A stretch of 64,000 nucleotides of DNA, from positions 768,001-832,000 of the forward strand of contig CAVSBQ010000002.1 of the NCBI GenBank assembly GCA_963726265.1, written 5' to 3'. Both the position numbers and the translations under genes were made by a program. The notes beneath the pieces were generated by a model, which was not told the DNA's origin, did no database searches, and saw only the letters and a list, made by a program, of their open reading frames with translations. The stretch comes from Candidatus Aenigmatarchaeota archaeon (GTDB lineage Archaea > Aenigmatarchaeota > Aenigmatarchaeia > QMZP01 > QMZT01). Below are positions 1 to 64,000 of this stretch, piece by piece (the first letter of the stretch is position 1; each line of letters begins with the position of its first letter).

Positions 1-3000
1 GGCAAAACCATAAACGCAAGCACCAACAGGACATCCTACGACGGCAAGAGCAACGCCACGACAATTTACATATATGGCTGGGCGGAGCCCGACGCGATGA
101 GCCCTGCAGAAGCGACCGTGTACATCGCAGGAGGCAGCAAGACGATAAAATGCCACGTGAGGGACACGAACACGCACGAGAACCTCGTCGGCTATAACGT
201 AAGCTTATACGTCAACGGCGCCTATCAGGGGTCGGAGCTGACGGTCGGCGATTCCGGCAATGAAGGCAACGCCTCCTTCATGTTCAGCACCAACAGGCCT
301 GCCGGCTATTACAACATCACGTGCTCGATAGGCAGCGATAACGTCATGTATTACAACGTCTCGACTGCCAACATAACCCACGAAATCCGCGTGTCCAGGC
401 CGCTCATAATAGACCAGATAGTCAGGGTTCCATCCAACGGCATCATATACAGGAACGATTCCTTCTCTCCTTACCACGTCAACGTCACCGTGCACATCAA
501 GGACGCCGAGCTAAGCGGGGAGGGAGCAGACAACGCTACGGTGCTCTTCTATAACCACTCGCAGGAATACATCGGCAACTGCACGACGAACGTATCAGGC
601 TGGTGCAACGAGAGCGTGGCATGGAATCCCGAAGACACCATAGCGCCTAACTATTACAACATCTACATGAATGCCACGAAGCCGTACACCAACGAGAATT
701 CGACGACCAATTCAACAAGCATAGACGTGTGGGGCAGATACCTGGCCAACATAAGCAAGCCAGATGAGGGCTCGCTTTACGGCAAGGGCGCGCTCATACC
801 ATTCAACGCCAGCATAAGGGACGAAGACTGGAACTGGTTCATGGGGACGATGAACGTTTACTGGTACAACGATACGAACGATTACATCTACATGACCGTT
901 TCAGGCGAGCTTAGCACCTTTGATTCCAGTTCGCAGGACCCCGGCTTCAGGAATTTCACCGCCAGGACCCAGCTGGGCCTTGCCCACTATTACTCCGAGA
1001 ATGACAGTGTCACGGTGCAGATGACCGGCTGGTCGATCGCTTCATGGGAATACCCCCCGCACCTCTCTGCTGTAAGGTATCCCTATGAGTTCCAGAGGGT
1101 CTGCAGGGTCATCGATTACATTTCGATGACGGGCGTGCCCAACTATCCCGTCAACATGTCTTACTGGAACGCGACGTCAGGCCAGTGGGTTTACAACGGC
1201 ACATACGTCACGAACGCCAGCGGCCACGTAAACGCAAGCTGGACGCCGTGGGACAAGGGCAACGTGACCTTCAACTGCACGATAGGCAACAACGCCACGC
1301 TGCAATACACGGCAAAGGAAGGCAACGAGAGCGCGGCCGCAATAATCTGGGTCAGGGACGAGGTCCCGCCAAACATAACAGGCGTCACCATCCTCCCGAA
1401 CGCCAGCATAGAGGCCTATCTCAACACGACGAACATCTCGGCAAACGTGACGGATGACTATATGGTATGGGACGTATGGGCGCGCCTTGGCCTGCCCAAC
1501 GGCAGCTATGAAAACAAGAGCATGAGCAACATAACGCTTACGACCTACAGGGTGGTTTACCCGCCCAAACTGAACGGCACATACAACGTGACGATATATG
1601 CAAAAGACAAGGGACCCGAATACAACATAAACAGTTCCGGCCCGTATTATTTCACGGTCTGGGGCAAGGCGAATGGAAGGGTAGGCCAGAACGCGACCGT
1701 TTACGCCGGCGGCATAACCCAGATTAATCCGTTCGTCTTCAACCTCACAATCAACTTCACCAACAACGGGCCGCCGCATGCATACGAGGCGAACGTCAGC
1801 ATATATGATCGTTCATCGCCGACGTCGAATGTTTCAACAGGCTACGTGACATACAACGAAACCTCGCATTACTGCGGCAACATGACCAACGGCTCGCTGT
1901 GCCAGTGGACCGTGCTCATCACGGTGCTTGCCGCTACTCCGCCGACTGGCATATACGTCTATGGCAACGCGACCTGGATGGAGCCCGACAGGACGAACGC
2001 TTCATACGCCAATTACACCTACGTCATAGTCGCTTCCAACCCGGTCATAGAAATCCTCGAGAGCGGCATCAACAGGACGACCCCGCACGACAAGGTCACA
2101 TACGTCGACAACCTGACCGTGTATTCAGGCGGCAACGACAGGATAACCAACATACAGCTCGGCAATCTCGGAGGCAACTTCGACCTTAACTGCTACGACT
2201 GCGGCCTGACCATCGTTCCGAACTCCCAGGGAGACCTTGCAGCGGGCTATAATTTCACTTCGGACATCTGGGTCACCATTCCCAAGGGCAAGCCGCCCGG
2301 CAACTACTGGACCTACATAACGGTCAACTCCACGAACGCCGGCTCGGACATATACCTCATGAACCTCACCGTCCCGCTGAATTCTTCATGGCTGAGAACG
2401 CCGTCGTCCTTCCCGGTCATAATCGCGCAGCCCAACGCCAACGGCCTGGTGGGCAGGTTCAACGTCACGAACGACGGCAACGTCAAGATAGATTTCATGA
2501 GCGTTAAAAGGGAAGCCGCAGGTCCTCTCGTGGCGGTCAACCCGGAAGGCTTCTCCGTCGACACGATGTCGACCAGGGAAATAAATATCACGTACACGAT
2601 ACCCATAGGCTATCCGAACGGCCTGTATTACGGCGTGATTGCGATAAGGAACGACACGCTGCCAGCGGACCCGGTCGAGCAGACGATTTCATTCTGGCTT
2701 AACGTCACAGACCTCGCCCCGAACATAAGCAGCTACAGCGTGGAACCAAGGAATTTCGAGGCGGGCTTCGAAACCGTCATCATAAACGCCACAATCACCG
2801 ATAACATCGCGGTCGACAAGGGATGGACTGAAATAGAGAGGCCCGGGGAATACGTGAGCTATTCCAGCAGCCAGACGATGATGCACAACGCGACCGCGCC
2901 CGATGACGGTTTCAATTACACCGAAGGCATAAACTCGACCGGCACCATGCAGCAGTTCAACGTGACCGTTTACAACTGGAATGCTGACACCTTCATCTAC

Positions 3001-4119
3001 GTCAACATAACTGTCAACGGCCTGCTGATAACGGGCAATCATTCCATCGAGAACGGCACGAACTTCACCATCGACGCAGTCGCCGCCGGCGCGAACCTTT
3101 CGCTTCCGGCCAACCACGACATAAACATAACCATCTATAATTCCGCAGGCGACCAGCTGGAAGCCAGTTACACGTCATGGCTTTCCTACAGGATATTGCA
3201 CGGCCAGCTGATAAAAACCATGATGGACAGGAACGTTTCGTTCTTCAACACGACATACTGGACCAACGTGACTGGCTACCACAAGCTGAGAATATGCGCG
3301 AATGACACGTCGGCCAGGACAGCGTGCACCGCTGACATAAGCCTGCTGGCCGCGGGCAACACCAGCATCATAGTAACACCGAATGCCACCGTGATAAACG
3401 TCACCAACATAACCACCATCGCGGGCCAGAGTTTCGGAGTGGCTTTCAACGTCTCCAACGCCGGTTATGCCAGGGCATACAATGTGATCGCCAACGTGTC
3501 TTACCTGGCGGGCTGGTCTGCCGTACCGGAGGGCTTCTACTTCGGCACGCTTTACAGGACTAACGTCTCGTCCAACCTTACTGTCATAACCGTGCCGCCG
3601 TCCACGGTCCCGGGAGAATACAATGCATACATAACCGCCAACTGGACTAATCTCAACGCATCCAATCTTGGTACGAATTTGACGGCCATAATATTCAACG
3701 TGAGCGCCAACCCGATGATAGACCTCCAGGACAGGATACCGCCTTCAGGCGAAGAGGTGATAAGCGCCGGCAGCGAAAGGAATATCACCTTCAACATCAC
3801 GTCGATAGGCAACGTCAACGCGACCAACATCACGTTCAGCTGCAGTTCCGGAATCGTTTGTATGAACTTCTCCCCCGTGTTCAGCACAGCTCTAATTCCG
3901 GTTATGGAAAGCAACGCGACGCAGCTCGTTAACGTGAGCGTCTCCATCGCCTGGAACTTCCCCGCAGGCCCATACAACGGCACCATAACCGCAACGGGCG
4001 ACGGGACCTCGGATTCCTCGCCCATTTACGTAACCATCCCCGCGAACGTTTCATGGAGCATGGAGCCGAACAACATAACCAGGGAAGTGTTACAGGGAAC
4101 GAGCGGATTTTCGGCTTAA
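1..4119 (+). CDS. Giant surface glycoprotein, N-terminal part (5'-truncated by window edge); tandem Ig-like/CARDB-type beta-sandwich domains; continues through frameshifts into 4337-7600
   Basis: Frame 1 is open from base 1 (GKTINASTNRTS...). Very dense N-x-S/T sequons and repeated 'TPPGxY-G-I-V' / 'V-N-GN' modules. No TM or plausible C-terminus before the stop, and the same type of sequence continues in other frames. Confidence 0.85.
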   Translation, partial: GKTINASTNRTSYDGKSNATTIYIYGWAEPDAMSPAEATVYIAGGSKTIKCHVRDTNTHENLVGYNVSLYVNGAYQGSELTVGDSGNEGNASFMFSTNRPAGYYNITCSIGSDNVMYYNVSTANITHEIRVSRPLIIDQIVRVPSNGIIYRNDSFSPYHVNVTVHIKDAELSGEGADNATVLFYNHSQEYIGNCTTNVSGWCNESVAWNPEDTIAPNYYNIYMNATKPYTNENSTTNSTSIDVWGRYLANISKPDEGSLYGKGALIPFNASIRDEDWNWFMGTMNVYWYNDTNDYIYMTVSGELSTFDSSSQDPGFRNFTARTQLGLAHYYSENDSVTVQMTGWSIASWEYPPHLSAVRYPYEFQRVCRVIDYISMTGVPNYPVNMSYWNATSGQWVYNGTYVTNASGHVNASWTPWDKGNVTFNCTIGNNATLQYTAKEGNESAAAIIWVRDEVPPNITGVTILPNASIEAYLNTTNISANVTDDYMVWDVWARLGLPNGSYENKSMSNITLTTYRVVYPPKLNGTYNVTIYAKDKGPEYNINSSGPYYFTVWGKANGRVGQNATVYAGGITQINPFVFNLTINFTNNGPPHAYEANVSIYDRSSPTSNVSTGYVTYNETSHYCGNMTNGSLCQWTVLITVLAATPPTGIYVYGNATWMEPDRTNASYANYTYVIVASNPVIEILESGINRTTPHDKVTYVDNLTVYSGGNDRITNIQLGNLGGNFDLNCYDCGLTIVPNSQGDLAAGYNFTSDIWVTIPKGKPPGNYWTYITVNSTNAGSDIYLMNLTVPLNSSWLRTPSSFPVIIAQPNANGLVGRFNVTNDGNVKIDFMSVKREAAGPLVAVNPEGFSVDTMSTREINITYTIPIGYPNGLYYGVIAIRNDTLPADPVEQTISFWLNVTDLAPNISSYSVEPRNFEAGFETVIINATITDNIAVDKGWTEIERPGEYVSYSSSQTMMHNATAPDDGFNYTEGINSTGTMQQFNVTVYNWNADTFIYVNITVNGLLITGNHSIENGTNFTIDAVAAGANLSLPANHDINITIYNSAGDQLEASYTSWLSYRILHGQLIKTMMDRNVSFFNTTYWTNVTGYHKLRICANDTSARTACTADISLLAAGNTSIIVTPNATVINVTNITTIAGQSFGVAFNVSNAGYARAYNVIANVSYLAGWSAVPEGFYFGTLYRTNVSSNLTVITVPPSTVPGEYNAYITANWTNLNASNLGTNLTAIIFNVSANPMIDLQDRIPPSGEEVISAGSERNITFNITSIGNVNATNITFSCSSGIVCMNFSPVFSTALIPVMESNATQLVNVSVSIAWNFPAGPYNGTITATGDGTSDSSPIYVTIPANVSWSMEPNNITREVLQGTSGFSA

Positions 4120-4336
4120 TAGCAGTCAGGAACATGGGCAACGTCTACGCAGGCCTTACCGTCGATCCAGATAGGACTGGAACGTACCGCCCGGCTACAT
4201 CATCCTACACGCCTGCAGCATTTCACCTGGACATAGGGGAAATAGAATATATTGTATGTCAATTACAGCGCTGCCCGTGACTTACATCACATCCACATAC
4301 ACGGGCAAAATATGGACCTCAACGTAACATCCTACG

Positions 4337-7300
4337 ATGAAGAGAATTCCAGAAAATATCCTCATAAACATAACCATACATCCCTACTCCGTCAACATCA
4401 TCTCGCCGACAGAGGCGAGCCCGAAGCTCAACGTCTCTCCCGGCGACATCGGTGCAGGCCAGGATAAACATCACCTACGGCACGTCGCCCGTCACGCAGA
4501 ACATGACCTTCAACCTTTCGCTTTACAACAGCACCATGCGCTCGTACGTCACGCTCACGTCGCAGAGCTACAACTCGACCAACGGGCTGTGGTACGTGAA
4601 CTTCACCGCGCCGAACGCTCGCGCTGCAGAAGGGCTACGACCTCAACGTCACCGCGACCTACAACAGGTATGGCAATGCAGAACGTCACTTATTATGACA
4701 CCGAGGCCAAGGCCGTCGTATACAAGGACGAGGTGCCGCCAGAGATTGTGATATCCGTGCCAGCGAGGGTGCCGGCCAACAACACCGCGACAGTTTATGC
4801 GAACATAACCGACCAGGGCGGCGTGCAGAACGCGAGCATAATCGTCTATAACCCGAACGGCACCGCGCAATACGGCAACATGACCTTCATTTCGAAGAGC
4901 ATCGACACGTATGTCTACAGATATGATTACATCAACACGACCTCGACCGGAATCTACACGATCAACGTGACCAGCTGCGACATGTCAGGCAACTGCAACT
5001 CGACCAACAAGACCTTCGAAATATTCCTGGGCATCTGGTTCTCAGGTTACGCCATAGACATCTTCAACTCCAGCCACCCGGTCATACGCCAGGAATTCAG
5101 GTTCTACGACGACTACGGCCAGCTGCTCATGAACTTCACCGGCAACTCCCTGACCGGCTTGTATAACGAGAGCATAGACTCGAGGATATATGACATCGCG
5201 GTCAGGTTCTGGAACGACAGCATCTCGCTCCTGACCGTGCCGATGTTCGTGAACATACACAACCCCATACAGTTCGGCAGCGTCCCGAACACCAGGGTGT
5301 CCCTGCTGGGCGCCGGGGTCTACAGGAGCGTGTGGGTCAACAACTCGATGAACTATTCGATGGGGAACATCTCGCTCAATTACTCCAGGTATGAAGAGCA
5401 GATCAACCCCGTCAACATCAGCCTTTACCATTGCAGTTCATTCAATTCCATTTCGTTCTGCCAGTCCGGATGGAGCAGGATGACCGTGGCGGTCAACACC
5501 ACGACCACCACCATAACCGCCAACTCGACCGACCTTAACGGCGTTTTTGTGATAGCCGACTTCATCTGCGGCGACGGCAGCTGCTCGTCAGCTTCCGGAG
5601 AATCGATGGCCAACTGCCCGCTCGACTGCGTCATAATAACCCCGCCTGTTACTCCTCCGGGGGGCGGAGGCGCGGCTGGCGGAGCGGGAGCCGGGGCCGC
5701 GGCAGGCGCCGGAGCCGCCGCAGGCGCAGCGGGAGCGGCGCAGGTCCCGGTCGAGATAAAGTCGACGCTGATATTCGTCACGCTAAGACCCGGCGAGCAC
5801 GAAATACACTCGATAGACATAACCAACAACCTTGGCAATGCCGTCGAGGTCGAGAATAGCGTGATCGGCAACGCCTGGGAGCTTGTCCAGATTGAAAAGC
5901 CGACGATGACGGTTCCCGGGAAGTCGACGGGCGTGATGAAGGTCAAGCTTTACGCGCTGCCGACCACGCAGGCCGGCATATACACGGGCGACATCATATC
6001 CAAGGTGAGGGGCACCAACATCTCCCACGTAACGCCGGTGACGATAAAGGTCGAGCTGCCGCCCGAGCCGCTGCTTGACGTCACGGTCAAGGCGCTCACC
6101 AAGACGGTCGAGCCCGGCGGGAACCTGAAATTCGAAATCACGCTGCTCAACATGGGCCAGACCGCCAAGATAGAGGACATAGTCGTTAGTTATGTTGTGA
6201 AGGGGTTGGACACGGAGAGGGTGATAACGAAGAACAGCGAGACGCTCGCAGTCGAGAACGTCAAGAGCTTCACCAAGACCATCGCCATCCCCGATGACAC
6301 GCCGCAGGACAGGTACGTCGTGGAAGTCAACGTGACCTACTGGTACGGCAAGAAGTCAGCGTATGCGGTAGACTCGTTCGACGTGTTCGTGCTTCCAGCT
6401 CCGTTAGCGCTGCTGCGCGCGGTGTTCATGCACTGGATAACCTATGCTATCGCTTTCGCCGCGATACCTGGCATATACTTCGGCAGGCGCCTGTTCGCGA
6501 CATGGCGCGGCAAGAAGAAAAAAGGCAAGAGATACATCTTCCCGCTCGACTTCAACAAGCTGCCGAAGCCGGGGCCTGACACCATCCCGGTCGGCAAGAT
6601 CGCGGAGACGGACGTGAAAGCGTACATAGACACGAAAGCGCTGATGATGCACTCGCTGGCCGCAGGAGCGACGGGCTCGGGCAAGTCCGTATCCGCGATG
6701 ATATGCGCGGAGGAGCTGCTGAAACGCGGCATGCCGATAATAGTGTTCGACCCGACTGCGCAGTGGACCGGCTTCATGAAGGCCTGCAAGGACAAGAGGA
6801 TGTTCGACCTTTACCCGCAGTTCGGCATGAAGCCTGACGAGGCGATGGCGTTCAAGGTGAACATCATCCTGGTCACTGACCCGAACATGGAAGTCGACAT
6901 ACAGAAATACAGGAGGCCGGGCGAGATGACGGTCTTCGTGATGAACAAGCTGGAGCCAGAGCACCTGGACAACTTCGTGAGGAAAACGGTGACGTCGGTA
7001 TTCAAGGCCGCGCTCGGGGAAGAGAAGGAGCTGAGGCTGCTGCTCATATACGACGAGGTCCATCGCCTCCTGCCGAAATACGGCGGCAAGGGCGGTTACA
7101 TAGCGATCGAGAGGGCATGCAGAGAATTCCGTAAGTGGGGCATCGGCGTGTTCATGATATCTCAGGTGCTTATGGACTTCAGGGGCGCGATTCGCGCCAA
7201 CATAGCCACAGAGCTCCAGCTCAGGACTAAATACGAGGGCGACATCGGCAGGGTGAAGACCAAGTACGGCATGGACTTCGCGTCGAGGGTCGTGAAGCTG

Positions 7301-7600
7301 ACGACAGGCACGGCGCTGGTCCAGAACCCGGCCTACAACGACGGCAAGCCGTATTTCATCGCCTTCCGCCCGCTGCTGCACGACACGGGAAGGCTCACTG
7401 ACGAGGAGATAGAGAAATACGTGAAGGTCCAGCAGGAGATAGAGAAGATAGAGAAGCAGATTGAAGCGATGAAGGCTAGGAAGGTCGACACGACCGACAT
7501 AGAAATCGAGCTGAACCTCGCGAAGGACAAGATGAAGGCCGGCCAGTTCTCGATGGCCGAGAGCTACATAGAGTCGCTCAAGGCCAGGCTGAAGGCGTGA
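4337..7600 (+). CDS. C-terminal part of giant surface protein: Ig-like domains, Cys motif (CGDGSC...CPLDC), Gly/Ala linker, TM helix, cytoplasmic HerA/DUF87-like (FtsK-HerA superfamily) ATPase, C-terminal helical bundle
   Basis: TM ~6400-6490 followed by RGKKKKGKR. Walker A GATGSGKS (6665-6688), hhhhDP motif (IIVFDPT), Walker B LLLIYDE (~7037-7057), Arg-finger-like REFRKWG and sensor ISQ. Part of the first ~110 codons of the called ORF is out of frame. Confidence 0.85.
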   Translation: MKRIPENILINITIHPYSVNIISPTEASPKLNVSPGDIGAGQDKHHLRHVARHAEHDLQPFALQQHHALVRHAHVAELQLDQRAVVRELHRAERSRCRRATTSTSPRPTTGMAMQNVTYYDTEAKAVVYKDEVPPEIVISVPARVPANNTATVYANITDQGGVQNASIIVYNPNGTAQYGNMTFISKSIDTYVYRYDYINTTSTGIYTINVTSCDMSGNCNSTNKTFEIFLGIWFSGYAIDIFNSSHPVIRQEFRFYDDYGQLLMNFTGNSLTGLYNESIDSRIYDIAVRFWNDSISLLTVPMFVNIHNPIQFGSVPNTRVSLLGAGVYRSVWVNNSMNYSMGNISLNYSRYEEQINPVNISLYHCSSFNSISFCQSGWSRMTVAVNTTTTTITANSTDLNGVFVIADFICGDGSCSSASGESMANCPLDCVIITPPVTPPGGGGAAGGAGAGAAAGAGAAAGAAGAAQVPVEIKSTLIFVTLRPGEHEIHSIDITNNLGNAVEVENSVIGNAWELVQIEKPTMTVPGKSTGVMKVKLYALPTTQAGIYTGDIISKVRGTNISHVTPVTIKVELPPEPLLDVTVKALTKTVEPGGNLKFEITLLNMGQTAKIEDIVVSYVVKGLDTERVITKNSETLAVENVKSFTKTIAIPDDTPQDRYVVEVNVTYWYGKKSAYAVDSFDVFVLPAPLALLRAVFMHWITYAIAFAAIPGIYFGRRLFATWRGKKKKGKRYIFPLDFNKLPKPGPDTIPVGKIAETDVKAYIDTKALMMHSLAAGATGSGKSVSAMICAEELLKRGMPIIVFDPTAQWTGFMKACKDKRMFDLYPQFGMKPDEAMAFKVNIILVTDPNMEVDIQKYRRPGEMTVFVMNKLEPEHLDNFVRKTVTSVFKAALGEEKELRLLLIYDEVHRLLPKYGGKGGYIAIERACREFRKWGIGVFMISQVLMDFRGAIRANIATELQLRTKYEGDIGRVKTKYGMDFASRVVKLTTGTALVQNPAYNDGKPYFIAFRPLLHDTGRLTDEEIEKYVKVQQEIEKIEKQIEAMKARKVDTTDIEIELNLAKDKMKAGQFSMAESYIESLKARLKA

Positions 7601-7689
7601 TGAAAAATGCGCGGCAAAACACAAGATTGATTAATTTTCTTTTTTCCGGTTTCCACTACTATTTATTTTATAGTAATTAATTAATTATT

Positions 7690-9309
7690 ATGGCGGGGAA
7701 AAGGGTGAAAACCACTAGTGTAAAGAAGGCCGCGCCAAAGATCGCGGCAAAAGCGAAGGACAAGGCTTCTTCTAAAGCTTCCAAGATCGTAACAAAAACC
7801 CAGGCAAAAAGCGCGCTTCCTTCTGAGAGCCTTGAGCAGCTGATGCACGAGAAAGAGGAGATACAGGCTCTGCTGTCGTCGCTTGAGGATGCTTACACTG
7901 AGGCGGCGATACTCGAGGACGACTACAACGACATAAAGGCCAAGAACGAGAAGAAGCTCGAGGACATAAGCAGGAAGATAGACATCCTCGCGAAAAGCCA
8001 GCCTGCCGCTGAAATGCCTGCAGTTGATCTGGCGGAGATGGCGAAACCCGCCGCAGCTTTCAGGATGCCGAAGATTCCGGTTTACGAGGAAGCCCCTCCT
8101 GAAGAGGAAGAACCAAAAGTCAAGGAAAAGTCTAAAAAAGAAAAGGCCGCAACCGAGGCGTTAGGCGCAGAGGACCTGAAGAAGCTCGAGGTCGACCTGG
8201 CGGAGAAGATAAGGCAGATGGTCGAGGACATAGGCGCGAAGGTTAGCGAGAAGGACCTGCTGGAGATGAAGAACAGCTTCGCCAAATTCGAGGCCGAGAT
8301 AGACAAGATGAAGGCGCAGGTCGAGGCGGTCAAAGAAGGCAGGAAGGTCGACGACGACAAAATACAGCGGGTCATTGAAGGCCTGGCCGAGGTAAGGACG
8401 ATGGTCTACGGCAGGGAGGCGTCGACCAAGGAGCAGGAGATAAAGTTCGAGAAGGCGATGGACATCATGGGCAGGATAGAGCCGGAGAAGATAATAATGG
8501 AAATCGGCAGGAGGGACAAGGAGATAAGCAATACCGGCCTCCGCATGAGCAAGCTCGAGGAAACGTCAAAGGAGTTCGGCGAGATGCTGAAGAGGATCGA
8601 GACGCTGCTGCGCAACGTCGGAAGCCTCGAGCACGTCATCACCATAAGCAATGAGGCATCCGAGAAGCTCATGATCATGGAAAACATCCAGAGGAGCAAC
8701 CAGAAGATGATGGACAAGATACAGGGCATCTACGCCGAGCTTAGCAAGAGGATGGAGGAATTCATGCTTTACCGCGCGAAACAGGACAGGATAGACGACC
8801 TGATGAACGACGTCATGAAGAACATGGACGACCTGACGACGAGGTCCGCGTATTTCGTGACCAAGGACGATCTCGAGTCGCTCAAGGCGAGCATACAGAC
8901 CACAATCGCCTCAGCGCCGGCTGCGCCGTCGGAGGCTTCGGGCCTGCAGGCGCAGAAGGAAGAGATAGAGATGCTGATGAAGTCCATGGAAGACGAATTC
9001 AAGAGCAGGACCATATCCAAGGAAGAATACGAGAAGATGAAGAAGGCGAACACGGCAAAGCTCATGGAGCTTGAAAGCAAGATAAGGAGCGGAACGGCGG
9101 CTCCGCTGCAGCCTCGCGTCTTCGAGAAACCGAAGCCCGCGAAGTCCGCTCCGAACAAGCCGAAGGAAACCCGGGAGGCAAAGCCGTCGAAAGAGATGAA
9201 AAGCAAGAATGACATGATGCTCAGGGACCTGGAGGACACTTACAGGAAGGGCTTCATCAGCAAGGAAGCTTACGATAAGACGAAGAAGATGATTTTGGGA
9301 AAAAGGTGA
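7690..9309 (+). CDS. Cytoplasmic coiled-coil protein with Lys-rich N-terminus and three SHOCT-like motifs
   Basis: E/K-rich heptad pattern with no TM. Motifs LEDAYTEAAILEDDY, MEDEFKSRTISKEEY and LEDTYRKGFISKEAY. Confidence 0.75.
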   Translation: MAGKRVKTTSVKKAAPKIAAKAKDKASSKASKIVTKTQAKSALPSESLEQLMHEKEEIQALLSSLEDAYTEAAILEDDYNDIKAKNEKKLEDISRKIDILAKSQPAAEMPAVDLAEMAKPAAAFRMPKIPVYEEAPPEEEEPKVKEKSKKEKAATEALGAEDLKKLEVDLAEKIRQMVEDIGAKVSEKDLLEMKNSFAKFEAEIDKMKAQVEAVKEGRKVDDDKIQRVIEGLAEVRTMVYGREASTKEQEIKFEKAMDIMGRIEPEKIIMEIGRRDKEISNTGLRMSKLEETSKEFGEMLKRIETLLRNVGSLEHVITISNEASEKLMIMENIQRSNQKMMDKIQGIYAELSKRMEEFMLYRAKQDRIDDLMNDVMKNMDDLTTRSAYFVTKDDLESLKASIQTTIASAPAAPSEASGLQAQKEEIEMLMKSMEDEFKSRTISKEEYEKMKKANTAKLMELESKIRSGTAAPLQPRVFEKPKPAKSAPNKPKETREAKPSKEMKSKNDMMLRDLEDTYRKGFISKEAYDKTKKMILGKR

Positions 9310-9329
9310 GGTAAATCCGCCATGCGAAG

Positions 9330-12300
9330 TTGTTTTTGGCGTTTGCAATATTGTCCGTCATGGTGCTGGCGAGCATGTCCGGCATCTTTTCTCAGCAATA
9401 CGAGGACAAGTGGTGGGACGCCAACTGGCATTTCAGGGTCGGCATAGAGATAAACAACACGGGCTACAACAGGACTAACTGGACCGTCGAATACGCCATC
9501 AATTTCACCCAGGTCCTCCACAACATGAGCCTCTACGAAACGTTCGACGAGAACTCGACGCGCGTGGTGGAGTATAATTCCAGCGGCTCCATACTGCATG
9601 AAATCCCGTCGCAGTTCGACAAAGGCGACGGTTACGCTGCGGGTACGAACGCGGCCGGAACCGTCGTATTCACCATGAACGGCACCACCGTCGCGAACCA
9701 GAAGCGCTACTTTTACGTCTACTTCGACACGCTTGAGCACGGCAGCAAGGCCGTGGCAAATTACGCCACCGACCTTGTCTACAACTATACCGGCGGCATG
9801 GGGGAATTCAACATAAACAACTCGCTCTTCCGCTGGTGGATGGACACGGAGCGTGGAGAGAACACCTCGGGCATTTACTACGTGAGGAATGTCCGCGAGA
9901 ATACGGATGACGAAAACGAGATACTGAGGGTCAACGATTCCAACAACATGACGGTCGAGTATTCGCAGCTTTCGAACGCGACGGACAGGTTCGGCTTCGA
10001 CTTCAGGAACAACGCGACCTTCAAATACGCGGGCCCGGTCAGGATAGTGGTGGAGCAGCGCGGGGACGAGGTATACTGGAACCAGCCCGACAACAAGACC
10101 AACGAAGGCTACATGATAAAACGCTATACCTTTTACCGCTACAGCGACTGGATTAAAATAGAGCAAATTTACGTCAACAACGCGAGCTACAACATCACGA
10201 GGAACTCGACGGTCGCCGGCGCGCTCGCGCTTGACATTTATTATTCCTTCATGACCTCCGGCTACAGCACCTATTCCAACATGTCGAACACCATCGACCC
10301 AGGCTCCTACGGCTGGGCTTCGGAGGCCACCGGAACATGGTGGATAGGCATACTGAACCTTTACGAGAACGGCACCAGCAACTTCTTCGGCCTCGAGGAC
10401 AGCACGGCAGGAAGGCTGGGCATACAGCTCAACCTGACCAACATAAGCGCCGGCAGCTCAATAAGGCATGTCGCCGCCATCCAGTTCAACGGAAGCGGCC
10501 AGGCAGGCCAGGAAGAATATTTCAGGAACTTCGTTAACCAGAGCATCACTTCGCTTGATATAACAACCCTTGGCGGCGAGGCATGGACGGTCGTTACCGG
10601 CAAAAAATTCTACATGAACGCCACAAACGAGGCAAGCATATTCAACAGGAACGAGAGCATCAGGATATGGGCGAACATCACCGATCACTACAACCTGTCG
10701 AAGTTCGTCAATGCCAGCCTAAACCTCGGAGGCGCGGGCGAACTCAACCTGACGCTTTACGACGACGGCGCGCATGGCGACGGCGGGGCGAACGACAGCA
10801 TATATGCATACACCTACAACCTGTCCGATGCCGCCGCAGTGGGCGTGTGGAACGCGACGTTCAGGGTTTACAACGTGAGCGGCTACCTGCTCAACACGAG
10901 CTCATTAACGTTCAACGTCACCAACGTCTACAACGTCACGGTCAACATCTCGAACCCGACCGGCTTCACAGAAAGGCTCATAAACACGACGGTTTACGTG
11001 AAAAACTTCAGGGGCGACTCGTGGATTACGGGCGCAAGCCTGAACTGCGCTTTCGATTCCACCCCGGTGCCGTCACAGAACATAACTGACAAGGGGAACG
11101 GCACGTACAACGTCCTGTTCACCGCACCGTCTTACGCAGGGCTGTTCACGCTCGCGTGCAACGCGACGAGGAACAACAACACCGGCTACGCCACGGAAGA
11201 GTTCACGTGCGAGACCTACACCACCAACATAACCATAATGCCCACGCCCCAGAATTTCACGGCGGCGAATGTCACGTCCTATTCGAACCAGACCTTCAAC
11301 CTGAGCGTCTTCGCCTTGAACACCGCGAACGGAACGGCGTATGACATGAACCTATCGCTGGTCTTCTCCACACCGAACATAACCGCCAATGTGACGCAGC
11401 AGGGATGCGGCAACGTGTTCATCTCCAAGAACTGCACCAAAACCTTCCAGGTCATAATCACGAGCCTGACGCCCCAAGGCAACTACACGGCAAACATAAG
11501 CGCCTCCTGGAGGAACTCCAACGCGTCTGTCGCAGGCCATAACAGCACCATCATGAACATCACAGTCATGCCGAATCCCATCCTCAACGTTTCAGACACT
11601 TACATGATCGCCCTGATAGCGGCAGGCAAGGTACTCAGGAACATAAAGAACGTCACCGTTTATTCCCTGGGCAACGAGCCCCTCTCCAACGTCAGTTTCA
11701 ATGTTTTCAATTTCGGCAACAACTTCACCTTCGGTTTCGTCCCCGCGAATCTCACCTTGCTCGGAGCCGGGACGTCGCAAAGCGTGGAGATATGGCTCAA
11801 CGCCACCGCGGACACGCCGCCCGGCGAATACAACGGCACCATAAACGTGACGACTTCGAACGACGGCTCAAAGGCCATGAACCTCACCATCGCCGTCTCC
11901 GGAACCAACATGTCGCTGGTGCTTGACAAATACAATTTCACCGCAGAGAACGTGACATGGTACCAGAACCAGAGCTTCCCGCTTTACATCAACACCAGCA
12001 ACATGGGCAACTCGACAGCATACAACGTCAGCATGATGCTCAATTTCTCCGACACCAACATAACTTCCAGCGCAAATACTTATGCCTGCGGCAACGTCCC
12101 CAAAGGCGCGCTTTGCAACGCGTCCTTCGCCATAAACATCCTCAACCGCACCCATTCGGGCAACTACACCATCAACGTCAGCATCCAGTGGGAAGACCCT
12201 GACCAGGGGACTAGCTCCAACACGACTCTCTTCAACATAACAGTCACGTCGCACATAAACCTTTCCATACCGCAGAATTCCATCTCGAACAACGTCACCC

Positions 12301-15248
12301 ACGGGACCGAGAAGGAGATAGGCATCCTCATACTGAACTCGACGGGCAACGACCCCGTGGAGAACATAAACTTTACCGTCTACAACTTCAGCTCTGATTT
12401 CACCTTCGAGTTCATCCCCTCCAGCATCTCCTGGCTCGGAGGCGAATACCCCCAGGGCCTCAAGATAAATGCGACCGTGAGGTATGGCCAGCCGCCCGGG
12501 ACATACGCAGGGATACTCAACGTCACCAGCTCCAACAGCGGCAACAAGGCAATAAACCTCACGCTGGAGGTGCCGACTTCGATGACTTGGAACATGAGCG
12601 CTACCTACTGCGAGAAGGTCGAGTCGCCCGAAGAGGGGACGGCCTGCGAAATCGTGGTCAACAACACGGGCAACGTCATCGTAAACTACAGCATAACGCC
12701 CGTCGCCAATGCGACGAACATGTTCAACTACACGTGGACGAACAAGACCAGCTTCGTCGTCCCCAACGGGACTTTCGTGACCTTCGCCGTCCTTTACAAC
12801 ATAACCAACCAGACCATAAAATTCTACTATGCCAATTACACTGTCGACGCCCTGCAGGGCGGCTCAAGCCCGGACAGCCTGCTGCTGCAGATAATCCTCA
12901 ACCCCTTCATAAAGCCGAACGTCGAGGTTTTCGTCTACCCCAACATGACCGAGCAGACTGATGGGGTGTGGATATACGCCAACGTCACCGACCAGTCGGG
13001 CGCTGGCATAGCCGACGGCAACGTGACCGCGACGGTAAGAAAACCGGACGGCACGAATTCGACGGTGGCCATGCTTTTCTACAGCGGCGTGCACACGGGC
13101 GGCGTTTCAAGATGGAAAATACAATACCCGAGCAACTTCAGCGGCGGCGCGAACACGACGCTCAAGGGCTACTATAACATAAGCATTTTCGCAATCGATG
13201 GCCAGGGCAAGAACACCACACACAATACGACTGCCTTTTTAATATACTATAAGCTCTTTGTCGAACTCAACGCCAGCCAGCACGCATACAGGGGCGATTC
13301 GCTGGAGATAAGGCTCAGGTCTCATGACGCTCTGGGAGCGCCGCTGCCGGGAGCCAGCGTGAATCTCACGCTCACGGACCCCAACGGCGGCAACAAGGAC
13401 TACTACATGTGGGGCGGCAAGTATTTCGTAACGGATTCAAACGGAGACGCGGGAGGCTTTTATCTCATACCGTCGAATGCGATACTCGGCAACTACACCT
13501 TCGCTTCCAATGCCTCATACAACGAGACCACTGTCAGCAGGACGATACAAAACACATCTTCGCTGCAGTTTGACGTGAGGGACGTGAGCGAAGTGTCGGC
13601 GATGGCTGACATTCCCGACCCCGTTTACAGGGACAAGGTGATGCCGATCAGCATCTTCATCCTCGACCACGGCGAATGCGTCCAGACAGAGCCCGACACC
13701 ATAGAGCTCACGATATATTATACCGAGGGCTATTCGCTCCAGCAGTGGAGGAGGCTTACGAAGCTGAACCTTACCCAGAACTCGACATGCTTCTACACGT
13801 ACGGTGAACTCATCGGCAGCAACGTCCTGACAGGCAGTTATCTGGCCGTCCTGAGGGTCGGCTATGGCGACAAGGAGGCATGGGACCTGAAGGCTTTCAG
13901 GATAACTACCGGCGGCCCATACGACGTCGCTGTGAACATGCTGGAGACGTCCGTCCCGAAGGCCGACTACGTCGACTTCGAGCTGCTGCTCACGAACATG
14001 GGCGGCACGACGCCGGACGTCCTTGTCGAATACTGGGTCTCGGGGGCGAATCAGACATGGGATTACAGGTCCGAATCCATCATGGTCAACGCCTATGCGA
14101 ACAGAACGCTGTTGAGGAGCCTCTACATCCGGTCTGACCAGTCGGTCGGCCAGTATTACGTGAACGCGAAGGTCACGTACGACCCGATAAACAACCTTTA
14201 CGCGATTGCAAACTCAAGTTTCACCGTCACTGAGGCCGCTGCAGAACAGCCTCCAGGCGGGGCGCCGGGAGGCGGCGCAGAAGAGGGCGGAGGAGCTGCG
14301 ATTTCTTCCGCGCCGCCCAAGATAGAAATCATACGATACCCGCAGGAGCTCGGCATGGAGCTGGATACGGTAAAATATCCCGTCGTCGAGGTGAAGAACT
14401 CAGGCGGCTCCAAGCTGTATAACGTGACGCTCAGGCTGAGCGGGATTCCCTCGCCGTGGGTACAGGAAATAACGCCGAAGGTCATACCGGAAATCCCGGT
14501 GGGCAACATCTCCATCTTCACCATAACGCTAAAGATTCCGCCAACCGCGGAAGCGAAGGAATACGCGGGCCAGATAATCGCCGACGCGAACATCACGAAA
14601 GACGAGAAGACGTTCTCGCTCACGCTTTTCACGACCCGCGCGCAGCTCATCAGCTGGGAGATAGACAGGCTGAAGAAGGCGCTGCAGCAATTCGAGGTCG
14701 ACGTCGAAAGCGCGAAGAAGGCCGGCAAGAACGTTAAGGACGTCACCCCATACATCGACCAGATAAAGGAGCAGATAAGGCTCGCCGAGGACTACCTGGG
14801 AAAGAAGATGTATGACGAGTCGCTCAGCGCGGTCCAGAGCGGCTGGAGCATGCTCGAAAAGGCGAGATACCTTCTGGCTCAGGCGCCGTTCACCGAGATA
14901 CTTATAGAGACGATATTCCCGCCGTGGCTCATCGCCCTGCTGGTCGTGCTCGTGGTCGCGATAGCCATACTGCTGTTCTTCGTGAGGAGGATGAAGGGCG
15001 TTTTCGACAGGATATTCAGGATGCAGGCGCCCGGAGGCGGCGGGGCGGCGAAGCCTTCGGTCATGGTCGAGAAGATGAAGGAGCGGGAGAACCTGGGAAA
15101 GGAAGAGATGAACATCAGAAAGGTCATGGGCCTGCTGGAGAGGCAGTACAAGGAAGGCCTCATAACCGAAAACGCCTACATGAGCCTCAAGGCAAGGAAC
15201 GAGGAGAAGCTTGCGAAAATCGAGCAGATGAAAGCGGCGATGAAGTGA
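9330..15248 (+). CDS. Giant single-pass surface glycoprotein (DUF2341-like N-terminal domain, Ig-like repeats, TM helix, cytoplasmic SHOCT-like tail)
   Basis: N-terminal hydrophobic signal, WWDANWHFRVGIEI motif, LYDDGAHGD Ca-loop-like motif and many sequons. TM WLIALLVVLVVAIAILLFFVRR followed by tail LERQYKEGLITENAY. The true start may be ATG at 9322 (after GGTGAG) with a 1-nt indel. Confidence 0.85.
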   Translation: MFLAFAILSVMVLASMSGIFSQQYEDKWWDANWHFRVGIEINNTGYNRTNWTVEYAINFTQVLHNMSLYETFDENSTRVVEYNSSGSILHEIPSQFDKGDGYAAGTNAAGTVVFTMNGTTVANQKRYFYVYFDTLEHGSKAVANYATDLVYNYTGGMGEFNINNSLFRWWMDTERGENTSGIYYVRNVRENTDDENEILRVNDSNNMTVEYSQLSNATDRFGFDFRNNATFKYAGPVRIVVEQRGDEVYWNQPDNKTNEGYMIKRYTFYRYSDWIKIEQIYVNNASYNITRNSTVAGALALDIYYSFMTSGYSTYSNMSNTIDPGSYGWASEATGTWWIGILNLYENGTSNFFGLEDSTAGRLGIQLNLTNISAGSSIRHVAAIQFNGSGQAGQEEYFRNFVNQSITSLDITTLGGEAWTVVTGKKFYMNATNEASIFNRNESIRIWANITDHYNLSKFVNASLNLGGAGELNLTLYDDGAHGDGGANDSIYAYTYNLSDAAAVGVWNATFRVYNVSGYLLNTSSLTFNVTNVYNVTVNISNPTGFTERLINTTVYVKNFRGDSWITGASLNCAFDSTPVPSQNITDKGNGTYNVLFTAPSYAGLFTLACNATRNNNTGYATEEFTCETYTTNITIMPTPQNFTAANVTSYSNQTFNLSVFALNTANGTAYDMNLSLVFSTPNITANVTQQGCGNVFISKNCTKTFQVIITSLTPQGNYTANISASWRNSNASVAGHNSTIMNITVMPNPILNVSDTYMIALIAAGKVLRNIKNVTVYSLGNEPLSNVSFNVFNFGNNFTFGFVPANLTLLGAGTSQSVEIWLNATADTPPGEYNGTINVTTSNDGSKAMNLTIAVSGTNMSLVLDKYNFTAENVTWYQNQSFPLYINTSNMGNSTAYNVSMMLNFSDTNITSSANTYACGNVPKGALCNASFAINILNRTHSGNYTINVSIQWEDPDQGTSSNTTLFNITVTSHINLSIPQNSISNNVTHGTEKEIGILILNSTGNDPVENINFTVYNFSSDFTFEFIPSSISWLGGEYPQGLKINATVRYGQPPGTYAGILNVTSSNSGNKAINLTLEVPTSMTWNMSATYCEKVESPEEGTACEIVVNNTGNVIVNYSITPVANATNMFNYTWTNKTSFVVPNGTFVTFAVLYNITNQTIKFYYANYTVDALQGGSSPDSLLLQIILNPFIKPNVEVFVYPNMTEQTDGVWIYANVTDQSGAGIADGNVTATVRKPDGTNSTVAMLFYSGVHTGGVSRWKIQYPSNFSGGANTTLKGYYNISIFAIDGQGKNTTHNTTAFLIYYKLFVELNASQHAYRGDSLEIRLRSHDALGAPLPGASVNLTLTDPNGGNKDYYMWGGKYFVTDSNGDAGGFYLIPSNAILGNYTFASNASYNETTVSRTIQNTSSLQFDVRDVSEVSAMADIPDPVYRDKVMPISIFILDHGECVQTEPDTIELTIYYTEGYSLQQWRRLTKLNLTQNSTCFYTYGELIGSNVLTGSYLAVLRVGYGDKEAWDLKAFRITTGGPYDVAVNMLETSVPKADYVDFELLLTNMGGTTPDVLVEYWVSGANQTWDYRSESIMVNAYANRTLLRSLYIRSDQSVGQYYVNAKVTYDPINNLYAIANSSFTVTEAAAEQPPGGAPGGGAEEGGGAAISSAPPKIEIIRYPQELGMELDTVKYPVVEVKNSGGSKLYNVTLRLSGIPSPWVQEITPKVIPEIPVGNISIFTITLKIPPTAEAKEYAGQIIADANITKDEKTFSLTLFTTRAQLISWEIDRLKKALQQFEVDVESAKKAGKNVKDVTPYIDQIKEQIRLAEDYLGKKMYDESLSAVQSGWSMLEKARYLLAQAPFTEILIETIFPPWLIALLVVLVVAIAILLFFVRRMKGVFDRIFRMQAPGGGGAAKPSVMVEKMKERENLGKEEMNIRKVMGLLERQYKEGLITENAYMSLKARNEEKLAKIEQMKAAMK

Positions 15249-15430
15249 CGCCGCAACACTAAATACCCATAATAAATAGGACATCCGTGCAAAAAAGCAG
15301 CTGATTTTTAGGCCGTTCCAACAAACGGTTAATGTTCCAGGAAGGGGGGTGGGTATTTAATAACCCCCCGGGAATAGTATATTTATATAAGTAATGGCCC
15401 TTTCATACAGGAAAGTAATGGCGTGGTCGC

Positions 15431-16093
15431 ATGAGAACCAAGCAGAAGATAACGGACTACAAGAATTTCTGGCTCATATGGATAAACTGCGCCGGCGGCG
15501 AAAAAGGGATATCGCTTTTTGAGATACAGACCAGCTGGGACGTGAAGACGAACTACCTCTACCACAACGAGGTCGGCCTTAAAAGCCCGCTCTTCCGCAG
15601 CATGACGAGGGAGAATTACATAACCAAGGAAGGCAAGCGGCTGAAGGCAAAGTTCGAGTGGATTCCCGCGTATGTCAGGGAGAAATACCCCGCGAAGGAA
15701 ACGAACGAAAGCTGGCTGCCCGATTTCCTGATAAGAACCAGGTGGCCGGCCGTCCAGAAATTCATGGAGAAATACCATGCCGTCCTTTTCGACGTGAAAA
15801 ACCTGAAGATTCTATACAGGAACGACAAGGAGCTCGTGGGGCGGTATGGCCCGCAGATATTCGCGGACGTTCTCCTTTACGTGCTCTTCTCGAACCTCAG
15901 GGTCTTCTGCAAGAAATACGAAGCCGACGTCGTGCTCCGCATGATTACGACGTCCATATCAATCGCCTGCGAGAGGGACATAATGAATTACATGCGCGTG
16001 ATCGACTCGAAACTCGGGAAGGTGGTCGACTTCCCCGTGCTCGTTCGCGACGAAAACGAGCTCTCGAGGATGCTGTGCGCACTCAAGTGGTGA
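15431..16093 (+). CDS. Hypothetical protein upstream of MinD, possibly with an N-terminal winged helix
   Basis: 220-aa ORF with host-like codon usage. TATA-like TTTATATAA at ~15382 and GTGG RBS-like site. Confidence 0.65.
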   Translation: MRTKQKITDYKNFWLIWINCAGGEKGISLFEIQTSWDVKTNYLYHNEVGLKSPLFRSMTRENYITKEGKRLKAKFEWIPAYVREKYPAKETNESWLPDFLIRTRWPAVQKFMEKYHAVLFDVKNLKILYRNDKELVGRYGPQIFADVLLYVLFSNLRVFCKKYEADVVLRMITTSISIACERDIMNYMRVIDSKLGKVVDFPVLVRDENELSRMLCALKW

Positions 16094-16153
16094 AGCAACG
16101 GCCAACGAAGCAAAGATTTAAGAAATAAAAACAAGGTATACGCAGAGGGTAAT

Positions 16154-16924
16154 ATGAGCAGGGTAATAGGCATAATTTCCGGCAAGGGTGGGGTTGGCAA
16201 GACGACCGTAGTGGCGAATCTCGGCTCCATCCTCGCGCAGAAGTTCAAGAAAGACGTCATCGTCATCGACTGCAACGTCTCGACGTCGCATCTCGGGCTC
16301 TACCTGGGCATGTATTACACGCCCGTCACTTTGAACCAGGCCCTTACAGGCGAGGCGAAAATAGAGGATGCCATTTACAATTATCACATAAGCGGCTTGC
16401 GCGTCATACCAGCGTCGCTTTCGTTCAGCGACCTGAAGGGCGTGGACATCGCGCGCCTGAGGAACACGATAAAGAAACTCTTTGGCAAGGCGGACATCAT
16501 ACTACTCGACGCCGCTCCCGGCCTCGGCAGGGAGGCGATGGCGACGGTCCGCGCGTCGGACGAGGTCATATTCGTGAACACGCCGTTCGTGCCGTCGACG
16601 ATGGACATCATAAAATGCCATCAGGTGGCGAATGAGATGGGCGTCAAGCCGCTGGGAGTGATACTCAACATGGTGGGCAGGGAGAAATACGAGCTCACGC
16701 CCAAGGAGGTCGAGGAGCTCATAGAGCTGCCCGTCATATCCAGCATACCCGTGGACAAGAACGTGTTGCGCAGCCTCGCGCTCAAGATGCCAGTCGTCCT
16801 TTTCTCGCCGGGTTCGCCTTCGAGCAAGGAATTCGTCCGCCTGGCCGCGCACCTGCTCGGCGAGAAGTACGAGCCCGAGGGGCTTTTCACAAACTTCTTC
16901 AGGATGTTCTCCAGAAAGAAGTAA
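16154..16924 (+). CDS. minD: MinD/ParA-family ATPase (archaeal MinD type)
   Basis: Deviant Walker A SGKGGVGKTT, IDCN, LLDAAPG and GVILN motifs. C-terminal amphipathic membrane-targeting helix GLFTNFFRMF. Confidence 0.9.
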   Translation: MSRVIGIISGKGGVGKTTVVANLGSILAQKFKKDVIVIDCNVSTSHLGLYLGMYYTPVTLNQALTGEAKIEDAIYNYHISGLRVIPASLSFSDLKGVDIARLRNTIKKLFGKADIILLDAAPGLGREAMATVRASDEVIFVNTPFVPSTMDIIKCHQVANEMGVKPLGVILNMVGREKYELTPKEVEELIELPVISSIPVDKNVLRSLALKMPVVLFSPGSPSSKEFVRLAAHLLGEKYEPEGLFTNFFRMFSRKK

Positions 16925-16952
16925 TTTATAGAAACCTCGCGAAATTATCTAT

Positions 16953-17219
16953 ATGATGTATGAGATTGCTGTCATAGCTCTGCTCGCGGTAATCTGCTTT
17001 TTATTATACAAGTTATATAGAATAAAATATACGGTTGGGGCAGGCAGAACGGGGTTTATACCCGAGAATCTGAAGAAGGACCTCGATGACATCGTTCCGG
17101 AGAGAAAAAGGGAAACGGAGATGAGGTTCAGCGACATTAATGCTAGAATTTCCGGGCTCGAACGAAGGCTCGAAAAGAGTGAAAGGTTTGTCGAAAAGCT
17201 TATCGAAGAGCTTGGTTAA
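16953..17219 (+). CDS. Small membrane-anchored protein with C-terminal coiled coil
   Basis: N-terminal TM (IAVIALLAVICFLLY) and heptad ISGLERRLEKSERFVEKL. Confidence 0.7.
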   Translation: MMYEIAVIALLAVICFLLYKLYRIKYTVGAGRTGFIPENLKKDLDDIVPERKRETEMRFSDINARISGLERRLEKSERFVEKLIEELG

Positions 17220-17233
17220 TCGGGGTGTCTTGC

Positions 17234-19171
17234 ATGGCTAAAAAAACGAAGGGTGAATTCGAAAAAATGGGCGATCTGGGCAAGGGTGTCGACGAATCCG
17301 AGGGCGACGCCGAAAAAAACATAGAAGAGATAGAAAATTTCGACGCAACCAAGCCGCAGGGAAAGGCTTCCGAAGAGGCCGGCGAGGAAACCGGAGGGAA
17401 GAAAAAGAAGAAGCGGGCGACCGAGGACGTCGATGCTCTAAGGGAAGAGCTTGAGCAGGAGAAGGAAAAATCAAAGGGCCTCGCTGCGATAATAGAGAAA
17501 GTCTCAGCCGCTTCAGGCGACGAAGAGCCGGAGGAAGAAAGAAGCTCCAGTAATAATAGTGATAATTCTGCCGAAGTCGATTCAAAAATAAGGTCAATCG
17601 AAGGCAAGATAAACGACCAGGTCCAGACGCAGATTAAGGACGTGCGCACTGCCATAACCGCGATGGCCTCGAAGATAGACGAGGTTTCCAAGGCGGAAAA
17701 ATCCGAGAAGGCGGGCAGCAAGGTCAAGGACATGGTGGACAAGCTCGAGGCGGACACGTCCAAGAGGATATCCGACCTTCAGGAAGAGATAAGGAAGATG
17801 GTCGAGCGGATAGAGCAGCCGAGGAAGGAGGAAGAGGTGTCCAAAGGACTGGCGGTCTTCGGCGGGCGCGTCGACCTGAAGAACGACATACTCGAGATAA
17901 AAAGCTCCATAAAGGAACTCGAAAAAAGCATCCGCGAGGTGAAGGAAGAAGCCGACACAAGGATAACGAGGGTGAGGGAGCAGATAAAAGTCCTTGAGCG
18001 CATGCCCATGCTGGAGGAAAAAATCGAGGGCCTCACGGAGCGCATGAGCCCCGCCAACATCGAGAAGCTGAAAAAATTCGTATTTTCCGCCGACGAGATA
18101 ACGGGCGAGATCATACCCAACGAGGTCGAGAAGAAGCTTTCCAAGGACCTGACGCCCGTGTTCAACGACATGCGCGGCATCAGGAGCGACATAGAGAAGC
18201 TCAGCGAGAACATAAAGACGCTCTTCAACGAGACAAACTACTTCAAGGGAGAGATAAAGACGCTCTACAAGATGGGCGATTATATTTCCGAGCTGCAGGC
18301 CGAGAAGGAGAAGACGCACAGCAAGATAAACGAGAAGGAAGCGAATCTAATCTCGATGATGAACAAGCTCGAGGCGGTCTTGCAGAAGAAGGCGGACCTC
18401 ATGAACGAGCGGCTTGAGAAATTCGACAGGATGTTCACGGGCAAGCTTGAGGACAAGGCCAAGGAGTTCTTCGACGAGTTGACAGAATCGAAGTTCCTCG
18501 AGCTCGAGGACAGGACGGAGAAGAACCTCGCGGTCTCGCGGGCGAAGGTCAACGACATGTTTTCGAAGTTCGTCCAGTTCCAGAACGTCGTCAACCCGAC
18601 GCTTTCCCTGATAAAGGAGGAGATAGAAAAGACGAACACCCGCCTGGATAAGCTGAAGGTGAAGCACGACGAGTTCGAGAAGGACATAGAGGAGAACGCG
18701 AAGGACATGTTCAACGACATAGTGGGGCCCCAGATAAAGGCCATAAGCAACGAAACTGCGAAGTTCACCAAGGACGTCAGCGGCCGCCTCGAGGACTTCG
18801 AGGCGGAGTTCGTCCAGTTCCAGAACGTCGTCAACCCTACCCTCACCCTCTTCAAGAACGACATCTCGAAGCTCGACACGAAAATCGAGAAGCAGAAGAC
18901 GCGCCAGGACTCGTTCAAGGAGGACGTCAAGGAAATCGCTGACGTCAGGAAGGAAATCGAGGGCATGAGGGAATGGGTGAAGTATTTCGAGGCGAAGCAG
19001 AAGGAGAACGAGAAGCACATGCTCGTCCTCGGCAGCAAGCTTGACGAGACCGTCGCCGAATTCAACGCCATCGTCAAGGAAACCATTGCGGAGAAGAAGA
19101 AGTTCGAGGACGAAAACCGCAAGCAGAGGGAAAAGATAAATATACTTCTTAAAGAGCTGAAAAGCGGATGA
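17234..19171 (+). CDS. Long coiled-coil protein with 80-aa internal repeat
   Basis: E/K-rich and helical. FVQFQNVVNPTL is repeated 240 nt apart. The stop overlaps the next start (ATGA). Confidence 0.8.
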   Translation: MAKKTKGEFEKMGDLGKGVDESEGDAEKNIEEIENFDATKPQGKASEEAGEETGGKKKKKRATEDVDALREELEQEKEKSKGLAAIIEKVSAASGDEEPEEERSSSNNSDNSAEVDSKIRSIEGKINDQVQTQIKDVRTAITAMASKIDEVSKAEKSEKAGSKVKDMVDKLEADTSKRISDLQEEIRKMVERIEQPRKEEEVSKGLAVFGGRVDLKNDILEIKSSIKELEKSIREVKEEADTRITRVREQIKVLERMPMLEEKIEGLTERMSPANIEKLKKFVFSADEITGEIIPNEVEKKLSKDLTPVFNDMRGIRSDIEKLSENIKTLFNETNYFKGEIKTLYKMGDYISELQAEKEKTHSKINEKEANLISMMNKLEAVLQKKADLMNERLEKFDRMFTGKLEDKAKEFFDELTESKFLELEDRTEKNLAVSRAKVNDMFSKFVQFQNVVNPTLSLIKEEIEKTNTRLDKLKVKHDEFEKDIEENAKDMFNDIVGPQIKAISNETAKFTKDVSGRLEDFEAEFVQFQNVVNPTLTLFKNDISKLDTKIEKQKTRQDSFKEDVKEIADVRKEIEGMREWVKYFEAKQKENEKHMLVLGSKLDETVAEFNAIVKETIAEKKKFEDENRKQREKINILLKELKSG

Positions 19172-22100
19172 GCGAACTGACAGAACTCGAGGAAGCGATG
19201 AGGAGCCTCAAGAAGGACAATCTTGAGAAGAAGAGGCTGGTCGCGGAACTCGAGGACGAGAAGAAATACATCGAGGAGCGGAACCGCTACCTCATCGAAA
19301 AGCTCAAGCAGGCCGGCGTGCTTTACGAGGAGTCGGGAAAGCGGCTCATGGATTTCGTTAACGAGAACGTTAAGCCGCTCAAGGCTAAGCTTTCCGAGTT
19401 CGAAGCTATGGCGCAGAAAACCAAGGAATACGAAAAATCCATAGCCGTCGCGCTGAAGCGAATCACTGAATTCGAAGCCATTATCGGCGACTTCAAGAAC
19501 GAGGTCATCAAGGGCGATGAGAAGGAGGCCGGCCTTTCCGGAGAGCTAGGCGAGATGAAGAAGGCGCTTGCCGAGATGGCGAAAAGGATAGCCAGAGTGC
19601 AGACCTTCGGCTCCGAGGAGCTTGGCGAGAAGGTCGAGGAGATTAAAGCGAAGTTCGGCGAGGACACGAGGAAGATAGAGGACGAGTTCAGCGTGCTCAA
19701 GCTGGGCGTGGGCAGCGCGATAGACAACTTCAAGAAGGAGTTCGAACGCCAGGCGAACGCCCTCCGCAACGAGATGGAGAAGGTCGACATAAAGAAGGCC
19801 AAAGAGCTGGGCGACGCGCTCGCGCAAGTGGCAGAGGAGCTGAACAAAACCAAGACCGATTTCTCGAAATCGATGGTTATGCTTGAAAAGTCAGTCGAGA
19901 AGCTCGACATGAAGAAGACGAAGGAAATGGACACGACTCTCACGACCCTTTCATCCAGCCTCGACGAACGCTTCGGCAACCTGGCGGCGGACGTCGAGAA
20001 GCGCGTCGAGCAGGCGGAGAGCGAGCTCAAGGGGTTCAGGGTCGACCTCGAAAAGACGCTGGGGAAAACCAAGCTCGAGGCGCGGGACTTCATGGACGTG
20101 AAGGCGAAGGAGTTCGACTCGCTTCTGCAGGAACTCAAGGCGAAAATGAACGAGCAGCTCAAGGTTTCTTCCGAGCAGTGGAGCAAGAACCTCGGCACCC
20201 TCAGGACGGATCTCATAGTCACCAAGAAGGAAGTTGAAAAGCTCATAGCCACGATAAACAGGAAAGTCGAGCTGGGCGAGGAGAGAAGGGAGAAGAAGCT
20301 CGAAGCCGGCTTCGCGCACATGAACGCCTCTGTCGCCAAAAGGCTCGACGACGAGACGGAGCAGATTTACGGCCAGCTGGGCGACATAACCGGCAGCATC
20401 GAGGACCTGAAGGCGAACCTCGACAAGAAGGTCATGGACACGGAAAAGGAGATGGCGAGGTTCAAGGTGGAACTCGAGAAAACGCTGGGAAAAGCGAAGG
20501 TCGATACGCGCGACTTCGTCGCGTCCAAGGCGAAGGAGTTCGATGCCGTCCTGGCGGGGATGAAGGCCAAGGTCGACGATCAGGTGGCGGCCTCGGCATC
20601 TGTCTGGGACAAGAACCTCGGCGCGCTGAGGTCGGATCTGGTGAGCACGCAAGAGGAAGTCGAGAAGCTCATCGGCTCGATAAACAGGAAAGTCGAGCTC
20701 GGCGAGGAGCGGAGGGAGAAGAAGCTCGACGCCGCAACCTTAGCGATACAGACCTCACTTTCCAAAAAAATCGACGCGGCCGCCGACGAAATTTACGCCA
20801 AGGTCGACGACATAGACGGGAACGTCGATGCCTTTAAGGAAGGCACGACCAAAACGATAGACTCTCTGAGGAAGGCAATCGATCTCGGAGAGGTGAAGAG
20901 AAAAGAGGACATAGACAAGATAATAAAGAACTTCATGGTTGTCAAGGGCGAGGTGGACGAGAAGATACGCGAGGTTTCAGCCGGGCTTGATAAATTTTCA
21001 AAGACTTCCGAGGTTCTCCGCCGCCAGATAACTAAGGAAAGCCTAGCCGGCGTGCAGGAAAGGGTCAAGGCGATAATCGCCGAGCTCGAGAAGAAGTTCG
21101 AGGTAGTCGAGGACGGGATCATTGACAAGATAGCGACCCTCGAAAGCGACGTGGACGAGCTTAATGCCGGCTTCCAGGGCATCGCCAACTCCGTCAAGAC
21201 GGAAACTGAAAGGAAGCTGGATTTTCTCAGGAAGGAGTTCGAGAAGCGCGACATAGCGAGGGATAAAGGCGTCGACTCGTTCGCCAAGACGCTCCAGAAG
21301 ACGGTCGACGCGAAATTCGACTCGCTCATCACGAAAATGGACGCGAGGCTCAAGGAGACGGAGGACGAAACGAATTCCGTCAGGAAAGACGTCGACAGCT
21401 TCACAGTCGACCTCAGCGAGAAGTTCGACTCCATCATAAGCAGCAAATCGAAAAATTTCGAGAAGATGATGGAAGCGCTTGTCACCCAGACGAAAGCCAT
21501 ACAGAAGGACGTCAACCTTACCATAAACGATTTCAAGAAAGAAGTCGAAAGAAGCGATATCCACAAGAAGGCCGAGATAGAGAGGTTCCTCAAGGAATTC
21601 GTCGTCGAGAGGGGCAGGATAGAGGAGAAGATAAAGCAGGTCGATGCGAAGCTTTCCGAGTTCTCGGCGATGAGAAAAGAGTTGAAGAAGGAGATATACA
21701 ACGAGAGCCTTGCCGGCGTAAACCAGCGGGTAAAGGACATAATAGAAGGCATAGAGGAGAGGTTCGGGAACTCGCGCAATGAAATGGAAAACAGGGTCTC
21801 GGAGCTGATGAAGAGCGTCGACATGAGGGTCAGGGAGACCGAGGCCAGCCTTAACGGCATAAAGGCCGAAATGGGCAGGACGACCGGAAAGCTGCGCGAC
21901 GACGTGGACAAGATTACGGGCAAGAAGGCCGGCGAGGTCGACAGGGTCGCGGCAAAGCTGAGGACTGACGTGGACGTAAGGGTAAAGGCAACGACGTCCG
22001 AGCTTTACGAAAGCATGGACGCGGTAAAGAATGACATAGTCATGCTGAAAGGCGGCCTGGAGAAACAGGTCGCATCACTCAGGAAGGAGATAGAGCTGGG

Positions 22101-22503
22101 CGAGGCCAAGAGGAGCGACAAGGTCGAGAAAACGAAAGCCGCCGCTGACAGGGAGGTAAAGGTCAGGCTCGACGAATTCTCTGCCAGAACCGAGGCCAGG
22201 ATAAGGGCCTCCGAAGCCGAGCTCAAAGCCCTCAGGGCAGAGCTGGCCGGCGTTGTGGAAAAGCTGAGGGACAGGTTCGATGAAATAATAGAGGAGAAGT
22301 CAGAGACGTTCGAGACGACCATGGATGGCGTGGTCCAGAAATCCGAGAAGGCGAAAAAGGACGCGGAAGCGCTGGTGGAAAACCTGAAGGCGAAATTCCA
22401 GGTCAGGAGAGAAGGAAAGATGGAGGGAGATAGACAAGTCACTCAAAGAGCTCATGTTTGCCAAGGGAGAGATGGAGAGAAGGCTCAAGGAAATCGACGC
22501 TGA
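19168..22503 (+). CDS. Very long coiled-coil/amphipathic repeat protein, main part; continues after a frameshift into 22454-22993
   Basis: 142-aa and 222-aa internal repeats with no Walker motifs. The sequence turns non-helical after ~22410 while another frame continues the repeat. Confidence 0.8.
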   Translation: MSELTELEEAMRSLKKDNLEKKRLVAELEDEKKYIEERNRYLIEKLKQAGVLYEESGKRLMDFVNENVKPLKAKLSEFEAMAQKTKEYEKSIAVALKRITEFEAIIGDFKNEVIKGDEKEAGLSGELGEMKKALAEMAKRIARVQTFGSEELGEKVEEIKAKFGEDTRKIEDEFSVLKLGVGSAIDNFKKEFERQANALRNEMEKVDIKKAKELGDALAQVAEELNKTKTDFSKSMVMLEKSVEKLDMKKTKEMDTTLTTLSSSLDERFGNLAADVEKRVEQAESELKGFRVDLEKTLGKTKLEARDFMDVKAKEFDSLLQELKAKMNEQLKVSSEQWSKNLGTLRTDLIVTKKEVEKLIATINRKVELGEERREKKLEAGFAHMNASVAKRLDDETEQIYGQLGDITGSIEDLKANLDKKVMDTEKEMARFKVELEKTLGKAKVDTRDFVASKAKEFDAVLAGMKAKVDDQVAASASVWDKNLGALRSDLVSTQEEVEKLIGSINRKVELGEERREKKLDAATLAIQTSLSKKIDAAADEIYAKVDDIDGNVDAFKEGTTKTIDSLRKAIDLGEVKRKEDIDKIIKNFMVVKGEVDEKIREVSAGLDKFSKTSEVLRRQITKESLAGVQERVKAIIAELEKKFEVVEDGIIDKIATLESDVDELNAGFQGIANSVKTETERKLDFLRKEFEKRDIARDKGVDSFAKTLQKTVDAKFDSLITKMDARLKETEDETNSVRKDVDSFTVDLSEKFDSIISSKSKNFEKMMEALVTQTKAIQKDVNLTINDFKKEVERSDIHKKAEIERFLKEFVVERGRIEEKIKQVDAKLSEFSAMRKELKKEIYNESLAGVNQRVKDIIEGIEERFGNSRNEMENRVSELMKSVDMRVRETEASLNGIKAEMGRTTGKLRDDVDKITGKKAGEVDRVAAKLRTDVDVRVKATTSELYESMDAVKNDIVMLKGGLEKQVASLRKEIELGEAKRSDKVEKTKAAADREVKVRLDEFSARTEARIRASEAELKALRAELAGVVEKLRDRFDEIIEEKSETFETTMDGVVQKSEKAKKDAEALVENLKAKFQVRREGKMEGDRQVTQRAHVCQGRDGEKAQGNRR

Positions 22504-22993
22504 AATGCTCAAATTCTCAGAAACCAGGGCGTCTCTCAAGGCCGATGTCATGAAAGACACCTCGTCCCTGATGGACAACAGGCTCTCCTCGTTCTCCGAT
22601 TACAAAAAGACCGAGATAACCGATGCGAAGAAGGCGCTCAAGGGAGATATGCTTGAAATGCGCGATACCGTGACGAAGCTCCTGGACAAGCTGGAAAGGC
22701 TTAACGAGAAAACGAACGCGACAAGGGAAGATCTGGTCACAGTCAAGAGAGCAAGGGTGCTGGTCATAGAGAACGTGAAATCCATAAGCAAGACCGTCGA
22801 AGAGAATGTCGACGTCCGCCTCAGGGATTTCATGAAGGACATGGAGAAGCGCATGCGCACGCAGGAGGCGGCGCTCAACTCGAAGATGGAGACGGTGGAA
22901 AAGAAAGTGGCTTCTGTTTCTGAAAGCGTTTCAAAAGCCAACAAGGAGAAGGAAGAGCAGCTTGAAGAACTTCTCAGGCATGTGGAATCATGA
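22454..22993 (+). CDS. C-terminal segment of the preceding coiled-coil protein (frameshift near 22410)
   Basis: This frame reads EIDKSLKELMFAKGEMERRLKEIDAEMLKFS, matching the upstream repeats DIDKIIKNFMVVKGEVDEKIREV and EIERFLKEFVVERGRIEEKIKQV. Confidence 0.7.
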   Translation: MFAKGEMERRLKEIDAEMLKFSETRASLKADVMKDTSSLMDNRLSSFSDYKKTEITDAKKALKGDMLEMRDTVTKLLDKLERLNEKTNATREDLVTVKRARVLVIENVKSISKTVEENVDVRLRDFMKDMEKRMRTQEAALNSKMETVEKKVASVSESVSKANKEKEEQLEELLRHVES

Positions 22994-24183
22994 ACGGCAA
23001 GGTAGACAAGATAAAGGCAAGGATAAACGAGATAAAACGCGAGAAGGAAGAGCTTAGGCAGAAGCATGATTACATAATCGAGCAGGTGAAGAAGGCGTCT
23101 GATGCGAACGCGAAGGATGTGCAGTTCCTTAAAAACGAAGTCACGGGCATCCAGAACAGGCTGGAAAGGAAGGACGAGAGCATGACTGGCATGCGCTCGT
23201 TCATGAACTCGCTCGATAAAAAGCTTTCCGTCCTCGAGAGCAGGCACGCCGCCATGAAAGAGCGGATGGAAGAGGAGATGAAAATCGCCGAAAGGGAGTT
23301 GGGTTCCGAGCTCAACGAAAAGGCCAAGGCGATAAACTTGAACATGTCCGCCCAGCTCAGGGAATCGCTTTCGAAGTCTCTCAGGGATGTCCAGGCCGTC
23401 AAGGACGCGCTAAAGAAGGCCGAAGAAAGGAACGGCGAACACGACACGGACATCTCCAGGCTGATAGCGGAAAGGAACAACATAAGCAAGGCGCTCTCCG
23501 AACTTGAGGGCAGGAACGATGCCATAAAAAATACCATCAGTGAGAAAATAAGCGCCATAGAAAAGGCGATGATGACGGAAATAGCCAATGCCAAGGCGCT
23601 TGAAGCCCGCCTGGACAAGGACGTGAAGGATTTCGAGAAGTTCGCGAGCGGCCAGAAATCGAGGATGGCGGAATTCGAGGCGAGCGTGCTCGGCAAGATA
23701 GACATGTTCGCCCTGAACAGGGAAAACCTCAAAAGAGATTTCGCCTCGCTGTCGACGGACTTCAAGAACCTGCTGGCTCACATAGATTCCATAAAGGAAA
23801 AATACGCCTTTGTCGAGAACCGTCTAAAAAATGCGGAGCTGGGCCTCGAGAATTTCAAGAAGAGCAGCGACGAGCTTTTTGCGGAGCTGCGCTCGGAGCA
23901 GAAGGGCTTCAGGGAGGATATTGTAGCGAAGCTCAACGAGGCGAACGAAAAAATCGTCGGCCGCCTGGCTCAGGACGAAAGCAAGAGCGCGTCCGAAATC
24001 GCGAAGCAGGCCGATGAAATAAAGGTCTTCCGGGCGCACATGACCCAGTTCATAAACGATTTCGTGAACAACTACGAGAAGCGCTTCGAGAAGATGAAGA
24101 GCGACATGGACCAGGCCCTCGGGACAATGGAGCAGCACGCGAAGGAGCAGGCACGCCAGCCCAGAGCGGTGATATTCGAATAA
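22990..24183 (+). CDS. Coiled-coil protein
   Basis: Continuous heptad-like E/K/L pattern and ATGA overlap with the upstream gene. T-rich tract after the stop. Confidence 0.8.
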   Translation: MNGKVDKIKARINEIKREKEELRQKHDYIIEQVKKASDANAKDVQFLKNEVTGIQNRLERKDESMTGMRSFMNSLDKKLSVLESRHAAMKERMEEEMKIAERELGSELNEKAKAINLNMSAQLRESLSKSLRDVQAVKDALKKAEERNGEHDTDISRLIAERNNISKALSELEGRNDAIKNTISEKISAIEKAMMTEIANAKALEARLDKDVKDFEKFASGQKSRMAEFEASVLGKIDMFALNRENLKRDFASLSTDFKNLLAHIDSIKEKYAFVENRLKNAELGLENFKKSSDELFAELRSEQKGFREDIVAKLNEANEKIVGRLAQDESKSASEIAKQADEIKVFRAHMTQFINDFVNNYEKRFEKMKSDMDQALGTMEQHAKEQARQPRAVIFE

Positions 24184-24211
24184 AATCAGTTTAGGCCTGA
24201 CTTTTTTATGC

Positions 24212-24478
24212 TTATTCAACGCCCTTGTTTTTGAAAAGGTATACCGCGCCTATCGCGACTATGACTATGAATATCGCGGCGAGCACGACGTCGAATGACT
24301 GCGAGAAAAGGCCGATGCTCGCGGTCGCCTTGTTTATGCTCTCAACGGCCCTGCCTTCAAGGCCTCTCTGGAACTGGCCGAAGGCGAGGAGGCTGACCGA
24401 GACCGCAAAGACTATGACAATCCCGTAGATGAACATGAGATAACTTGCCTTGGCTCGCTTCGTTTCTTTCACTCCCAT
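24212..24478 (-). CDS. Small two-TM membrane protein
   Basis: Basic N-terminus and two hydrophobic segments. GGAG RBS upstream. Confidence 0.65.
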   Translation of the reverse strand: MGVKETKRAKASYLMFIYGIVIVFAVSVSLLAFGQFQRGLEGRAVESINKATASIGLFSQSFDVVLAAIFIVIVAIGAVYLFKNKGVE

Positions 24479-24522
24479 GATAATTAATTCTCCTGCAAAT
24501 TTTAAATAGAATACGCACCTTT

Positions 24523-25449
24523 CTATTCCAGTATCTCCGCCTTGTCTATGATGCCGTCGCCGTCCATGTCATACCCTCTCACGACGCGCGAGATTTTGGA
24601 ATGGTCGAAGCGGTTGCCTTTAAGGATTCTTTCTGGGTCGCTCATGAAGGCGAGTATTGCCGCCCTCGTCCCCGGGAAGCGCTTGCCTGCGAATACGAGT
24701 ATCTTTTTCGTCCGGTTCCACGGATTCTCGACAAGATTTATCGAGCCGAACTGGTCGTCCCTGTAGACGTTGTTCGAAATGCGCGATATGATGTCCCTTT
24801 TGTTAAGGTCGAAATTCACGGGCAGCATTTTGTTGAGCCGCCTGGTTATCATGTTGACCACGGGCCCGCCGACGAGTATGAGATTCCCTTTCATGTCCTT
24901 TTCCCGCATCTCGATGTCGAGCTTGTAGTTGGGCGTTACGCGTTCACTCGCTAAAGAACCGAGGAACAACGCCAAGTCTATCGCCGTCGGCGAATCCAAC
25001 GCGCGTTCTTTCCATGGCCCGTGCGGGTCAGGCGAGCCGATGACGATGGTGAAGTCGATTTTGCCGTGGCGTATGAAGGGCTCCAGCGATTTTTTATGAG
25101 CAGGCGCGGCCGCTTCCAGTTTCTCCCATTTCGCCTCGCCGAGCTTGAACGCAAATGCCTTCTCCTTCGCCTGATAGAATTTCGCCAGCGTCCCCTTCCT
25201 TTTCTCGCTTCTTACCTCCTCCACGAGGCCGTGCTCCTTGAACTTGTTTATGTAATAGTAAACCTTCTGCTCGTGCTCCCCCATCTTCCTTGCTATGTCT
25301 ATCGGGCATCGCGGCGAGGCGAGCGCCTGAAAAATTTTGAAGCCGAGCGGGTTTGACAGCACTTTAAGCGCGTCTGGCCTCTCGAATAGCCTCGCGGGCA
25401 TTATTTCATTGGCTTTCCCAGTTCGCATGATGTAGTGTCTTTCACCCAT
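24523..25449 (-). CDS. ArsR-like winged-HTH transcriptional regulator with C-terminal alpha/beta domain
   Basis: ALKVLSNPLGFKIF...DIARKMGEHEQKVYYYINKFKEHGLV HTH. C-terminal NLILVGGPVVN and DMDGDG motifs. Divergent from glmS. Confidence 0.8.
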   Translation of the reverse strand: MGERHYIMRTGKANEIMPARLFERPDALKVLSNPLGFKIFQALASPRCPIDIARKMGEHEQKVYYYINKFKEHGLVEEVRSEKRKGTLAKFYQAKEKAFAFKLGEAKWEKLEAAAPAHKKSLEPFIRHGKIDFTIVIGSPDPHGPWKERALDSPTAIDLALFLGSLASERVTPNYKLDIEMREKDMKGNLILVGGPVVNMITRRLNKMLPVNFDLNKRDIISRISNNVYRDDQFGSINLVENPWNRTKKILVFAGKRFPGTRAAILAFMSDPERILKGNRFDHSKISRVVRGYDMDGDGIIDKAEILE

Positions 25450-25495
25450 GGCATCACATATACTATGGTTTTTTTTGTAATATTTAAACTTTTGT

Positions 25496-25560
25496 TTTAA
25501 TAAAGCATTTAAATAACCCGGCGTGCAAGATGAATGTTATGAAAATTTCTTTAATAAAGC
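25496..25560. promoter_or_regulatory. Two copies of near-palindromic TTTAATAAAGC in the divergent regulator/glmS promoter
   Basis: Copies at 25496-25506 and 25550-25560, each directly followed by a TATA-like element (ATTTAAATA, TTTATAT). Confidence 0.45.
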
Positions 25561-25589
25561 GTTTATATGGGCGGGGAGAATGAATTTTC

Positions 25590-27356
25590 ATGTGCGGCAT
25601 AATCGGCTACGTGGGAGCGAAGGAAGCGACCAAGATACTTTTTGATGCTCTGAGGCGCCTGGAATATCGCGGATACGACTCATACGGCTTCGCCACGCTG
25701 GACAAAGGAAAGCTGTGGATAAGGAAAAGCAAGGGCAAGATAAGCGAGGCCGGCTTCGAGAAACTGCCCGGATCGGTCGGAATCGCGCACACGAGATGGG
25801 CGACCCACGGAAAAGTTTCGAAAGCAAATGCCCACCCCCATGTCGACTGCGAGAAGCGCATCGCGATCATACACAACGGCATAATAGAGAATTTCGAGGC
25901 CCTGAAAAAGGACCTTGTGAAAAAAGGCCACATTTTCAAGTCCGATACGGACAGCGAAATAATATCGCACCTCATAGAGGACAACCTGGACCTCGGCTTT
26001 CCCGGGGCCGTGAGAAGGACCATGCGGCTCCTGAAAGGACGGTCATCCATTCTTGCCATCAAGGACGATTTCGACGGCATAGTGGCAGCGAGGAACGGCT
26101 CTCCGCTCATCCTGGGCGCGGGCAAGGGCGAGTATTTCATCGCTTCCGACGTTCCCGCTTTCCTGAACAGGACGAAAGACGTCATGTATCTGGACGACGG
26201 CGAGATGGTCCTGATGGAGCGCGGCAGGAAGCCGCAGTTCATCAGCATGGAGAGCGGCAGGACCGTAAAAAAGAGGATAATAAGAATAGACTGGGCCGCG
26301 AAGCAGGCGGAGAAAGGCGACTACGAGCATTTCATGATAAAGGAGATAATGGAGCAGAAGGAAACTATAATACGCGCCATAAACCAGAACGACGCCGAGA
26401 TAAAGAGGGTGGCGAAGGAGATAAACAGGGCGTATGGCGTGTTCCTCACGGGTTGCGGGACGGCGGGGAACGTATGCCACACGGGTGAATACATTTTTTC
26501 CAAGATTGCCGGGAAGCACGTCAATTTCATCGTGTCCTCGGAGTTCCCCAATTACAAGGATTTCCTCACTAGGAAAACGCTTCTCATAACGGTCTCGCAA
26601 AGCGGCGAGACCGCCGACGTCCTAGAGGCGGTGAAGGCGGCTAAGGAGAAGGGAGTGAGGGTCATATCCCTCGTGAACGTGCGCGGCTCTTCGCTGGACC
26701 GCATGTCCGACTTCACGTTCCACATACATGCAGGGCCCGAGAAGGCGGTGGCCTCGACCAAGGCGACGACCGCGCAGCTCGCCATACTTTACCTTCTCGC
26801 GTATGCGTGCGCTGGCAGGGTGGCCGAGGGCAAGATGCTCCTGCTTGACACCGCCTCGAAGATAAACGACATGCTCAACCCCAGGTATGAGGACAGGATA
26901 AAGAAACTTGCAAGAATGATGCACAGGAAGAGAGACATATACATCATAGCGCGCTCGCTAAACTATCCCATGGCAATGGAAGCCGCCATAAAGGTCATGG
27001 AAGTCAGCTACATCCACGCGCACGGCTTTGCCGGCGGCGAGCTCAAGCACGGCCCGATCGCGCTGATAAAAAAAGGGACGCCCTGCATAGTCCTGACCGG
27101 AGGCAGTTCAGACCACGCGGAGCACGACATAATAAACAACGCCATGGAAGTCAAGGCCAGGGGCGGCTTCATGATAGGCGTCGGGCCGAAAAAATACGAC
27201 GTCTTCGATTTCTGGATAAGGACGCCCGACGTCGGCTTGGCCTCGCCGATGGTCAACATCATCCCCATACAGCTTCTCGCATACCACCTGGGCAGGCACA
27301 GGGGCTGCGAAATTGATACCCCGCGCAACCTCGCCAAATCCGTAACGGTCAAGTAG
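25590..27356 (+). CDS. glmS: Glutamine--fructose-6-phosphate transaminase (isomerizing)
   Basis: MCGIIG N-terminal nucleophile, LEYRGYDS, HTRWATHG, SQSGET, ELKHGP and C-terminal PRNLAKSVTV. Confidence 0.97.
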   Translation: MCGIIGYVGAKEATKILFDALRRLEYRGYDSYGFATLDKGKLWIRKSKGKISEAGFEKLPGSVGIAHTRWATHGKVSKANAHPHVDCEKRIAIIHNGIIENFEALKKDLVKKGHIFKSDTDSEIISHLIEDNLDLGFPGAVRRTMRLLKGRSSILAIKDDFDGIVAARNGSPLILGAGKGEYFIASDVPAFLNRTKDVMYLDDGEMVLMERGRKPQFISMESGRTVKKRIIRIDWAAKQAEKGDYEHFMIKEIMEQKETIIRAINQNDAEIKRVAKEINRAYGVFLTGCGTAGNVCHTGEYIFSKIAGKHVNFIVSSEFPNYKDFLTRKTLLITVSQSGETADVLEAVKAAKEKGVRVISLVNVRGSSLDRMSDFTFHIHAGPEKAVASTKATTAQLAILYLLAYACAGRVAEGKMLLLDTASKINDMLNPRYEDRIKKLARMMHRKRDIYIIARSLNYPMAMEAAIKVMEVSYIHAHGFAGGELKHGPIALIKKGTPCIVLTGGSSDHAEHDIINNAMEVKARGGFMIGVGPKKYDVFDFWIRTPDVGLASPMVNIIPIQLLAYHLGRHRGCEIDTPRNLAKSVTVK

Positions 27357-27387
27357 GTTTAAAAGCCGCTGCGGACAAATTATTATT

Positions 27388-27816
27388 ATGGCAGCAGACG
27401 CAATCACCAATCTGGTTTCAAGCCTGGGTGTCGATTTCACCCATCCGATAACACTGGCCATAAACCTGATATTGTCCACCATAATCGGGGGCATCGTGCT
27501 GCTGATACTGGTGGAGATATTCGGCAAGAAATTCAAGGAAAGCGTCCATCCTGTAAATGCGTTCGTGGTGGTCCTGATAATAAACATCATCAACCTGCTC
27601 GGGGTCACGGCTTTTATAATGCCCTACATATCATCCGTTCCGCTCGTCGGCGTTATTCTCCCGGCCGTGATATGGGTAGTGCTCATAAAGCTGTTCTTCA
27701 AGGAAATGAAAATCACGCACGCTTTGCTGGTGGGCATAATAGGATACGCGCTCAGCATATACGTCATACCGTATCTTGTCGCACTGGCCAGCGGTTTCGT
27801 GCCTAGCTTCGGTTGA
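27388..27816 (+). CDS. Four-TM membrane protein
   Basis: Four hydrophobic segments in 142 aa. Confidence 0.75.
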   Translation: MAADAITNLVSSLGVDFTHPITLAINLILSTIIGGIVLLILVEIFGKKFKESVHPVNAFVVVLIINIINLLGVTAFIMPYISSVPLVGVILPAVIWVVLIKLFFKEMKITHALLVGIIGYALSIYVIPYLVALASGFVPSFG

Positions 27817-29056
27817 GCTTCGCGGCCAGGAAAGTCTGACCGCATTTTGTAATTTTTACACTCAGGAATTTCCCCATAAGGTCCTTTTCGCTTTCCACTA
27901 TCACGGGCCTGTAGGCTTCGTTCCTGCCCATAAATTGACCCTTCCCTTTGCCCCGTTCGGTGACCAGGATTTCGCATCTCCTGCCGGCCCATGCCCCGCT
28001 CTTCTCAAGTGCGATTTCCTTCACGAGGGCCGCCATCCTTTTCGAGCGTTCCTTGACAACCTTGTTGTCAAGCTGTTTCATATGAGCAGCTTCCGTGCCC
28101 GGTCTGGCGCCGAACTTCGAGACGTTCACGATGTCCGGCTTTATCCTCTCGATTAGTTCCAGCGTCTTCTCGAAATCGCCTTCGCTTTCTCCCGGGAAGC
28201 CGACTATCACGTCCGTGGAAAGCGTTATGTCGGGGAAGGCGCGTCTGAACTCGCTGACTAGCGTCTCGAAATCCCTGACAGCGTAATCCCTTTTCATCAG
28301 CTTCAGGACCCTGTCCGAGCCTGACTGGACAGGGATGTGGACGAACTTGTAGACCTTCGGGTCTTTGTAGGCGGCAAGCAAGGCCTTCATAAGCGGCCTG
28401 AGATGCGAAGGGTTCATCATGCCTATGCGGATTCTGAAATCACCTCTTATTTCTGTTATCCGTCCGATGAGTTTTGCGAGGTCAGTCCCTGTATCCAGAC
28501 CGTAGCATGAGTTGTCCTGGCTCGTGAGCCATATCTCCCTGCACCCGCCCTTTACCGCATCATTCACGTCTTTCGCTATATCATCAATAATTCTCGATTT
28601 CAGCTCTCCTCTGGCCAGTTTGACTATGCAGTAAGCGCAATTTCCCAGGCAGCCGCTCGATATCTCCGTTATGCCGACGAGCGGGTTTTTCCTGATTTTG
28701 CGCGGGCTTGCCTTCGCTTCCTTTGCCTCTTTTGACAGAAGCTTTGCTATCTCATCCGGCCTGTGCGAAGATAGGAACAGCGCCTGCGGAGCGATGGCCC
28801 TGAACATCCCTACGTCAGCAGCGCAGCCTGCTATGACGAGCGTCTTGCCGGGATAATTTTTCACGATAAGCTTTATCCTGTCCCTCAGCCTGTTTTCAGT
28901 CGGCGTTTTTACTATGCACGTGTTCAGCAGGATAGCATCGGCTTTCGCGATGGCCTTCGTCACCTTCATCCCGTTCGCGGCCAGCGCGCCCTCCATGGTC
29001 TCGGAGCGCGCCTGGTTAGCCGAGCAGCCGTAGGTCTCGACGTAAACTCGTTTCAT
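27803..29056 (-). CDS. mtaB: Radical SAM tRNA methylthiotransferase (archaeal MtaB/CDKAL1-like, t6A37 C2), with TRAM domain
   Basis: VETYGCSAN, LLNTC, GCLGNCAYC (CxxxCxxC), PVQSGS, DVIVGFPGE and C-terminal TRAM. Confidence 0.88.
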   Translation of the reverse strand: MKRVYVETYGCSANQARSETMEGALAANGMKVTKAIAKADAILLNTCIVKTPTENRLRDRIKLIVKNYPGKTLVIAGCAADVGMFRAIAPQALFLSSHRPDEIAKLLSKEAKEAKASPRKIRKNPLVGITEISSGCLGNCAYCIVKLARGELKSRIIDDIAKDVNDAVKGGCREIWLTSQDNSCYGLDTGTDLAKLIGRITEIRGDFRIRIGMMNPSHLRPLMKALLAAYKDPKVYKFVHIPVQSGSDRVLKLMKRDYAVRDFETLVSEFRRAFPDITLSTDVIVGFPGESEGDFEKTLELIERIKPDIVNVSKFGARPGTEAAHMKQLDNKVVKERSKRMAALVKEIALEKSGAWAGRRCEILVTERGKGKGQFMGRNEAYRPVIVESEKDLMGKFLSVKITKCGQTFLAAKLNRS

Positions 29057-29085
29057 GATGAGAAATGACAGCTTTGGTTTAAAAA

Positions 29086-29994
29086 TCACTGGTCAAGCAG
29101 CAAGTTTAAAACATGCTGCAACTCGGGAAAATCCAATTTTTCTGCCCTACTCCGGATTATCTGCTCTATGAGATGCTTGTCAGCCATGGTTATCCTAAGA
29201 TTTCTGGTTTTAAGTTTTTTTGATACGGTTCTTTTGAAAAGATTTGTTGCGTAATTTCCTAGTTTGTCGTCTGTTAGATTCTGGTTTTTATAATCAGTCA
29301 GCATTCTGTTCAAAATGCTTGGAGGTATTCCAACGCCATATTTTATTGAAAAATCAGTTACAAATACATTGAAAGTCCTTTGATTCATTGTAGTAACATC
29401 CACTTTCTCTCTTTTGCATATTTTTTCAAATTTCTGGAGCACGGCATACATCTGATCTCTTATGATTTCCCGCCCCTTCTCCATCCATATTTTCTCATTA
29501 TAACCGGTTTCCATCACACCTTCTCTTTCAAGCATCGAAGGGTCGACGTATTTTGATATGATGCTAGGTTTGAGCTTGATCTTCGTTGACCAGCCATAAG
29601 AAATGCCTTTTACAATTTTATCCCCAGTGTATATCTCATTTTTACCCAATATCCCTTCTACTATCTTTCTATGAGGTTCGGAAAGTTCACCTATTCTGTC
29701 GCCCAAAGCACGCCATGCCTCATAGATTAATGAACTTCTATCCAGTTGATATTTATCAGAAGGGTCAAGATTTTCAGGTCCAAGTGTCGTCATTCTCGCT
29801 CGTCTTTCGGCTTCGCCCTTTTCAATTTTTGCTTGTATCACATCGACTCTGAAATATGCGAACTCCCTCCCCCTCCTATAGGGTTTTCCATCCCGCATTA
29901 CCGGTCTTAGATATTTGTCTACCTGCTCTTTTGAAACATCCAAATATTCAGCTGCTTCAGAGCGGCTGACTAGGTCTGGTACATATTTTTTCAT
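29086..29994 (-). CDS. AT-rich hypothetical protein with N-terminal excisionase/MerR-like HTH
   Basis: LVSRSEAAEYLDVSKEQV motif. Visibly lower GC than its neighbours. Confidence 0.65.
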   Translation of the reverse strand: MKKYVPDLVSRSEAAEYLDVSKEQVDKYLRPVMRDGKPYRRGREFAYFRVDVIQAKIEKGEAERRARMTTLGPENLDPSDKYQLDRSSLIYEAWRALGDRIGELSEPHRKIVEGILGKNEIYTGDKIVKGISYGWSTKIKLKPSIISKYVDPSMLEREGVMETGYNEKIWMEKGREIIRDQMYAVLQKFEKICKREKVDVTTMNQRTFNVFVTDFSIKYGVGIPPSILNRMLTDYKNQNLTDDKLGNYATNLFKRTVSKKLKTRNLRITMADKHLIEQIIRSRAEKLDFPELQHVLNLLLDQ

Positions 29995-30056
29995 GTTAAC
30001 AAATAGAGATTATTCAAAAGTTTTTTATTTGTGTATTGAGCCTAATCGGCATCATT

Positions 30057-30572
30057 TCAACTTTCCGTTACAATCATCTTGATGTTCAGGTTCGCCTCGT
30101 ATTGCAGGATTTTCTCGTTCGCCGTCCAGGCGCCCGTTTTATGCGTAACCACGTCGCACCTCGGGCCGTAGGCCAGGCTTTCGATGTAGCCGCTCTCGTT
30201 CTCCGGCTCGACTATGATGCAGTAGTCGAGGCTCGGCTTTATCACGCTTCCGACGAGCTGCGGGACCAGCTCGAAGGAAAGGTTCCTGCATTCCACGCCC
30301 CCGCAGTTCCTGTACGGCGTCATGTAGGCGCACGACATGGTCGAGGAGATGGTGTCGCAGTAGCCGCCGTAGCCCGTGTTGCGCCTGAGGACGGAAATCA
30401 GAAGGTTGTGGGCGTAGAGATTGTAATACTCGTTCTGCACGGGCTTCAGCGACGATATGACCAGGAATATGCCAAGCCCCATGAATATGACTATTACTAG
30501 GACTATCAGTATCATGCTAGTCTGCCCTTTCATATCGGAATGGCCGCAATCCTTTCCCATTTTCAACCCCAT
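30057..30572 (-). CDS. Class III signal peptide (type IV pilin-like) protein
   Basis: MKG/QTSMILIVLVIVIFMGLGIFLV motif, several Cys and a terminal beta strand. TGATG overlap with the upstream gene. Confidence 0.75.
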   Translation of the reverse strand: MGLKMGKDCGHSDMKGQTSMILIVLVIVIFMGLGIFLVISSLKPVQNEYYNLYAHNLLISVLRRNTGYGGYCDTISSTMSCAYMTPYRNCGGVECRNLSFELVPQLVGSVIKPSLDYCIIVEPENESGYIESLAYGPRCDVVTHKTGAWTANEKILQYEANLNIKMIVTES

Positions 30573-31093
30573 CAGCTGTTATACAGTCCCACGGTCAGCC
30601 TGCCTATGTCTATCTCCCCGCTCGTCTTCCTGTAGATGTTAACGGGGATGTCGAAGGCAATAGCCTCGCCTTCGTGCTTGCAGTAGCTCCACTTGCCGCA
30701 CAGCGGGTAGTTTTCAAGGCTGCATTCCTCTGGGACATCGGAGGATGCAAGCGTCTCGACTTCCGCATACCACCCCGTGCCGTAGAGCTTCTCCAGCTCC
30801 GCGCACGTTATCGCGGTGAGCTTCGAGTCCTCGAGCATGGAGCCTTCCTCGAACGTGTTCTTGTTTATGTAAGGCGAGTTGGTGAACGCGCGTAGCAGGA
30901 ACTCCGCTTTCGCATACGTGACCCTTCTCTGCTCCGAGCCTATGGTGCTCATCTGCCACCCGGTCAGGAACAGCGTTATCAGGACTATCACCAGCAGGAC
31001 GAAAAAGCTGAGCAGGACGTATTCCATCAGGTGCGCTTGGCCTTTGCTGCTTCTTTTCATGTTCATGCCAGTCATTCCATTCATTACCATCAT
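30572..31093 (-). CDS. Class III signal peptide (type IV pilin-like) protein
   Basis: KRSSKG/QAHLMEYVLLSFFVLLVIVLI. Start placed at the ATGA overlap (31093) rather than the longer called ORF. Confidence 0.75.
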   Translation of the reverse strand: MMVMNGMTGMNMKRSSKGQAHLMEYVLLSFFVLLVIVLITLFLTGWQMSTIGSEQRRVTYAKAEFLLRAFTNSPYINKNTFEEGSMLEDSKLTAITCAELEKLYGTGWYAEVETLASSDVPEECSLENYPLCGKWSYCKHEGEAIAFDIPVNIYRKTSGEIDIGRLTVGLYNS

Positions 31094-32154
31094 GCGCACC
31101 CCATGCTGTCCAGCTCCCTGTATTTGGCCGCGGAAGCCCTTACGTATCCGGCGAATTCGTGCACGTCGTTCTCGTTTGGCGAGGCTGGCGAGGCCTTGAG
31201 CTTCGGTATGACATCCTTCAGCGAGTTGAGGATGCCGGTGAACTCGGCAAGCGAGGTCCCGCACCTGCGGTTCATTTCGGCGTCGGTAGTCAGGATGGCG
31301 GCCTCATTGACGGAGATGTCAGCCGCTACTTCCATCTCGCCCAGGAGCTTCTGGTTCACGTATTCGTAAAATTCTTTGCCACCTAGCAGCAGCGCCGCGA
31401 CGTCGAGGCCGTTCTTGTAAATGTATTTGTCATACCCGTCGTCGCTCCTTATGTAAACATAGCCCAGGTCGTCGTCCGCGGGCTGGACCAGGAAATCCAC
31501 GTCCTTCATCTCCTCGGACACGGTGACTATGGTGAAGTTCCTGCTCCTGAAATACTCCGCGTTTTCGCAGGTGGCGAGTTCGGTATCGTCAGTGAGCATC
31601 CTGGGCATTATCGCCTCCGTGAACCTGTATTTTTCCCAGCCGAACCAGAACTCGCTGCCGCTGCACCCGAAGCCGAACTTGACCTTCGCCGCCGCGCTTT
31701 CCGAGGACGGCAGGAAGCGCGTTATGTTGCCGACCACGGTCATGGCCCTCGCCCTGTCGCCTAGCGGGACGAAAATGACGCTGTAGTCCGGCATGGCCTC
31801 TATGAAGTAGAATTTCCACCAGCCGAGGTCGTATTCGTTGCGGTGGAGCGAAAGCTTCCTGGCCGGCAGCAGCAGTAGTGGGACAGGCTCCATGTTGACC
31901 ATCGCTATCGAGGTCTCTATGAAGGGCGGCCTGTAGCCCAGCATGACCTCCGCGTCGCCAGTCTCGAAATCGCCCGATATGCCCGTGGTGTAGGCGTTTT
32001 CTGCGGCCTTCCTGAAGTTGACCATCATGGAGGCCTGCCTGCTCGACTCGCCCAGCTGCATGTAAGAACCGGCGAACCGCAGCAGCAGGATGAGGATGAA
32101 AACCGCGATGATGATGCCGAGGATTATCTTGAAGACGTCAAACACGTTCAGCAT
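31090..32154 (-). CDS. Membrane-anchored pilin-operon accessory protein
   Basis: N-terminal hydrophobic helix VFKIILGIIIAVFILILLLRF. Lies within the pilin-like operon. Confidence 0.7.
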   Translation of the reverse strand: MLNVFDVFKIILGIIIAVFILILLLRFAGSYMQLGESSRQASMMVNFRKAAENAYTTGISGDFETGDAEVMLGYRPPFIETSIAMVNMEPVPLLLLPARKLSLHRNEYDLGWWKFYFIEAMPDYSVIFVPLGDRARAMTVVGNITRFLPSSESAAAKVKFGFGCSGSEFWFGWEKYRFTEAIMPRMLTDDTELATCENAEYFRSRNFTIVTVSEEMKDVDFLVQPADDDLGYVYIRSDDGYDKYIYKNGLDVAALLLGGKEFYEYVNQKLLGEMEVAADISVNEAAILTTDAEMNRRCGTSLAEFTGILNSLKDVIPKLKASPASPNENDVHEFAGYVRASAAKYRELDSMGCA

Positions 32155-32167
32155 ACCAACCACCGCT

Positions 32168-32635
32168 TCAGAACCCCGGAAGCGTTATCTCGACCAGTGC
32201 ACCAGCGTTGCGGATTATGACGTCCGTTGACGACGCGATGCAGAAATTAACATAAGGCTTGAGTTTGCTTATTTTCTTCCCCTCGACAACGCCGTCGGGA
32301 TGGTAGATGATGACGTTGTCGCCTTCTCCCACGACCATGCGCGTCGCGACCGTGTCGGGCTCCCAGCCCTCCTGCGTGTTCTCTTCCGGATGGTCGGGGT
32401 CGACGAAGCATATCTTCTTGAAGCACTGCGGGATGAGCAGCCTCAGCTCCTGGGACGCACCCCTCGAAAGGGACAGCGTCGCTTTCACCGTGTTCTCCAG
32501 GGTGGTTATCTGCTGCCCCATCTGCGATTTGCATGCCATTTCCGACATGTCGCCGATGTATCTGATGCCGAAAAACAGCAGCAGGCCTATGACTATTGAC
32601 GCGAATATTATGCCAAAAACGAGGCTGGTGTCCAT
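32168..32635 (-). CDS. Pilin-like protein (N-terminal hydrophobic helix, no obvious basic leader)
   Basis: LVFGIIFASIVIGLLLFFGIRYI followed by an amphipathic helix and a KKICFVD motif. Confidence 0.7.
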   Translation of the reverse strand: MDTSLVFGIIFASIVIGLLLFFGIRYIGDMSEMACKSQMGQQITTLENTVKATLSLSRGASQELRLLIPQCFKKICFVDPDHPEENTQEGWEPDTVATRMVVGEGDNVIIYHPDGVVEGKKISKLKPYVNFCIASSTDVIIRNAGALVEITLPGF

Positions 32636-32753
32636 AATAGAATAATGTAAAAACAGGCATAAATAGCATTTGTCCGGTCCCTGCGCTTTTGCGAGCGTGC
32701 CAGTGAGCTGCCTTGGAATCGGCGGTTGCGAGGCAGCGTTTGCTTCTGCAGCC

Positions 32754-33404
32754 TTACTTTATGACTACCTGGAGCGTCAGCGGTGCGCCGCCGAACTTTT
32801 CCATGCCCGAGCAGCCGCCGCTTATGGCCTGGGTTGACGTGCATCCCTCGAACATGTAGGAATACGTTCCCATGTCTGCGCTGGCCGCGGCCGTGAAGGA
32901 GCACACTATCCTGCCTATCACGTCGCCTTTCTGGACCCAGATGGTCTTCGGCTTGCAGTCTATCCATTTCTGGTATTCCTCGAGCTTCGCCTCGTCGCCT
33001 GGCCCGCCTATCGCCGTCACGTCGACCGCGAAATACGCGTTGCCCTGCGAGTCGAGCTTGCTCGTGTCAAGGTTGTTCTTGAAGCCGACTGAAATCGGAT
33101 AGGCCTTGCCCCTGGTTGCGGGCGGGTTGTTTATTATCGATTTCGAAAGCGCAAAGACGGTCAGCTGGCGCTGGAAGACTTCGTCGAGTTCTGCGTTGGC
33201 GCTCGCTATCTGGCTTTCAGTGAGGCCGCTCACGCTTTCCATCATGCCCCTGAGCCACACGATGGCCAGGCTGAGCAGGACCACCGCGAAGACGATCATC
33301 ACTATGAACCCAAGGCTCAGCTCTATCGCTCCCTTCCTCTTCGTATTTCTATTCCTAGTTCCACTTCCAATTCTAGTTTCTGCGTTTGCGTTTTTGACCC
33401 TCAT
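32754..33404 (-). CDS. Class III signal peptide (type IV pilin-like) protein
   Basis: KRKG/AIELSLGFIVMIVFAVVLLSLAIVW. First gene of the operon, with a TATA-like element upstream. Confidence 0.8.
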   Translation of the reverse strand: MRVKNANAETRIGSGTRNRNTKRKGAIELSLGFIVMIVFAVVLLSLAIVWLRGMMESVSGLTESQIASANAELDEVFQRQLTVFALSKSIINNPPATRGKAYPISVGFKNNLDTSKLDSQGNAYFAVDVTAIGGPGDEAKLEEYQKWIDCKPKTIWVQKGDVIGRIVCSFTAAASADMGTYSYMFEGCTSTQAISGGCSGMEKFGGAPLTLQVVIK

Positions 33405-33608
33405 AATATATACTTCCAGCGCGGACGTATAAAAAGTTTATAAAAATCCGCATGCTTATGGCATGCCCATGCCATGTGCCTATGATATGTTCATGATGTG
33501 ACAAGTACCAATATCGACCAATAAGCACATAAAACCATTCAACCAATAAATTAACAGACTTAAAAAATATCTGAAAATGTTTGAAATAATTTGAAAGGGA
33601 GGTTTCAT

Positions 33609-33944
33609 ATGATAGGAAAAAGCGAACAATTAAGCCCTCAATTACTCCTATTCGGCATAGTGGCGATAGTGGCCATAGTGGGACTTGTGACCTTGCTCAT
33701 ACCCGGCGTTCAGAAATCTTTCTGTGAGAACCAGCTATCCGCCTACAGTGATGCAGCCTACGACGCACAGGATAGCTCATTCTACAGCGGCAGTAACATG
33801 GCAGGAGAAGCAGCAGCTGTGGAATACCGATGCGTGGGAGGAGGTGGTGAAGCGGAAACTTGTGGTACCTACACTAAGAGCAAGGCAGCAGCTGATTGCA
33901 GAAAAGGTGGCGGAACATGTCACCATCCAAATGAGTTAGCATAA
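33609..33944 (+). CDS. Small membrane-anchored exported protein with Cys-rich C-terminus
   Basis: GGAGGT RBS before ATG 33609. IVAIVAIVGLVTLL anchor and four C-terminal Cys. Confidence 0.7.
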   Translation: MIGKSEQLSPQLLLFGIVAIVAIVGLVTLLIPGVQKSFCENQLSAYSDAAYDAQDSSFYSGSNMAGEAAAVEYRCVGGGGEAETCGTYTKSKAAADCRKGGGTCHHPNELA

Positions 33945-34001
33945 AATCACATTGATGAGATAAACTAGCGTTTCCAAGTTTGGCCAGCTAAAAATCGTCA
34001 A

Positions 34002-34074
34002 AGGTTGATATAACCATATAAAAAAATATCAACCTGTTTTATTTTTTACACTATTTTTATTTCTTATCTCTTTT
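34002..34074. terminator. Inverted repeat plus T-tracts between convergent genes
   Basis: AGGTTGATAT (34002-34011) pairs with ATATCAACCT (34026-34035) and is followed by long T runs. Confidence 0.5.
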
Positions 34075-34967
34075 TACAAATAGCTCATCGCTATTATTTC
34101 CCTGTAGAGGCCCGAATTGCTCAGGACGAAGGCCTCTATCAGGCCCGCCGCGATGAGGACGTTAATCGCGATGAACAGCAGGAAGATGTTGTAGTAAAGC
34201 AGCGTCCGGAATTTCTTCGAACCGAAGCCTTCCTTCCTGAAGCCCTTGGTTATCATGCCGCCGGAGATGGAGCCGAGGATGTATGAGAAGATTTCGAGGA
34301 TTGCATGCGGGGCGACGATTGCCATTATCACCATGAAAAGGAAAAGCGGGTTCGAGCCCATGGCGAAGGCCGCGTTCCTCGCGGTCACGCCGAATATGGT
34401 TCCCCACACTGACAGGTTCCATGTTATCATGAAGATGCCGCCTTCTTCAGTGAAGAGCGATATGAGAAAGCAGGCGAGCAGGACGAGCCAGTTGTTGGCG
34501 AAGATGGACCAGAACAGCAGGATGGGGAAATCGGCCGCGTTGGCAGTGCCCACTGCGGAGCCTGATGTTCCCGCGGCCCCGCCGCTTATGCCCCTGACCG
34601 CGAGCTGCGTCTCGAACAGGCTGTTCACCTGGAACGAGGGTAGGACAATCGCCGCCGTAGAATAGACGAGGAATATGCCGAGCGACAGGAAAAAATATAT
34701 CTTCAGGAAATTCTTGTTCTGTCTGTAAAGCCTGCGGACGGAAAACCTCTTCTCGACTGCGAGTTCCCCTTCCTTCAGCTCGAACAGTTTCCTCAGCTCG
34801 GGCAGCAGTAGGATGGACGTGAAGGCTATCGCGACCAGCGACGGGTCCTTGGGGAAGACGAGCGCGGCTATTATTATCGAGATTATGGAATAACTCCAGC
34901 CCAGGCAGAAGGCGTATTCCGCCCGTTTATTCAGCCACTTTTCCGGGAGTATTTTTGAGAGAAGCAT
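34074..34967 (-). CDS. SpoIIM (stage II sporulation protein M)-family membrane protein
   Basis: Multi-TM with IFANNW, WNLSVWG, PHAILEIFSY and AGLIE motifs. Confidence 0.8.
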   Translation of the reverse strand: MLLSKILPEKWLNKRAEYAFCLGWSYSIISIIIAALVFPKDPSLVAIAFTSILLLPELRKLFELKEGELAVEKRFSVRRLYRQNKNFLKIYFFLSLGIFLVYSTAAIVLPSFQVNSLFETQLAVRGISGGAAGTSGSAVGTANAADFPILLFWSIFANNWLVLLACFLISLFTEEGGIFMITWNLSVWGTIFGVTARNAAFAMGSNPLFLFMVIMAIVAPHAILEIFSYILGSISGGMITKGFRKEGFGSKKFRTLLYYNIFLLFIAINVLIAAGLIEAFVLSNSGLYREIIAMSYL

Positions 34968-35003
34968 GTATATTATTTAAAACTTGGCGGTTAAAAATTA
35001 TAT

Positions 35004-36209
35004 ATGAGGCAGAAGAGGCAGAAACCCAGAAATAAAATAAATATTTCCCTTCCACTTTTTGTTGCGATAATAGTCTGCATTTCTGCCGGCTTTTTCGCCG
35101 GACTTTTTGCATCAGACACCTTCCAGGAAGCCCAGCCGTCAGTTATTGCAATATCCGATGGTGAGAACACCACTTATTTGGAATTGCATGAAGGGTGGAA
35201 AACTACACTGACGTTTCTGAACGGGGAAAACATGTCAATCAATAACATAGGAAAGGACATTTTCATTGAATCATTGGACAAAGGTATAGCCTCCGTGACG
35301 CAGGATAAAACAAGCGATGAACAATACAACCTTATGGGCGAAGCGGCGAAAAAAACCACCACGCCCACTACACCAACATCAACATGCACGGATTCTGATG
35401 CAAACAAAAATTATCCAGGCGGGAAAAATTATTACGAGAAAGGCACCATGAAAGTTGGCACTTCCAAATTTACGGATCTCTGCTTCGGCGGCAATAATCA
35501 AAAACTCATGGAATATTTCTGCAGCGGTAATGTTGGAAAATCCATACAATATTCTTGCCTGAGCGAACATAAGTTATGCCAAGGCGGGGCATGCAAAGGC
35601 GCTGCGGAAAAGACATGCCTGGGAGAGGGCGAAAGCAAGCCTGTCATCGCTAATCCGCTTCCTTGCTGCGAAGGCCTGAAGCTGATACCTCCGAAGACGA
35701 AGAACGTCGCCGGCATATACGGCTACTGCACCGCTAAATGCGGCAACGGTGTATGTGAAGGAAACGAGACCGAATACAACTGCCTCGTCGACTGCGGCAA
35801 CATCAGAACTAATAGTACAAAATGCACCGATTCCGACGGCGGCATAAACTATTTTGTGCAAGGAACATGCTATGTTATTGGATTTGGTGATAAAGTAACA
35901 GACAAGTGCCCAAAAGGTGGTGGTTATGACAATTGGGTGGAAGAATACTATTGCGATTATAAATACGATTTCGGCTGGTGGTTTTGTACGAACACATATG
36001 AAAAATGCGATATTGGGTGCAAGGACGGGGCATGCATAAAAACCGAATGTGACATTAGAGGCGGATATTGCACCCGTCCTTCACTGAATATTTCAGAAAG
36101 CGATTGCAAAGACGGGTTTGGACGCAGCGCGGAAAAACTGGGTTGTGGAACAACAGATGATCCAAATGAGTGGTTCAAGAAAATTTGCTGCTTGCCAAAC
36201 ATAATTTAA
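35004..36209 (+). CDS. Membrane-anchored Cys-rich repeat surface protein
   Basis: N-terminal TM. Two CTDSDxxxNY...KG/QG...EY(F/Y)C...C..GAC modules and CGNGVCE. AT-rich. Confidence 0.8.
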   Translation: MRQKRQKPRNKINISLPLFVAIIVCISAGFFAGLFASDTFQEAQPSVIAISDGENTTYLELHEGWKTTLTFLNGENMSINNIGKDIFIESLDKGIASVTQDKTSDEQYNLMGEAAKKTTTPTTPTSTCTDSDANKNYPGGKNYYEKGTMKVGTSKFTDLCFGGNNQKLMEYFCSGNVGKSIQYSCLSEHKLCQGGACKGAAEKTCLGEGESKPVIANPLPCCEGLKLIPPKTKNVAGIYGYCTAKCGNGVCEGNETEYNCLVDCGNIRTNSTKCTDSDGGINYFVQGTCYVIGFGDKVTDKCPKGGGYDNWVEEYYCDYKYDFGWWFCTNTYEKCDIGCKDGACIKTECDIRGGYCTRPSLNISESDCKDGFGRSAEKLGCGTTDDPNEWFKKICCLPNII

Positions 36210-36231
36210 ATTTCAGCCCCATTATACAAGC

Positions 36232-36960
36232 ATGGCAGAAATGGCAGAGGCAGCCAAATCTTCTGACGCGGGCAGAATAAGAAGAATAAGGATATTCGTG
36301 GACCATCGCGAGGCGAGAAACCACGTCTTCATGCATCTGAAAGACACAGACGCCGAGCTCGCCTGCGAGCAGCTGAAGACGGGCGACTACATCTGCTCGG
36401 ACAGGGTCGTGGTGGAGAGGAAAACTGTCGCGGACTTTGTCCAGTCGTTGCTCGACCAGAGGATTTTCAGGCAGGTTTCTGAAATGAAGGAGTGCTTCGA
36501 GAAACCCGTCCTCATCATCGAGGGCGACCCTGACCAGATAATTTCCGGCAGGGACGTCCATCCCAACGCCATACGCGGCGCGCTGGCTTCGTTAGCGCTG
36601 GACCACCGCATTCCCATGGTATGGACGAGAAACCCGAAGGAAACCGCTGAGCAGATTTACTGGTTCGCGCGCAGGGAGCAGACCGACGCGAGGAGAAGCG
36701 TCGCCGTCCGCTCGCCTTCTGGGAAGGACAACATTGCGGACATGCAGGAGTTTCTGGTCGCAGGGCTGCCGAACATAAACACGAAGCTGAGCAGGAGCCT
36801 GCTCAAAAAATTCAGGACGCCCAGGCGCATTTTCTCCGCTAGGCCGGAAAGGCTCATGAAGGCCGAGGGCATAGGCGAACTCAAGGCGAGGAAGATATGG
36901 GAACTGCTCAACCTGGAATACATGCCCGATGAAGAAAAAGGCGCGGAAGAAAAGGCATAA
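36232..36960 (+). CDS. ERCC4/XPF-family structure-specific endonuclease (nuclease + HhH, no helicase)
   Basis: VDHRE, GDY, VERKT (ERKxxxD), LIIEG and tandem HhH (GLPNIN, GIGELKA). Confidence 0.9.
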   Translation: MAEMAEAAKSSDAGRIRRIRIFVDHREARNHVFMHLKDTDAELACEQLKTGDYICSDRVVVERKTVADFVQSLLDQRIFRQVSEMKECFEKPVLIIEGDPDQIISGRDVHPNAIRGALASLALDHRIPMVWTRNPKETAEQIYWFARREQTDARRSVAVRSPSGKDNIADMQEFLVAGLPNINTKLSRSLLKKFRTPRRIFSARPERLMKAEGIGELKARKIWELLNLEYMPDEEKGAEEKA

Positions 36961-36978
36961 TAAAGTTTGAGATCAAAA

Positions 36979-38433
36979 TCAGCATTTCATGTGCTCCATC
37001 TCGTAATACCTCTTGTGCGTGAGCGACTTCTGCGTTTTCATTTTGTCAGCCATCCTCTGCGCCATGCACGTCGGATACTCGCCAGTGAGGCAGGCCTTGC
37101 AGATGTTTTCGCCCAGGCCTATCGCCTTCACGAGGCCGCCGAGGTTCTGGTAGCAGAGCTTGTCGACCTTCAGCATCTTCTCGATTTCCGGGACGGTATG
37201 GCTTGACGCTATCAGCTCGTTGTGGGTCGCTATGTCTATGCCGTAGAAGCACGGCGAAATGACGGGAGGGCAGGTTATCCAAAGGTCGATTTTTTTCGCC
37301 CCGGCCCGCCTGACCATATCCACGATTTTCGTCATGGTAGTTCCCCTGACTATGGAGTCGTCGACGAGGATTATGTGCTTGTCCTTTAGTATCGACTTTA
37401 CGGGATTGAGCTTCATCTCGACCGAAAGCGAGCGCGCCTGCTGCTCGGGCATTATGAACGTGCGGTGGACGTAGCGGTTCTTCATCAGGCCTTCTGCGAC
37501 GTGAAGCCCCGTTTCTCTTGATATTCCCTCCGCCGCAGACCTCGACGTATCGGGCACGGGGATTATCACGTCCGCATCGGCAGCGTAAGTCTTCGCGAGG
37601 TTCCTGCCAAGCTCTATCCTCACGTCGTAGACGCTCCTGCCCTCTATCACGCTGTCGGGCCGTGAGAAGTAGACGTATTCGAACATGCAGTGCCTGCGCT
37701 CAGCCTTCGCGAGGACCTTCCTTTCCACCTTGCCCTCGTCATGGAATATTATCATCTCGCCAGGCCTGACGTCCTGCGCCTCGTCCATGCCGTTTATGTT
37801 GAGCGCCACGCTTTCGGAAGCGAACATCGCTTTCCTCCCGTCGACGCCGAAGCTGAACGGCCGTATGCCGTGCGGGTCGCGGAATGCGATGAGTTCGTGC
37901 TCGCCGGTGAACATCGCCGTGGAGTACGAGCCCTCCGCCGCCTCCATGTAATTGGCCACCGCCTTTTCGATGTCCCTCGTCTTTATCAGCTCTTCGGCGA
38001 CCTTGTGCGCGATTATCTCCGCGTCGCAGGTCGAGTCGAAATTCCTGCCGCTCTTGAGAAGGCGGTTCCTCAGCTCGACGTAGTTGACGAGGTTGCCGTT
38101 GTGGGCGAGGACTATCCCCTTTCTGGGATGGCCTATCTTGAAAGGCTGGGCGTCGGTGATGGTCGAGGTGCCGACGGTCGAATACCGCACGTGGCCTATG
38201 CCCATCCTGCCGGCAAGGGACGAGAGCGTCATTTCAGAATACGAGGACGAGACCAGGCCCATCGCCTTCCTCAGATGTATCTGGCTCTCGTTAAGCGTGG
38301 CTATGCCGGACGCCTCCTGCCCCCTGTGCTGCAGCGTGAGCAGGCCTTTGTATATCATCTTCGATACGTTTTCGCCATCGAATGAGCGGATACCGAATAC
38401 GCCGCAGGCTTCCTTTTTCATACCAGCCACCAA
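36979..38433 (-). CDS. purF: Amidophosphoribosyltransferase
   Basis: Short propeptide then CGVFG. LQHRGQE, HVRYST, CMFEYVYFSRPDS, VDDSIVRGTT, and CFYGID/CKAC Fe-S cysteines. Confidence 0.96.
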   Translation of the reverse strand: MVAGMKKEACGVFGIRSFDGENVSKMIYKGLLTLQHRGQEASGIATLNESQIHLRKAMGLVSSSYSEMTLSSLAGRMGIGHVRYSTVGTSTITDAQPFKIGHPRKGIVLAHNGNLVNYVELRNRLLKSGRNFDSTCDAEIIAHKVAEELIKTRDIEKAVANYMEAAEGSYSTAMFTGEHELIAFRDPHGIRPFSFGVDGRKAMFASESVALNINGMDEAQDVRPGEMIIFHDEGKVERKVLAKAERRHCMFEYVYFSRPDSVIEGRSVYDVRIELGRNLAKTYAADADVIIPVPDTSRSAAEGISRETGLHVAEGLMKNRYVHRTFIMPEQQARSLSVEMKLNPVKSILKDKHIILVDDSIVRGTTMTKIVDMVRRAGAKKIDLWITCPPVISPCFYGIDIATHNELIASSHTVPEIEKMLKVDKLCYQNLGGLVKAIGLGENICKACLTGEYPTCMAQRMADKMKTQKSLTHKRYYEMEHMKC

Positions 38434-38461
38434 ACCATGTTCTTATTGAATCAACACAACA

Positions 38462-40066
38462 TCAGCGGCTTTTCGACGCCGCCTTCATGAAATTGAGGAA
38501 CAGCGGGTTCGGCTTGAGAACGCGCGTGGTGAATTCCGGATGGAACTGGGACGCCATGAAGAACGGGTGGCCTTTCAGCTCGAGAATCTGCATTATGTCA
38601 CCGGATTTGTCATGGCCTGAAAACACGAGGCCTTTGCATTCTATCTTCTTCCTGTAAATAGGAACGAATTCCCAGCGGTGGCGGAAGCGCTCTCTCGTCT
38701 TTAACGAACCGTAAATCTTGTTGGCCATGGTCCCTTTCCTGATTATGACGTCGTGTCCGCCCAGGCGCATGGTCCCGCCTTTCTTGTATATCCTCCGCTG
38801 CTCAGGCAGCAGGTCTATGACTGGATGCGGGGTCTTCGGGTCGATTTCGGTCGAGTTCGCCTTTTCGAGGCCGCACTTGTGCCTCGCGAACTCTACGGCA
38901 GCCATCTGGAAACCATAGCAGAGCCCGAGGAACGGTATCTTCTTCTCCCTTGCGTAGCGTATGCATGCTATCTTGCCTTCCGTCCCCCTCGGGCCGAAGC
39001 CGCCGGGCACGATGATGCCGTCCATCCCTCTCAAAACGTCGGAAACCTTCGCTTTCCCGTTCTCTATGTCGGTCGTCTCTATCCATTTTACGTTCAGTTT
39101 CACGCCCAGCTTTCCGCAGGACGCCTTCAGCGACTCCATTATTGAAACGTAGGAATCATGCAGCTCCGTGTATTTCCCGGTTATGGCGATGTTCACGGTC
39201 TTTCTGGCCTTTTCAATGCGTCTTATCGTCGCCTCCCATTCCTTCATGTCCTTTTGTCTCGGCTGGAGCCCGAGCTTCTCAAGGACCTTTTGCGTGACTC
39301 CCTGCTCCTCCAGTATGAGAGGCACCTTGTATATGTTGTCAACATCAGGGCCGGATATCACGTTGTCCTGCGGGATGCCGCAGAACATCGAGACCTTCTC
39401 CTTTATCTTCGGCTTCAGAGGCTCGGATGACCTGCAGTAAAGGAAATGCGGCAGTATGCCTATTTCCCTCAGCTTCTGCACGCTCTGCTGGGTCGGCTTC
39501 GTCTTCTGCTCGCCCACGACGCTCATCACCGGAACGAGCGTGCAGTGGACGAATACGACGTCATGATTGATTGAAAGCTGCCTGCACGCCTCGAGGAAGA
39601 CGAGGTTCTCTATGTCGCCTACCGTCCCGCCTATCTCTACGAGGACTATGTCGGCATTGTATTTCTCGGCCACGTTGCCGAGCCACTGCTGGACCTCACC
39701 CGTGATGTGGGGGATCAGCTGCACGGTTTTGCCCAGATACCTGCCTTCTCGCTCGCGCTCGATGACCTTCTGGTATATCTTGCCCGTCGTTATGTTGTTG
39801 TCGCTGCTGAGGTTTATGTCGAGGAAGCGTTCGTATGTTCCGAGGTCCATGTCCACCTCGCTGCCGTCGTCAAGGACGAAGACCTCGCCGTGCTCTATGG
39901 GGTTCATGGTGCCCGCGTCGACGTTGACGTAAGGGTCGATCTTGACAGGCACGACTTTGAAACCCCTCGATTGCAACAGTTTGCCCAGAGAAGCAGTCAG
40001 TATGCCCTTGCCGAGACCAGAAAGAACCCCGCCCGTTATTACGATGAACTTCGTTTTCTTTGGCAT
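38462..40066 (-). CDS. pyrG: CTP synthase
   Basis: [34 protein letters not shown] and QFHPE. Confidence 0.97.
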
Positions 40067-40193
40067 ATTAATTTATCAAGCACATGCTTTAAAAATCTAT
40101 ACGTCCCGTATCCGCCGATAGCGGAATTTTTTTCAAAGGCGTTTGCGTTGCGTTTCCTGAATGCTTTTTATTTACCAAAAGCGTATCTGAAAC

Positions 40194-40782
40194 ATGAAAA
40201 TCCTCGTCGTCGACAACGGCGGCCAGTGGACGCACAGGGAATGGCGCGTGCTGCGCGACCTCGGCGTCGAAACCAGGATAATACCCAACGACACGCCCTT
40301 CGATGACATCAGGAACGCCGACGGCCTCGTCCTTTCCGGAGGCGCGGCAAGAATAGCATGGGAATCAAGCAAGCTCGGCAACGTAGGAGAATACCTGGAG
40401 AAGGCGGAATTCCCGATTCTCGGCATATGCGTCGGCCACCAGTTCATGGCCCTGCATTTCGGCGGTTCCGCCGGGCCAGCGAAAACGCCTGAATTCGGCA
40501 AGATGGAGGTCGATATCAGCAAGGCCTCGCCGCTTTTCAAAGGCCTGCCGAAAAAATTCATCGCATGGGAGTCGCACAACGACGAGATTAAAAGCCTTCC
40601 GAAGGAATTCGAAATCCTTGCATCATTCACCGAGCTGCAAAATACAGGCCATTCGCCACAGAACAAACCCCATGTTTGGCCTGCAGTTCCATCCGGAAGT
40701 GGAGGACTGCCAGTTCGGCGAAGATATATTCAAGAACTTCATAGAAATATGCAGGCAGCACAGAGGGAAGATAAAAAAGTGA
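40194..40782 (+). CDS. guaAA: GMP synthase glutamine amidotransferase subunit A (1-nt frameshift near 40627)
   Basis: VVDNGGQWTHR, GICVGHQ and SHNDE. After a shift the frame continues SPSCKIQAIRH...FGLQFHPEV to TGA at 40780-40782. Confidence 0.88.
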
Positions 40783-40786
40783 TGAC

Positions 40787-41737
40787 ATGTTCAACGCCGA
40801 GAAATTCGTCAGGGAAGAGACCGAGCGGCTCAGAGCAGCGGATGAAAGGGGAAGGCGCATAATCGCCTGCTCAGGCGGCGTCGACTCGACGGTCGCGGCC
40901 TCCATGGCCAAGGAAGCGGTAGGAAAAAATCTCATAGCCGTTTTTGTCGACACGGGCTTCATGCGCAAGGGCGAGCCTGAAAGCGTGAAGCGCATGCTGG
41001 AAAAAATCGGCCTGAACCTGCGCTTCGTGAAGGCTGAGGACGAGTTCTTCTCCGCGCTCAAAGGGGTGACAGAACCCGAGCAAAAGCGCAAGATAATCGG
41101 CGAGAAGTTCATACGCGTTTTCGAGCGCGTCGCCAGGAAAGAAAAGGCCAGGTATCTGATCCAGGGAACGATAGCGCCGGACTGGATAGAGTCTGGCGGA
41201 GGAGCGAGGGACAGGATAAAGTCGCACCATAACGTAGGGGGATTGCCTGAAAACGTCGGACTGGAGATAGTCGAGCCGCTGCGCGACCTTTACAAGGACG
41301 AGGTCAGGAAGGTCGCCAGATTTCTGAATATAGAAGTCAAGGAGCGCCAGCCGTTCCCCGGTCCCGGCCTCGCAGTCCGGGTGATAGGCGAGCTCACGAA
41401 GGAGAGCGTCGCGATTGCGAGGGAGGCGAACGCGATAATGGAGGAGGAGCTGCAGAAGGCGTTCGCCGAGAAGAAGATTGCGAAGCCGTGGCAGTATTTC
41501 GCCGCGCTCCTGCCAGTGAAGAGCGTCGGCGTGCACGGCGACGTGAGGAACTACGGTTACATGATTGCCCTGCGCTCCGTGGACAGCATAGACGGCATGA
41601 GCGCTGCCTATTCGAAAATCCCGCACGACGTCCTGGACAGGATATCGGTCAGGATAACGAACGTCATGGGCAAGAAAGTCAACCGCGTCGTCTACGACAT
41701 CACCAACAAGCCGCCGGGAACCATAGAATTCGAGTAG
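40787..41737 (+). CDS. guaAB: GMP synthase ATP pyrophosphatase subunit B
   Basis: SGGVDS, IKSHHNVGG, PFPGPGLAVR and YDITNKPPGTIEFE. Confidence 0.95.
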   Translation: MFNAEKFVREETERLRAADERGRRIIACSGGVDSTVAASMAKEAVGKNLIAVFVDTGFMRKGEPESVKRMLEKIGLNLRFVKAEDEFFSALKGVTEPEQKRKIIGEKFIRVFERVARKEKARYLIQGTIAPDWIESGGGARDRIKSHHNVGGLPENVGLEIVEPLRDLYKDEVRKVARFLNIEVKERQPFPGPGLAVRVIGELTKESVAIAREANAIMEEELQKAFAEKKIAKPWQYFAALLPVKSVGVHGDVRNYGYMIALRSVDSIDGMSAAYSKIPHDVLDRISVRITNVMGKKVNRVVYDITNKPPGTIEFE

Positions 41738-41748
41738 GAAAAACCGTC

Positions 41749-43095
41749 TTATGTGGTCTCGAGGTATCTTTCCACTTCCCACTCGGTAACGTGCGTCCTG
41801 AACTCGTCCCACTCGTTCGTTTTCGCCTCGAGATATCTTTCGAACAGCTGCTGGCCGAGTGCTTCCCGTACGACCGCGTCTTTCTTCATCTCGCTTATCG
41901 CTTCCCACAGCGAATGCGGAAGCACGTCGATGCCGAGCTCGCTCAGTTTTTTGTCGTCGAAATCGTAGACGTTTTCCTCGACAGGCTTCGGCACATTCAG
42001 CTTTCTTTTTATGCCGTCCAGCCCCGCTTTCAGCATGACGGCAAAGGCGAGATACGGGTTGCAGCTCGGGTCAGGGCAGCGCAGCTCGCATCTCACCGAC
42101 TGCTCGCGGCCTTTCGAATATCTCGGAATCCTGATGAGCGCCGAGCGGTTTATCTGCGCCCAGCATATGTATACGGGCGCTTCGTAGCCGGGCACGAGCC
42201 TCTTGTATGAGTTGACGGTCGGCGCCAGTATGGCCGACATGCCCTTCACATGCGAAAGCTGGCCCGCTATGAAATGATACGCGTTTCTGGAAAGCCTGTA
42301 TTTTTCCTTCGGGTCGTAGAACATGTTTCTTCCCGTTTTTATATCAAACAGGCTCTGGTGGACGTGCATGCCGGAGCCGTTTATGCCGAATATCGGCTTG
42401 GGCATGAACGTCGCGTGGAGGCCGTGCTTCTGCGCTATCGCCTTAAGCGTGAATTTCAGCGTTATCGAGTTGTCCGCGGTTCTCAGGGCGTCGCCGTATT
42501 TGAAATCCACCTCGTGCTGCGCGTACGCGCACTCGTGATGAGACGCTTCGACCTCTATGCCCATCTTCTCGAGCGCGATGGTCATGTCCCTCCGGACGCC
42601 GAAGGCGTAGTCCATGTTCAGGTCGAAATAGCCGCCTTTGTCATGCGGCAGCGGCCTTATCGTGCCGTTGTCCTTTTTGAAAAGGAAAAATTCGAACTCC
42701 GGCCCGGTGTTGTAAACGAAGCCCATCCGCCTCGCTTCGTCCATCGCTTTCTTCAGGATGTATCTCGGGTCGCCTTCGAACGGCTTCCCGTCGGGCATGA
42801 AAACGTCGCATATGAACCTCGCCGTCCGCTCTTCCGCGTTCTCGCCGTCGTGCCACGGGATGACCGAATACGTCGTTACGTCAGGTTTCAGGAACATGTC
42901 GCTTTCGTGTATGCGCGCGAAACCCTCGACGGACGAACCGTCGAACCACACGCCCTTCTCGAGCGCGCCTTTCAGAAAGCCGATGGGTATCGTCACGCTC
43001 TTGACGCTGCCCATGATGTCGGTGAACTGGAGGTTGATGAATTTCACGCCGTCCCTTTTCGTGGTTTCGAAAATTCTCCTGTCATGCGCCTGCAT
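41749..43095 (-). CDS. glnA: Glutamine synthetase type I
   Basis: FDGSS, GPEFEFF, HHE, FMPKP, NGSGMHVHQS, NSYKRLVPGYEAP and NRSALIRIP. Confidence 0.97.
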   Translation of the reverse strand: MQAHDRRIFETTKRDGVKFINLQFTDIMGSVKSVTIPIGFLKGALEKGVWFDGSSVEGFARIHESDMFLKPDVTTYSVIPWHDGENAEERTARFICDVFMPDGKPFEGDPRYILKKAMDEARRMGFVYNTGPEFEFFLFKKDNGTIRPLPHDKGGYFDLNMDYAFGVRRDMTIALEKMGIEVEASHHECAYAQHEVDFKYGDALRTADNSITLKFTLKAIAQKHGLHATFMPKPIFGINGSGMHVHQSLFDIKTGRNMFYDPKEKYRLSRNAYHFIAGQLSHVKGMSAILAPTVNSYKRLVPGYEAPVYICWAQINRSALIRIPRYSKGREQSVRCELRCPDPSCNPYLAFAVMLKAGLDGIKRKLNVPKPVEENVYDFDDKKLSELGIDVLPHSLWEAISEMKKDAVVREALGQQLFERYLEAKTNEWDEFRTHVTEWEVERYLETT

Positions 43096-43141
43096 GGATT
43101 GCTTTGATAATGGAGTAATATAAAATTAGCAGCGGTTTTTC

Positions 43142-43181
43142 TGGACAAATGAATAAATATTTTTAAATATAATGGACAAAT
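43142..43181. promoter_or_regulatory. Direct repeat TGGACAAAT x2 in the glnA/Lrp divergent promoter
   Basis: Copies at 43142-43150 and 43173-43181, 31 bp apart, flanking TTTTAAATA. Confidence 0.45.
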
Positions 43182-43220
43182 ATATTAAAAATGACGCTTT
43201 CAGGCTAAATTGGTGAAAAA

Positions 43221-43670
43221 ATGCACACTATGGATGAGCTTGACAGGAAGGTAATAAAGGAACTGGAACACGACGCGAGGCGCTCCCTGCGCAAAATATC
43301 CAAAAGGCTCGGCATCTCCATAACGACGCTTTCCGGGCGCATCTCCAATCTGGAAAAGGCGGGCGTGATAAAGGGCTATACGGCGATGGTTGACCCGGAA
43401 GCCGCGGGCTTTGACCTGACCGCGGTGATAGAAATCGTCGTCTCCAAGGGAAGGCTGCTGGAGGTCGAAAAGGAGATAGCGAAAATGAGGCACGTTTTCG
43501 CCGTATACGACATAACGGGCTCTACAGATTCCCTGATACTGGCGAGGTTCAGGAAAAGGAGCGAGATGAGCGCCTTCATCAAGACGCTGCTTGCCATGAA
43601 TTACGTGGAGAGGACCAACACGCACGTTGCCCTGAACGTGATAAAAGAGGACATGAGAGTAGAGTTATGA
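43221..43670 (+). CDS. Lrp/AsnC-family transcriptional regulator
   Basis: MDELDRKVIKELEHDARRSLRKISKRLG HTH, GVIKGY and VYDITGSTD RAM domain. Confidence 0.93.
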   Translation: MHTMDELDRKVIKELEHDARRSLRKISKRLGISITTLSGRISNLEKAGVIKGYTAMVDPEAAGFDLTAVIEIVVSKGRLLEVEKEIAKMRHVFAVYDITGSTDSLILARFRKRSEMSAFIKTLLAMNYVERTNTHVALNVIKEDMRVEL

Positions 43671-43685
43671 CGTGAGCGGCCTTGG

Positions 43686-44339
43686 TCATATCACGCCTTC
43701 GCTGTCGTCGTAATCGTAGTTTATCCTTTCCCTGCCCCTCTTCTGCGGCGAAGTCCCGTGATAGCCGGGCGGGGGGCTGTATGGCTGTTGCTGCGGTGGC
43801 GGCTGTTGCGGCTGCGTCGCCGCGGGCGGCTGCGGCTCCTGCGCAGGCTGCGCTGCCGGAGTCTTTATGTTTTCTATGAGCTTGTAAATCTCCCTTTCTA
43901 TCCTTGACGGGTTCGGAACCGACTCGAGCAGGATCTCGCTCCTCTGGAAGGTGGTTATGTCCACCGTTCCTATGCGCAGCAGCCTTTGCGGGAGCGTCTG
44001 TATAAGCTTAACGTTCACCATCTTGTCATACGTGCAGGAATCGATGTTCCTTTTGAACACGCCTTTCCTGCTTATCACCCGGTAGTTCGTTATGAAGTAG
44101 TTGCTCCTGCGGACTGCCATTTCCATGATCGCTACGATGAGGATGGCGAGCGCAACCGGGACTGCAATAACGTATATGCCAGCAACGGGCAGCGTGAATT
44201 TCAGAAAGTTATAGACGAACGGGACGCATATGAGGAGGAAGGCCATCAGGTAATACCTGAAATATACTATCCTAGAAGAATGCGTGTTAAGCACAATCTG
44301 TTCGCCTTCTATGAGAAATCCCATCCGACCCCTCCGCAT
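43686..44339 (-). CDS. Membrane protein with bacterial PH (bPH_2)-like domain and Pro/Gln tail
   Basis: Two TMs, then YFITNYRVISRKGVF...QRLLRIGTVDITT. Confidence 0.8.
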   Translation of the reverse strand: MRRGRMGFLIEGEQIVLNTHSSRIVYFRYYLMAFLLICVPFVYNFLKFTLPVAGIYVIAVPVALAILIVAIMEMAVRRSNYFITNYRVISRKGVFKRNIDSCTYDKMVNVKLIQTLPQRLLRIGTVDITTFQRSEILLESVPNPSRIEREIYKLIENIKTPAAQPAQEPQPPAATQPQQPPPQQQPYSPPPGYHGTSPQKRGRERINYDYDDSEGVI

Positions 44340-44473
44340 CCAGAACTGATTAATAATTGGTCATTTCGCTTAATATCCTACCGCCATTTCCGCAGAAGTT
44401 CCATAGAAGTATCCCGTGCAAGTAAAGACAACGTGTGAGCACAAATTTTAAGGCGGCTTGCCTTATTTTAAAC

Positions 44474-47400
44474 ATGGGTTGGGGAAAGTGGAATTCCTTT
44501 ATTGTTATCTCTCTTTTACTGGCAGGTTCATTGATCTTACTTAACCTTGTTTTCGCAGCGGGGATAAATGAAGTCCTGCTGCTTTCTCCCGGCAACAACA
44601 CGTGGACCAGCGGCACGAATGGCACCATCGCCTTCGTGTTCAACTACAGCGGGGAAAACGAGAGCGCCGTATGCACGCTGTTCGTCATGAACTCCAGCTC
44701 GGAATTCGCGGGCGCGAATGCTTCCTCCGCCTCCAACACCACGAGCACGACACTCTATTCGAACCTCACCATCGAAGAAGGCGCAAGGCGGTGGTATGTC
44801 AACTGCACCAACGAGACCGAAACCAAACAATCACTCATTTTCAATCTTACTGTTGATTGGACCAAGCCCTATGCAAAGATAAACCGTCCCCTCAATTCGA
44901 CTGTCAACTCCGACAGCTTCAATTTCACCTATAATGAAACCAATCTGAACTGCTCTTGGTATTCGATTGACGACGGCTCGAACACGACCAGCTGCTCGAT
45001 AACAGGCTCCGAATGGTCGGGGACGCTTTCCATCGCCTCCGACGGCCAGCACAACATTACAGTCTGGGCCAACGACTCCGCGGGCAACGAGAACTCGACC
45101 ATTCTATTATGGATGCGCGACACGGCAAAGCCGCCTGTCTTCGTCGTTTTCCCGCAGAATAATTCCATCTATAATTACAGCACATTGAACCTCAACGTTT
45201 CCTCGAACGGAACAGAAGACGGCTGGAGATACAATCTGAACGGAACAGGCAACACCAGTTTCGAGCCAAACACGACGATAACCGCCGCCGAGAACGTGAA
45301 CAACATCACCGTCTACGTCAATGATACCGCAAATAACATCAATTCAACCATTGTTTACTTCACGGTCGACCTCACGGACCCGGCCGTCACAATAGTCATG
45401 CCAGGCAACACGACATATCCGTCCAACCCTGAACTGAATTTCTCCTATGTCGAAACGCGGCCCGACGCATGCTGGTATTCGGTCAAGGGCGGCAGCAACA
45501 GCACGCCTGCCTCCTGCGACGCTAACATCACCGTGCTAACATCGGACGAAGGCAGCAATGACGTCCGACTATGTATGAACGATACGTCAGGCAGACAAGG
45601 CTGTCATCAGGTTTATTACACGAAGGACACGACGAAGCCGATAATCACCGTCCAGACGCCCCTGAACCAGTCGTACAATTTCTCGTCGATATGGTTTAAT
45701 GTCACCCTGAACGAAAACGGCGACAGTTGCTTCGTGGATTACGGATACGGCAACAGGTCGATGGCAAATTCCAGCACAATGGACTGGAGCTATAACAACG
45801 CATCCATGAATGACGGTTCTTACCATGCCATTTTCTACTGCAACGACACGGTCGGGAATCTTAACACAACAGACATAAACTTCACGGTTGACACTACAAA
45901 ACCCATTATATACATCCAGTCGCCCATCAACCAGACGTATGACATTTCTTCGGTGTGGTTTAACGTGACTCTCAGCGAAAATGGCAGCGCGTGCCTTGTC
46001 AATTACGGATACAGTAATATCACCATGGCTAATTCCAGCGGGAACTGGAATTATAACAACGCTTCCATGGACGAGGGATTTTACCAGGCGATATTTTTCT
46101 GCAACGACACCGTGGGGAACGGCAACACAACCAGCGTAAGCTTCACGATAGATACCGTTCACCCCTACTTCACCGCATATGCGCGCAATCCCGACCCTCC
46201 AAACGAAGACCAGGCCGTCCAGGTTAACGTCACGCTTTCCGAGACCCCGAATACGGTAATCCTTGAGGTAAACAACGGCACAAAAACCAATTACACCATA
46301 ACCACCAGCAGCGGCCTTGAATATTATTTCACCATCAGCAACACCGCAAATGGCAACTATACTGCGCACGACCAGGTGAATTACACGTGGTTCGCCAATG
46401 ACAGCGCGGGCAACGGCAACTGGTCCGCGCAGCAGACGTTCATCGTGGCGAACCAGATTCCTTCCGTTTCCCAGCCATCCGTCAACAACACGGCGCCTCA
46501 GACAAACGATAACATTTCGTGTACCGGTGGCGTAATCAACGACAATGATGCAGAAGACGTTGAACAAAACAGGGAATACAGGTGGTATGACGGCGCGAAT
46601 CTCATAAACGGCCAGACCTTCCAAAACCTTTCGTTTGCGATTTCCGGCCTTGACAAGGGAGACCTGATAAACTGCTCGATAAGGGTCTACGACGGCTATG
46701 GCTGGTCAGCCTGGGTCAATTCAAGCAATACCGCAACCATCCAGAACACGCCGCCGACCGCACCGAATCTCGGCCTTCCCGCCAACGGGACGAGGACAAA
46801 CGACAACACGCCTTTCCTTAACTGGACATCATCAACAGACGCGGATAATGACGCCATCACCTACGCCGTCGAGATTTCGACAAGCATCACATTCGCCTCA
46901 ATTTCCCAAGCCAATTACGTTTTAACCGCAAACAATTACACTGCCTCAACACTCACGGATGGACTATATTATTGGAGGGTTTGGGCCGTGACTATCGATG
47001 CCAACTCCACTGTAAGCGGCGTCCTCAATATCACCATCGATACGACCCCGCCCCTCATTTTTGTGATATCTCCCGCGAACATCACATATAACACGTCCAC
47101 AATAAACCTGAACGTCTCTTCGAATGAAGCCCAGGCCGGCTGGAAATACAAACTGAACGCGGCAGGAAACGTTTCCTTTGACCCCAACACCACGATAACG
47201 GCCGCAGAAGGAACGAATAACATAACGGTTTACGTCAACGATTCTCTCGGAAACGAAAACACGACGATAAGATACTTCACCGTAGACCTCACCAATCCCG
47301 CCATCACCATAGTCGTTCCAGCCAACATATCATACCCCTCGAATCCGCAACTCAACTTCTCCTATAGCGAAATCAGGCCTGATGCATGCTGGTATTCCCT

Positions 47401-49132
47401 GAACGGCAGCAGCAACATCACCCTTGCTTCATGCAACACCAATGGTACAGTCCTTGTTTCAGGCGAGGGCTCAAACAATGTTCGTCTCTGCATGAACGAC
47501 ACGTCGGGGAGGCAAGGTTGTCATCAGGTCTATTATACGAAAGACACGATAAAGCCAACGATAACAATCCAGTCGCCCCTGAACATGAGCTATAACCTGT
47601 CTTCGCTGTGGTTCAACGTGACGCTGAACGAGAACGCTGACGCGTGCATTCTCTATCTCTGGTGGGGAGGGAACCGCTCGATGACGAATTCGACCGGCAA
47701 CTGGAACTATCTAAATGCCAGTATTATCGAAAGCGAATTCGAGGCGAAGTTCTACTGCAACGACACGACCGGCAACATGAACACGACCAGCGTCAATTTC
47801 ACGGTTGACAGGACCGCGCCTAACATAATTACCATAGTAACTCCTGCCAACGCGAGCTACAATTACAATCCGCAGTTGAACTTCACTTTTTATGAAATGT
47901 ATCCGTATGCCTGCTGGTATTCGCTGAACCAGAGCGCCAACATCACGCTCGCCTCATGCGCCACCAACGGCACTGTCTTAGCAACGGGCGAAGGGAGCCA
48001 GAACGTGCGGCTATGCGTCAACGACACGGCCGGGAACACGGGATGCAGCAGCACAAGGTATTACACGAAAGACACCATCAAGCCGACAATAACCATAACC
48101 AATCCGCCCAACTCCACGACGACTTCGGACAGCTTCAGCTTCGCCTACGACCACGTCAATTGCTCTGTTTATCGGATGGACGGAGGTTCAAACGTGACCA
48201 ACTGCTCTATCGCAGCGCTGGAGTGGAATGGGACTTTGTCGCTTTCAGACGGACCGCACAACGTAACTGTATGGGCGAATGACAACGCAGGCAACACAAA
48301 TTCGACCACGCGCTACTGGAGAAGGGACGTGGACTTGCCAGTCATCACGATAGTCTCCCCGCTCGAGACGTACTACTCGACCGACCCGCAGCTGAACTTC
48401 TCATACGTGGAGGCGAACCCGGATTCGTGCTGGTATTCGCTTAACGGTACGGCGAACGTCACGCTCGCCTCATGCGAGACGAATGGGACAATCATGGTTT
48501 CAGGCGAAGGGCAGAACAACGTCACGCTCTGCATGAACGACACCAGCGGCAAGTTCGGTTATGATTTCGTGAATTACACCAAGGACTCGTCAACGCCTAT
48601 CATCACGATAATCCTGCCCCAGAACGCGAGCTATAACGTGTCAAGCAGGTCCTTCAACGTAACAATCAGCAAGGTCGGCGACACGTGCCTGGTCGATTAT
48701 GGCTACGGCAACAATTCGATGGCTACGTCCAATGGCCTCAGCTGGAGCCACACCAACAGCTCGATGAACGAGGGTTCGTATCAGGCGAAGTTCTTCTGCA
48801 ACGATTCGCTTGAGAACTCGGACACGGACAACGTGAACTTCACAATCGACCTGACCAAGCCCGTGATAACCATCCAATCGCCACTCAACCAGACGTACAA
48901 CGTCTCTTCGACATGGTTCAACATAACGCTCAGCGAACCCGGCAGCTTATGCCGAGTGAATTACGGCTCGGGCAACCAGAGCATGACCAATTCGTCGGGC
49001 AACTGGCACTACAACGCCTCGCTCTCCGACGGGCAATACAATGCGACGTTCTACTGCAACGATACTGCAGGGAACTGGAACTCCACGAATCCGGTTTTCT
49101 TCAAAATGGAACTTGGTATATTTCGGCGTTGA
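44474..49132 (+). CDS. Giant surface glycoprotein 3, N-terminal part: tandem ~80-90 aa Ig-like repeats
   Basis: Signal peptide. Repeats PxITIxSPxNxTYN...CWYSLNG...NDTxGN and dense sequons. Confidence 0.85.
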   Translation: MGWGKWNSFIVISLLLAGSLILLNLVFAAGINEVLLLSPGNNTWTSGTNGTIAFVFNYSGENESAVCTLFVMNSSSEFAGANASSASNTTSTTLYSNLTIEEGARRWYVNCTNETETKQSLIFNLTVDWTKPYAKINRPLNSTVNSDSFNFTYNETNLNCSWYSIDDGSNTTSCSITGSEWSGTLSIASDGQHNITVWANDSAGNENSTILLWMRDTAKPPVFVVFPQNNSIYNYSTLNLNVSSNGTEDGWRYNLNGTGNTSFEPNTTITAAENVNNITVYVNDTANNINSTIVYFTVDLTDPAVTIVMPGNTTYPSNPELNFSYVETRPDACWYSVKGGSNSTPASCDANITVLTSDEGSNDVRLCMNDTSGRQGCHQVYYTKDTTKPIITVQTPLNQSYNFSSIWFNVTLNENGDSCFVDYGYGNRSMANSSTMDWSYNNASMNDGSYHAIFYCNDTVGNLNTTDINFTVDTTKPIIYIQSPINQTYDISSVWFNVTLSENGSACLVNYGYSNITMANSSGNWNYNNASMDEGFYQAIFFCNDTVGNGNTTSVSFTIDTVHPYFTAYARNPDPPNEDQAVQVNVTLSETPNTVILEVNNGTKTNYTITTSSGLEYYFTISNTANGNYTAHDQVNYTWFANDSAGNGNWSAQQTFIVANQIPSVSQPSVNNTAPQTNDNISCTGGVINDNDAEDVEQNREYRWYDGANLINGQTFQNLSFAISGLDKGDLINCSIRVYDGYGWSAWVNSSNTATIQNTPPTAPNLGLPANGTRTNDNTPFLNWTSSTDADNDAITYAVEISTSITFASISQANYVLTANNYTASTLTDGLYYWRVWAVTIDANSTVSGVLNITIDTTPPLIFVISPANITYNTSTINLNVSSNEAQAGWKYKLNAAGNVSFDPNTTITAAEGTNNITVYVNDSLGNENTTIRYFTVDLTNPAITIVVPANISYPSNPQLNFSYSEIRPDACWYSLNGSSNITLASCNTNGTVLVSGEGSNNVRLCMNDTSGRQGCHQVYYTKDTIKPTITIQSPLNMSYNLSSLWFNVTLNENADACILYLWWGGNRSMTNSTGNWNYLNASIIESEFEAKFYCNDTTGNMNTTSVNFTVDRTAPNIITIVTPANASYNYNPQLNFTFYEMYPYACWYSLNQSANITLASCATNGTVLATGEGSQNVRLCVNDTAGNTGCSSTRYYTKDTIKPTITITNPPNSTTTSDSFSFAYDHVNCSVYRMDGGSNVTNCSIAALEWNGTLSLSDGPHNVTVWANDNAGNTNSTTRYWRRDVDLPVITIVSPLETYYSTDPQLNFSYVEANPDSCWYSLNGTANVTLASCETNGTIMVSGEGQNNVTLCMNDTSGKFGYDFVNYTKDSSTPIITIILPQNASYNVSSRSFNVTISKVGDTCLVDYGYGNNSMATSNGLSWSHTNSSMNEGSYQAKFFCNDSLENSDTDNVNFTIDLTKPVITIQSPLNQTYNVSSTWFNITLSEPGSLCRVNYGSGNQSMTNSSGNWHYNASLSDGQYNATFYCNDTAGNWNSTNPVFFKMELGIFRR

Positions 49133-50630
49133 TACAATTCCCCCGACGATAACGATAAACAATCCCATAAATTCCACCATCAATTCCGATAGTTTAAACG
49201 TCTCTTACAGCGGATCGGCTAACTGCTCATGGTACTCGGTGGATGGCGGAGCCAACACGACAAACTGCACAATTTCAACCCGTTGGATAGGAACTCTCTC
49301 AATCCCTTCAGACGGCCAGCATAACATCACGGTTTGGGCCAATGATTCCACAGGCAATACAAACTCAACCACAAGACACTGGATAAGGGATGCGACTCCG
49401 CCGCTATATGTCATAGTCCTGCCGCAGAACATAACATATAATACCTCCACCATAAAACTCAACGTATCCTCGGACGGCAGCCAGTATGGGTGGGCGTATA
49501 ACCTGAACGGCGCGGGCAACCAGAGCTTCGGCCCGAACACGACGATAACCGCTCAATACGGCTCCAATACCATATGGGTTTATGTGAACGACACGCAGGG
49601 AATGTCAATGCGTCCTCGGTCACGTTCTATCTTAACTATACTGCGCCGAGACTCGAGGCTTCAGGCCATTACGCGACCAGCGACGGCGGCTGGGGTGAGA
49701 ATCACACGTTCTACGTCAACTGTTCGGATGCGGATGGCCAGAACGTCTCGCTGAAGCTGTGGTACAGAAAAACGCCTTCGATTGCGTGGTCCATGCTCAG
49801 CCAGCAGAACTGCTCCGGCCTCACGCCGCAAACATACACTTTCAACATAAACACGTTCGACTGCTCCAACGTGACGCCATCTAACCAGAATTCGTCATAC
49901 ATGTTCAATGCGAGCGACCAGAGCTCGCTGACGAACGAAACGTCCCCGCAGAACTTCACCATGGCGAAGGACGACGTCTCGTTCTCGCTGCATCCCTATA
50001 TGGAACGCCGCCTGGAGAAATGGGACCGATTCCATGTTCGATACAGTCTTTCTTGGCGTCATAGTCACGGACACGGACAAGGGCGGAAACGCAGCTACTA
50101 ATACCAATGCCACGCTCTGGATCACGAAGAACGCATCAGACCTGAATTCATGGGACACTGGCAAGGCGCTCACGGTGAACGCAAGCGGCTACATAATTTA
50201 TTATTTTTTAAACGATAGCCAAATGCCCATGCACGAATGCAACTACACGGTCGGCATGCACAACTGGACCGCGGGCGTGGGCGGCATAAACGAGGATTCG
50301 TGCTACAAGACGACCAATTCTTCCATGTACAATGTGACATCCGGGGAAGCCTCAGGCCGAGGATAACATACCCGACTGGCCTCATGGGCTTCCTCGTCGG
50401 CGACCAGATAAACATAACAGGCTACGTCGAGGACGACTGTTCATATATGACAGGCCTGGGCATGGAGGGCGTGGACCTGGACCCGAGTTCTCCTTCGCAG
50501 AGATACATCATAATAGGAGAATCAGGAACGCCCACGCGCTACTGCACACGAAAGCTGGCAGGAAGATAACGGCTGGTACAACTGCACCTGGGATTCTTCA
50601 GGGCAGCTGAGAATAAACTGGAACATAACC
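49041..50630 (+). other. Frameshifted middle part of giant surface protein 3 (fragments 49041-49754, 49574-50101, 50034-50366, 50237-50569)
   Basis: Successive overlapping ORFs each carry the same repeat vocabulary (DGQHNITVWANDS, sequons) and switch frame about five times. Confidence 0.7.
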
Positions 50631-52631
50631 ATGAACGTGAACAAGAGCTACTATGCAATCAACTCAACGATGGAGGGTCTTGCCTTCCACCTAGGAACTG
50701 CGCCTTTTGTGTCCACACCAACGGCGACACCAAACATGAGCGGCTGGGGAACGCAGTTCACCTTTACAGTCTATTTCGCGGACGCGGACATGGATACAAA
50801 CAACATATTGATGTGGAGGAGTTATGATAATACGACGTGGCAGTTTGTCAATTCGACCACTGCGAGTTCGTCAGGAACGACGCTCACATTACATCAAAAC
50901 TTCACATGTGGCGAGGCGCTTGCCTACCCGGGCAGGCAGATTTATTTCAAGTTCAACACGACCGACCCCTTCAATTACACCGCCGAAACGACGTCTGTGA
51001 CGTCCAACCTGACATTCGACAACGTCACCGTCTCGCTGAACTCCTCGAGCAGCGCGAACGTCTCGATGCTCAACGCGACGGCGACGCTTATCTTCAGGAT
51101 TTACGATTCAAGCAACAGTACCTATCCTAACGGCATCGGAGGGCTGGCTTGGGTCGCGGAGAATGGTGTCTCTTATAGGACGCTCAATTGCACCACGAGC
51201 AGCGGCTACTGCACGGTCTCATACAAACCCAATTCATCAACATCGATTATAGGCACGCAATACTGGTGGGGAGTGAGCAACGAGAGCTGCTACGAATACC
51301 AGAACTCGATGGCGCAGGCGCTCGAAGTAACCAACCCGATAAACGCCACCGGCATATATCCATATGCCGTCGTCAACGGCTCGCCTGCGAACATATCCGT
51401 TTACGTTTCAGGCGGCTATGCCTCGGTCTGGGCCAACGTCACCCTGCCGGACGCGAACGTCAGCAAGCTGATGCTCACCAACAATGCTAACACGAGCTTC
51501 AGCCAGACCAGCCTGACCGGAAGATATAATGTGACGTTCTACGCGAACGATTCCAGCGGCAATCTCGTGAACAGGACCGGCTATTATTTCGAGGCCTTCG
51601 CGCCCGTCACGCTCAACCTGAGCGTCATAAGCTCCAACTCGAGCGGCGTCAACTCGAGCGTCACGTTCTACTACAGGAACGAGAGCTGTTCGTCGAACGC
51701 GTCCGCGAACGGCAGCTTCACCGGCCAGGTCGCGTCCTCGATACTCGACATACTCATACGCGGCTATGCTGACAGAGCCGAGGTCGTGCTCAGGAACGTG
51801 AACATATCATACCAGGGCAGCAGAATATTCGGCCTGGACAAGCACACTTCGACCAGCGGCTATCTGATAACGTATGGCATCAACAACACCTACAACTTCA
51901 GCGGCGCGACCGTCACGCTATACTACGACGACGCCGGCTACTCGAATGAAAGCGGGCTGAAGCTCCACAAATGCGACAGCTATGATTTCGTTGCGAGAAG
52001 CTGCTCGGGCTCGTGGAGCGACGTCACCTCGAACGCGACGCAAAATACGACAGGCCATTATTTCACGCTCAACGTCACGTCTTTCTCAGGCTTCAGCGTG
52101 GATGAATACACCGAAACTTCGCCTCCGACAACGCCGACAGGCAGTTATGTTACAACAGGAACAGGATGCACCATAAACTGGAGCTGCGGCAGCTGGAGCG
52201 GCTGCCTTCCAAACGGCACGCAGGCTAGAGTGTGTAAAGACTTGGGAACATGCAAAAGGAGCGACAAGACAGAGACGATGAACTGCACCTACATTTCTCC
52301 TGCGTCATGCTTTGACAGGACGCTGAACGAGAATGAAAGCGACGTGGACTGCGGAGGGCCATGCCCGATGCCGTGCGAAATCGGGAAGCACTGCGCCGCC
52401 GCCTCCGACTGCTTTAGCGGCTTCTGCGACGACGGCGTGTGCAAGGCGAAGCCGCAGGCCGCACCGCAAGGTTGGCAGGAACCGGTTCAAACTGGTGTCA
52501 GCTACGCGCTATACACCTATGTCCTGTGGTGCGCGGATTTCGCCATGCTGGTGCTCGCATTCGTCCTGCTGCTGATAGTCATAAGAAAGATGAGAAAACA
52601 CAGGATACAAAAGGACGAAGCGCCCTCCTAA
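50631..52631 (+). CDS. C-terminal part of giant surface protein 3: Ig-like domains, PGF-pre-PGF-like domain, Cys-rich modules, TM anchor
   Basis: NVTSFSGF strand, WSCGSWSGC, SCFDRTLNENESDVDCGGPC, then a TM followed by RKMRKHR. Confidence 0.8.
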   Translation: MNVNKSYYAINSTMEGLAFHLGTAPFVSTPTATPNMSGWGTQFTFTVYFADADMDTNNILMWRSYDNTTWQFVNSTTASSSGTTLTLHQNFTCGEALAYPGRQIYFKFNTTDPFNYTAETTSVTSNLTFDNVTVSLNSSSSANVSMLNATATLIFRIYDSSNSTYPNGIGGLAWVAENGVSYRTLNCTTSSGYCTVSYKPNSSTSIIGTQYWWGVSNESCYEYQNSMAQALEVTNPINATGIYPYAVVNGSPANISVYVSGGYASVWANVTLPDANVSKLMLTNNANTSFSQTSLTGRYNVTFYANDSSGNLVNRTGYYFEAFAPVTLNLSVISSNSSGVNSSVTFYYRNESCSSNASANGSFTGQVASSILDILIRGYADRAEVVLRNVNISYQGSRIFGLDKHTSTSGYLITYGINNTYNFSGATVTLYYDDAGYSNESGLKLHKCDSYDFVARSCSGSWSDVTSNATQNTTGHYFTLNVTSFSGFSVDEYTETSPPTTPTGSYVTTGTGCTINWSCGSWSGCLPNGTQARVCKDLGTCKRSDKTETMNCTYISPASCFDRTLNENESDVDCGGPCPMPCEIGKHCAAASDCFSGFCDDGVCKAKPQAAPQGWQEPVQTGVSYALYTYVLWCADFAMLVLAFVLLLIVIRKMRKHRIQKDEAPS

Positions 52632-53086
52632 AATTTATTTATTTTGTCCAGCGCAAGATGCGTTCCGTATCCAGCAACGGTGAACAAGACGAGCGTGATA
52701 TTGATGTTCGCCACGACGAAGACGAAGGCGAAGACGGTCGGTAAAACGAAGGCGTATCTCCACAGATGAAGCGATTTCTTGCCCCGGTGCTTCACCGGGA
52801 GATGCTTGTACGCATAACGGGTCAGCACCAGCATTATGGTTATCACGACGAACTTCAGCCACAGTTCCGCGGCCATTTCCGCTGTCACGGCGAAGACCAT
52901 GAGGTAGAAGATTATTATGAACGTCGCCTTCCTCACCAGCGCTTTCGGATGGTCGAGGTCAGGCAGGAAGGACGCGAAGAGTATGAGCGTGAGCGCCTGG
53001 ACCGCGTAGAGCACGGGCATCTGGAAAACGAGCATGGCAAAGATGTAGACGAAGAGCGGCGCAATCATGTGCATTTTCCAGTCCAT
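52628..53086 (-). CDS. Membrane-bound metal-dependent hydrolase (YdjM-like)
   Basis: N-terminal H, LPDLDHP, HRG...H and GYGTHLALD. AGGAGG RBS before ATG 53086. Confidence 0.85.
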   Translation of the reverse strand: MDWKMHMIAPLFVYIFAMLVFQMPVLYAVQALTLILFASFLPDLDHPKALVRKATFIIIFYLMVFAVTAEMAAELWLKFVVITIMLVLTRYAYKHLPVKHRGKKSLHLWRYAFVLPTVFAFVFVVANINITLVLFTVAGYGTHLALDKINKF

Positions 53087-53173
53087 ATCAGAAACCTCCT
53101 GCGGGTTTCGATGCATCCAGCAACCCGCCCACATCTCCGTTCCGCTACCTCCAAACGCTAAAAATATTACGAG

Positions 53174-53875
53174 TCAGGCGTTCATGATGATGCGCGCGTC
53201 CGCCGCCTTCACGCCTTTCTCGCTCACAAAAAGCGGATTTATGTCGAGTTCCTCGATTTTTTTCTCCTTCCATACCAGGTTCGAAACCTTCAGCAGCGTA
53301 TCCTCCAGCGCCTTGAAATTCACGGGCTTCTGCCCCCTCACGCCCTTGAGAATAACGTAGCCCTTTATCTCGGCAATCATTGCCTTCGCATCCTTCCTCT
53401 CGAAAGGTATAATCCTGAAGGCAACGTCCTTTATCACTTCGACGAATATGCCGCCGAGGCCGAACATGAGGACAGGCCCGAACTGCGGGTCGTTTTTCGA
53501 GCCGACGATGCACTGGTGGCCTTCCGTCACCATTTCCTGGACGAGCACGCCCAGTATCTTCGCATCCTTCTTGTAGGCCTTCGCGTTCTTTATTATTTTT
53601 TCAAAACCCTTCGCGACGTCTTCGCCGCTTTTCAGGTCAAGCAGGACGCCGCCAGCGTCGGTCTTGTGCAGTATGTCCGGCGACTGGACTTTAAGTGCGA
53701 CAGGGAAGCCTATCATTTTTGCGGACGCGGCTGCCTGCTGCGGGTTTTTTGCAAGAAGTTCCTTTGTCACGGGAATGCCGTATTTCGCCAGCAGCTTCTT
53801 TGCCTCGAATTCCGCCAGCTTCTTCTGCCCGGCGTTTTTCACGTCCTTGTGATTTCCCCGATTACCCCTTTTCAT
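53174..53875 (-). CDS. acdB: Acetate/acyl-CoA ligase (ADP-forming) beta subunit (ATP-grasp)
   Basis: EFEAKKLLAKYGIP, GFPVALK, ILHKTDAGGV, DPQFGPVLMFGLGG and ELDINP. Confidence 0.93.
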   Translation of the reverse strand: MKRGNRGNHKDVKNAGQKKLAEFEAKKLLAKYGIPVTKELLAKNPQQAAASAKMIGFPVALKVQSPDILHKTDAGGVLLDLKSGEDVAKGFEKIIKNAKAYKKDAKILGVLVQEMVTEGHQCIVGSKNDPQFGPVLMFGLGGIFVEVIKDVAFRIIPFERKDAKAMIAEIKGYVILKGVRGQKPVNFKALEDTLLKVSNLVWKEKKIEELDINPLFVSEKGVKAADARIIMNA

Positions 53876-53907
53876 AATATTATTTACTAATCACCCATAT
53901 TTAATAT

Positions 53908-55209
53908 ATGAGCCTTGATGCTTTGTTTTCGCCGAAGTCCGTGCTTCTCGTAGGCTCCTCGAAAATAAGCGAGAAGTTCATAATGGTCAAGCCGGAGATT
54001 TTTGACAGGGTTGGCATCAACCTTAACAGGTTCTCTGTCTCGGGAAAAATAGCGATCGCGAGCGTCGAGGAGAGGCTCGACCTGAAGGCATGCGACCTCG
54101 CCGTCATAACCCTTCCGCCTGAAAAAACCCTTGAAATAATGCCGTCGCTGAAGGCGAAGGCTGCCATTATCCTTTCCGGCGGCTTTGATGCTGATCAGAG
54201 GAAAAAATTGAAGGCAATCGCCGCGTCAAAGCGCATGCGCGTGCTAGGGCCGAACTCCGTTTGCGGGGTGATAAACCCATACGTATCGCTCAACACGACC
54301 TTCGAGCCTGAGATGAAAATAAGGCCTGGCAGGATAGCGGTCATCTCGCAGTCAGGCGGCGTGGGAGTCACGCTGCTCGATTACATGGTTTCCAACGACA
54401 TCGGAGTTTCGAAGTTCGCTTGGGCCGGCGACATGGCCGACGTAAACGAGTGCGATCTGCTGGAGCACATGCTGGCCGACGAAAAGACCAGGGTCGTCCT
54501 CCTTTATCTCGAGGCGCTGAAGGAGCCGAGGAGGTTCATGGAAATCGCGAAACATGCGCGCAAGCCCGTAATAGTCCTGAAGGCCGGCGTCTCCAGGGAA
54601 TCGAGGAGCCGCGCGCTCACGCACACGGATTCGCTTTCGACCGACGCGGAGATATACTCCTCGGCCTTCAAGCAGACCGGCGTGATAGAGGCGGAAAGCG
54701 TGCGCGAGCTTTTCAGCTGCGGCCAGCTTTTCGAGAGATACGAAAAAAGGCGGATAGAAAGGATAGCCATCGTTTCCAACACCGGCGGCTCATCCATCCT
54801 TGCCGCCGACGTGTGCTACAGGCTCGGCCTCGAGCTCGCCCAGCTTTCCGGGCGGACGAAAAGCAGAATCCTCAGGCAATATCCCAAAATAAAGACGCTC
54901 AACCCGGTCGACATGGCAGCAGACGCCGACGGCGAGCGCTACAAGTTCGTTCTCGACGCGGTGGCGGGGGATGCGCATGTCGACGCCATCATCATAATAA
55001 GCCAGTTCAAGTCCTGCTTGCTTAAGCCGGAGGATCTCGATGCGCTCAAGAGAGTGAAGACCGGCAAGGTCGTCGTCGCCTGCGCGCCGGGCGACGAAGA
55101 TTACAGGAAAGCGAGGTTCTTCCTGCGCGACTCCTTCCCGTTGTACAGCTCCGTGGACGACGCCGTGAAGGCCCTGAAAAAAGCGGCGGAATACGGAAAA
55201 CGGTTTTAA
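53908..55209 (+). CDS. acdA: Acetate/acyl-CoA ligase (ADP-forming) alpha subunit
   Basis: LFSPKSV, LGPNS, ISQSGG, LYLE, THT phospho-His, NTGG and NPVD. Confidence 0.87.
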   Translation: MSLDALFSPKSVLLVGSSKISEKFIMVKPEIFDRVGINLNRFSVSGKIAIASVEERLDLKACDLAVITLPPEKTLEIMPSLKAKAAIILSGGFDADQRKKLKAIAASKRMRVLGPNSVCGVINPYVSLNTTFEPEMKIRPGRIAVISQSGGVGVTLLDYMVSNDIGVSKFAWAGDMADVNECDLLEHMLADEKTRVVLLYLEALKEPRRFMEIAKHARKPVIVLKAGVSRESRSRALTHTDSLSTDAEIYSSAFKQTGVIEAESVRELFSCGQLFERYEKRRIERIAIVSNTGGSSILAADVCYRLGLELAQLSGRTKSRILRQYPKIKTLNPVDMAADADGERYKFVLDAVAGDAHVDAIIIISQFKSCLLKPEDLDALKRVKTGKVVVACAPGDEDYRKARFFLRDSFPLYSSVDDAVKALKKAAEYGKRF

Positions 55210-55256
55210 AGACTGCTGGGCTATTTATAAAAAACGGTTTGGTTTGGGGTGGTTAT

Positions 55257-56168
55257 ATGACCAGGCATTTCCTGACGTTGCTGGATTTTTCCGAAAAGGA
55301 GGTAAGGCACATACTTGACCTTGCCATAAAGCTGAAGGCAGGCGAGGTCGATCACAAGCTCGAAGGCAAGACCCTCGGCATGCTTTTCGAGAAACCCTCG
55401 ACGCGGACCAGGGTTTCTTTCGAGGCGGGCATGACGCAGCTTGGAGGCCATGCAATATTCATAGACATGCGCACGACCCAGCTAGGCCGCGGCGAGACGA
55501 TAGAGGACACCGCGCGCACGCTGGAAAGGTATTGCGACATCGTGATGGCGAGGGTGAACAACCACAGCGACCTCGATAAAATGGCCGGAGTATCGAAAAT
55601 CCCGATAATAAACGGGCTAAGCGAAAAATTTCACCCGTGCCAGACCATGGCGGACATGATGACCGTGCTCGAAAAAAAGGGAAGGCTCGACGACCTGAAA
55701 GTCGTCTTCCTAGGCGACTGCGGCTTCAACATGTTCAACTCGACAATGATAGGCTTTTCCAAAATGTGGTCGAACGTAGTGGGCATCTGCCCTCCGAAAA
55801 GCGAATACATGCCCAAGCCTGAAATCTTCGAGCGCGCGAAGAAGCAGGCCAAGGGCAGCATAAAGATGGAGCACGACCCGGTAAAGGGGATAAAGGACGC
55901 GGACGTCGTCCATACCGACGCCTGGGTCTCGATGGGCCAGGAAAACGCGGAGGAGAGGATAAGGGAATTCAAGCCATACCAGCTCAACGCGGAGCTTCTC
56001 CGCCACGCGAAAGCGGACGCGATAGTGATGCATTGCCTGCCCGCGCACCGCGGGCATGAGATAACCAACGACGTCATAGACGGCCCGCAGTCCGTCGTGT
56101 TCGACCAGGCCGAGAACCGCCTGCACGTGCAGAAGGCCATAATGCTTTACCTGCTGAAAGGCGTGTGA
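55257..56168 (+). CDS. argF: Ornithine carbamoyltransferase
   Basis: FEKPSTRT, HPCQ, DAWVSMG, HCLP and QAENRLH. Confidence 0.95.
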   Translation: MTRHFLTLLDFSEKEVRHILDLAIKLKAGEVDHKLEGKTLGMLFEKPSTRTRVSFEAGMTQLGGHAIFIDMRTTQLGRGETIEDTARTLERYCDIVMARVNNHSDLDKMAGVSKIPIINGLSEKFHPCQTMADMMTVLEKKGRLDDLKVVFLGDCGFNMFNSTMIGFSKMWSNVVGICPPKSEYMPKPEIFERAKKQAKGSIKMEHDPVKGIKDADVVHTDAWVSMGQENAEERIREFKPYQLNAELLRHAKADAIVMHCLPAHRGHEITNDVIDGPQSVVFDQAENRLHVQKAIMLYLLKGV

Positions 56169-56217
56169 AGGGCATGAAACTTTTATTTAGCCTGAACTCA
56201 TATTAAGAAACGGGAAC

Positions 56218-56382
56218 ATGTGCTTCGCGCTGACGGGAAAGGTGTTGGGTGTCGATGGCAAGGAGGCGCTTGTCGATTTCGACGGCATCCGGAGGAAAGC
56301 GAATGCCGAGTTCATAAAGGTCAGGAAGGGCGACAGCGTCGTCGTGTTCAGCGGCTTCGTGATAGAGAAGATTAAAGCCTGA
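56218..56382 (+). CDS. hypC: HypC/HupF-like small OB-fold protein (missed by ORF track, 54 aa)
   Basis: Manual translation MCFALTGKVLGVDGKEALVDFDGIRRKANAEFIKVRKGDSVVVFSGFVIEKIKA* matches the HypC pattern MC..P.KV...A.VDFGG....GD.V.VH.GFA. The His is replaced by Phe. Confidence 0.8.
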   Translation: MCFALTGKVLGVDGKEALVDFDGIRRKANAEFIKVRKGDSVVVFSGFVIEKIKA

Positions 56383-56392
56383 AAATTTTGAT

Positions 56393-56917
56393 GTGAATTA
56401 TATGTTCAAGGTATTGCCGATAAAGGACAGGGAGCTTTTCCTGCGCTACGCCATACCATGCGGCGAGTTCCTGGTGAAGAGAGGCGAGGTCAAACAGGAG
56501 CTTCTCTCGAAGCTCAACGACGTGGTCAGGAATGGCCAGGAGACCGACATTCCAATAGAGAAGACGTTCAAGGTCGCCTCCAGGATGTGCACGATTCTGG
56601 CGAAACAAATGGGCAAGAAGGAGATAGACGCCGATGTCATCAGGCGCTACTTCCTCGTCGAGCATGAAAATGCGATAAGATGGAGGAAGCAGATCAGGCC
56701 GGAGCTCAAGCTCGAGGAATGTCTTGTTTACCCTGGCAGGGTCTTGAAACTAGGGAACGAGAGCGTCCTCGTCAAAACGCCATTAGGAGAGCGCCTGTTC
56801 AGGGACGACTTCGCGAACGGGATAAAGGCGAATGACTGGGTGAGCGTGCATTACGATTACATCGCCGAAAAGATAAGCCCGGACCACGTCCGCATGATGA
56901 GGAGACTCAACAGATGA
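56393..56917 (+). CDS. DUF6390-like protein with C-terminal HypC-like beta barrel
   Basis: LFLRYAIPC N-terminus and C-terminal CLVYPGRV...NDWVSVHYDY. Confidence 0.65.
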   Translation: MNYMFKVLPIKDRELFLRYAIPCGEFLVKRGEVKQELLSKLNDVVRNGQETDIPIEKTFKVASRMCTILAKQMGKKEIDADVIRRYFLVEHENAIRWRKQIRPELKLEECLVYPGRVLKLGNESVLVKTPLGERLFRDDFANGIKANDWVSVHYDYIAEKISPDHVRMMRRLNR

Positions 56918-57828
56918 AGATGAACAACAAGGAAATGTTCGGGACGACGCTAGCGATATTCGCAGCGGTGGTCAGCGGCATTGCCATACCCCTGAACAAG
57001 ATTTTCGTCGTCGACATCGACCCGGCCGTCTTCACAGCAGTCCGCGCCGTGATAATAGGCCTCGTTTTCCTTCTTATATCGTTCCAGACGCACGGCATGA
57101 GCAGGAAGCTGTTCAGGCACGACTGGAAGTATTTCATCTTCATCGCGGTCGTCGGAGGCGCGCTCGCATTCCTGATGTTCTTCACCGGCCTGAAGCTCAC
57201 GACCGCTGGCAGGGCGGCCTTCATACAGAAAACGCTGCCCATTTACATCGCCTTATTCGCGTTCGCCTTCCTGAAGGAAAAAATCCCGAGGAAGCAGTTC
57301 GCCGCGCTCGCGGTCATGCTGGTGGGGCTGCTGCTCATCGTTTCGACGCAGATAAACCCCGCCGAGCTATGGATGGACCCGCAGCTCGGCGACATGCTGG
57401 TCCTGGGAGCGACGGTGCTGTGGGCGCTCGAAAGCGTGGCCGCCAAGAAGGTCATGAGCGACGGCGCGAAGAACTCGATAGTCTCGTTCGCCAGGATGTT
57501 CTTCGGAGGGCTCGTGCTTTTCGGTGCGGTGGCGCTCACGAACAAGTTCAGTGCCCTTTTCACGCTCACAGTGCAGCAGTGGAACAACATATTCGTTTCG
57601 ACGGTAGTGCTGTTCGGCTACGTCCTGTTCTGGTTCTGGAGCCTGCGCTACATCAACGTTTCAAAGGCTTCGATACTGCTGCTGATTGCGCCAGTCGTTT
57701 CGCTCGTGGCGGGCGTCATGTGGCTCGGCGAGCCCGCGCCGCTCATGCAGCTCGTCGGCAGCGCGGCCATCCTGATAGGCGCGTATTTCGTGGCCAACAT
57801 AAGAAGCGAGATGAAGACGGGCGTTTAA
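56914..57828 (+). CDS. EamA/DMT-family transporter
   Basis: About 10 TMs in two EamA repeats (FLKEKI, LGEP). Overlaps the upstream stop. Confidence 0.9.
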   Translation: MKMNNKEMFGTTLAIFAAVVSGIAIPLNKIFVVDIDPAVFTAVRAVIIGLVFLLISFQTHGMSRKLFRHDWKYFIFIAVVGGALAFLMFFTGLKLTTAGRAAFIQKTLPIYIALFAFAFLKEKIPRKQFAALAVMLVGLLLIVSTQINPAELWMDPQLGDMLVLGATVLWALESVAAKKVMSDGAKNSIVSFARMFFGGLVLFGAVALTNKFSALFTLTVQQWNNIFVSTVVLFGYVLFWFWSLRYINVSKASILLLIAPVVSLVAGVMWLGEPAPLMQLVGSAAILIGAYFVANIRSEMKTGV

Positions 57829-58037
57829 CGTTTTCCGCGATGAAAATAGCAATACCCTATTCCCACATTTAACCTCAGCGCGATTTGTGGACACATGTTA
57901 TCTGCCACCGGATATACTCTCTTTTCTTGAGATGTGCCCGATAATCTCTCTATTGCATGGACTCTGAAATGCGCCAGTTCAGCTTCTGTAACAGCAACTG
58001 GGTGAAACAACGGATAGAAAGGATCTTCTCGTCCCAT
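57825..58037 (-). CDS. Possible small AT-rich hypothetical protein
   Basis: 70-codon ORF from ATG 58037 filling the gap after yggS. No motif recognised. Confidence 0.3.
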   Translation of the reverse strand: MGREDPFYPLFHPVAVTEAELAHFRVHAIERLSGTSQEKRVYPVADNMCPQIALRLNVGIGYCYFHRGKR

Positions 58038-58059
58038 TCTTATAAAAGCGAAGAAAAGT

Positions 58060-58785
58060 TTATAAAATCTTATTGTTCCATGCCTTTCTTTCGCCAAAGA
58101 TGGCCGTGCCGACCCTGACCATGTTCGCCCCTTCTTCTATCGCTGCGGCGAAGTCGCCGCTCATGCCCATCGAGAGATAGCGCATCTCAACATGCGGGAT
58201 TTCTTTTGCAGCAAGCGAATCGAACAGTTTTTTCATGCCGCGGAAGACGGGCCTCGCTTTTTCCGGGTTGTCGAAGAGCGGGCCGATGGTCATTAGCCCC
58301 TGAATTTTTATGCCTTCAAACCTTGAAGCGCATTTCAGGAAATTTTCCAGCTCGCAGGCGCGGATGCCGAAATGCTTTTTATCGTCCGTGAGCACCTCGA
58401 CGAGAACGGGCATGCGCTTTCCCGTTTCGAGCGCTGCGCCGCTTATTTTTTCCGCAAGCTTCAGCGAGTCGACCGATTGGACCATGTCGCATAGTGCGAC
58501 TGCCTTCCTCGCCTTGCTGCCCTGCAGGTGGCCGATGAAATGCTTCCTCGCATCCGGGAAAAGCGGGAATTTTCGTTCGGCTTCCTGGATGCGGTTCTCC
58601 CCGATGTCCGCAAGGCCGGAATCAAGCGCTTCTTTTATGCGCTCCGGAGCGAAGGTCTTAGACACTCCCACAAGAACTATAGCCTCCGGATTCCTGCCGC
58701 TCCTCGCTGCCGCTTCCGCTATCGCTCTCCTGACAGAAACCAGATTTTCACTTATGCGCTTTTTATCCGCTTCCCCGCATTCCAT
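58060..58785 (-). CDS. yggS: YggS-family PLP homeostasis protein
   Basis: VGVSK, GENRIQE, HFIGHLQ, GLMTIG, LSMGMSGD and VRVGTAIFGER. Confidence 0.95.
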   Translation of the reverse strand: MECGEADKKRISENLVSVRRAIAEAAARSGRNPEAIVLVGVSKTFAPERIKEALDSGLADIGENRIQEAERKFPLFPDARKHFIGHLQGSKARKAVALCDMVQSVDSLKLAEKISGAALETGKRMPVLVEVLTDDKKHFGIRACELENFLKCASRFEGIKIQGLMTIGPLFDNPEKARPVFRGMKKLFDSLAAKEIPHVEMRYLSMGMSGDFAAAIEEGANMVRVGTAIFGERKAWNNKIL

Positions 58786-59256
58786 TCAGACCCTTCTGGT
58801 AAGCAGCTCGACGTGGTCGGCGACGTTCTGCAGCGCCCTGGAGAAGCCTGGGTTTATGCCGACGATTATGATGGTCTTCCCCTTTTCCTTGGCGAGCTGT
58901 AGCGCAGGCAGGTAATCCGCGTCCCTCGAGGCCAGCGCTATAACGTCAATCCTGTCGTTGAACGCGGCATTGACAATTTCGACGGCGACGCTGACGTCCA
59001 CGTCGGCTTCGGCCTCGCCGGCGAGCACGACTTTCGGCTCGAGGCCCTGGTTGGCGACCGCCTCTATGAGCTTGTCCGGGGCGTGCTGGTTCAGGAAAAC
59101 CTTGCCCATGATTATCCTCCCGTGCTTCTCCACGCTTCTCCTCAGCTCGTCAAGGTCTATGCTGAACTCGCGCCTTATTATGTTAGGGCCGTCGACGAAC
59201 AGCGCGACGTTCCTCTTGCTGCCTTCTCTCTTTCGGTTGAAAAACACGATTATCAC
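58786..59256 (-). CDS. NYN domain protein (TIGR00288/LabA-like, PIN fold)
   Basis: FVDGPN, DVDV and LASRDADYLP. Confidence 0.88.
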   Translation of the reverse strand: MIIVFFNRKREGSKRNVALFVDGPNIIRREFSIDLDELRRSVEKHGRIIMGKVFLNQHAPDKLIEAVANQGLEPKVVLAGEAEADVDVSVAVEIVNAAFNDRIDVIALASRDADYLPALQLAKEKGKTIIIVGINPGFSRALQNVADHVELLTRRV

Positions 59257-59396
59257 CGCTTATTTTTATTTGGCAAAAGTGTCATTCTGCGATTCCCAAG
59301 ACATTCCACCAGATTAATTTATAAATAAAACCCAATATTAAAAAGATTTAATATATCAAATGCAATAATTAGGAATTGAAACGGCGGTGTTTTGCC

Positions 59397-60590
59397 ATGT
59401 TCGAGAACATTCCAAGCAAATACGACGTCATAGTCGTGGGAGTCGGCCCGGCAGGCTCATCGGTGGCGAGGTTCTGCGCTGAAAAGGGCCTTAGCGTCCT
59501 CGCAGTCGAGAAGCGCCAGGAAATCGGCAGCCCGAAGCGATGTGGGGAAGGCCTTTCAAAAGCGGCCGTGGAAAGGATGGGCATAAAGGTCGACGAGGCG
59601 TGGGTCAGCCGCGTCATACGAGGGGCAAGCATCTACGCCCCGAACGGCAAGAAAATAACCGCCGACTTCATGGGGCCGGAAGGCTGGGTCATAGAAAGGA
59701 AAACGTTTGACAAATACCTTGCGAGAATCGCTGCCCAGGCCGGCGCAAGAATCCTCACGAAAACCGAAGTCATCAGCGTTTGCAGGAAAGGCAGGGGATT
59801 TGCGGCCGAGATGTGGTCTGGCGGCGAGATGTTCGAGGCCGAGTGCAGAGTCCTGGTCGCGTGCGACGGCGTGGAATCGCGCATACCCAGGATGGTCGGC
59901 ATAGACACGACCCTTCCCCTGGCGGACTTATGCTCGTGCGCCCAGTTCGAGATGACGGGCATAAGCATAGACCCGGACATGATCGAGCTCTACTTCGGCA
60001 ACGCTATCGCGCCGGGCGGATACGTCTGGATATTCCCGAAGGGCAAGGACACCGCGAACGTCGGCATAGGCGTGCGCAAGCCGTTCTCCAAGAAAGCCGC
60101 GGTCAAATACCTCAGGGCTTTCATAAGCAGCAGGGATTCGCTTCGGAAAGGCTCGACCATCGAGATGAATTCGGGCGGCGTGCCCGTGGGCGGCTTCCTG
60201 AAAAGCATGGTCGATGACAATTTCATGATAGTGGGCGACGCCGCGCACCAGGTCAACCCGATACACGGCGGAGGCATAGCGGAGGCGTATGTCGCCGGCC
60301 GCATAGCGGCCGAGACGATCGCGAAGGCTGCGAAAAAACACGACTTTTCCAAGAAGGCGCTTTACGAATACGAAAAGAGATGGTGGCATGAGCGCGGGGA
60401 GAAGCTGAAGAAAACCCTGAAGCTCCGCATGGTCATCGAGAGCCTGAGCGACGACGAGCTGAACTGGCTGGCCGGCTACCTCAAGGGCGAGGAGCTGGTT
60501 GAGCTTGCGCATTCGTCGGGCTTCAAGCGCCTGGCCATGCTGCTGATGAAAAAGCCGAGGCTTATCATCATCGCGAAAAAGCTTTTATAG
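59397..60590 (+). CDS. Geranylgeranyl reductase family (digeranylgeranylglycerophospholipid reductase-like)
   Basis: GVGPAGS, EIGSPKRCGEG, PGGYVWIFPKG and GDAAHQVNPIHGGGI. Confidence 0.92.
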   Translation: MFENIPSKYDVIVVGVGPAGSSVARFCAEKGLSVLAVEKRQEIGSPKRCGEGLSKAAVERMGIKVDEAWVSRVIRGASIYAPNGKKITADFMGPEGWVIERKTFDKYLARIAAQAGARILTKTEVISVCRKGRGFAAEMWSGGEMFEAECRVLVACDGVESRIPRMVGIDTTLPLADLCSCAQFEMTGISIDPDMIELYFGNAIAPGGYVWIFPKGKDTANVGIGVRKPFSKKAAVKYLRAFISSRDSLRKGSTIEMNSGGVPVGGFLKSMVDDNFMIVGDAAHQVNPIHGGGIAEAYVAGRIAAETIAKAAKKHDFSKKALYEYEKRWWHERGEKLKKTLKLRMVIESLSDDELNWLAGYLKGEELVELAHSSGFKRLAMLLMKKPRLIIIAKKLL

Positions 60591-60624
60591 TCGCCGGGCA
60601 TTAAAAGGAATCCGGAGCGGTAAA

Positions 60625-61290
60625 ATGAAATGCAGGAGATGCGGCAGCGCTTTGAAGGAAGGATGGAAGTTCTGCCCCAGCTGCGGCTTCCTGCTGGAGA
60701 AAGAGCAGCACGGCGCTTTCAGCGACGTTTTCGAGAGGATGGAGCACGAAATGAAAGACATGAACAGGGCTTTCGAAAAGAATTTTGAGTTTGCCGACCT
60801 TATGCCGATGTTCCCCAGGAACACGAGGCCGGTGAGAGGCAGCGGCTTCTCCATAAGGATATCGCAGTCAGGCGACGGGAGGCCGAAGGTCGACGTCCAG
60901 ACTTTCGGCGACGTTAACAGGAAGCAGGTCGAGAGCGAGGCCAGCAGGCTCGGCTTCAGGGACCGCCTTTCAAAGGCGCTCAAGCCTGAAAAAAAGGAGC
61001 AGGAACCGCAGCGGCCAGGGCAGAGCAGGGGCGTGTGCCTCGCCGCGGCGAAAACGACGGAAGAGCCCGAGACGTGCGTCAGGAACGTCGCCGGCAGGAT
61101 AGTGGCCGAGATAAAGCTGCCCGGCGTGAAGGGACCTGAAGACATCGAGATAAAGCAGCTCGACAATTCAATCGAGCTGAAGGCCATCGCAGGCGACAAG
61201 GCGTATTTCAAGATCCTCACCAAGCCGCCGCAGAAGGCCATCGCCAGGCGGGAGTTCAGGAAAGGGACGCTCTTCGTAGAATTCGCGTAG
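60625..61290 (+). CDS. Zinc-ribbon + Hsp20/alpha-crystallin-like protein
   Basis: CRRCG...FCPSCG, then C-terminal EEPET...IKLPGV...IELKA...FRKGTLFVEF. Confidence 0.8.
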   Translation: MKCRRCGSALKEGWKFCPSCGFLLEKEQHGAFSDVFERMEHEMKDMNRAFEKNFEFADLMPMFPRNTRPVRGSGFSIRISQSGDGRPKVDVQTFGDVNRKQVESEASRLGFRDRLSKALKPEKKEQEPQRPGQSRGVCLAAAKTTEEPETCVRNVAGRIVAEIKLPGVKGPEDIEIKQLDNSIELKAIAGDKAYFKILTKPPQKAIARREFRKGTLFVEFA

Positions 61291-61362
61291 ATTTTCCACC
61301 CGCAGCTTTACGGTTTTTACGGAATTGTTTACAATTTATATTAGCCGTTCCAATATTTCTAT

Positions 61363-62256
61363 GTGAAAAACAAAATTCCATTTTTGCCGTTGCCATACGA
61401 CAAAGTCAGGAAAATAACAGAGCACTTTCTAGGGCTGGGCGAGAACCTTTCGAAGATGTTTCCATCGCTCGAGTTCGATTTGGAGCAGTCGGGCTTCGAC
61501 ATCTCCCCTCGCCGCTGGATGTCCGTCGCGCTTTTCGCGTTCATGTTCTATTTTACCCTCATATTCGCCACGGTTTTCATCGTCACGCTTGCCGCGAAAA
61601 TCGAGATGGTCAGGTCGCTGACCGTCGCCGGGTTTGCCGGCCTGGCTATCGGCATTGGAACGTTCATGTTCCTCAGCTTCTACCCGAAGCTCTCCGCGCA
61701 GAAAAGGGTGAACGACATAGAGAAGAACCTGCCCTACGTCCTGCACCACATCCTGGTCCAGGTGCGCTCTGGCGTCCCCCTTTATGACACGCTCGTCTCG
61801 ATAGCGAGGGGCGATTACGGCACGCTCTCGCGCGAGATGCGCAGGGTCGTGAACGAGATAAACACCGGCAAATCAGAGGCGGAAGCGCTGGAGAAGATAA
61901 CCAGGGAGACGCCGTCGTTCTTCTTCCGCCGCGTGATGTGGCAGGTCATAAACGCGCTCAAGTCCGGTGCGGACGTCGGCGTTACCATGAAGGAAATCGT
62001 CGACAACCTCGCGGTGGAGCAGAGGGTCGCCATCAAGAAATACGGCGCGCAGCTCAACCCGCTCGCCCTGATGTACATGCTTTTCGCGGTCATCTTCCCG
62101 ACGCTGGGCATAACCTTCTTGCTCGTGCTCTCGTCGTTCACGGGCATCAAGTTCAACCTGGAGCTCGTGCTCACGGGCATAATAGGCGTAATCGTGCTCT
62201 TCCAGTTCATGTTCATAGGCCTGATAAAATCGAGGAGGCCGACAGGCATAGACTGA
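61363..62256 (+). CDS. Type II secretion F-family (TadB/TadC-like) pilus platform protein
   Basis: IEKNLPYVL, RSGVPL, YGTLSREM and ALKSGAD, with TM pairs. Confidence 0.88.
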   Translation: MKNKIPFLPLPYDKVRKITEHFLGLGENLSKMFPSLEFDLEQSGFDISPRRWMSVALFAFMFYFTLIFATVFIVTLAAKIEMVRSLTVAGFAGLAIGIGTFMFLSFYPKLSAQKRVNDIEKNLPYVLHHILVQVRSGVPLYDTLVSIARGDYGTLSREMRRVVNEINTGKSEAEALEKITRETPSFFFRRVMWQVINALKSGADVGVTMKEIVDNLAVEQRVAIKKYGAQLNPLALMYMLFAVIFPTLGITFLLVLSSFTGIKFNLELVLTGIIGVIVLFQFMFIGLIKSRRPTGID

Positions 62257-62276
62257 GACGCATAAGGCGATAAGAT

Positions 62277-63230
62277 ATGATATACAGGTTTTTCCCGCAG
62301 AAATACAGGGAGGGCATCCGCGAGAAGCTGCTCTATGCGGGCATGACGGGGACGGCGGAATCCTACATCAACAAATCTTTCATGATCAGCCTCATACTCG
62401 CGGCCGCGCTCGCGGTCCTGGTGAGGGCGTATGCGCTTCCGGTTTTCATAGGCATTTTCGGAGGCGTTTTCCTGCTGGCGAACGCCTATCTCACGCTCGC
62501 CGTGGATAAGCGCAAGAACTTCGTCGAGAACGTCCTTCCAGACGCGCTCGAGCTGATGGCGGCGAACATGCGCGCGGGCTTCATACCGAGCAAGGCTCTG
62601 CTGCTCAGCGCGCGCAGCGAATTTGGCCCGCTCTCGGAGGCGATAAAGAAGTCCGGCAAGGAAATCATCACCGGCAAGTCGCTGGCAGAAGGGCTCAACG
62701 AAATACCCAAATACATAAAGTCGGACATACTGCGGCGCGCGATAACCCTGATAAACGAGGGCTCCAAGTATGGCGGCCAGCTGGTTTCGCTGCTCGATGA
62801 GAGCGCCATCGACATCCGCAGGAAGCAGGCCATAAATAAGGAGATAAAGGCGAACATCATAATGTACGGCATATTCATCGTCTTCGCCGGCGTCCTGGCC
62901 GCGCCGGTGCTTTACGCGCTGTCGCTTTACCTCATAACCACGCTCACCTCTCTCGGCGGGGCAAACGTGGCCAACGCAGAGGTGATTTCGAAAGGCGTGT
63001 CGCTGTTCAAGGGCGGGGTCAAGGTCTCGCCGGAATTCCTTTTCATGTTCTCGATATGCTCGATAATGGTAACCACGTTCTTCTCCGGCCTGATAATAGG
63101 CCTGATAGAGACGGGCAAGGAGAAGGGCGGCATAAAATACGTCCCAGTGTTCATGATAATAGCCCTGGTAGTCTTCCTCGGGGCGAACTTCGTCATAGGC
63201 CTCATGTTCTCCGGCATGATGCCTCATTAA
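62277..63230 (+). CDS. Type II secretion F-family (TadC-like) pilus platform protein
   Basis: VLPDALELMAANMRAG, EFGPLS and GGQL, with a TM cluster. Confidence 0.88.
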   Translation: MIYRFFPQKYREGIREKLLYAGMTGTAESYINKSFMISLILAAALAVLVRAYALPVFIGIFGGVFLLANAYLTLAVDKRKNFVENVLPDALELMAANMRAGFIPSKALLLSARSEFGPLSEAIKKSGKEIITGKSLAEGLNEIPKYIKSDILRRAITLINEGSKYGGQLVSLLDESAIDIRRKQAINKEIKANIIMYGIFIVFAGVLAAPVLYALSLYLITTLTSLGGANVANAEVISKGVSLFKGGVKVSPEFLFMFSICSIMVTTFFSGLIIGLIETGKEKGGIKYVPVFMIIALVVFLGANFVIGLMFSGMMPH

Positions 63231-63347
63231 TCCGGCAAATTCTATAAAGAGTTTCAAGAAAGCTTCAGAAAGATTCAACGCATACCCGCAATCAAAACAA
63301 GCGAATAGTATTTATACCAGTTTAAACCAATTATAAATTGATCAATT

Positions 63348-63812
63348 ATGAAATTTGCAAATAAGAAGGCACAGTCCGCGATGGAGTATCTGATGACGTA
63401 CGGTTGGGCAATCCTGATCGTCATAATAGTGGCGGCAGCGTTATACGCGTTAGGCGTATTCAATCCAGCGACATTCACAGGACGAACAGCGACGGGCTTC
63501 CAGACGATCGGTGCGCCGACTGACTGGGACTTGAAGCAGCGATCGGTGATTTGACATTAAAACTTGCCAACAACAAAATGTCAACTGCGCTGACCATATC
63601 ACAACATAACTGCTACAATCAGTGGCACAGGACTCAGTACATACCGACTAGACATCCGGTGCTTGGTCCGGGCGCAGCAACACAGTATAACGTTCTCGAC
63701 TGTCCGGTACTAGACACCAGGCTCAACATACTCGGTCAAAATATCCGTACTTTACAATGCTGGCGGACTCGACCACACGGACACGGGGACTGTGACTGGT
63801 ACTGTGAGTTAA
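63348..63812 (+). CDS. Archaeal type IV pilin (class III signal peptide), frameshifted in this assembly
   Basis: KKA/QSAMEYLMTYGWAILIVIIV...LGVFNP. Pilin-like text continues in shifting frames to ...DTGTVTGTVS* (TAA 63810-63812). Confidence 0.85.
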
Positions 63813-63858
63813 AGCTGAAGAGATTTCTTTTTTACTCTTTTTTGATTTTTTTATTTTT

Positions 63859-63880
63859 AGCTACGCAGACATGCGTAGCT
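63859..63880 (+). terminator. Hairpin embedded in T-tracts downstream of pilin
   Basis: AGCTACGCA-GACA-TGCGTAGCT is a perfect 9-bp stem flanked by long T runs. Confidence 0.6.
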
Positions 63881-64000
63881 TATTTTGTTTTTTGCTGTTT
63901 TTTTTTTGCCCTTGTTTAAGTTGATTGTTTTTTATACGCTTCAGACAAATCTATATTATAGCATAAACAGCGGGAATGCAGCAGGCTTTTGACTCTTGGC

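Follow-up and report, generated by a model that had tools for sequence, protein, structure and literature searches.

Giant surface proteins with the layout discussed here have been published from Nanohaloarchaeota, under the name "SPEARE" or as giant membrane-anchored proteins, by Hamm et al. in 2019 (PMC6642349) and by La Cono et al. in 2023 (PMC10266531). The features that they have in common with the present locus are a DPANN host, a giant chain, lying largely outside the cell, of beta-sandwich repeats of adhesion type, one transmembrane helix near the C-terminus, a conserved cytoplasmic P-loop ATPase and a terminal coiled coil. Hamm et al. state that Aenigmarchaeota hold similar sequences (PMC6642349). 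La Cono et al. call the ATPase domain VirB4/TraG-like and report a downstream VirB4/TraG-family ATPase gene for SVXNc_0299 and BNXNv_0297 (PMC10266531). No further descriptions of the layout were found in the literature beyond these two papers. The original prediction had started from the premise that ATPases of this kind do not carry giant ectodomains, and the published Nanohaloarchaeota proteins overturn that premise.

We analysed a window of 64,000 nucleotides from a 1.13 Mb genome that is 88% complete (features in Table 1). We read the locus as the C-terminus of a giant, membrane-anchored surface glycoprotein of the SPEARE type. Its source is a DPANN archaeon, and the relatives nearest to this organism carry the label Aenigmatarchaeota. 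We give this reading a probability of roughly 0.8, which covers identity and architecture and excludes the substrate of the motor. Membership of SPEARE is suggested by the shared architecture, by 51-60% identity to MAG proteins labelled Nanohaloarchaeota and by the mention of Aenigmarchaeota relatives in the papers.

Table 1. Features at the 3′ end of the giant gene and downstream of it, in window coordinates.
Feature	Position	Strand	Remarks
Upstream ectodomain piece	1..4119	+	1372 codons, open at window start, N-x-S/T sequons very abundant
Zone of repeated frame changes	4105..4680	+	divides the upstream piece from ORF 4337-7600; three-frame reading
Sequon-rich extracellular part	4681..5659	+	weakly Ig-like: Pfam Big_3_2 0.044, Big_3_3 0.11, all below cut-offs
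Gly/Ala-only linker, 27 residues	5660..5740	+	
Membrane-proximal beta-sandwich-type domains	5744..6391	+	Pfam Nis1 3.6e-6 (28 bits, cut-off 27), RbmA-like FnIII 0.0076
Single transmembrane helix	6392..6481	+	Kyte-Doolittle 19-aa windows 1.61-1.76, sole such site in 1087 aa
Lys/Arg-rich cytoplasmic stretch GRRLFATWRGKKKKGKR	6482..6532	+	9 K/R per 17 residues
HerA/VirB4-class P-loop ATPase core	6533..7396	+	
Walker A GATGSGKS	6665-6688	+	
Walker B LLLIYDE	7037-7057	+	
REFRKWG motif	7121-7141	+	
ISQ motif	7157-7165	+	
Helical (coiled-coil) cytoplasmic tail and stop codon	7397..7600	+	AF2 helices 334-359, 365-379 and 383-398 of the 399-aa piece
Conserved coiled-coil partner gene, 539 aa, all-helical	7690..9309	+	
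Second large surface glycoprotein, 1972 aa	9330..15248	+	signal/anchor, NEW3, Gly/Ala linker, TM helix, short helical cytoplasmic tail

The 1087-aa ORF at 4337-7600 on the + strand was confirmed. Its first ~110 codons are partly an out-of-frame read-through; colinear coding is real from ~4670-4680 and runs in a single frame to ~7597, with the stop codon ending at 7600. A giant ectodomain does precede the ATPase, as had been predicted, but the size given for it (>2,000 aa) was an understatement: the gene spans ~38.8 kb, amounts to ~12,900 codons in pieces and starts ~31 kb before the window. The frame of the upstream piece opens 2,216 nt ahead of the window, and the piece is colinear with residues 1254-3309 of the homologue in congener G002 at 65% identity. 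Pfam matches within it were NPCBM_assoc/NEW3 (1e-6) and Filamin (1.2e-4). For the membrane-proximal domains at 5744-6391, PF10633 (NEW3) is precomputed in most relatives among the matches listed. All of the elements picked out in the prediction (linker, helix, K/R stretch, GATGSGKS, LLLIYDE, REFRKWG and ISQ) are present.

In related genomes, frames ending in the same ATPase are uninterrupted and reach 14,526 codons, the intact relatives measuring 13,314-14,526 codons, and therefore the fusion is not an artefact. The earlier view that the junction from ectodomain to ATPase lies in one frame from ~4680, and does not result from the frameshifts, was borne out by the strong matches (E <= 1e-80; 41 related genomes), all of which (32/32) lack an internal stop. 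Chance does not come close to explaining the fusion. When the 80 best of 556 related loci were examined, 68 had enough DNA to follow the frame for 300 aa ahead of the ATPase, and in 67 of these it stayed open over at least that distance; the whole 3-kb flank is open in 56/60.

The ORF holds 25 N-x-S/T sequons before the membrane helix and none after it. The same asymmetry is seen in 80 relatives (the best 80 of 556 loci), where sequon density is 4.72 per 100 aa outside compared with 0.12 inside, in agreement with the predicted orientation of ectodomain out and ATPase in. In this set of loci a comparable hydrophobic window precedes the ATPase in 69/75 relatives, the remaining 6 scoring 1.45-1.59, and 64 relatives have at least 4 K/R within 20 aa past the helix. 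At the level of sequence, these data establish one polypeptide, in which glycosylation-rich beta-sandwich repeats are predicted to lie outside, followed by one membrane helix and by a HerA/VirB4-class ATPase inside.

At E <= 0.001 the family numbers 1,110 representative clusters, of which 359 also pass E <= 1e-30. Matching proteins (287, of 1,904-5,000 aa) carry the labels Aenigm-, Micr-, Woese-, Nano- and Nanohaloarchaeota. The ATPase domain is 51% identical to a protein labelled Ca. Nanohaloarchaeota QJJ-7 and 59% identical to one from a MAG titled Nanohalarchaeota; in the phylum of the latter, 28/42 genomes match at E <= 1e-20, with frames of up to 12,145 aa. None of the named SPEARE members NAR1_1133 (Ca. 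Nanohaloarchaeum antarcticus), AOV94740.1 (Ca. Nanopetramus SG9) and SVXNc_0300 was among the matches listed. Several traits distinguish the present proteins from the SPEARE of Nanohaloarchaeota. The protein is not halophilic or acidic, and sequon density is extreme, with 923 sequons in the G014 homologue (14,526 aa). The source genome (G000) and G014 both encode an HTH-like segment in frame ahead of the signal/anchor. The intact relatives exceed the published SPEARE maxima of 8,553 and 9,409 aa. In addition, the downstream gene encodes a coiled-coil protein and not a VirB4-family ATPase, the latter being a trait of two published loci that lies outside the family definition.

Conservation along the protein is by far highest in the ATPase, whose placement in the HerA/VirB4 class was upheld by profile and structural matches. 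Pfam matched the DUF87/HerA central domain (2.7e-10, 41.1 bits, cut-off 23.2) and HerA_C (3.3e-7, 29.8 bits, cut-off 22), whilst T4SS-DNA_transf fell exactly at its cut-off (3.2e-4) and PF01580 (FtsK/SpoIIIE; 18.6 bits) below its cut-off of 24. The NCBIfam HerA models scored 19-31 bits against cut-offs of 800-970, and CedD, a DNA-translocating ATPase, gave 5e-10 over only 66 residues (38.7 bits, cut-off 600). A separate 687-aa DUF87 protein is encoded elsewhere in the source genome. The best profile match in the PDB was HerA (4d2i, 1.9e-11), and an AF2 model of the ATPase piece (pLDDT 88.3, pTM 0.83) retrieved HerA with Foldseek (7.7e-12). By VIA Z score the top group consisted of HerA (25.4, 24.9, 24.8), DndH-C (23.7) and VirB4 (23.3, 23.2), followed by the membrane-anchored relatives TrwB (19.7), FtsK (17.8), TcpA (17.3) and EssC (17.2). 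Invariant in 81/81 sequences are G89/G92/G94/K95 of Walker A, D218/E219 of Walker B, R241, R244, K245, S254 and Q255. Residues beyond the ATP site, namely R265, R275, R323, N309 and N313, are also strictly invariant.

HerA of Sulfolobus solfataricus (PDB 4D2I; DUF87, PF01935) is thus the best match by both profile and structure (rmsd 3.4 over 255 residues), and its Walker A, Walker B, RxxRK box and SQ motif align with the present ATPase. In contrast to HerA, the ATPase is tethered to the membrane, fused to an ectodomain and without NurA context, neither NurA nor Mre11 being found among the scanned neighbours. The ATPase lacks the accessory domains that HerA and VirB4 carry at their N-termini, and with only ~60 residues between the membrane helix and Walker A there is no room for the N-terminal (HAS) barrel of HerA. 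The C-terminal domain of VirB4 (PDB 4AG5/4AG6) is a nearly equal structural match, but the CagE/TrbE/VirB N-terminal domain (PF03135) has no match in the 1087-aa protein or in the 88%-complete genome. TrwB/TcpA, FtsK and EssC/EccC have the same superfamily fold and are likewise anchored in the membrane, through helices at the N-terminus, their ATPase being cytoplasmic; their structural scores are below those of HerA and VirB4. These proteins have small or no ectodomains, and at least two helices per chain or channel partners. Compared with FtsK/SpoIIIE, there is one helix here and no multi-pass N-terminal membrane domain.

Immediately downstream of the giant gene lies the coiled-coil partner gene. 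Of the related loci with at least 1,500 nt of downstream DNA, 69/75 have a homologue of it there in the same orientation. The partner family has no Pfam or NCBIfam match. Its AF2 model is all-helical (pLDDT 80, pTM 0.27). With Foldseek nothing matched the model at E <= 0.001, and the weaker hits (E 0.4-7) are to short helical hairpins, such as the ESCRT-I headpiece, and are taken as generic. Over 30 aa the tail of the giant protein is 43% identical to the conserved core of the partner (P0254, residues 197-226), at an E value of 4e-4 that refers to a single comparison. Pfam gave no match to SHOCT at E <= 10 in three cytoplasmic tails. The second surface glycoprotein has no ATPase, and the gene order that includes it is identical in G002. 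Among the scanned neighbours there was no multi-pass membrane protein, no VirB4 N-domain, no VirB3/6/8-like protein and no member of other T4SS families.

The frame changes of 4105-4680 are real as features of this assembly, and they are private to it when compared with congeners and with short-read contigs. Alignment to the G002 DNA places a missing base near 4105. Contigs from two other runs (X1/X2) have one base more after 4106 and one base fewer or more at 4165, 4170/4171, 4271, 4320, 4352, 4613 and 4678; the extra base near 4106 is common to these contigs and to G002. Of ten indel differences in the 4.3 kb compared, nine fall within 4106-4678 and the tenth lies past the stop codon. The region is uninterrupted in G001 and G002. 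On balance we favour consensus errors in a strain-variable gene as the source of the breaks. The indel sites are not homopolymers, and homopolymer error is therefore out as their cause. When the X1 indels were inserted without the X1 substitutions, 5 of 10 stops persisted and no open frame resulted, so that the reads do not prove an intact form in the population; the X1 contigs carry 20 further substitutions in the rebuilt piece and barely cover 4408-4551.

A true pseudogene, or a phase-variable gene in its off state, would instead mean that the frame changes are real and that no full-length protein is made; the ATG at 4337 could then give no more than a 1087-aa remnant. We judge this to fall somewhat short of even odds. 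It would account for the presence of at least nine break zones across 38.8 kb in what is the single ATPase-tailed giant of the source genome, at sites that are not homopolymer runs. Moreover, overlapping frame changes also break up another large surface-protein gene of the window (44435-52631), whilst ordinary genes look intact. A strong match is present in only 23/41 related genomes, and the gene may therefore be dispensable, although these MAGs are incomplete. However, the breaks are all frame switches with overlapping open frames; no in-frame nonsense codon was seen in the giant gene, and stretches of 4,033, 3,543 and 2,111 codons stay open, which is unexpected under neutral decay. The extra base shared by two other runs and G002, the clustering of the indel differences and the intact region in both congeners also speak against decay and for consensus errors.

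All members of this class studied so far form hexameric rings. The ATPase would do the same beneath the membrane, which would bring six fibres together in a single place. Its likely working partner is the coiled-coil product of the adjacent downstream gene, and the ectodomain presumably binds the host cell. Six single helices make a poor pore and no multi-pass membrane protein was found among the scanned neighbours, which weighs against transport across the membrane. We tentatively suggest, at slightly less than an even chance, that the motor is a polymer-translocating or coupling ring, acting at the foot of the attachment site on DNA or an unfolded protein, and not through the fibre.

It is possible, and in our view unlikely, that the ring moves no cargo and is a force-generating or clustering anchor only, in which the assembly of the ring, driven by nucleotide, would govern together with the coiled-coil partner how the fibres are bundled, put under tension or turned over. 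The retention of the partner across related loci, the resemblance of the tail to the partner's conserved core, the lack of a channel partner among the scanned neighbours and the shortness of the linker from the membrane to the ATPase core all agree with such an anchor. The five invariant residues outside the ATP site suggest a substrate surface instead, and we know of no characterised HerA/FtsK-class ring that acts without a threaded polymer.

Somewhat more doubtful is a type-IV-secretion-like conduit or 'straw', with the ATPase as the pump for effectors, DNA or nutrients that symbiont and host would exchange inside the bundled ectodomains or along their length. The original prediction raised this idea, and La Cono et al. 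2023 propose it in print (PMC10266531). The ATPase class is one of polymer translocases, VirB4 (Z 23.3) and TrwB (Z 19.7) are among the structural matches, and the borderline T4SS-DNA_transf and short CedD matches point the same way. Against this, HerA outscores both VirB4 and TrwB, the secretion components named above are lacking among the scanned neighbours, each chain has one transmembrane helix, and an ectodomain of beta-sandwich repeats would give rods, not tubes. Less probable again is a self-contained archaeal exchange machine unrelated to type IV secretion or Ced, made up of the fibre, a hexameric HerA-type ring at its base, the coiled-coil protein as stator or adaptor and the second fibre protein; the ring would either haul DNA or protein out of the host and into the symbiont, or retract the fibre. 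Lastly, the original SPEARE reading of the cytoplasmic domain as a restriction endonuclease degrading imported DNA (Hamm et al. 2019, PMC6642349), a 'type III restriction' reading with which the precomputed PF04851 (ResIII) matches on some relatives among those listed would fit, is rejected as very improbable, given that no nuclease family was matched in Pfam or NCBIfam, that the HerA/VirB4 ATPase fold extends throughout residues 42-336 and that the re-analysis of the type protein by La Cono et al. 2023 (PMC10266531) found no endonuclease domain.

DPANN archaea live on other archaea and cannot make most of their own building blocks. To the question of how they hold and exploit their hosts the present locus brings no new principle; the design is already published. 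It belongs to a large family, represented by 359 clusters at the stricter threshold, in which the proteins of Aenigmatarchaeota reach 13,000-14,500 residues, and intact versions of more than 14,000 residues would be among the largest archaeal proteins. The cytoplasmic domain is of the HerA/VirB4 class and is not a nuclease, and the partner gene kept in 69/75 loci offers a concrete pair for in vitro testing. Taken together, the 3-4% of a 1-Mb genome that the giant proteins occupy and the conservation of the ATPase above all other parts make them prime candidates for the contact machinery.

The product of the 1087-residue ORF is an extracellular, presumably glycosylated beta-sandwich rod joined by one helix to an intact ATPase of the HerA/VirB4 class, with a conserved coiled-coil neighbour. 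The original prediction, a HerA/VirB4-like ATPase fused through one TM helix to a giant glycoprotein, was borne out in all its listed elements (see the table below), and the fusion is conserved in relatives. Contrary outcomes named with it (ATPases encoded by ORFs of their own, a stop codon around 6400-6530, ectodomain and ATPase on one and the same membrane side) were not encountered. Colinearity with homologues begins at around residue 112 (window position 4670). Within the 1087-residue protein, 25 N-x-S/T sequons precede the helix and none follows it; given this distribution and the basic residues directly behind the helix, the topology is ectodomain outside, ATPase inside.

Features of the giant gene's 3′ end and of other genes in the window
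Feature	Position	Strand	Remarks
ORF encoding 1087 residues	4337-7600	+	
Sequon-rich extracellular sequence	N-terminal to Gly/Ala linker	+	weak Ig-like matches
Gly/Ala linker, 27 residues	5660-5740	+	
Two further beta-sandwich-type domains	between linker and helix	+	Pfam Nis1 3.6e-6 (barely above cut-off); RbmA-like FnIII 0.0076
Sole strongly hydrophobic stretch of the 1087-residue protein	6392-6481	+	
GRRLFATWRGKKKKGKR	6482-6532	+	directly after helix; Lys/Arg at 9 of 17 residues
P-loop ATPase, GATGSGKS	6665-6688	+	
P-loop ATPase, LLLIYDE	7037-7057	+	
P-loop ATPase, REFRKWG	7121-7141	+	
P-loop ATPase, ISQ	7157-7165	+	
Helical tail, ~65 residues	C-terminal to ATPase	+	AlphaFold2 model
539-aa all-helical protein (P0254)	7690-9309	+	no family match
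1,972-aa surface glycoprotein (P0255)	9330-15248		own helix and short tail
MinD/ParA-type ATPase and four coiled-coil proteins (648, 1111, 179, 397 aa)	16154-24183	+	ATPase: CbiA 4.6e-18, ParA 3.3e-17; coiled-coil proteins: sub-threshold matches only (Apolipoprotein, Baculo_PEP_C, SMC-like)
308-aa protein	24523-25449	-	N-terminal HTH_20 1.2e-5 (below cut-off); outer S_layer_C 2.5e-11
Second large surface-protein gene, sequon-rich	44435-52631	+	overlapping frames 44435-49132, 49041-49754, 49574-50101, 50631-52631; Big_13 1.1e-38; 127 sequons within the first 1565 aa; ends in TM helix and short tail

Forty-one genomes of the same order, the source genome included, were searched with the 399-residue ATPase piece. 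Matches at E <= 1e-100 were found in 23 of them, and none of the 32 places matching at E <= 1e-80 contained an internal stop. Open frames ending in the ATPase reached 14,526, 13,519 and 13,314 codons in three related genomes (G014, G035 and G030, respectively), followed by 8,399, 6,351 and 5,373 codons; a second paralogue has ~2,950 codons. We also surveyed the flanks of 80 related loci, the best out of 556, taking one genome per species. Upstream of the ATPase, the frame was open for at least 300 aa at 67 of the 68 loci with enough DNA, and the whole 3-kb flank was open at 56/60; one locus (L031) had 41 open codons only. A TM-like window precedes the ATPase in 69/75 loci, the other six lying slightly below the threshold used, and across these best 80 loci the outer side has 4.72 sequons per 100 aa and the inner side 0.12. 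The fusion of ectodomain and ATPase is genuine and conserved.

At ~38.8 kb and ~12,900 codons, or 3.4% of the 1.13-Mb assembly (4 contigs, 88% complete; the window is 768001-832000 of contig C2), the gene far exceeds what the original prediction had seen. Most of it lies upstream, its start being ~31 kb 5′ of the window. The open frame at 1-4119, which is rich in sequons, extends 2,216 nt beyond the window start, and further upstream are same-strand pieces of 4,033, 489, 286, 3,543, 523, 671 and 2,111 codons, in alternating and overlapping frames, which begin at 736,750 of contig C2. A homologue in a congener, G002, is colinear with them. The gene is interrupted at at least 9 zones; within the window the breaks cluster in 4105-4680, where coding-like sequence runs through all three frames. 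The 1,972-aa glycoprotein gene and the ordinary genes of the window are intact. The second large surface-protein gene of the window is likewise cut into overlapping frames, an indel-type pattern like that of the giant gene.

The breaks are probably an assembly artefact, namely consensus errors in a strain-variable gene. They are peculiar to this assembly: the related genome G001 (ATPase 93% identical) has an uninterrupted 1,179-codon frame up to its contig end, and G002 (ATPase 94% identical) one of 4,465 codons, against which a DNA alignment shows one base absent from the window near 4105. In the Logan contigs of both X1 and X2, two runs that come from separate studies, one base is added after 4106 and single bases are missing at 4165 and 4170/4171. 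Contigs of X1 show further one-base differences at 4271, 4320, 4352, 4613 and 4678. Over the 4.3 kb compared, nine of the ten indel differences between contigs and window fall in 4106-4678, one lies past the stop codon, and none occurs in 4700-7600. Moreover, all breaks inspected are frame switches with overlapping open frames, in which no in-frame nonsense codon was seen, and there are still open stretches of 4,033 and 3,543 codons; consensus errors therefore fit better than neutral decay. It is nevertheless quite possible that the breaks are real, through decay or phase variation. X1 may be the source sample, and none of the indel sites is a homopolymer. When the X1 indels were inserted without the contigs' substitutions, 5 of 10 stops persisted; 4408-4551 is barely covered, and an intact form in this population is putative.

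In Pfam, the ATPase domain matches the DUF87/HerA central domain at 2.7e-10 and 41.1 bits (cut-off 23.2) and HerA_C at 3.3e-7, with T4SS-DNA_transf exactly at its cut-off and FtsK_SpoIIIE under its own. A profile from 12 family members retrieved HerA of S. solfataricus from the PDB (4d2i, 1.9e-11), as well as several anti-phage HerA proteins. The AlphaFold2 model of the ATPase piece was confident (pLDDT 88.3, pTM 0.83) and had HerA as its top Foldseek match (7.7e-12); VIA-align Z scores were 25.4, 24.9 and 24.8 for HerA, 23.7 for DndH-C, 23.3 for VirB4, 19.7 for TrwB, 17.8 for FtsK and 17.2 for EssC. Together, these profile and model comparisons place the ATPase in the HerA/VirB4 branch of the FtsK-HerA superfamily, HerA scoring ~2 Z units above VirB4. 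A HerA orthologue is ruled out, as the ~60 residues from helix to Walker A leave no space for the HerA N-terminal barrel and the scores with the HerA equivalog models of NCBIfam, 19-31 bits, fall short of the cut-offs (800-970). Identity with VirB4 is ruled out by the absence of the CagE/TrbE/VirB domain from the protein and from the source genome (88% complete). All 81 aligned ATPase sequences are free of stops and share Walker A G89/G92/G94/K95, Walker B D218/E219, R241, R244, K245, S254, Q255 and more Arg/Asn residues. Identity within the genus is 94% for the ATPase and at most 65% for the ectodomain; the motor is therefore under the strongest selection. Another DUF87 match in the source genome (C2:340595-341233, L112/L113) belongs to a stand-alone 687-aa DUF87/HerA_C/AAA_10 protein, which recurs in most relatives as a 680-700-aa frame. 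A third (C2:832162-832647, L115) lies in a frame of 447 codons that begins 162 nt beyond the end of the window.

The premise of the original prediction that such ATPases carry no giant ectodomains was outdated, since the layout had been published (PMC6642349 and PMC10266531); the earlier interpretation is supported in part. Hamm et al. 2019 (PMC6642349) describe nanohaloarchaeal proteins (SPEARE) of up to 8,553 aa that are largely extracytoplasmic and have their TM domain near the C-terminal end, interpret the conserved intracellular portion as a type III restriction enzyme, and report like sequences in Woesearchaeota, Aenigmarchaeota, Micrarchaeota and Altiarchaeales. Precomputed PF04851 (ResIII) matches in some family members are consistent with this interpretation of the domain. 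The proteins described by La Cono et al. 2023 (PMC10266531), of 9,409 and 8,880 aa, have a signal peptide, some 75 Ig-like domains, a TM domain and then a VirB4/TraG-like ATPase in the cytosol, and end in a coiled coil; the authors re-interpret the SPEARE domain as this ATPase. The literature searches made gave no further description of the architecture. The protein is a member of this known architecture and not new in kind. Its putative assignment to SPEARE follows from the shared layout, 51-60% identity to MAG proteins labelled Nanohaloarchaeota and the papers' statements.

The family is large. The closest related loci are labelled Candidatus Aenigmatarchaeota, and database names are 'DUF87 domain-containing' and 'helicase HerA domain-containing'. 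Among 1.84 billion representatives, 1,110 clusters matched at E <= 0.001 and 359 at E <= 1e-30; in the best 150 representatives (356-7,665 aa, many being fragments) the ATPase lies at or near the C-terminus. The 287 matching proteins of 1,904-5,000 aa carry Aenigm-, Micr-, Woese-, Nano- and Nanohaloarchaeota labels. In the phylum to which a MAG titled Nanohalarchaeota belongs, 28/42 genomes have matches at E <= 1e-20, in frames of up to 12,145 codons.

HerA, VirB4, FtsK and TrwB form hexameric rings. By analogy with this class, the ATPase would assemble as such a ring, which would bring six chains together at one membrane site. To our knowledge, all studied relatives of the ATPase move a polymer; on this ground, and given the invariant residues outside the ATP site, we tentatively favour (probability about 0.4) a ring that, at the base of a site of host attachment, would move DNA or unfolded protein. 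It is rather unlikely that the ATPase acts mechanically, or in assembly, together with the coiled-coil partner. The secretion 'straw' proposed by La Cono et al. 2023 is improbable here, as each chain has one helix, the ectodomain is made of rod-forming domains and the neighbours scanned include no channel-forming partner.

The locus differs from those of La Cono et al. 2023 in that the gene 3′ of the ATPase encodes P0254 and not a VirB4-family ATPase. A P0254 homologue lies downstream on the same strand at 69 of the 75 related loci with enough downstream DNA. Its conserved core was modelled as long helices (pLDDT 80, pTM 0.27), for which Foldseek gave no fold match at E <= 0.001. Residues 197-226 of P0254 are similar to the first part of the tail of the giant protein (43% identity across 30 aa, E 4e-4), a weak, single comparison between two coiled coils. 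In close relatives the first ~45 residues of the homologues are very Lys/Arg-rich, and a G-x-I/F-S-x-E-x-Y-type motif is discernible by eye in P0254 and P0255. Pfam nonetheless yielded no SHOCT match at E <= 10 for the cytoplasmic tails of the giant protein, P0254 and P0255 (7397-7597, 9178-9306 and 15066-15245). P0255, the second surface glycoprotein, comes next, again in difference from published loci and in the same order in G002. Further along, the MinD/ParA-type ATPase precedes the four coiled-coil proteins; coiled-coil proteins of conserved DPANN loci are treated in a preprint (10.1101/2023.02.24.529834).

Lastly, two further differences from published loci concern the giant protein itself. 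Sequon density is extreme (923 in the 14,526 residues of the G014 homologue), and an HTH-like segment (Pfam HTH_11 6e-4, below cut-off) stands in frame before the signal/anchor helix in the giant genes of two different genera, that of the source genome (C2 736,750-768,000 upstream of the window) and that of G014 (C3:21546-65123, L016-L018). G030 and G035 have a plain signal peptide instead. The 308-aa protein of the window has the same order of HTH, then extracellular part, as the giant gene's start. If the HTH-like segment is translated, both ends of an extracellular chain of 13,000-14,500 residues would be cytoplasmic.
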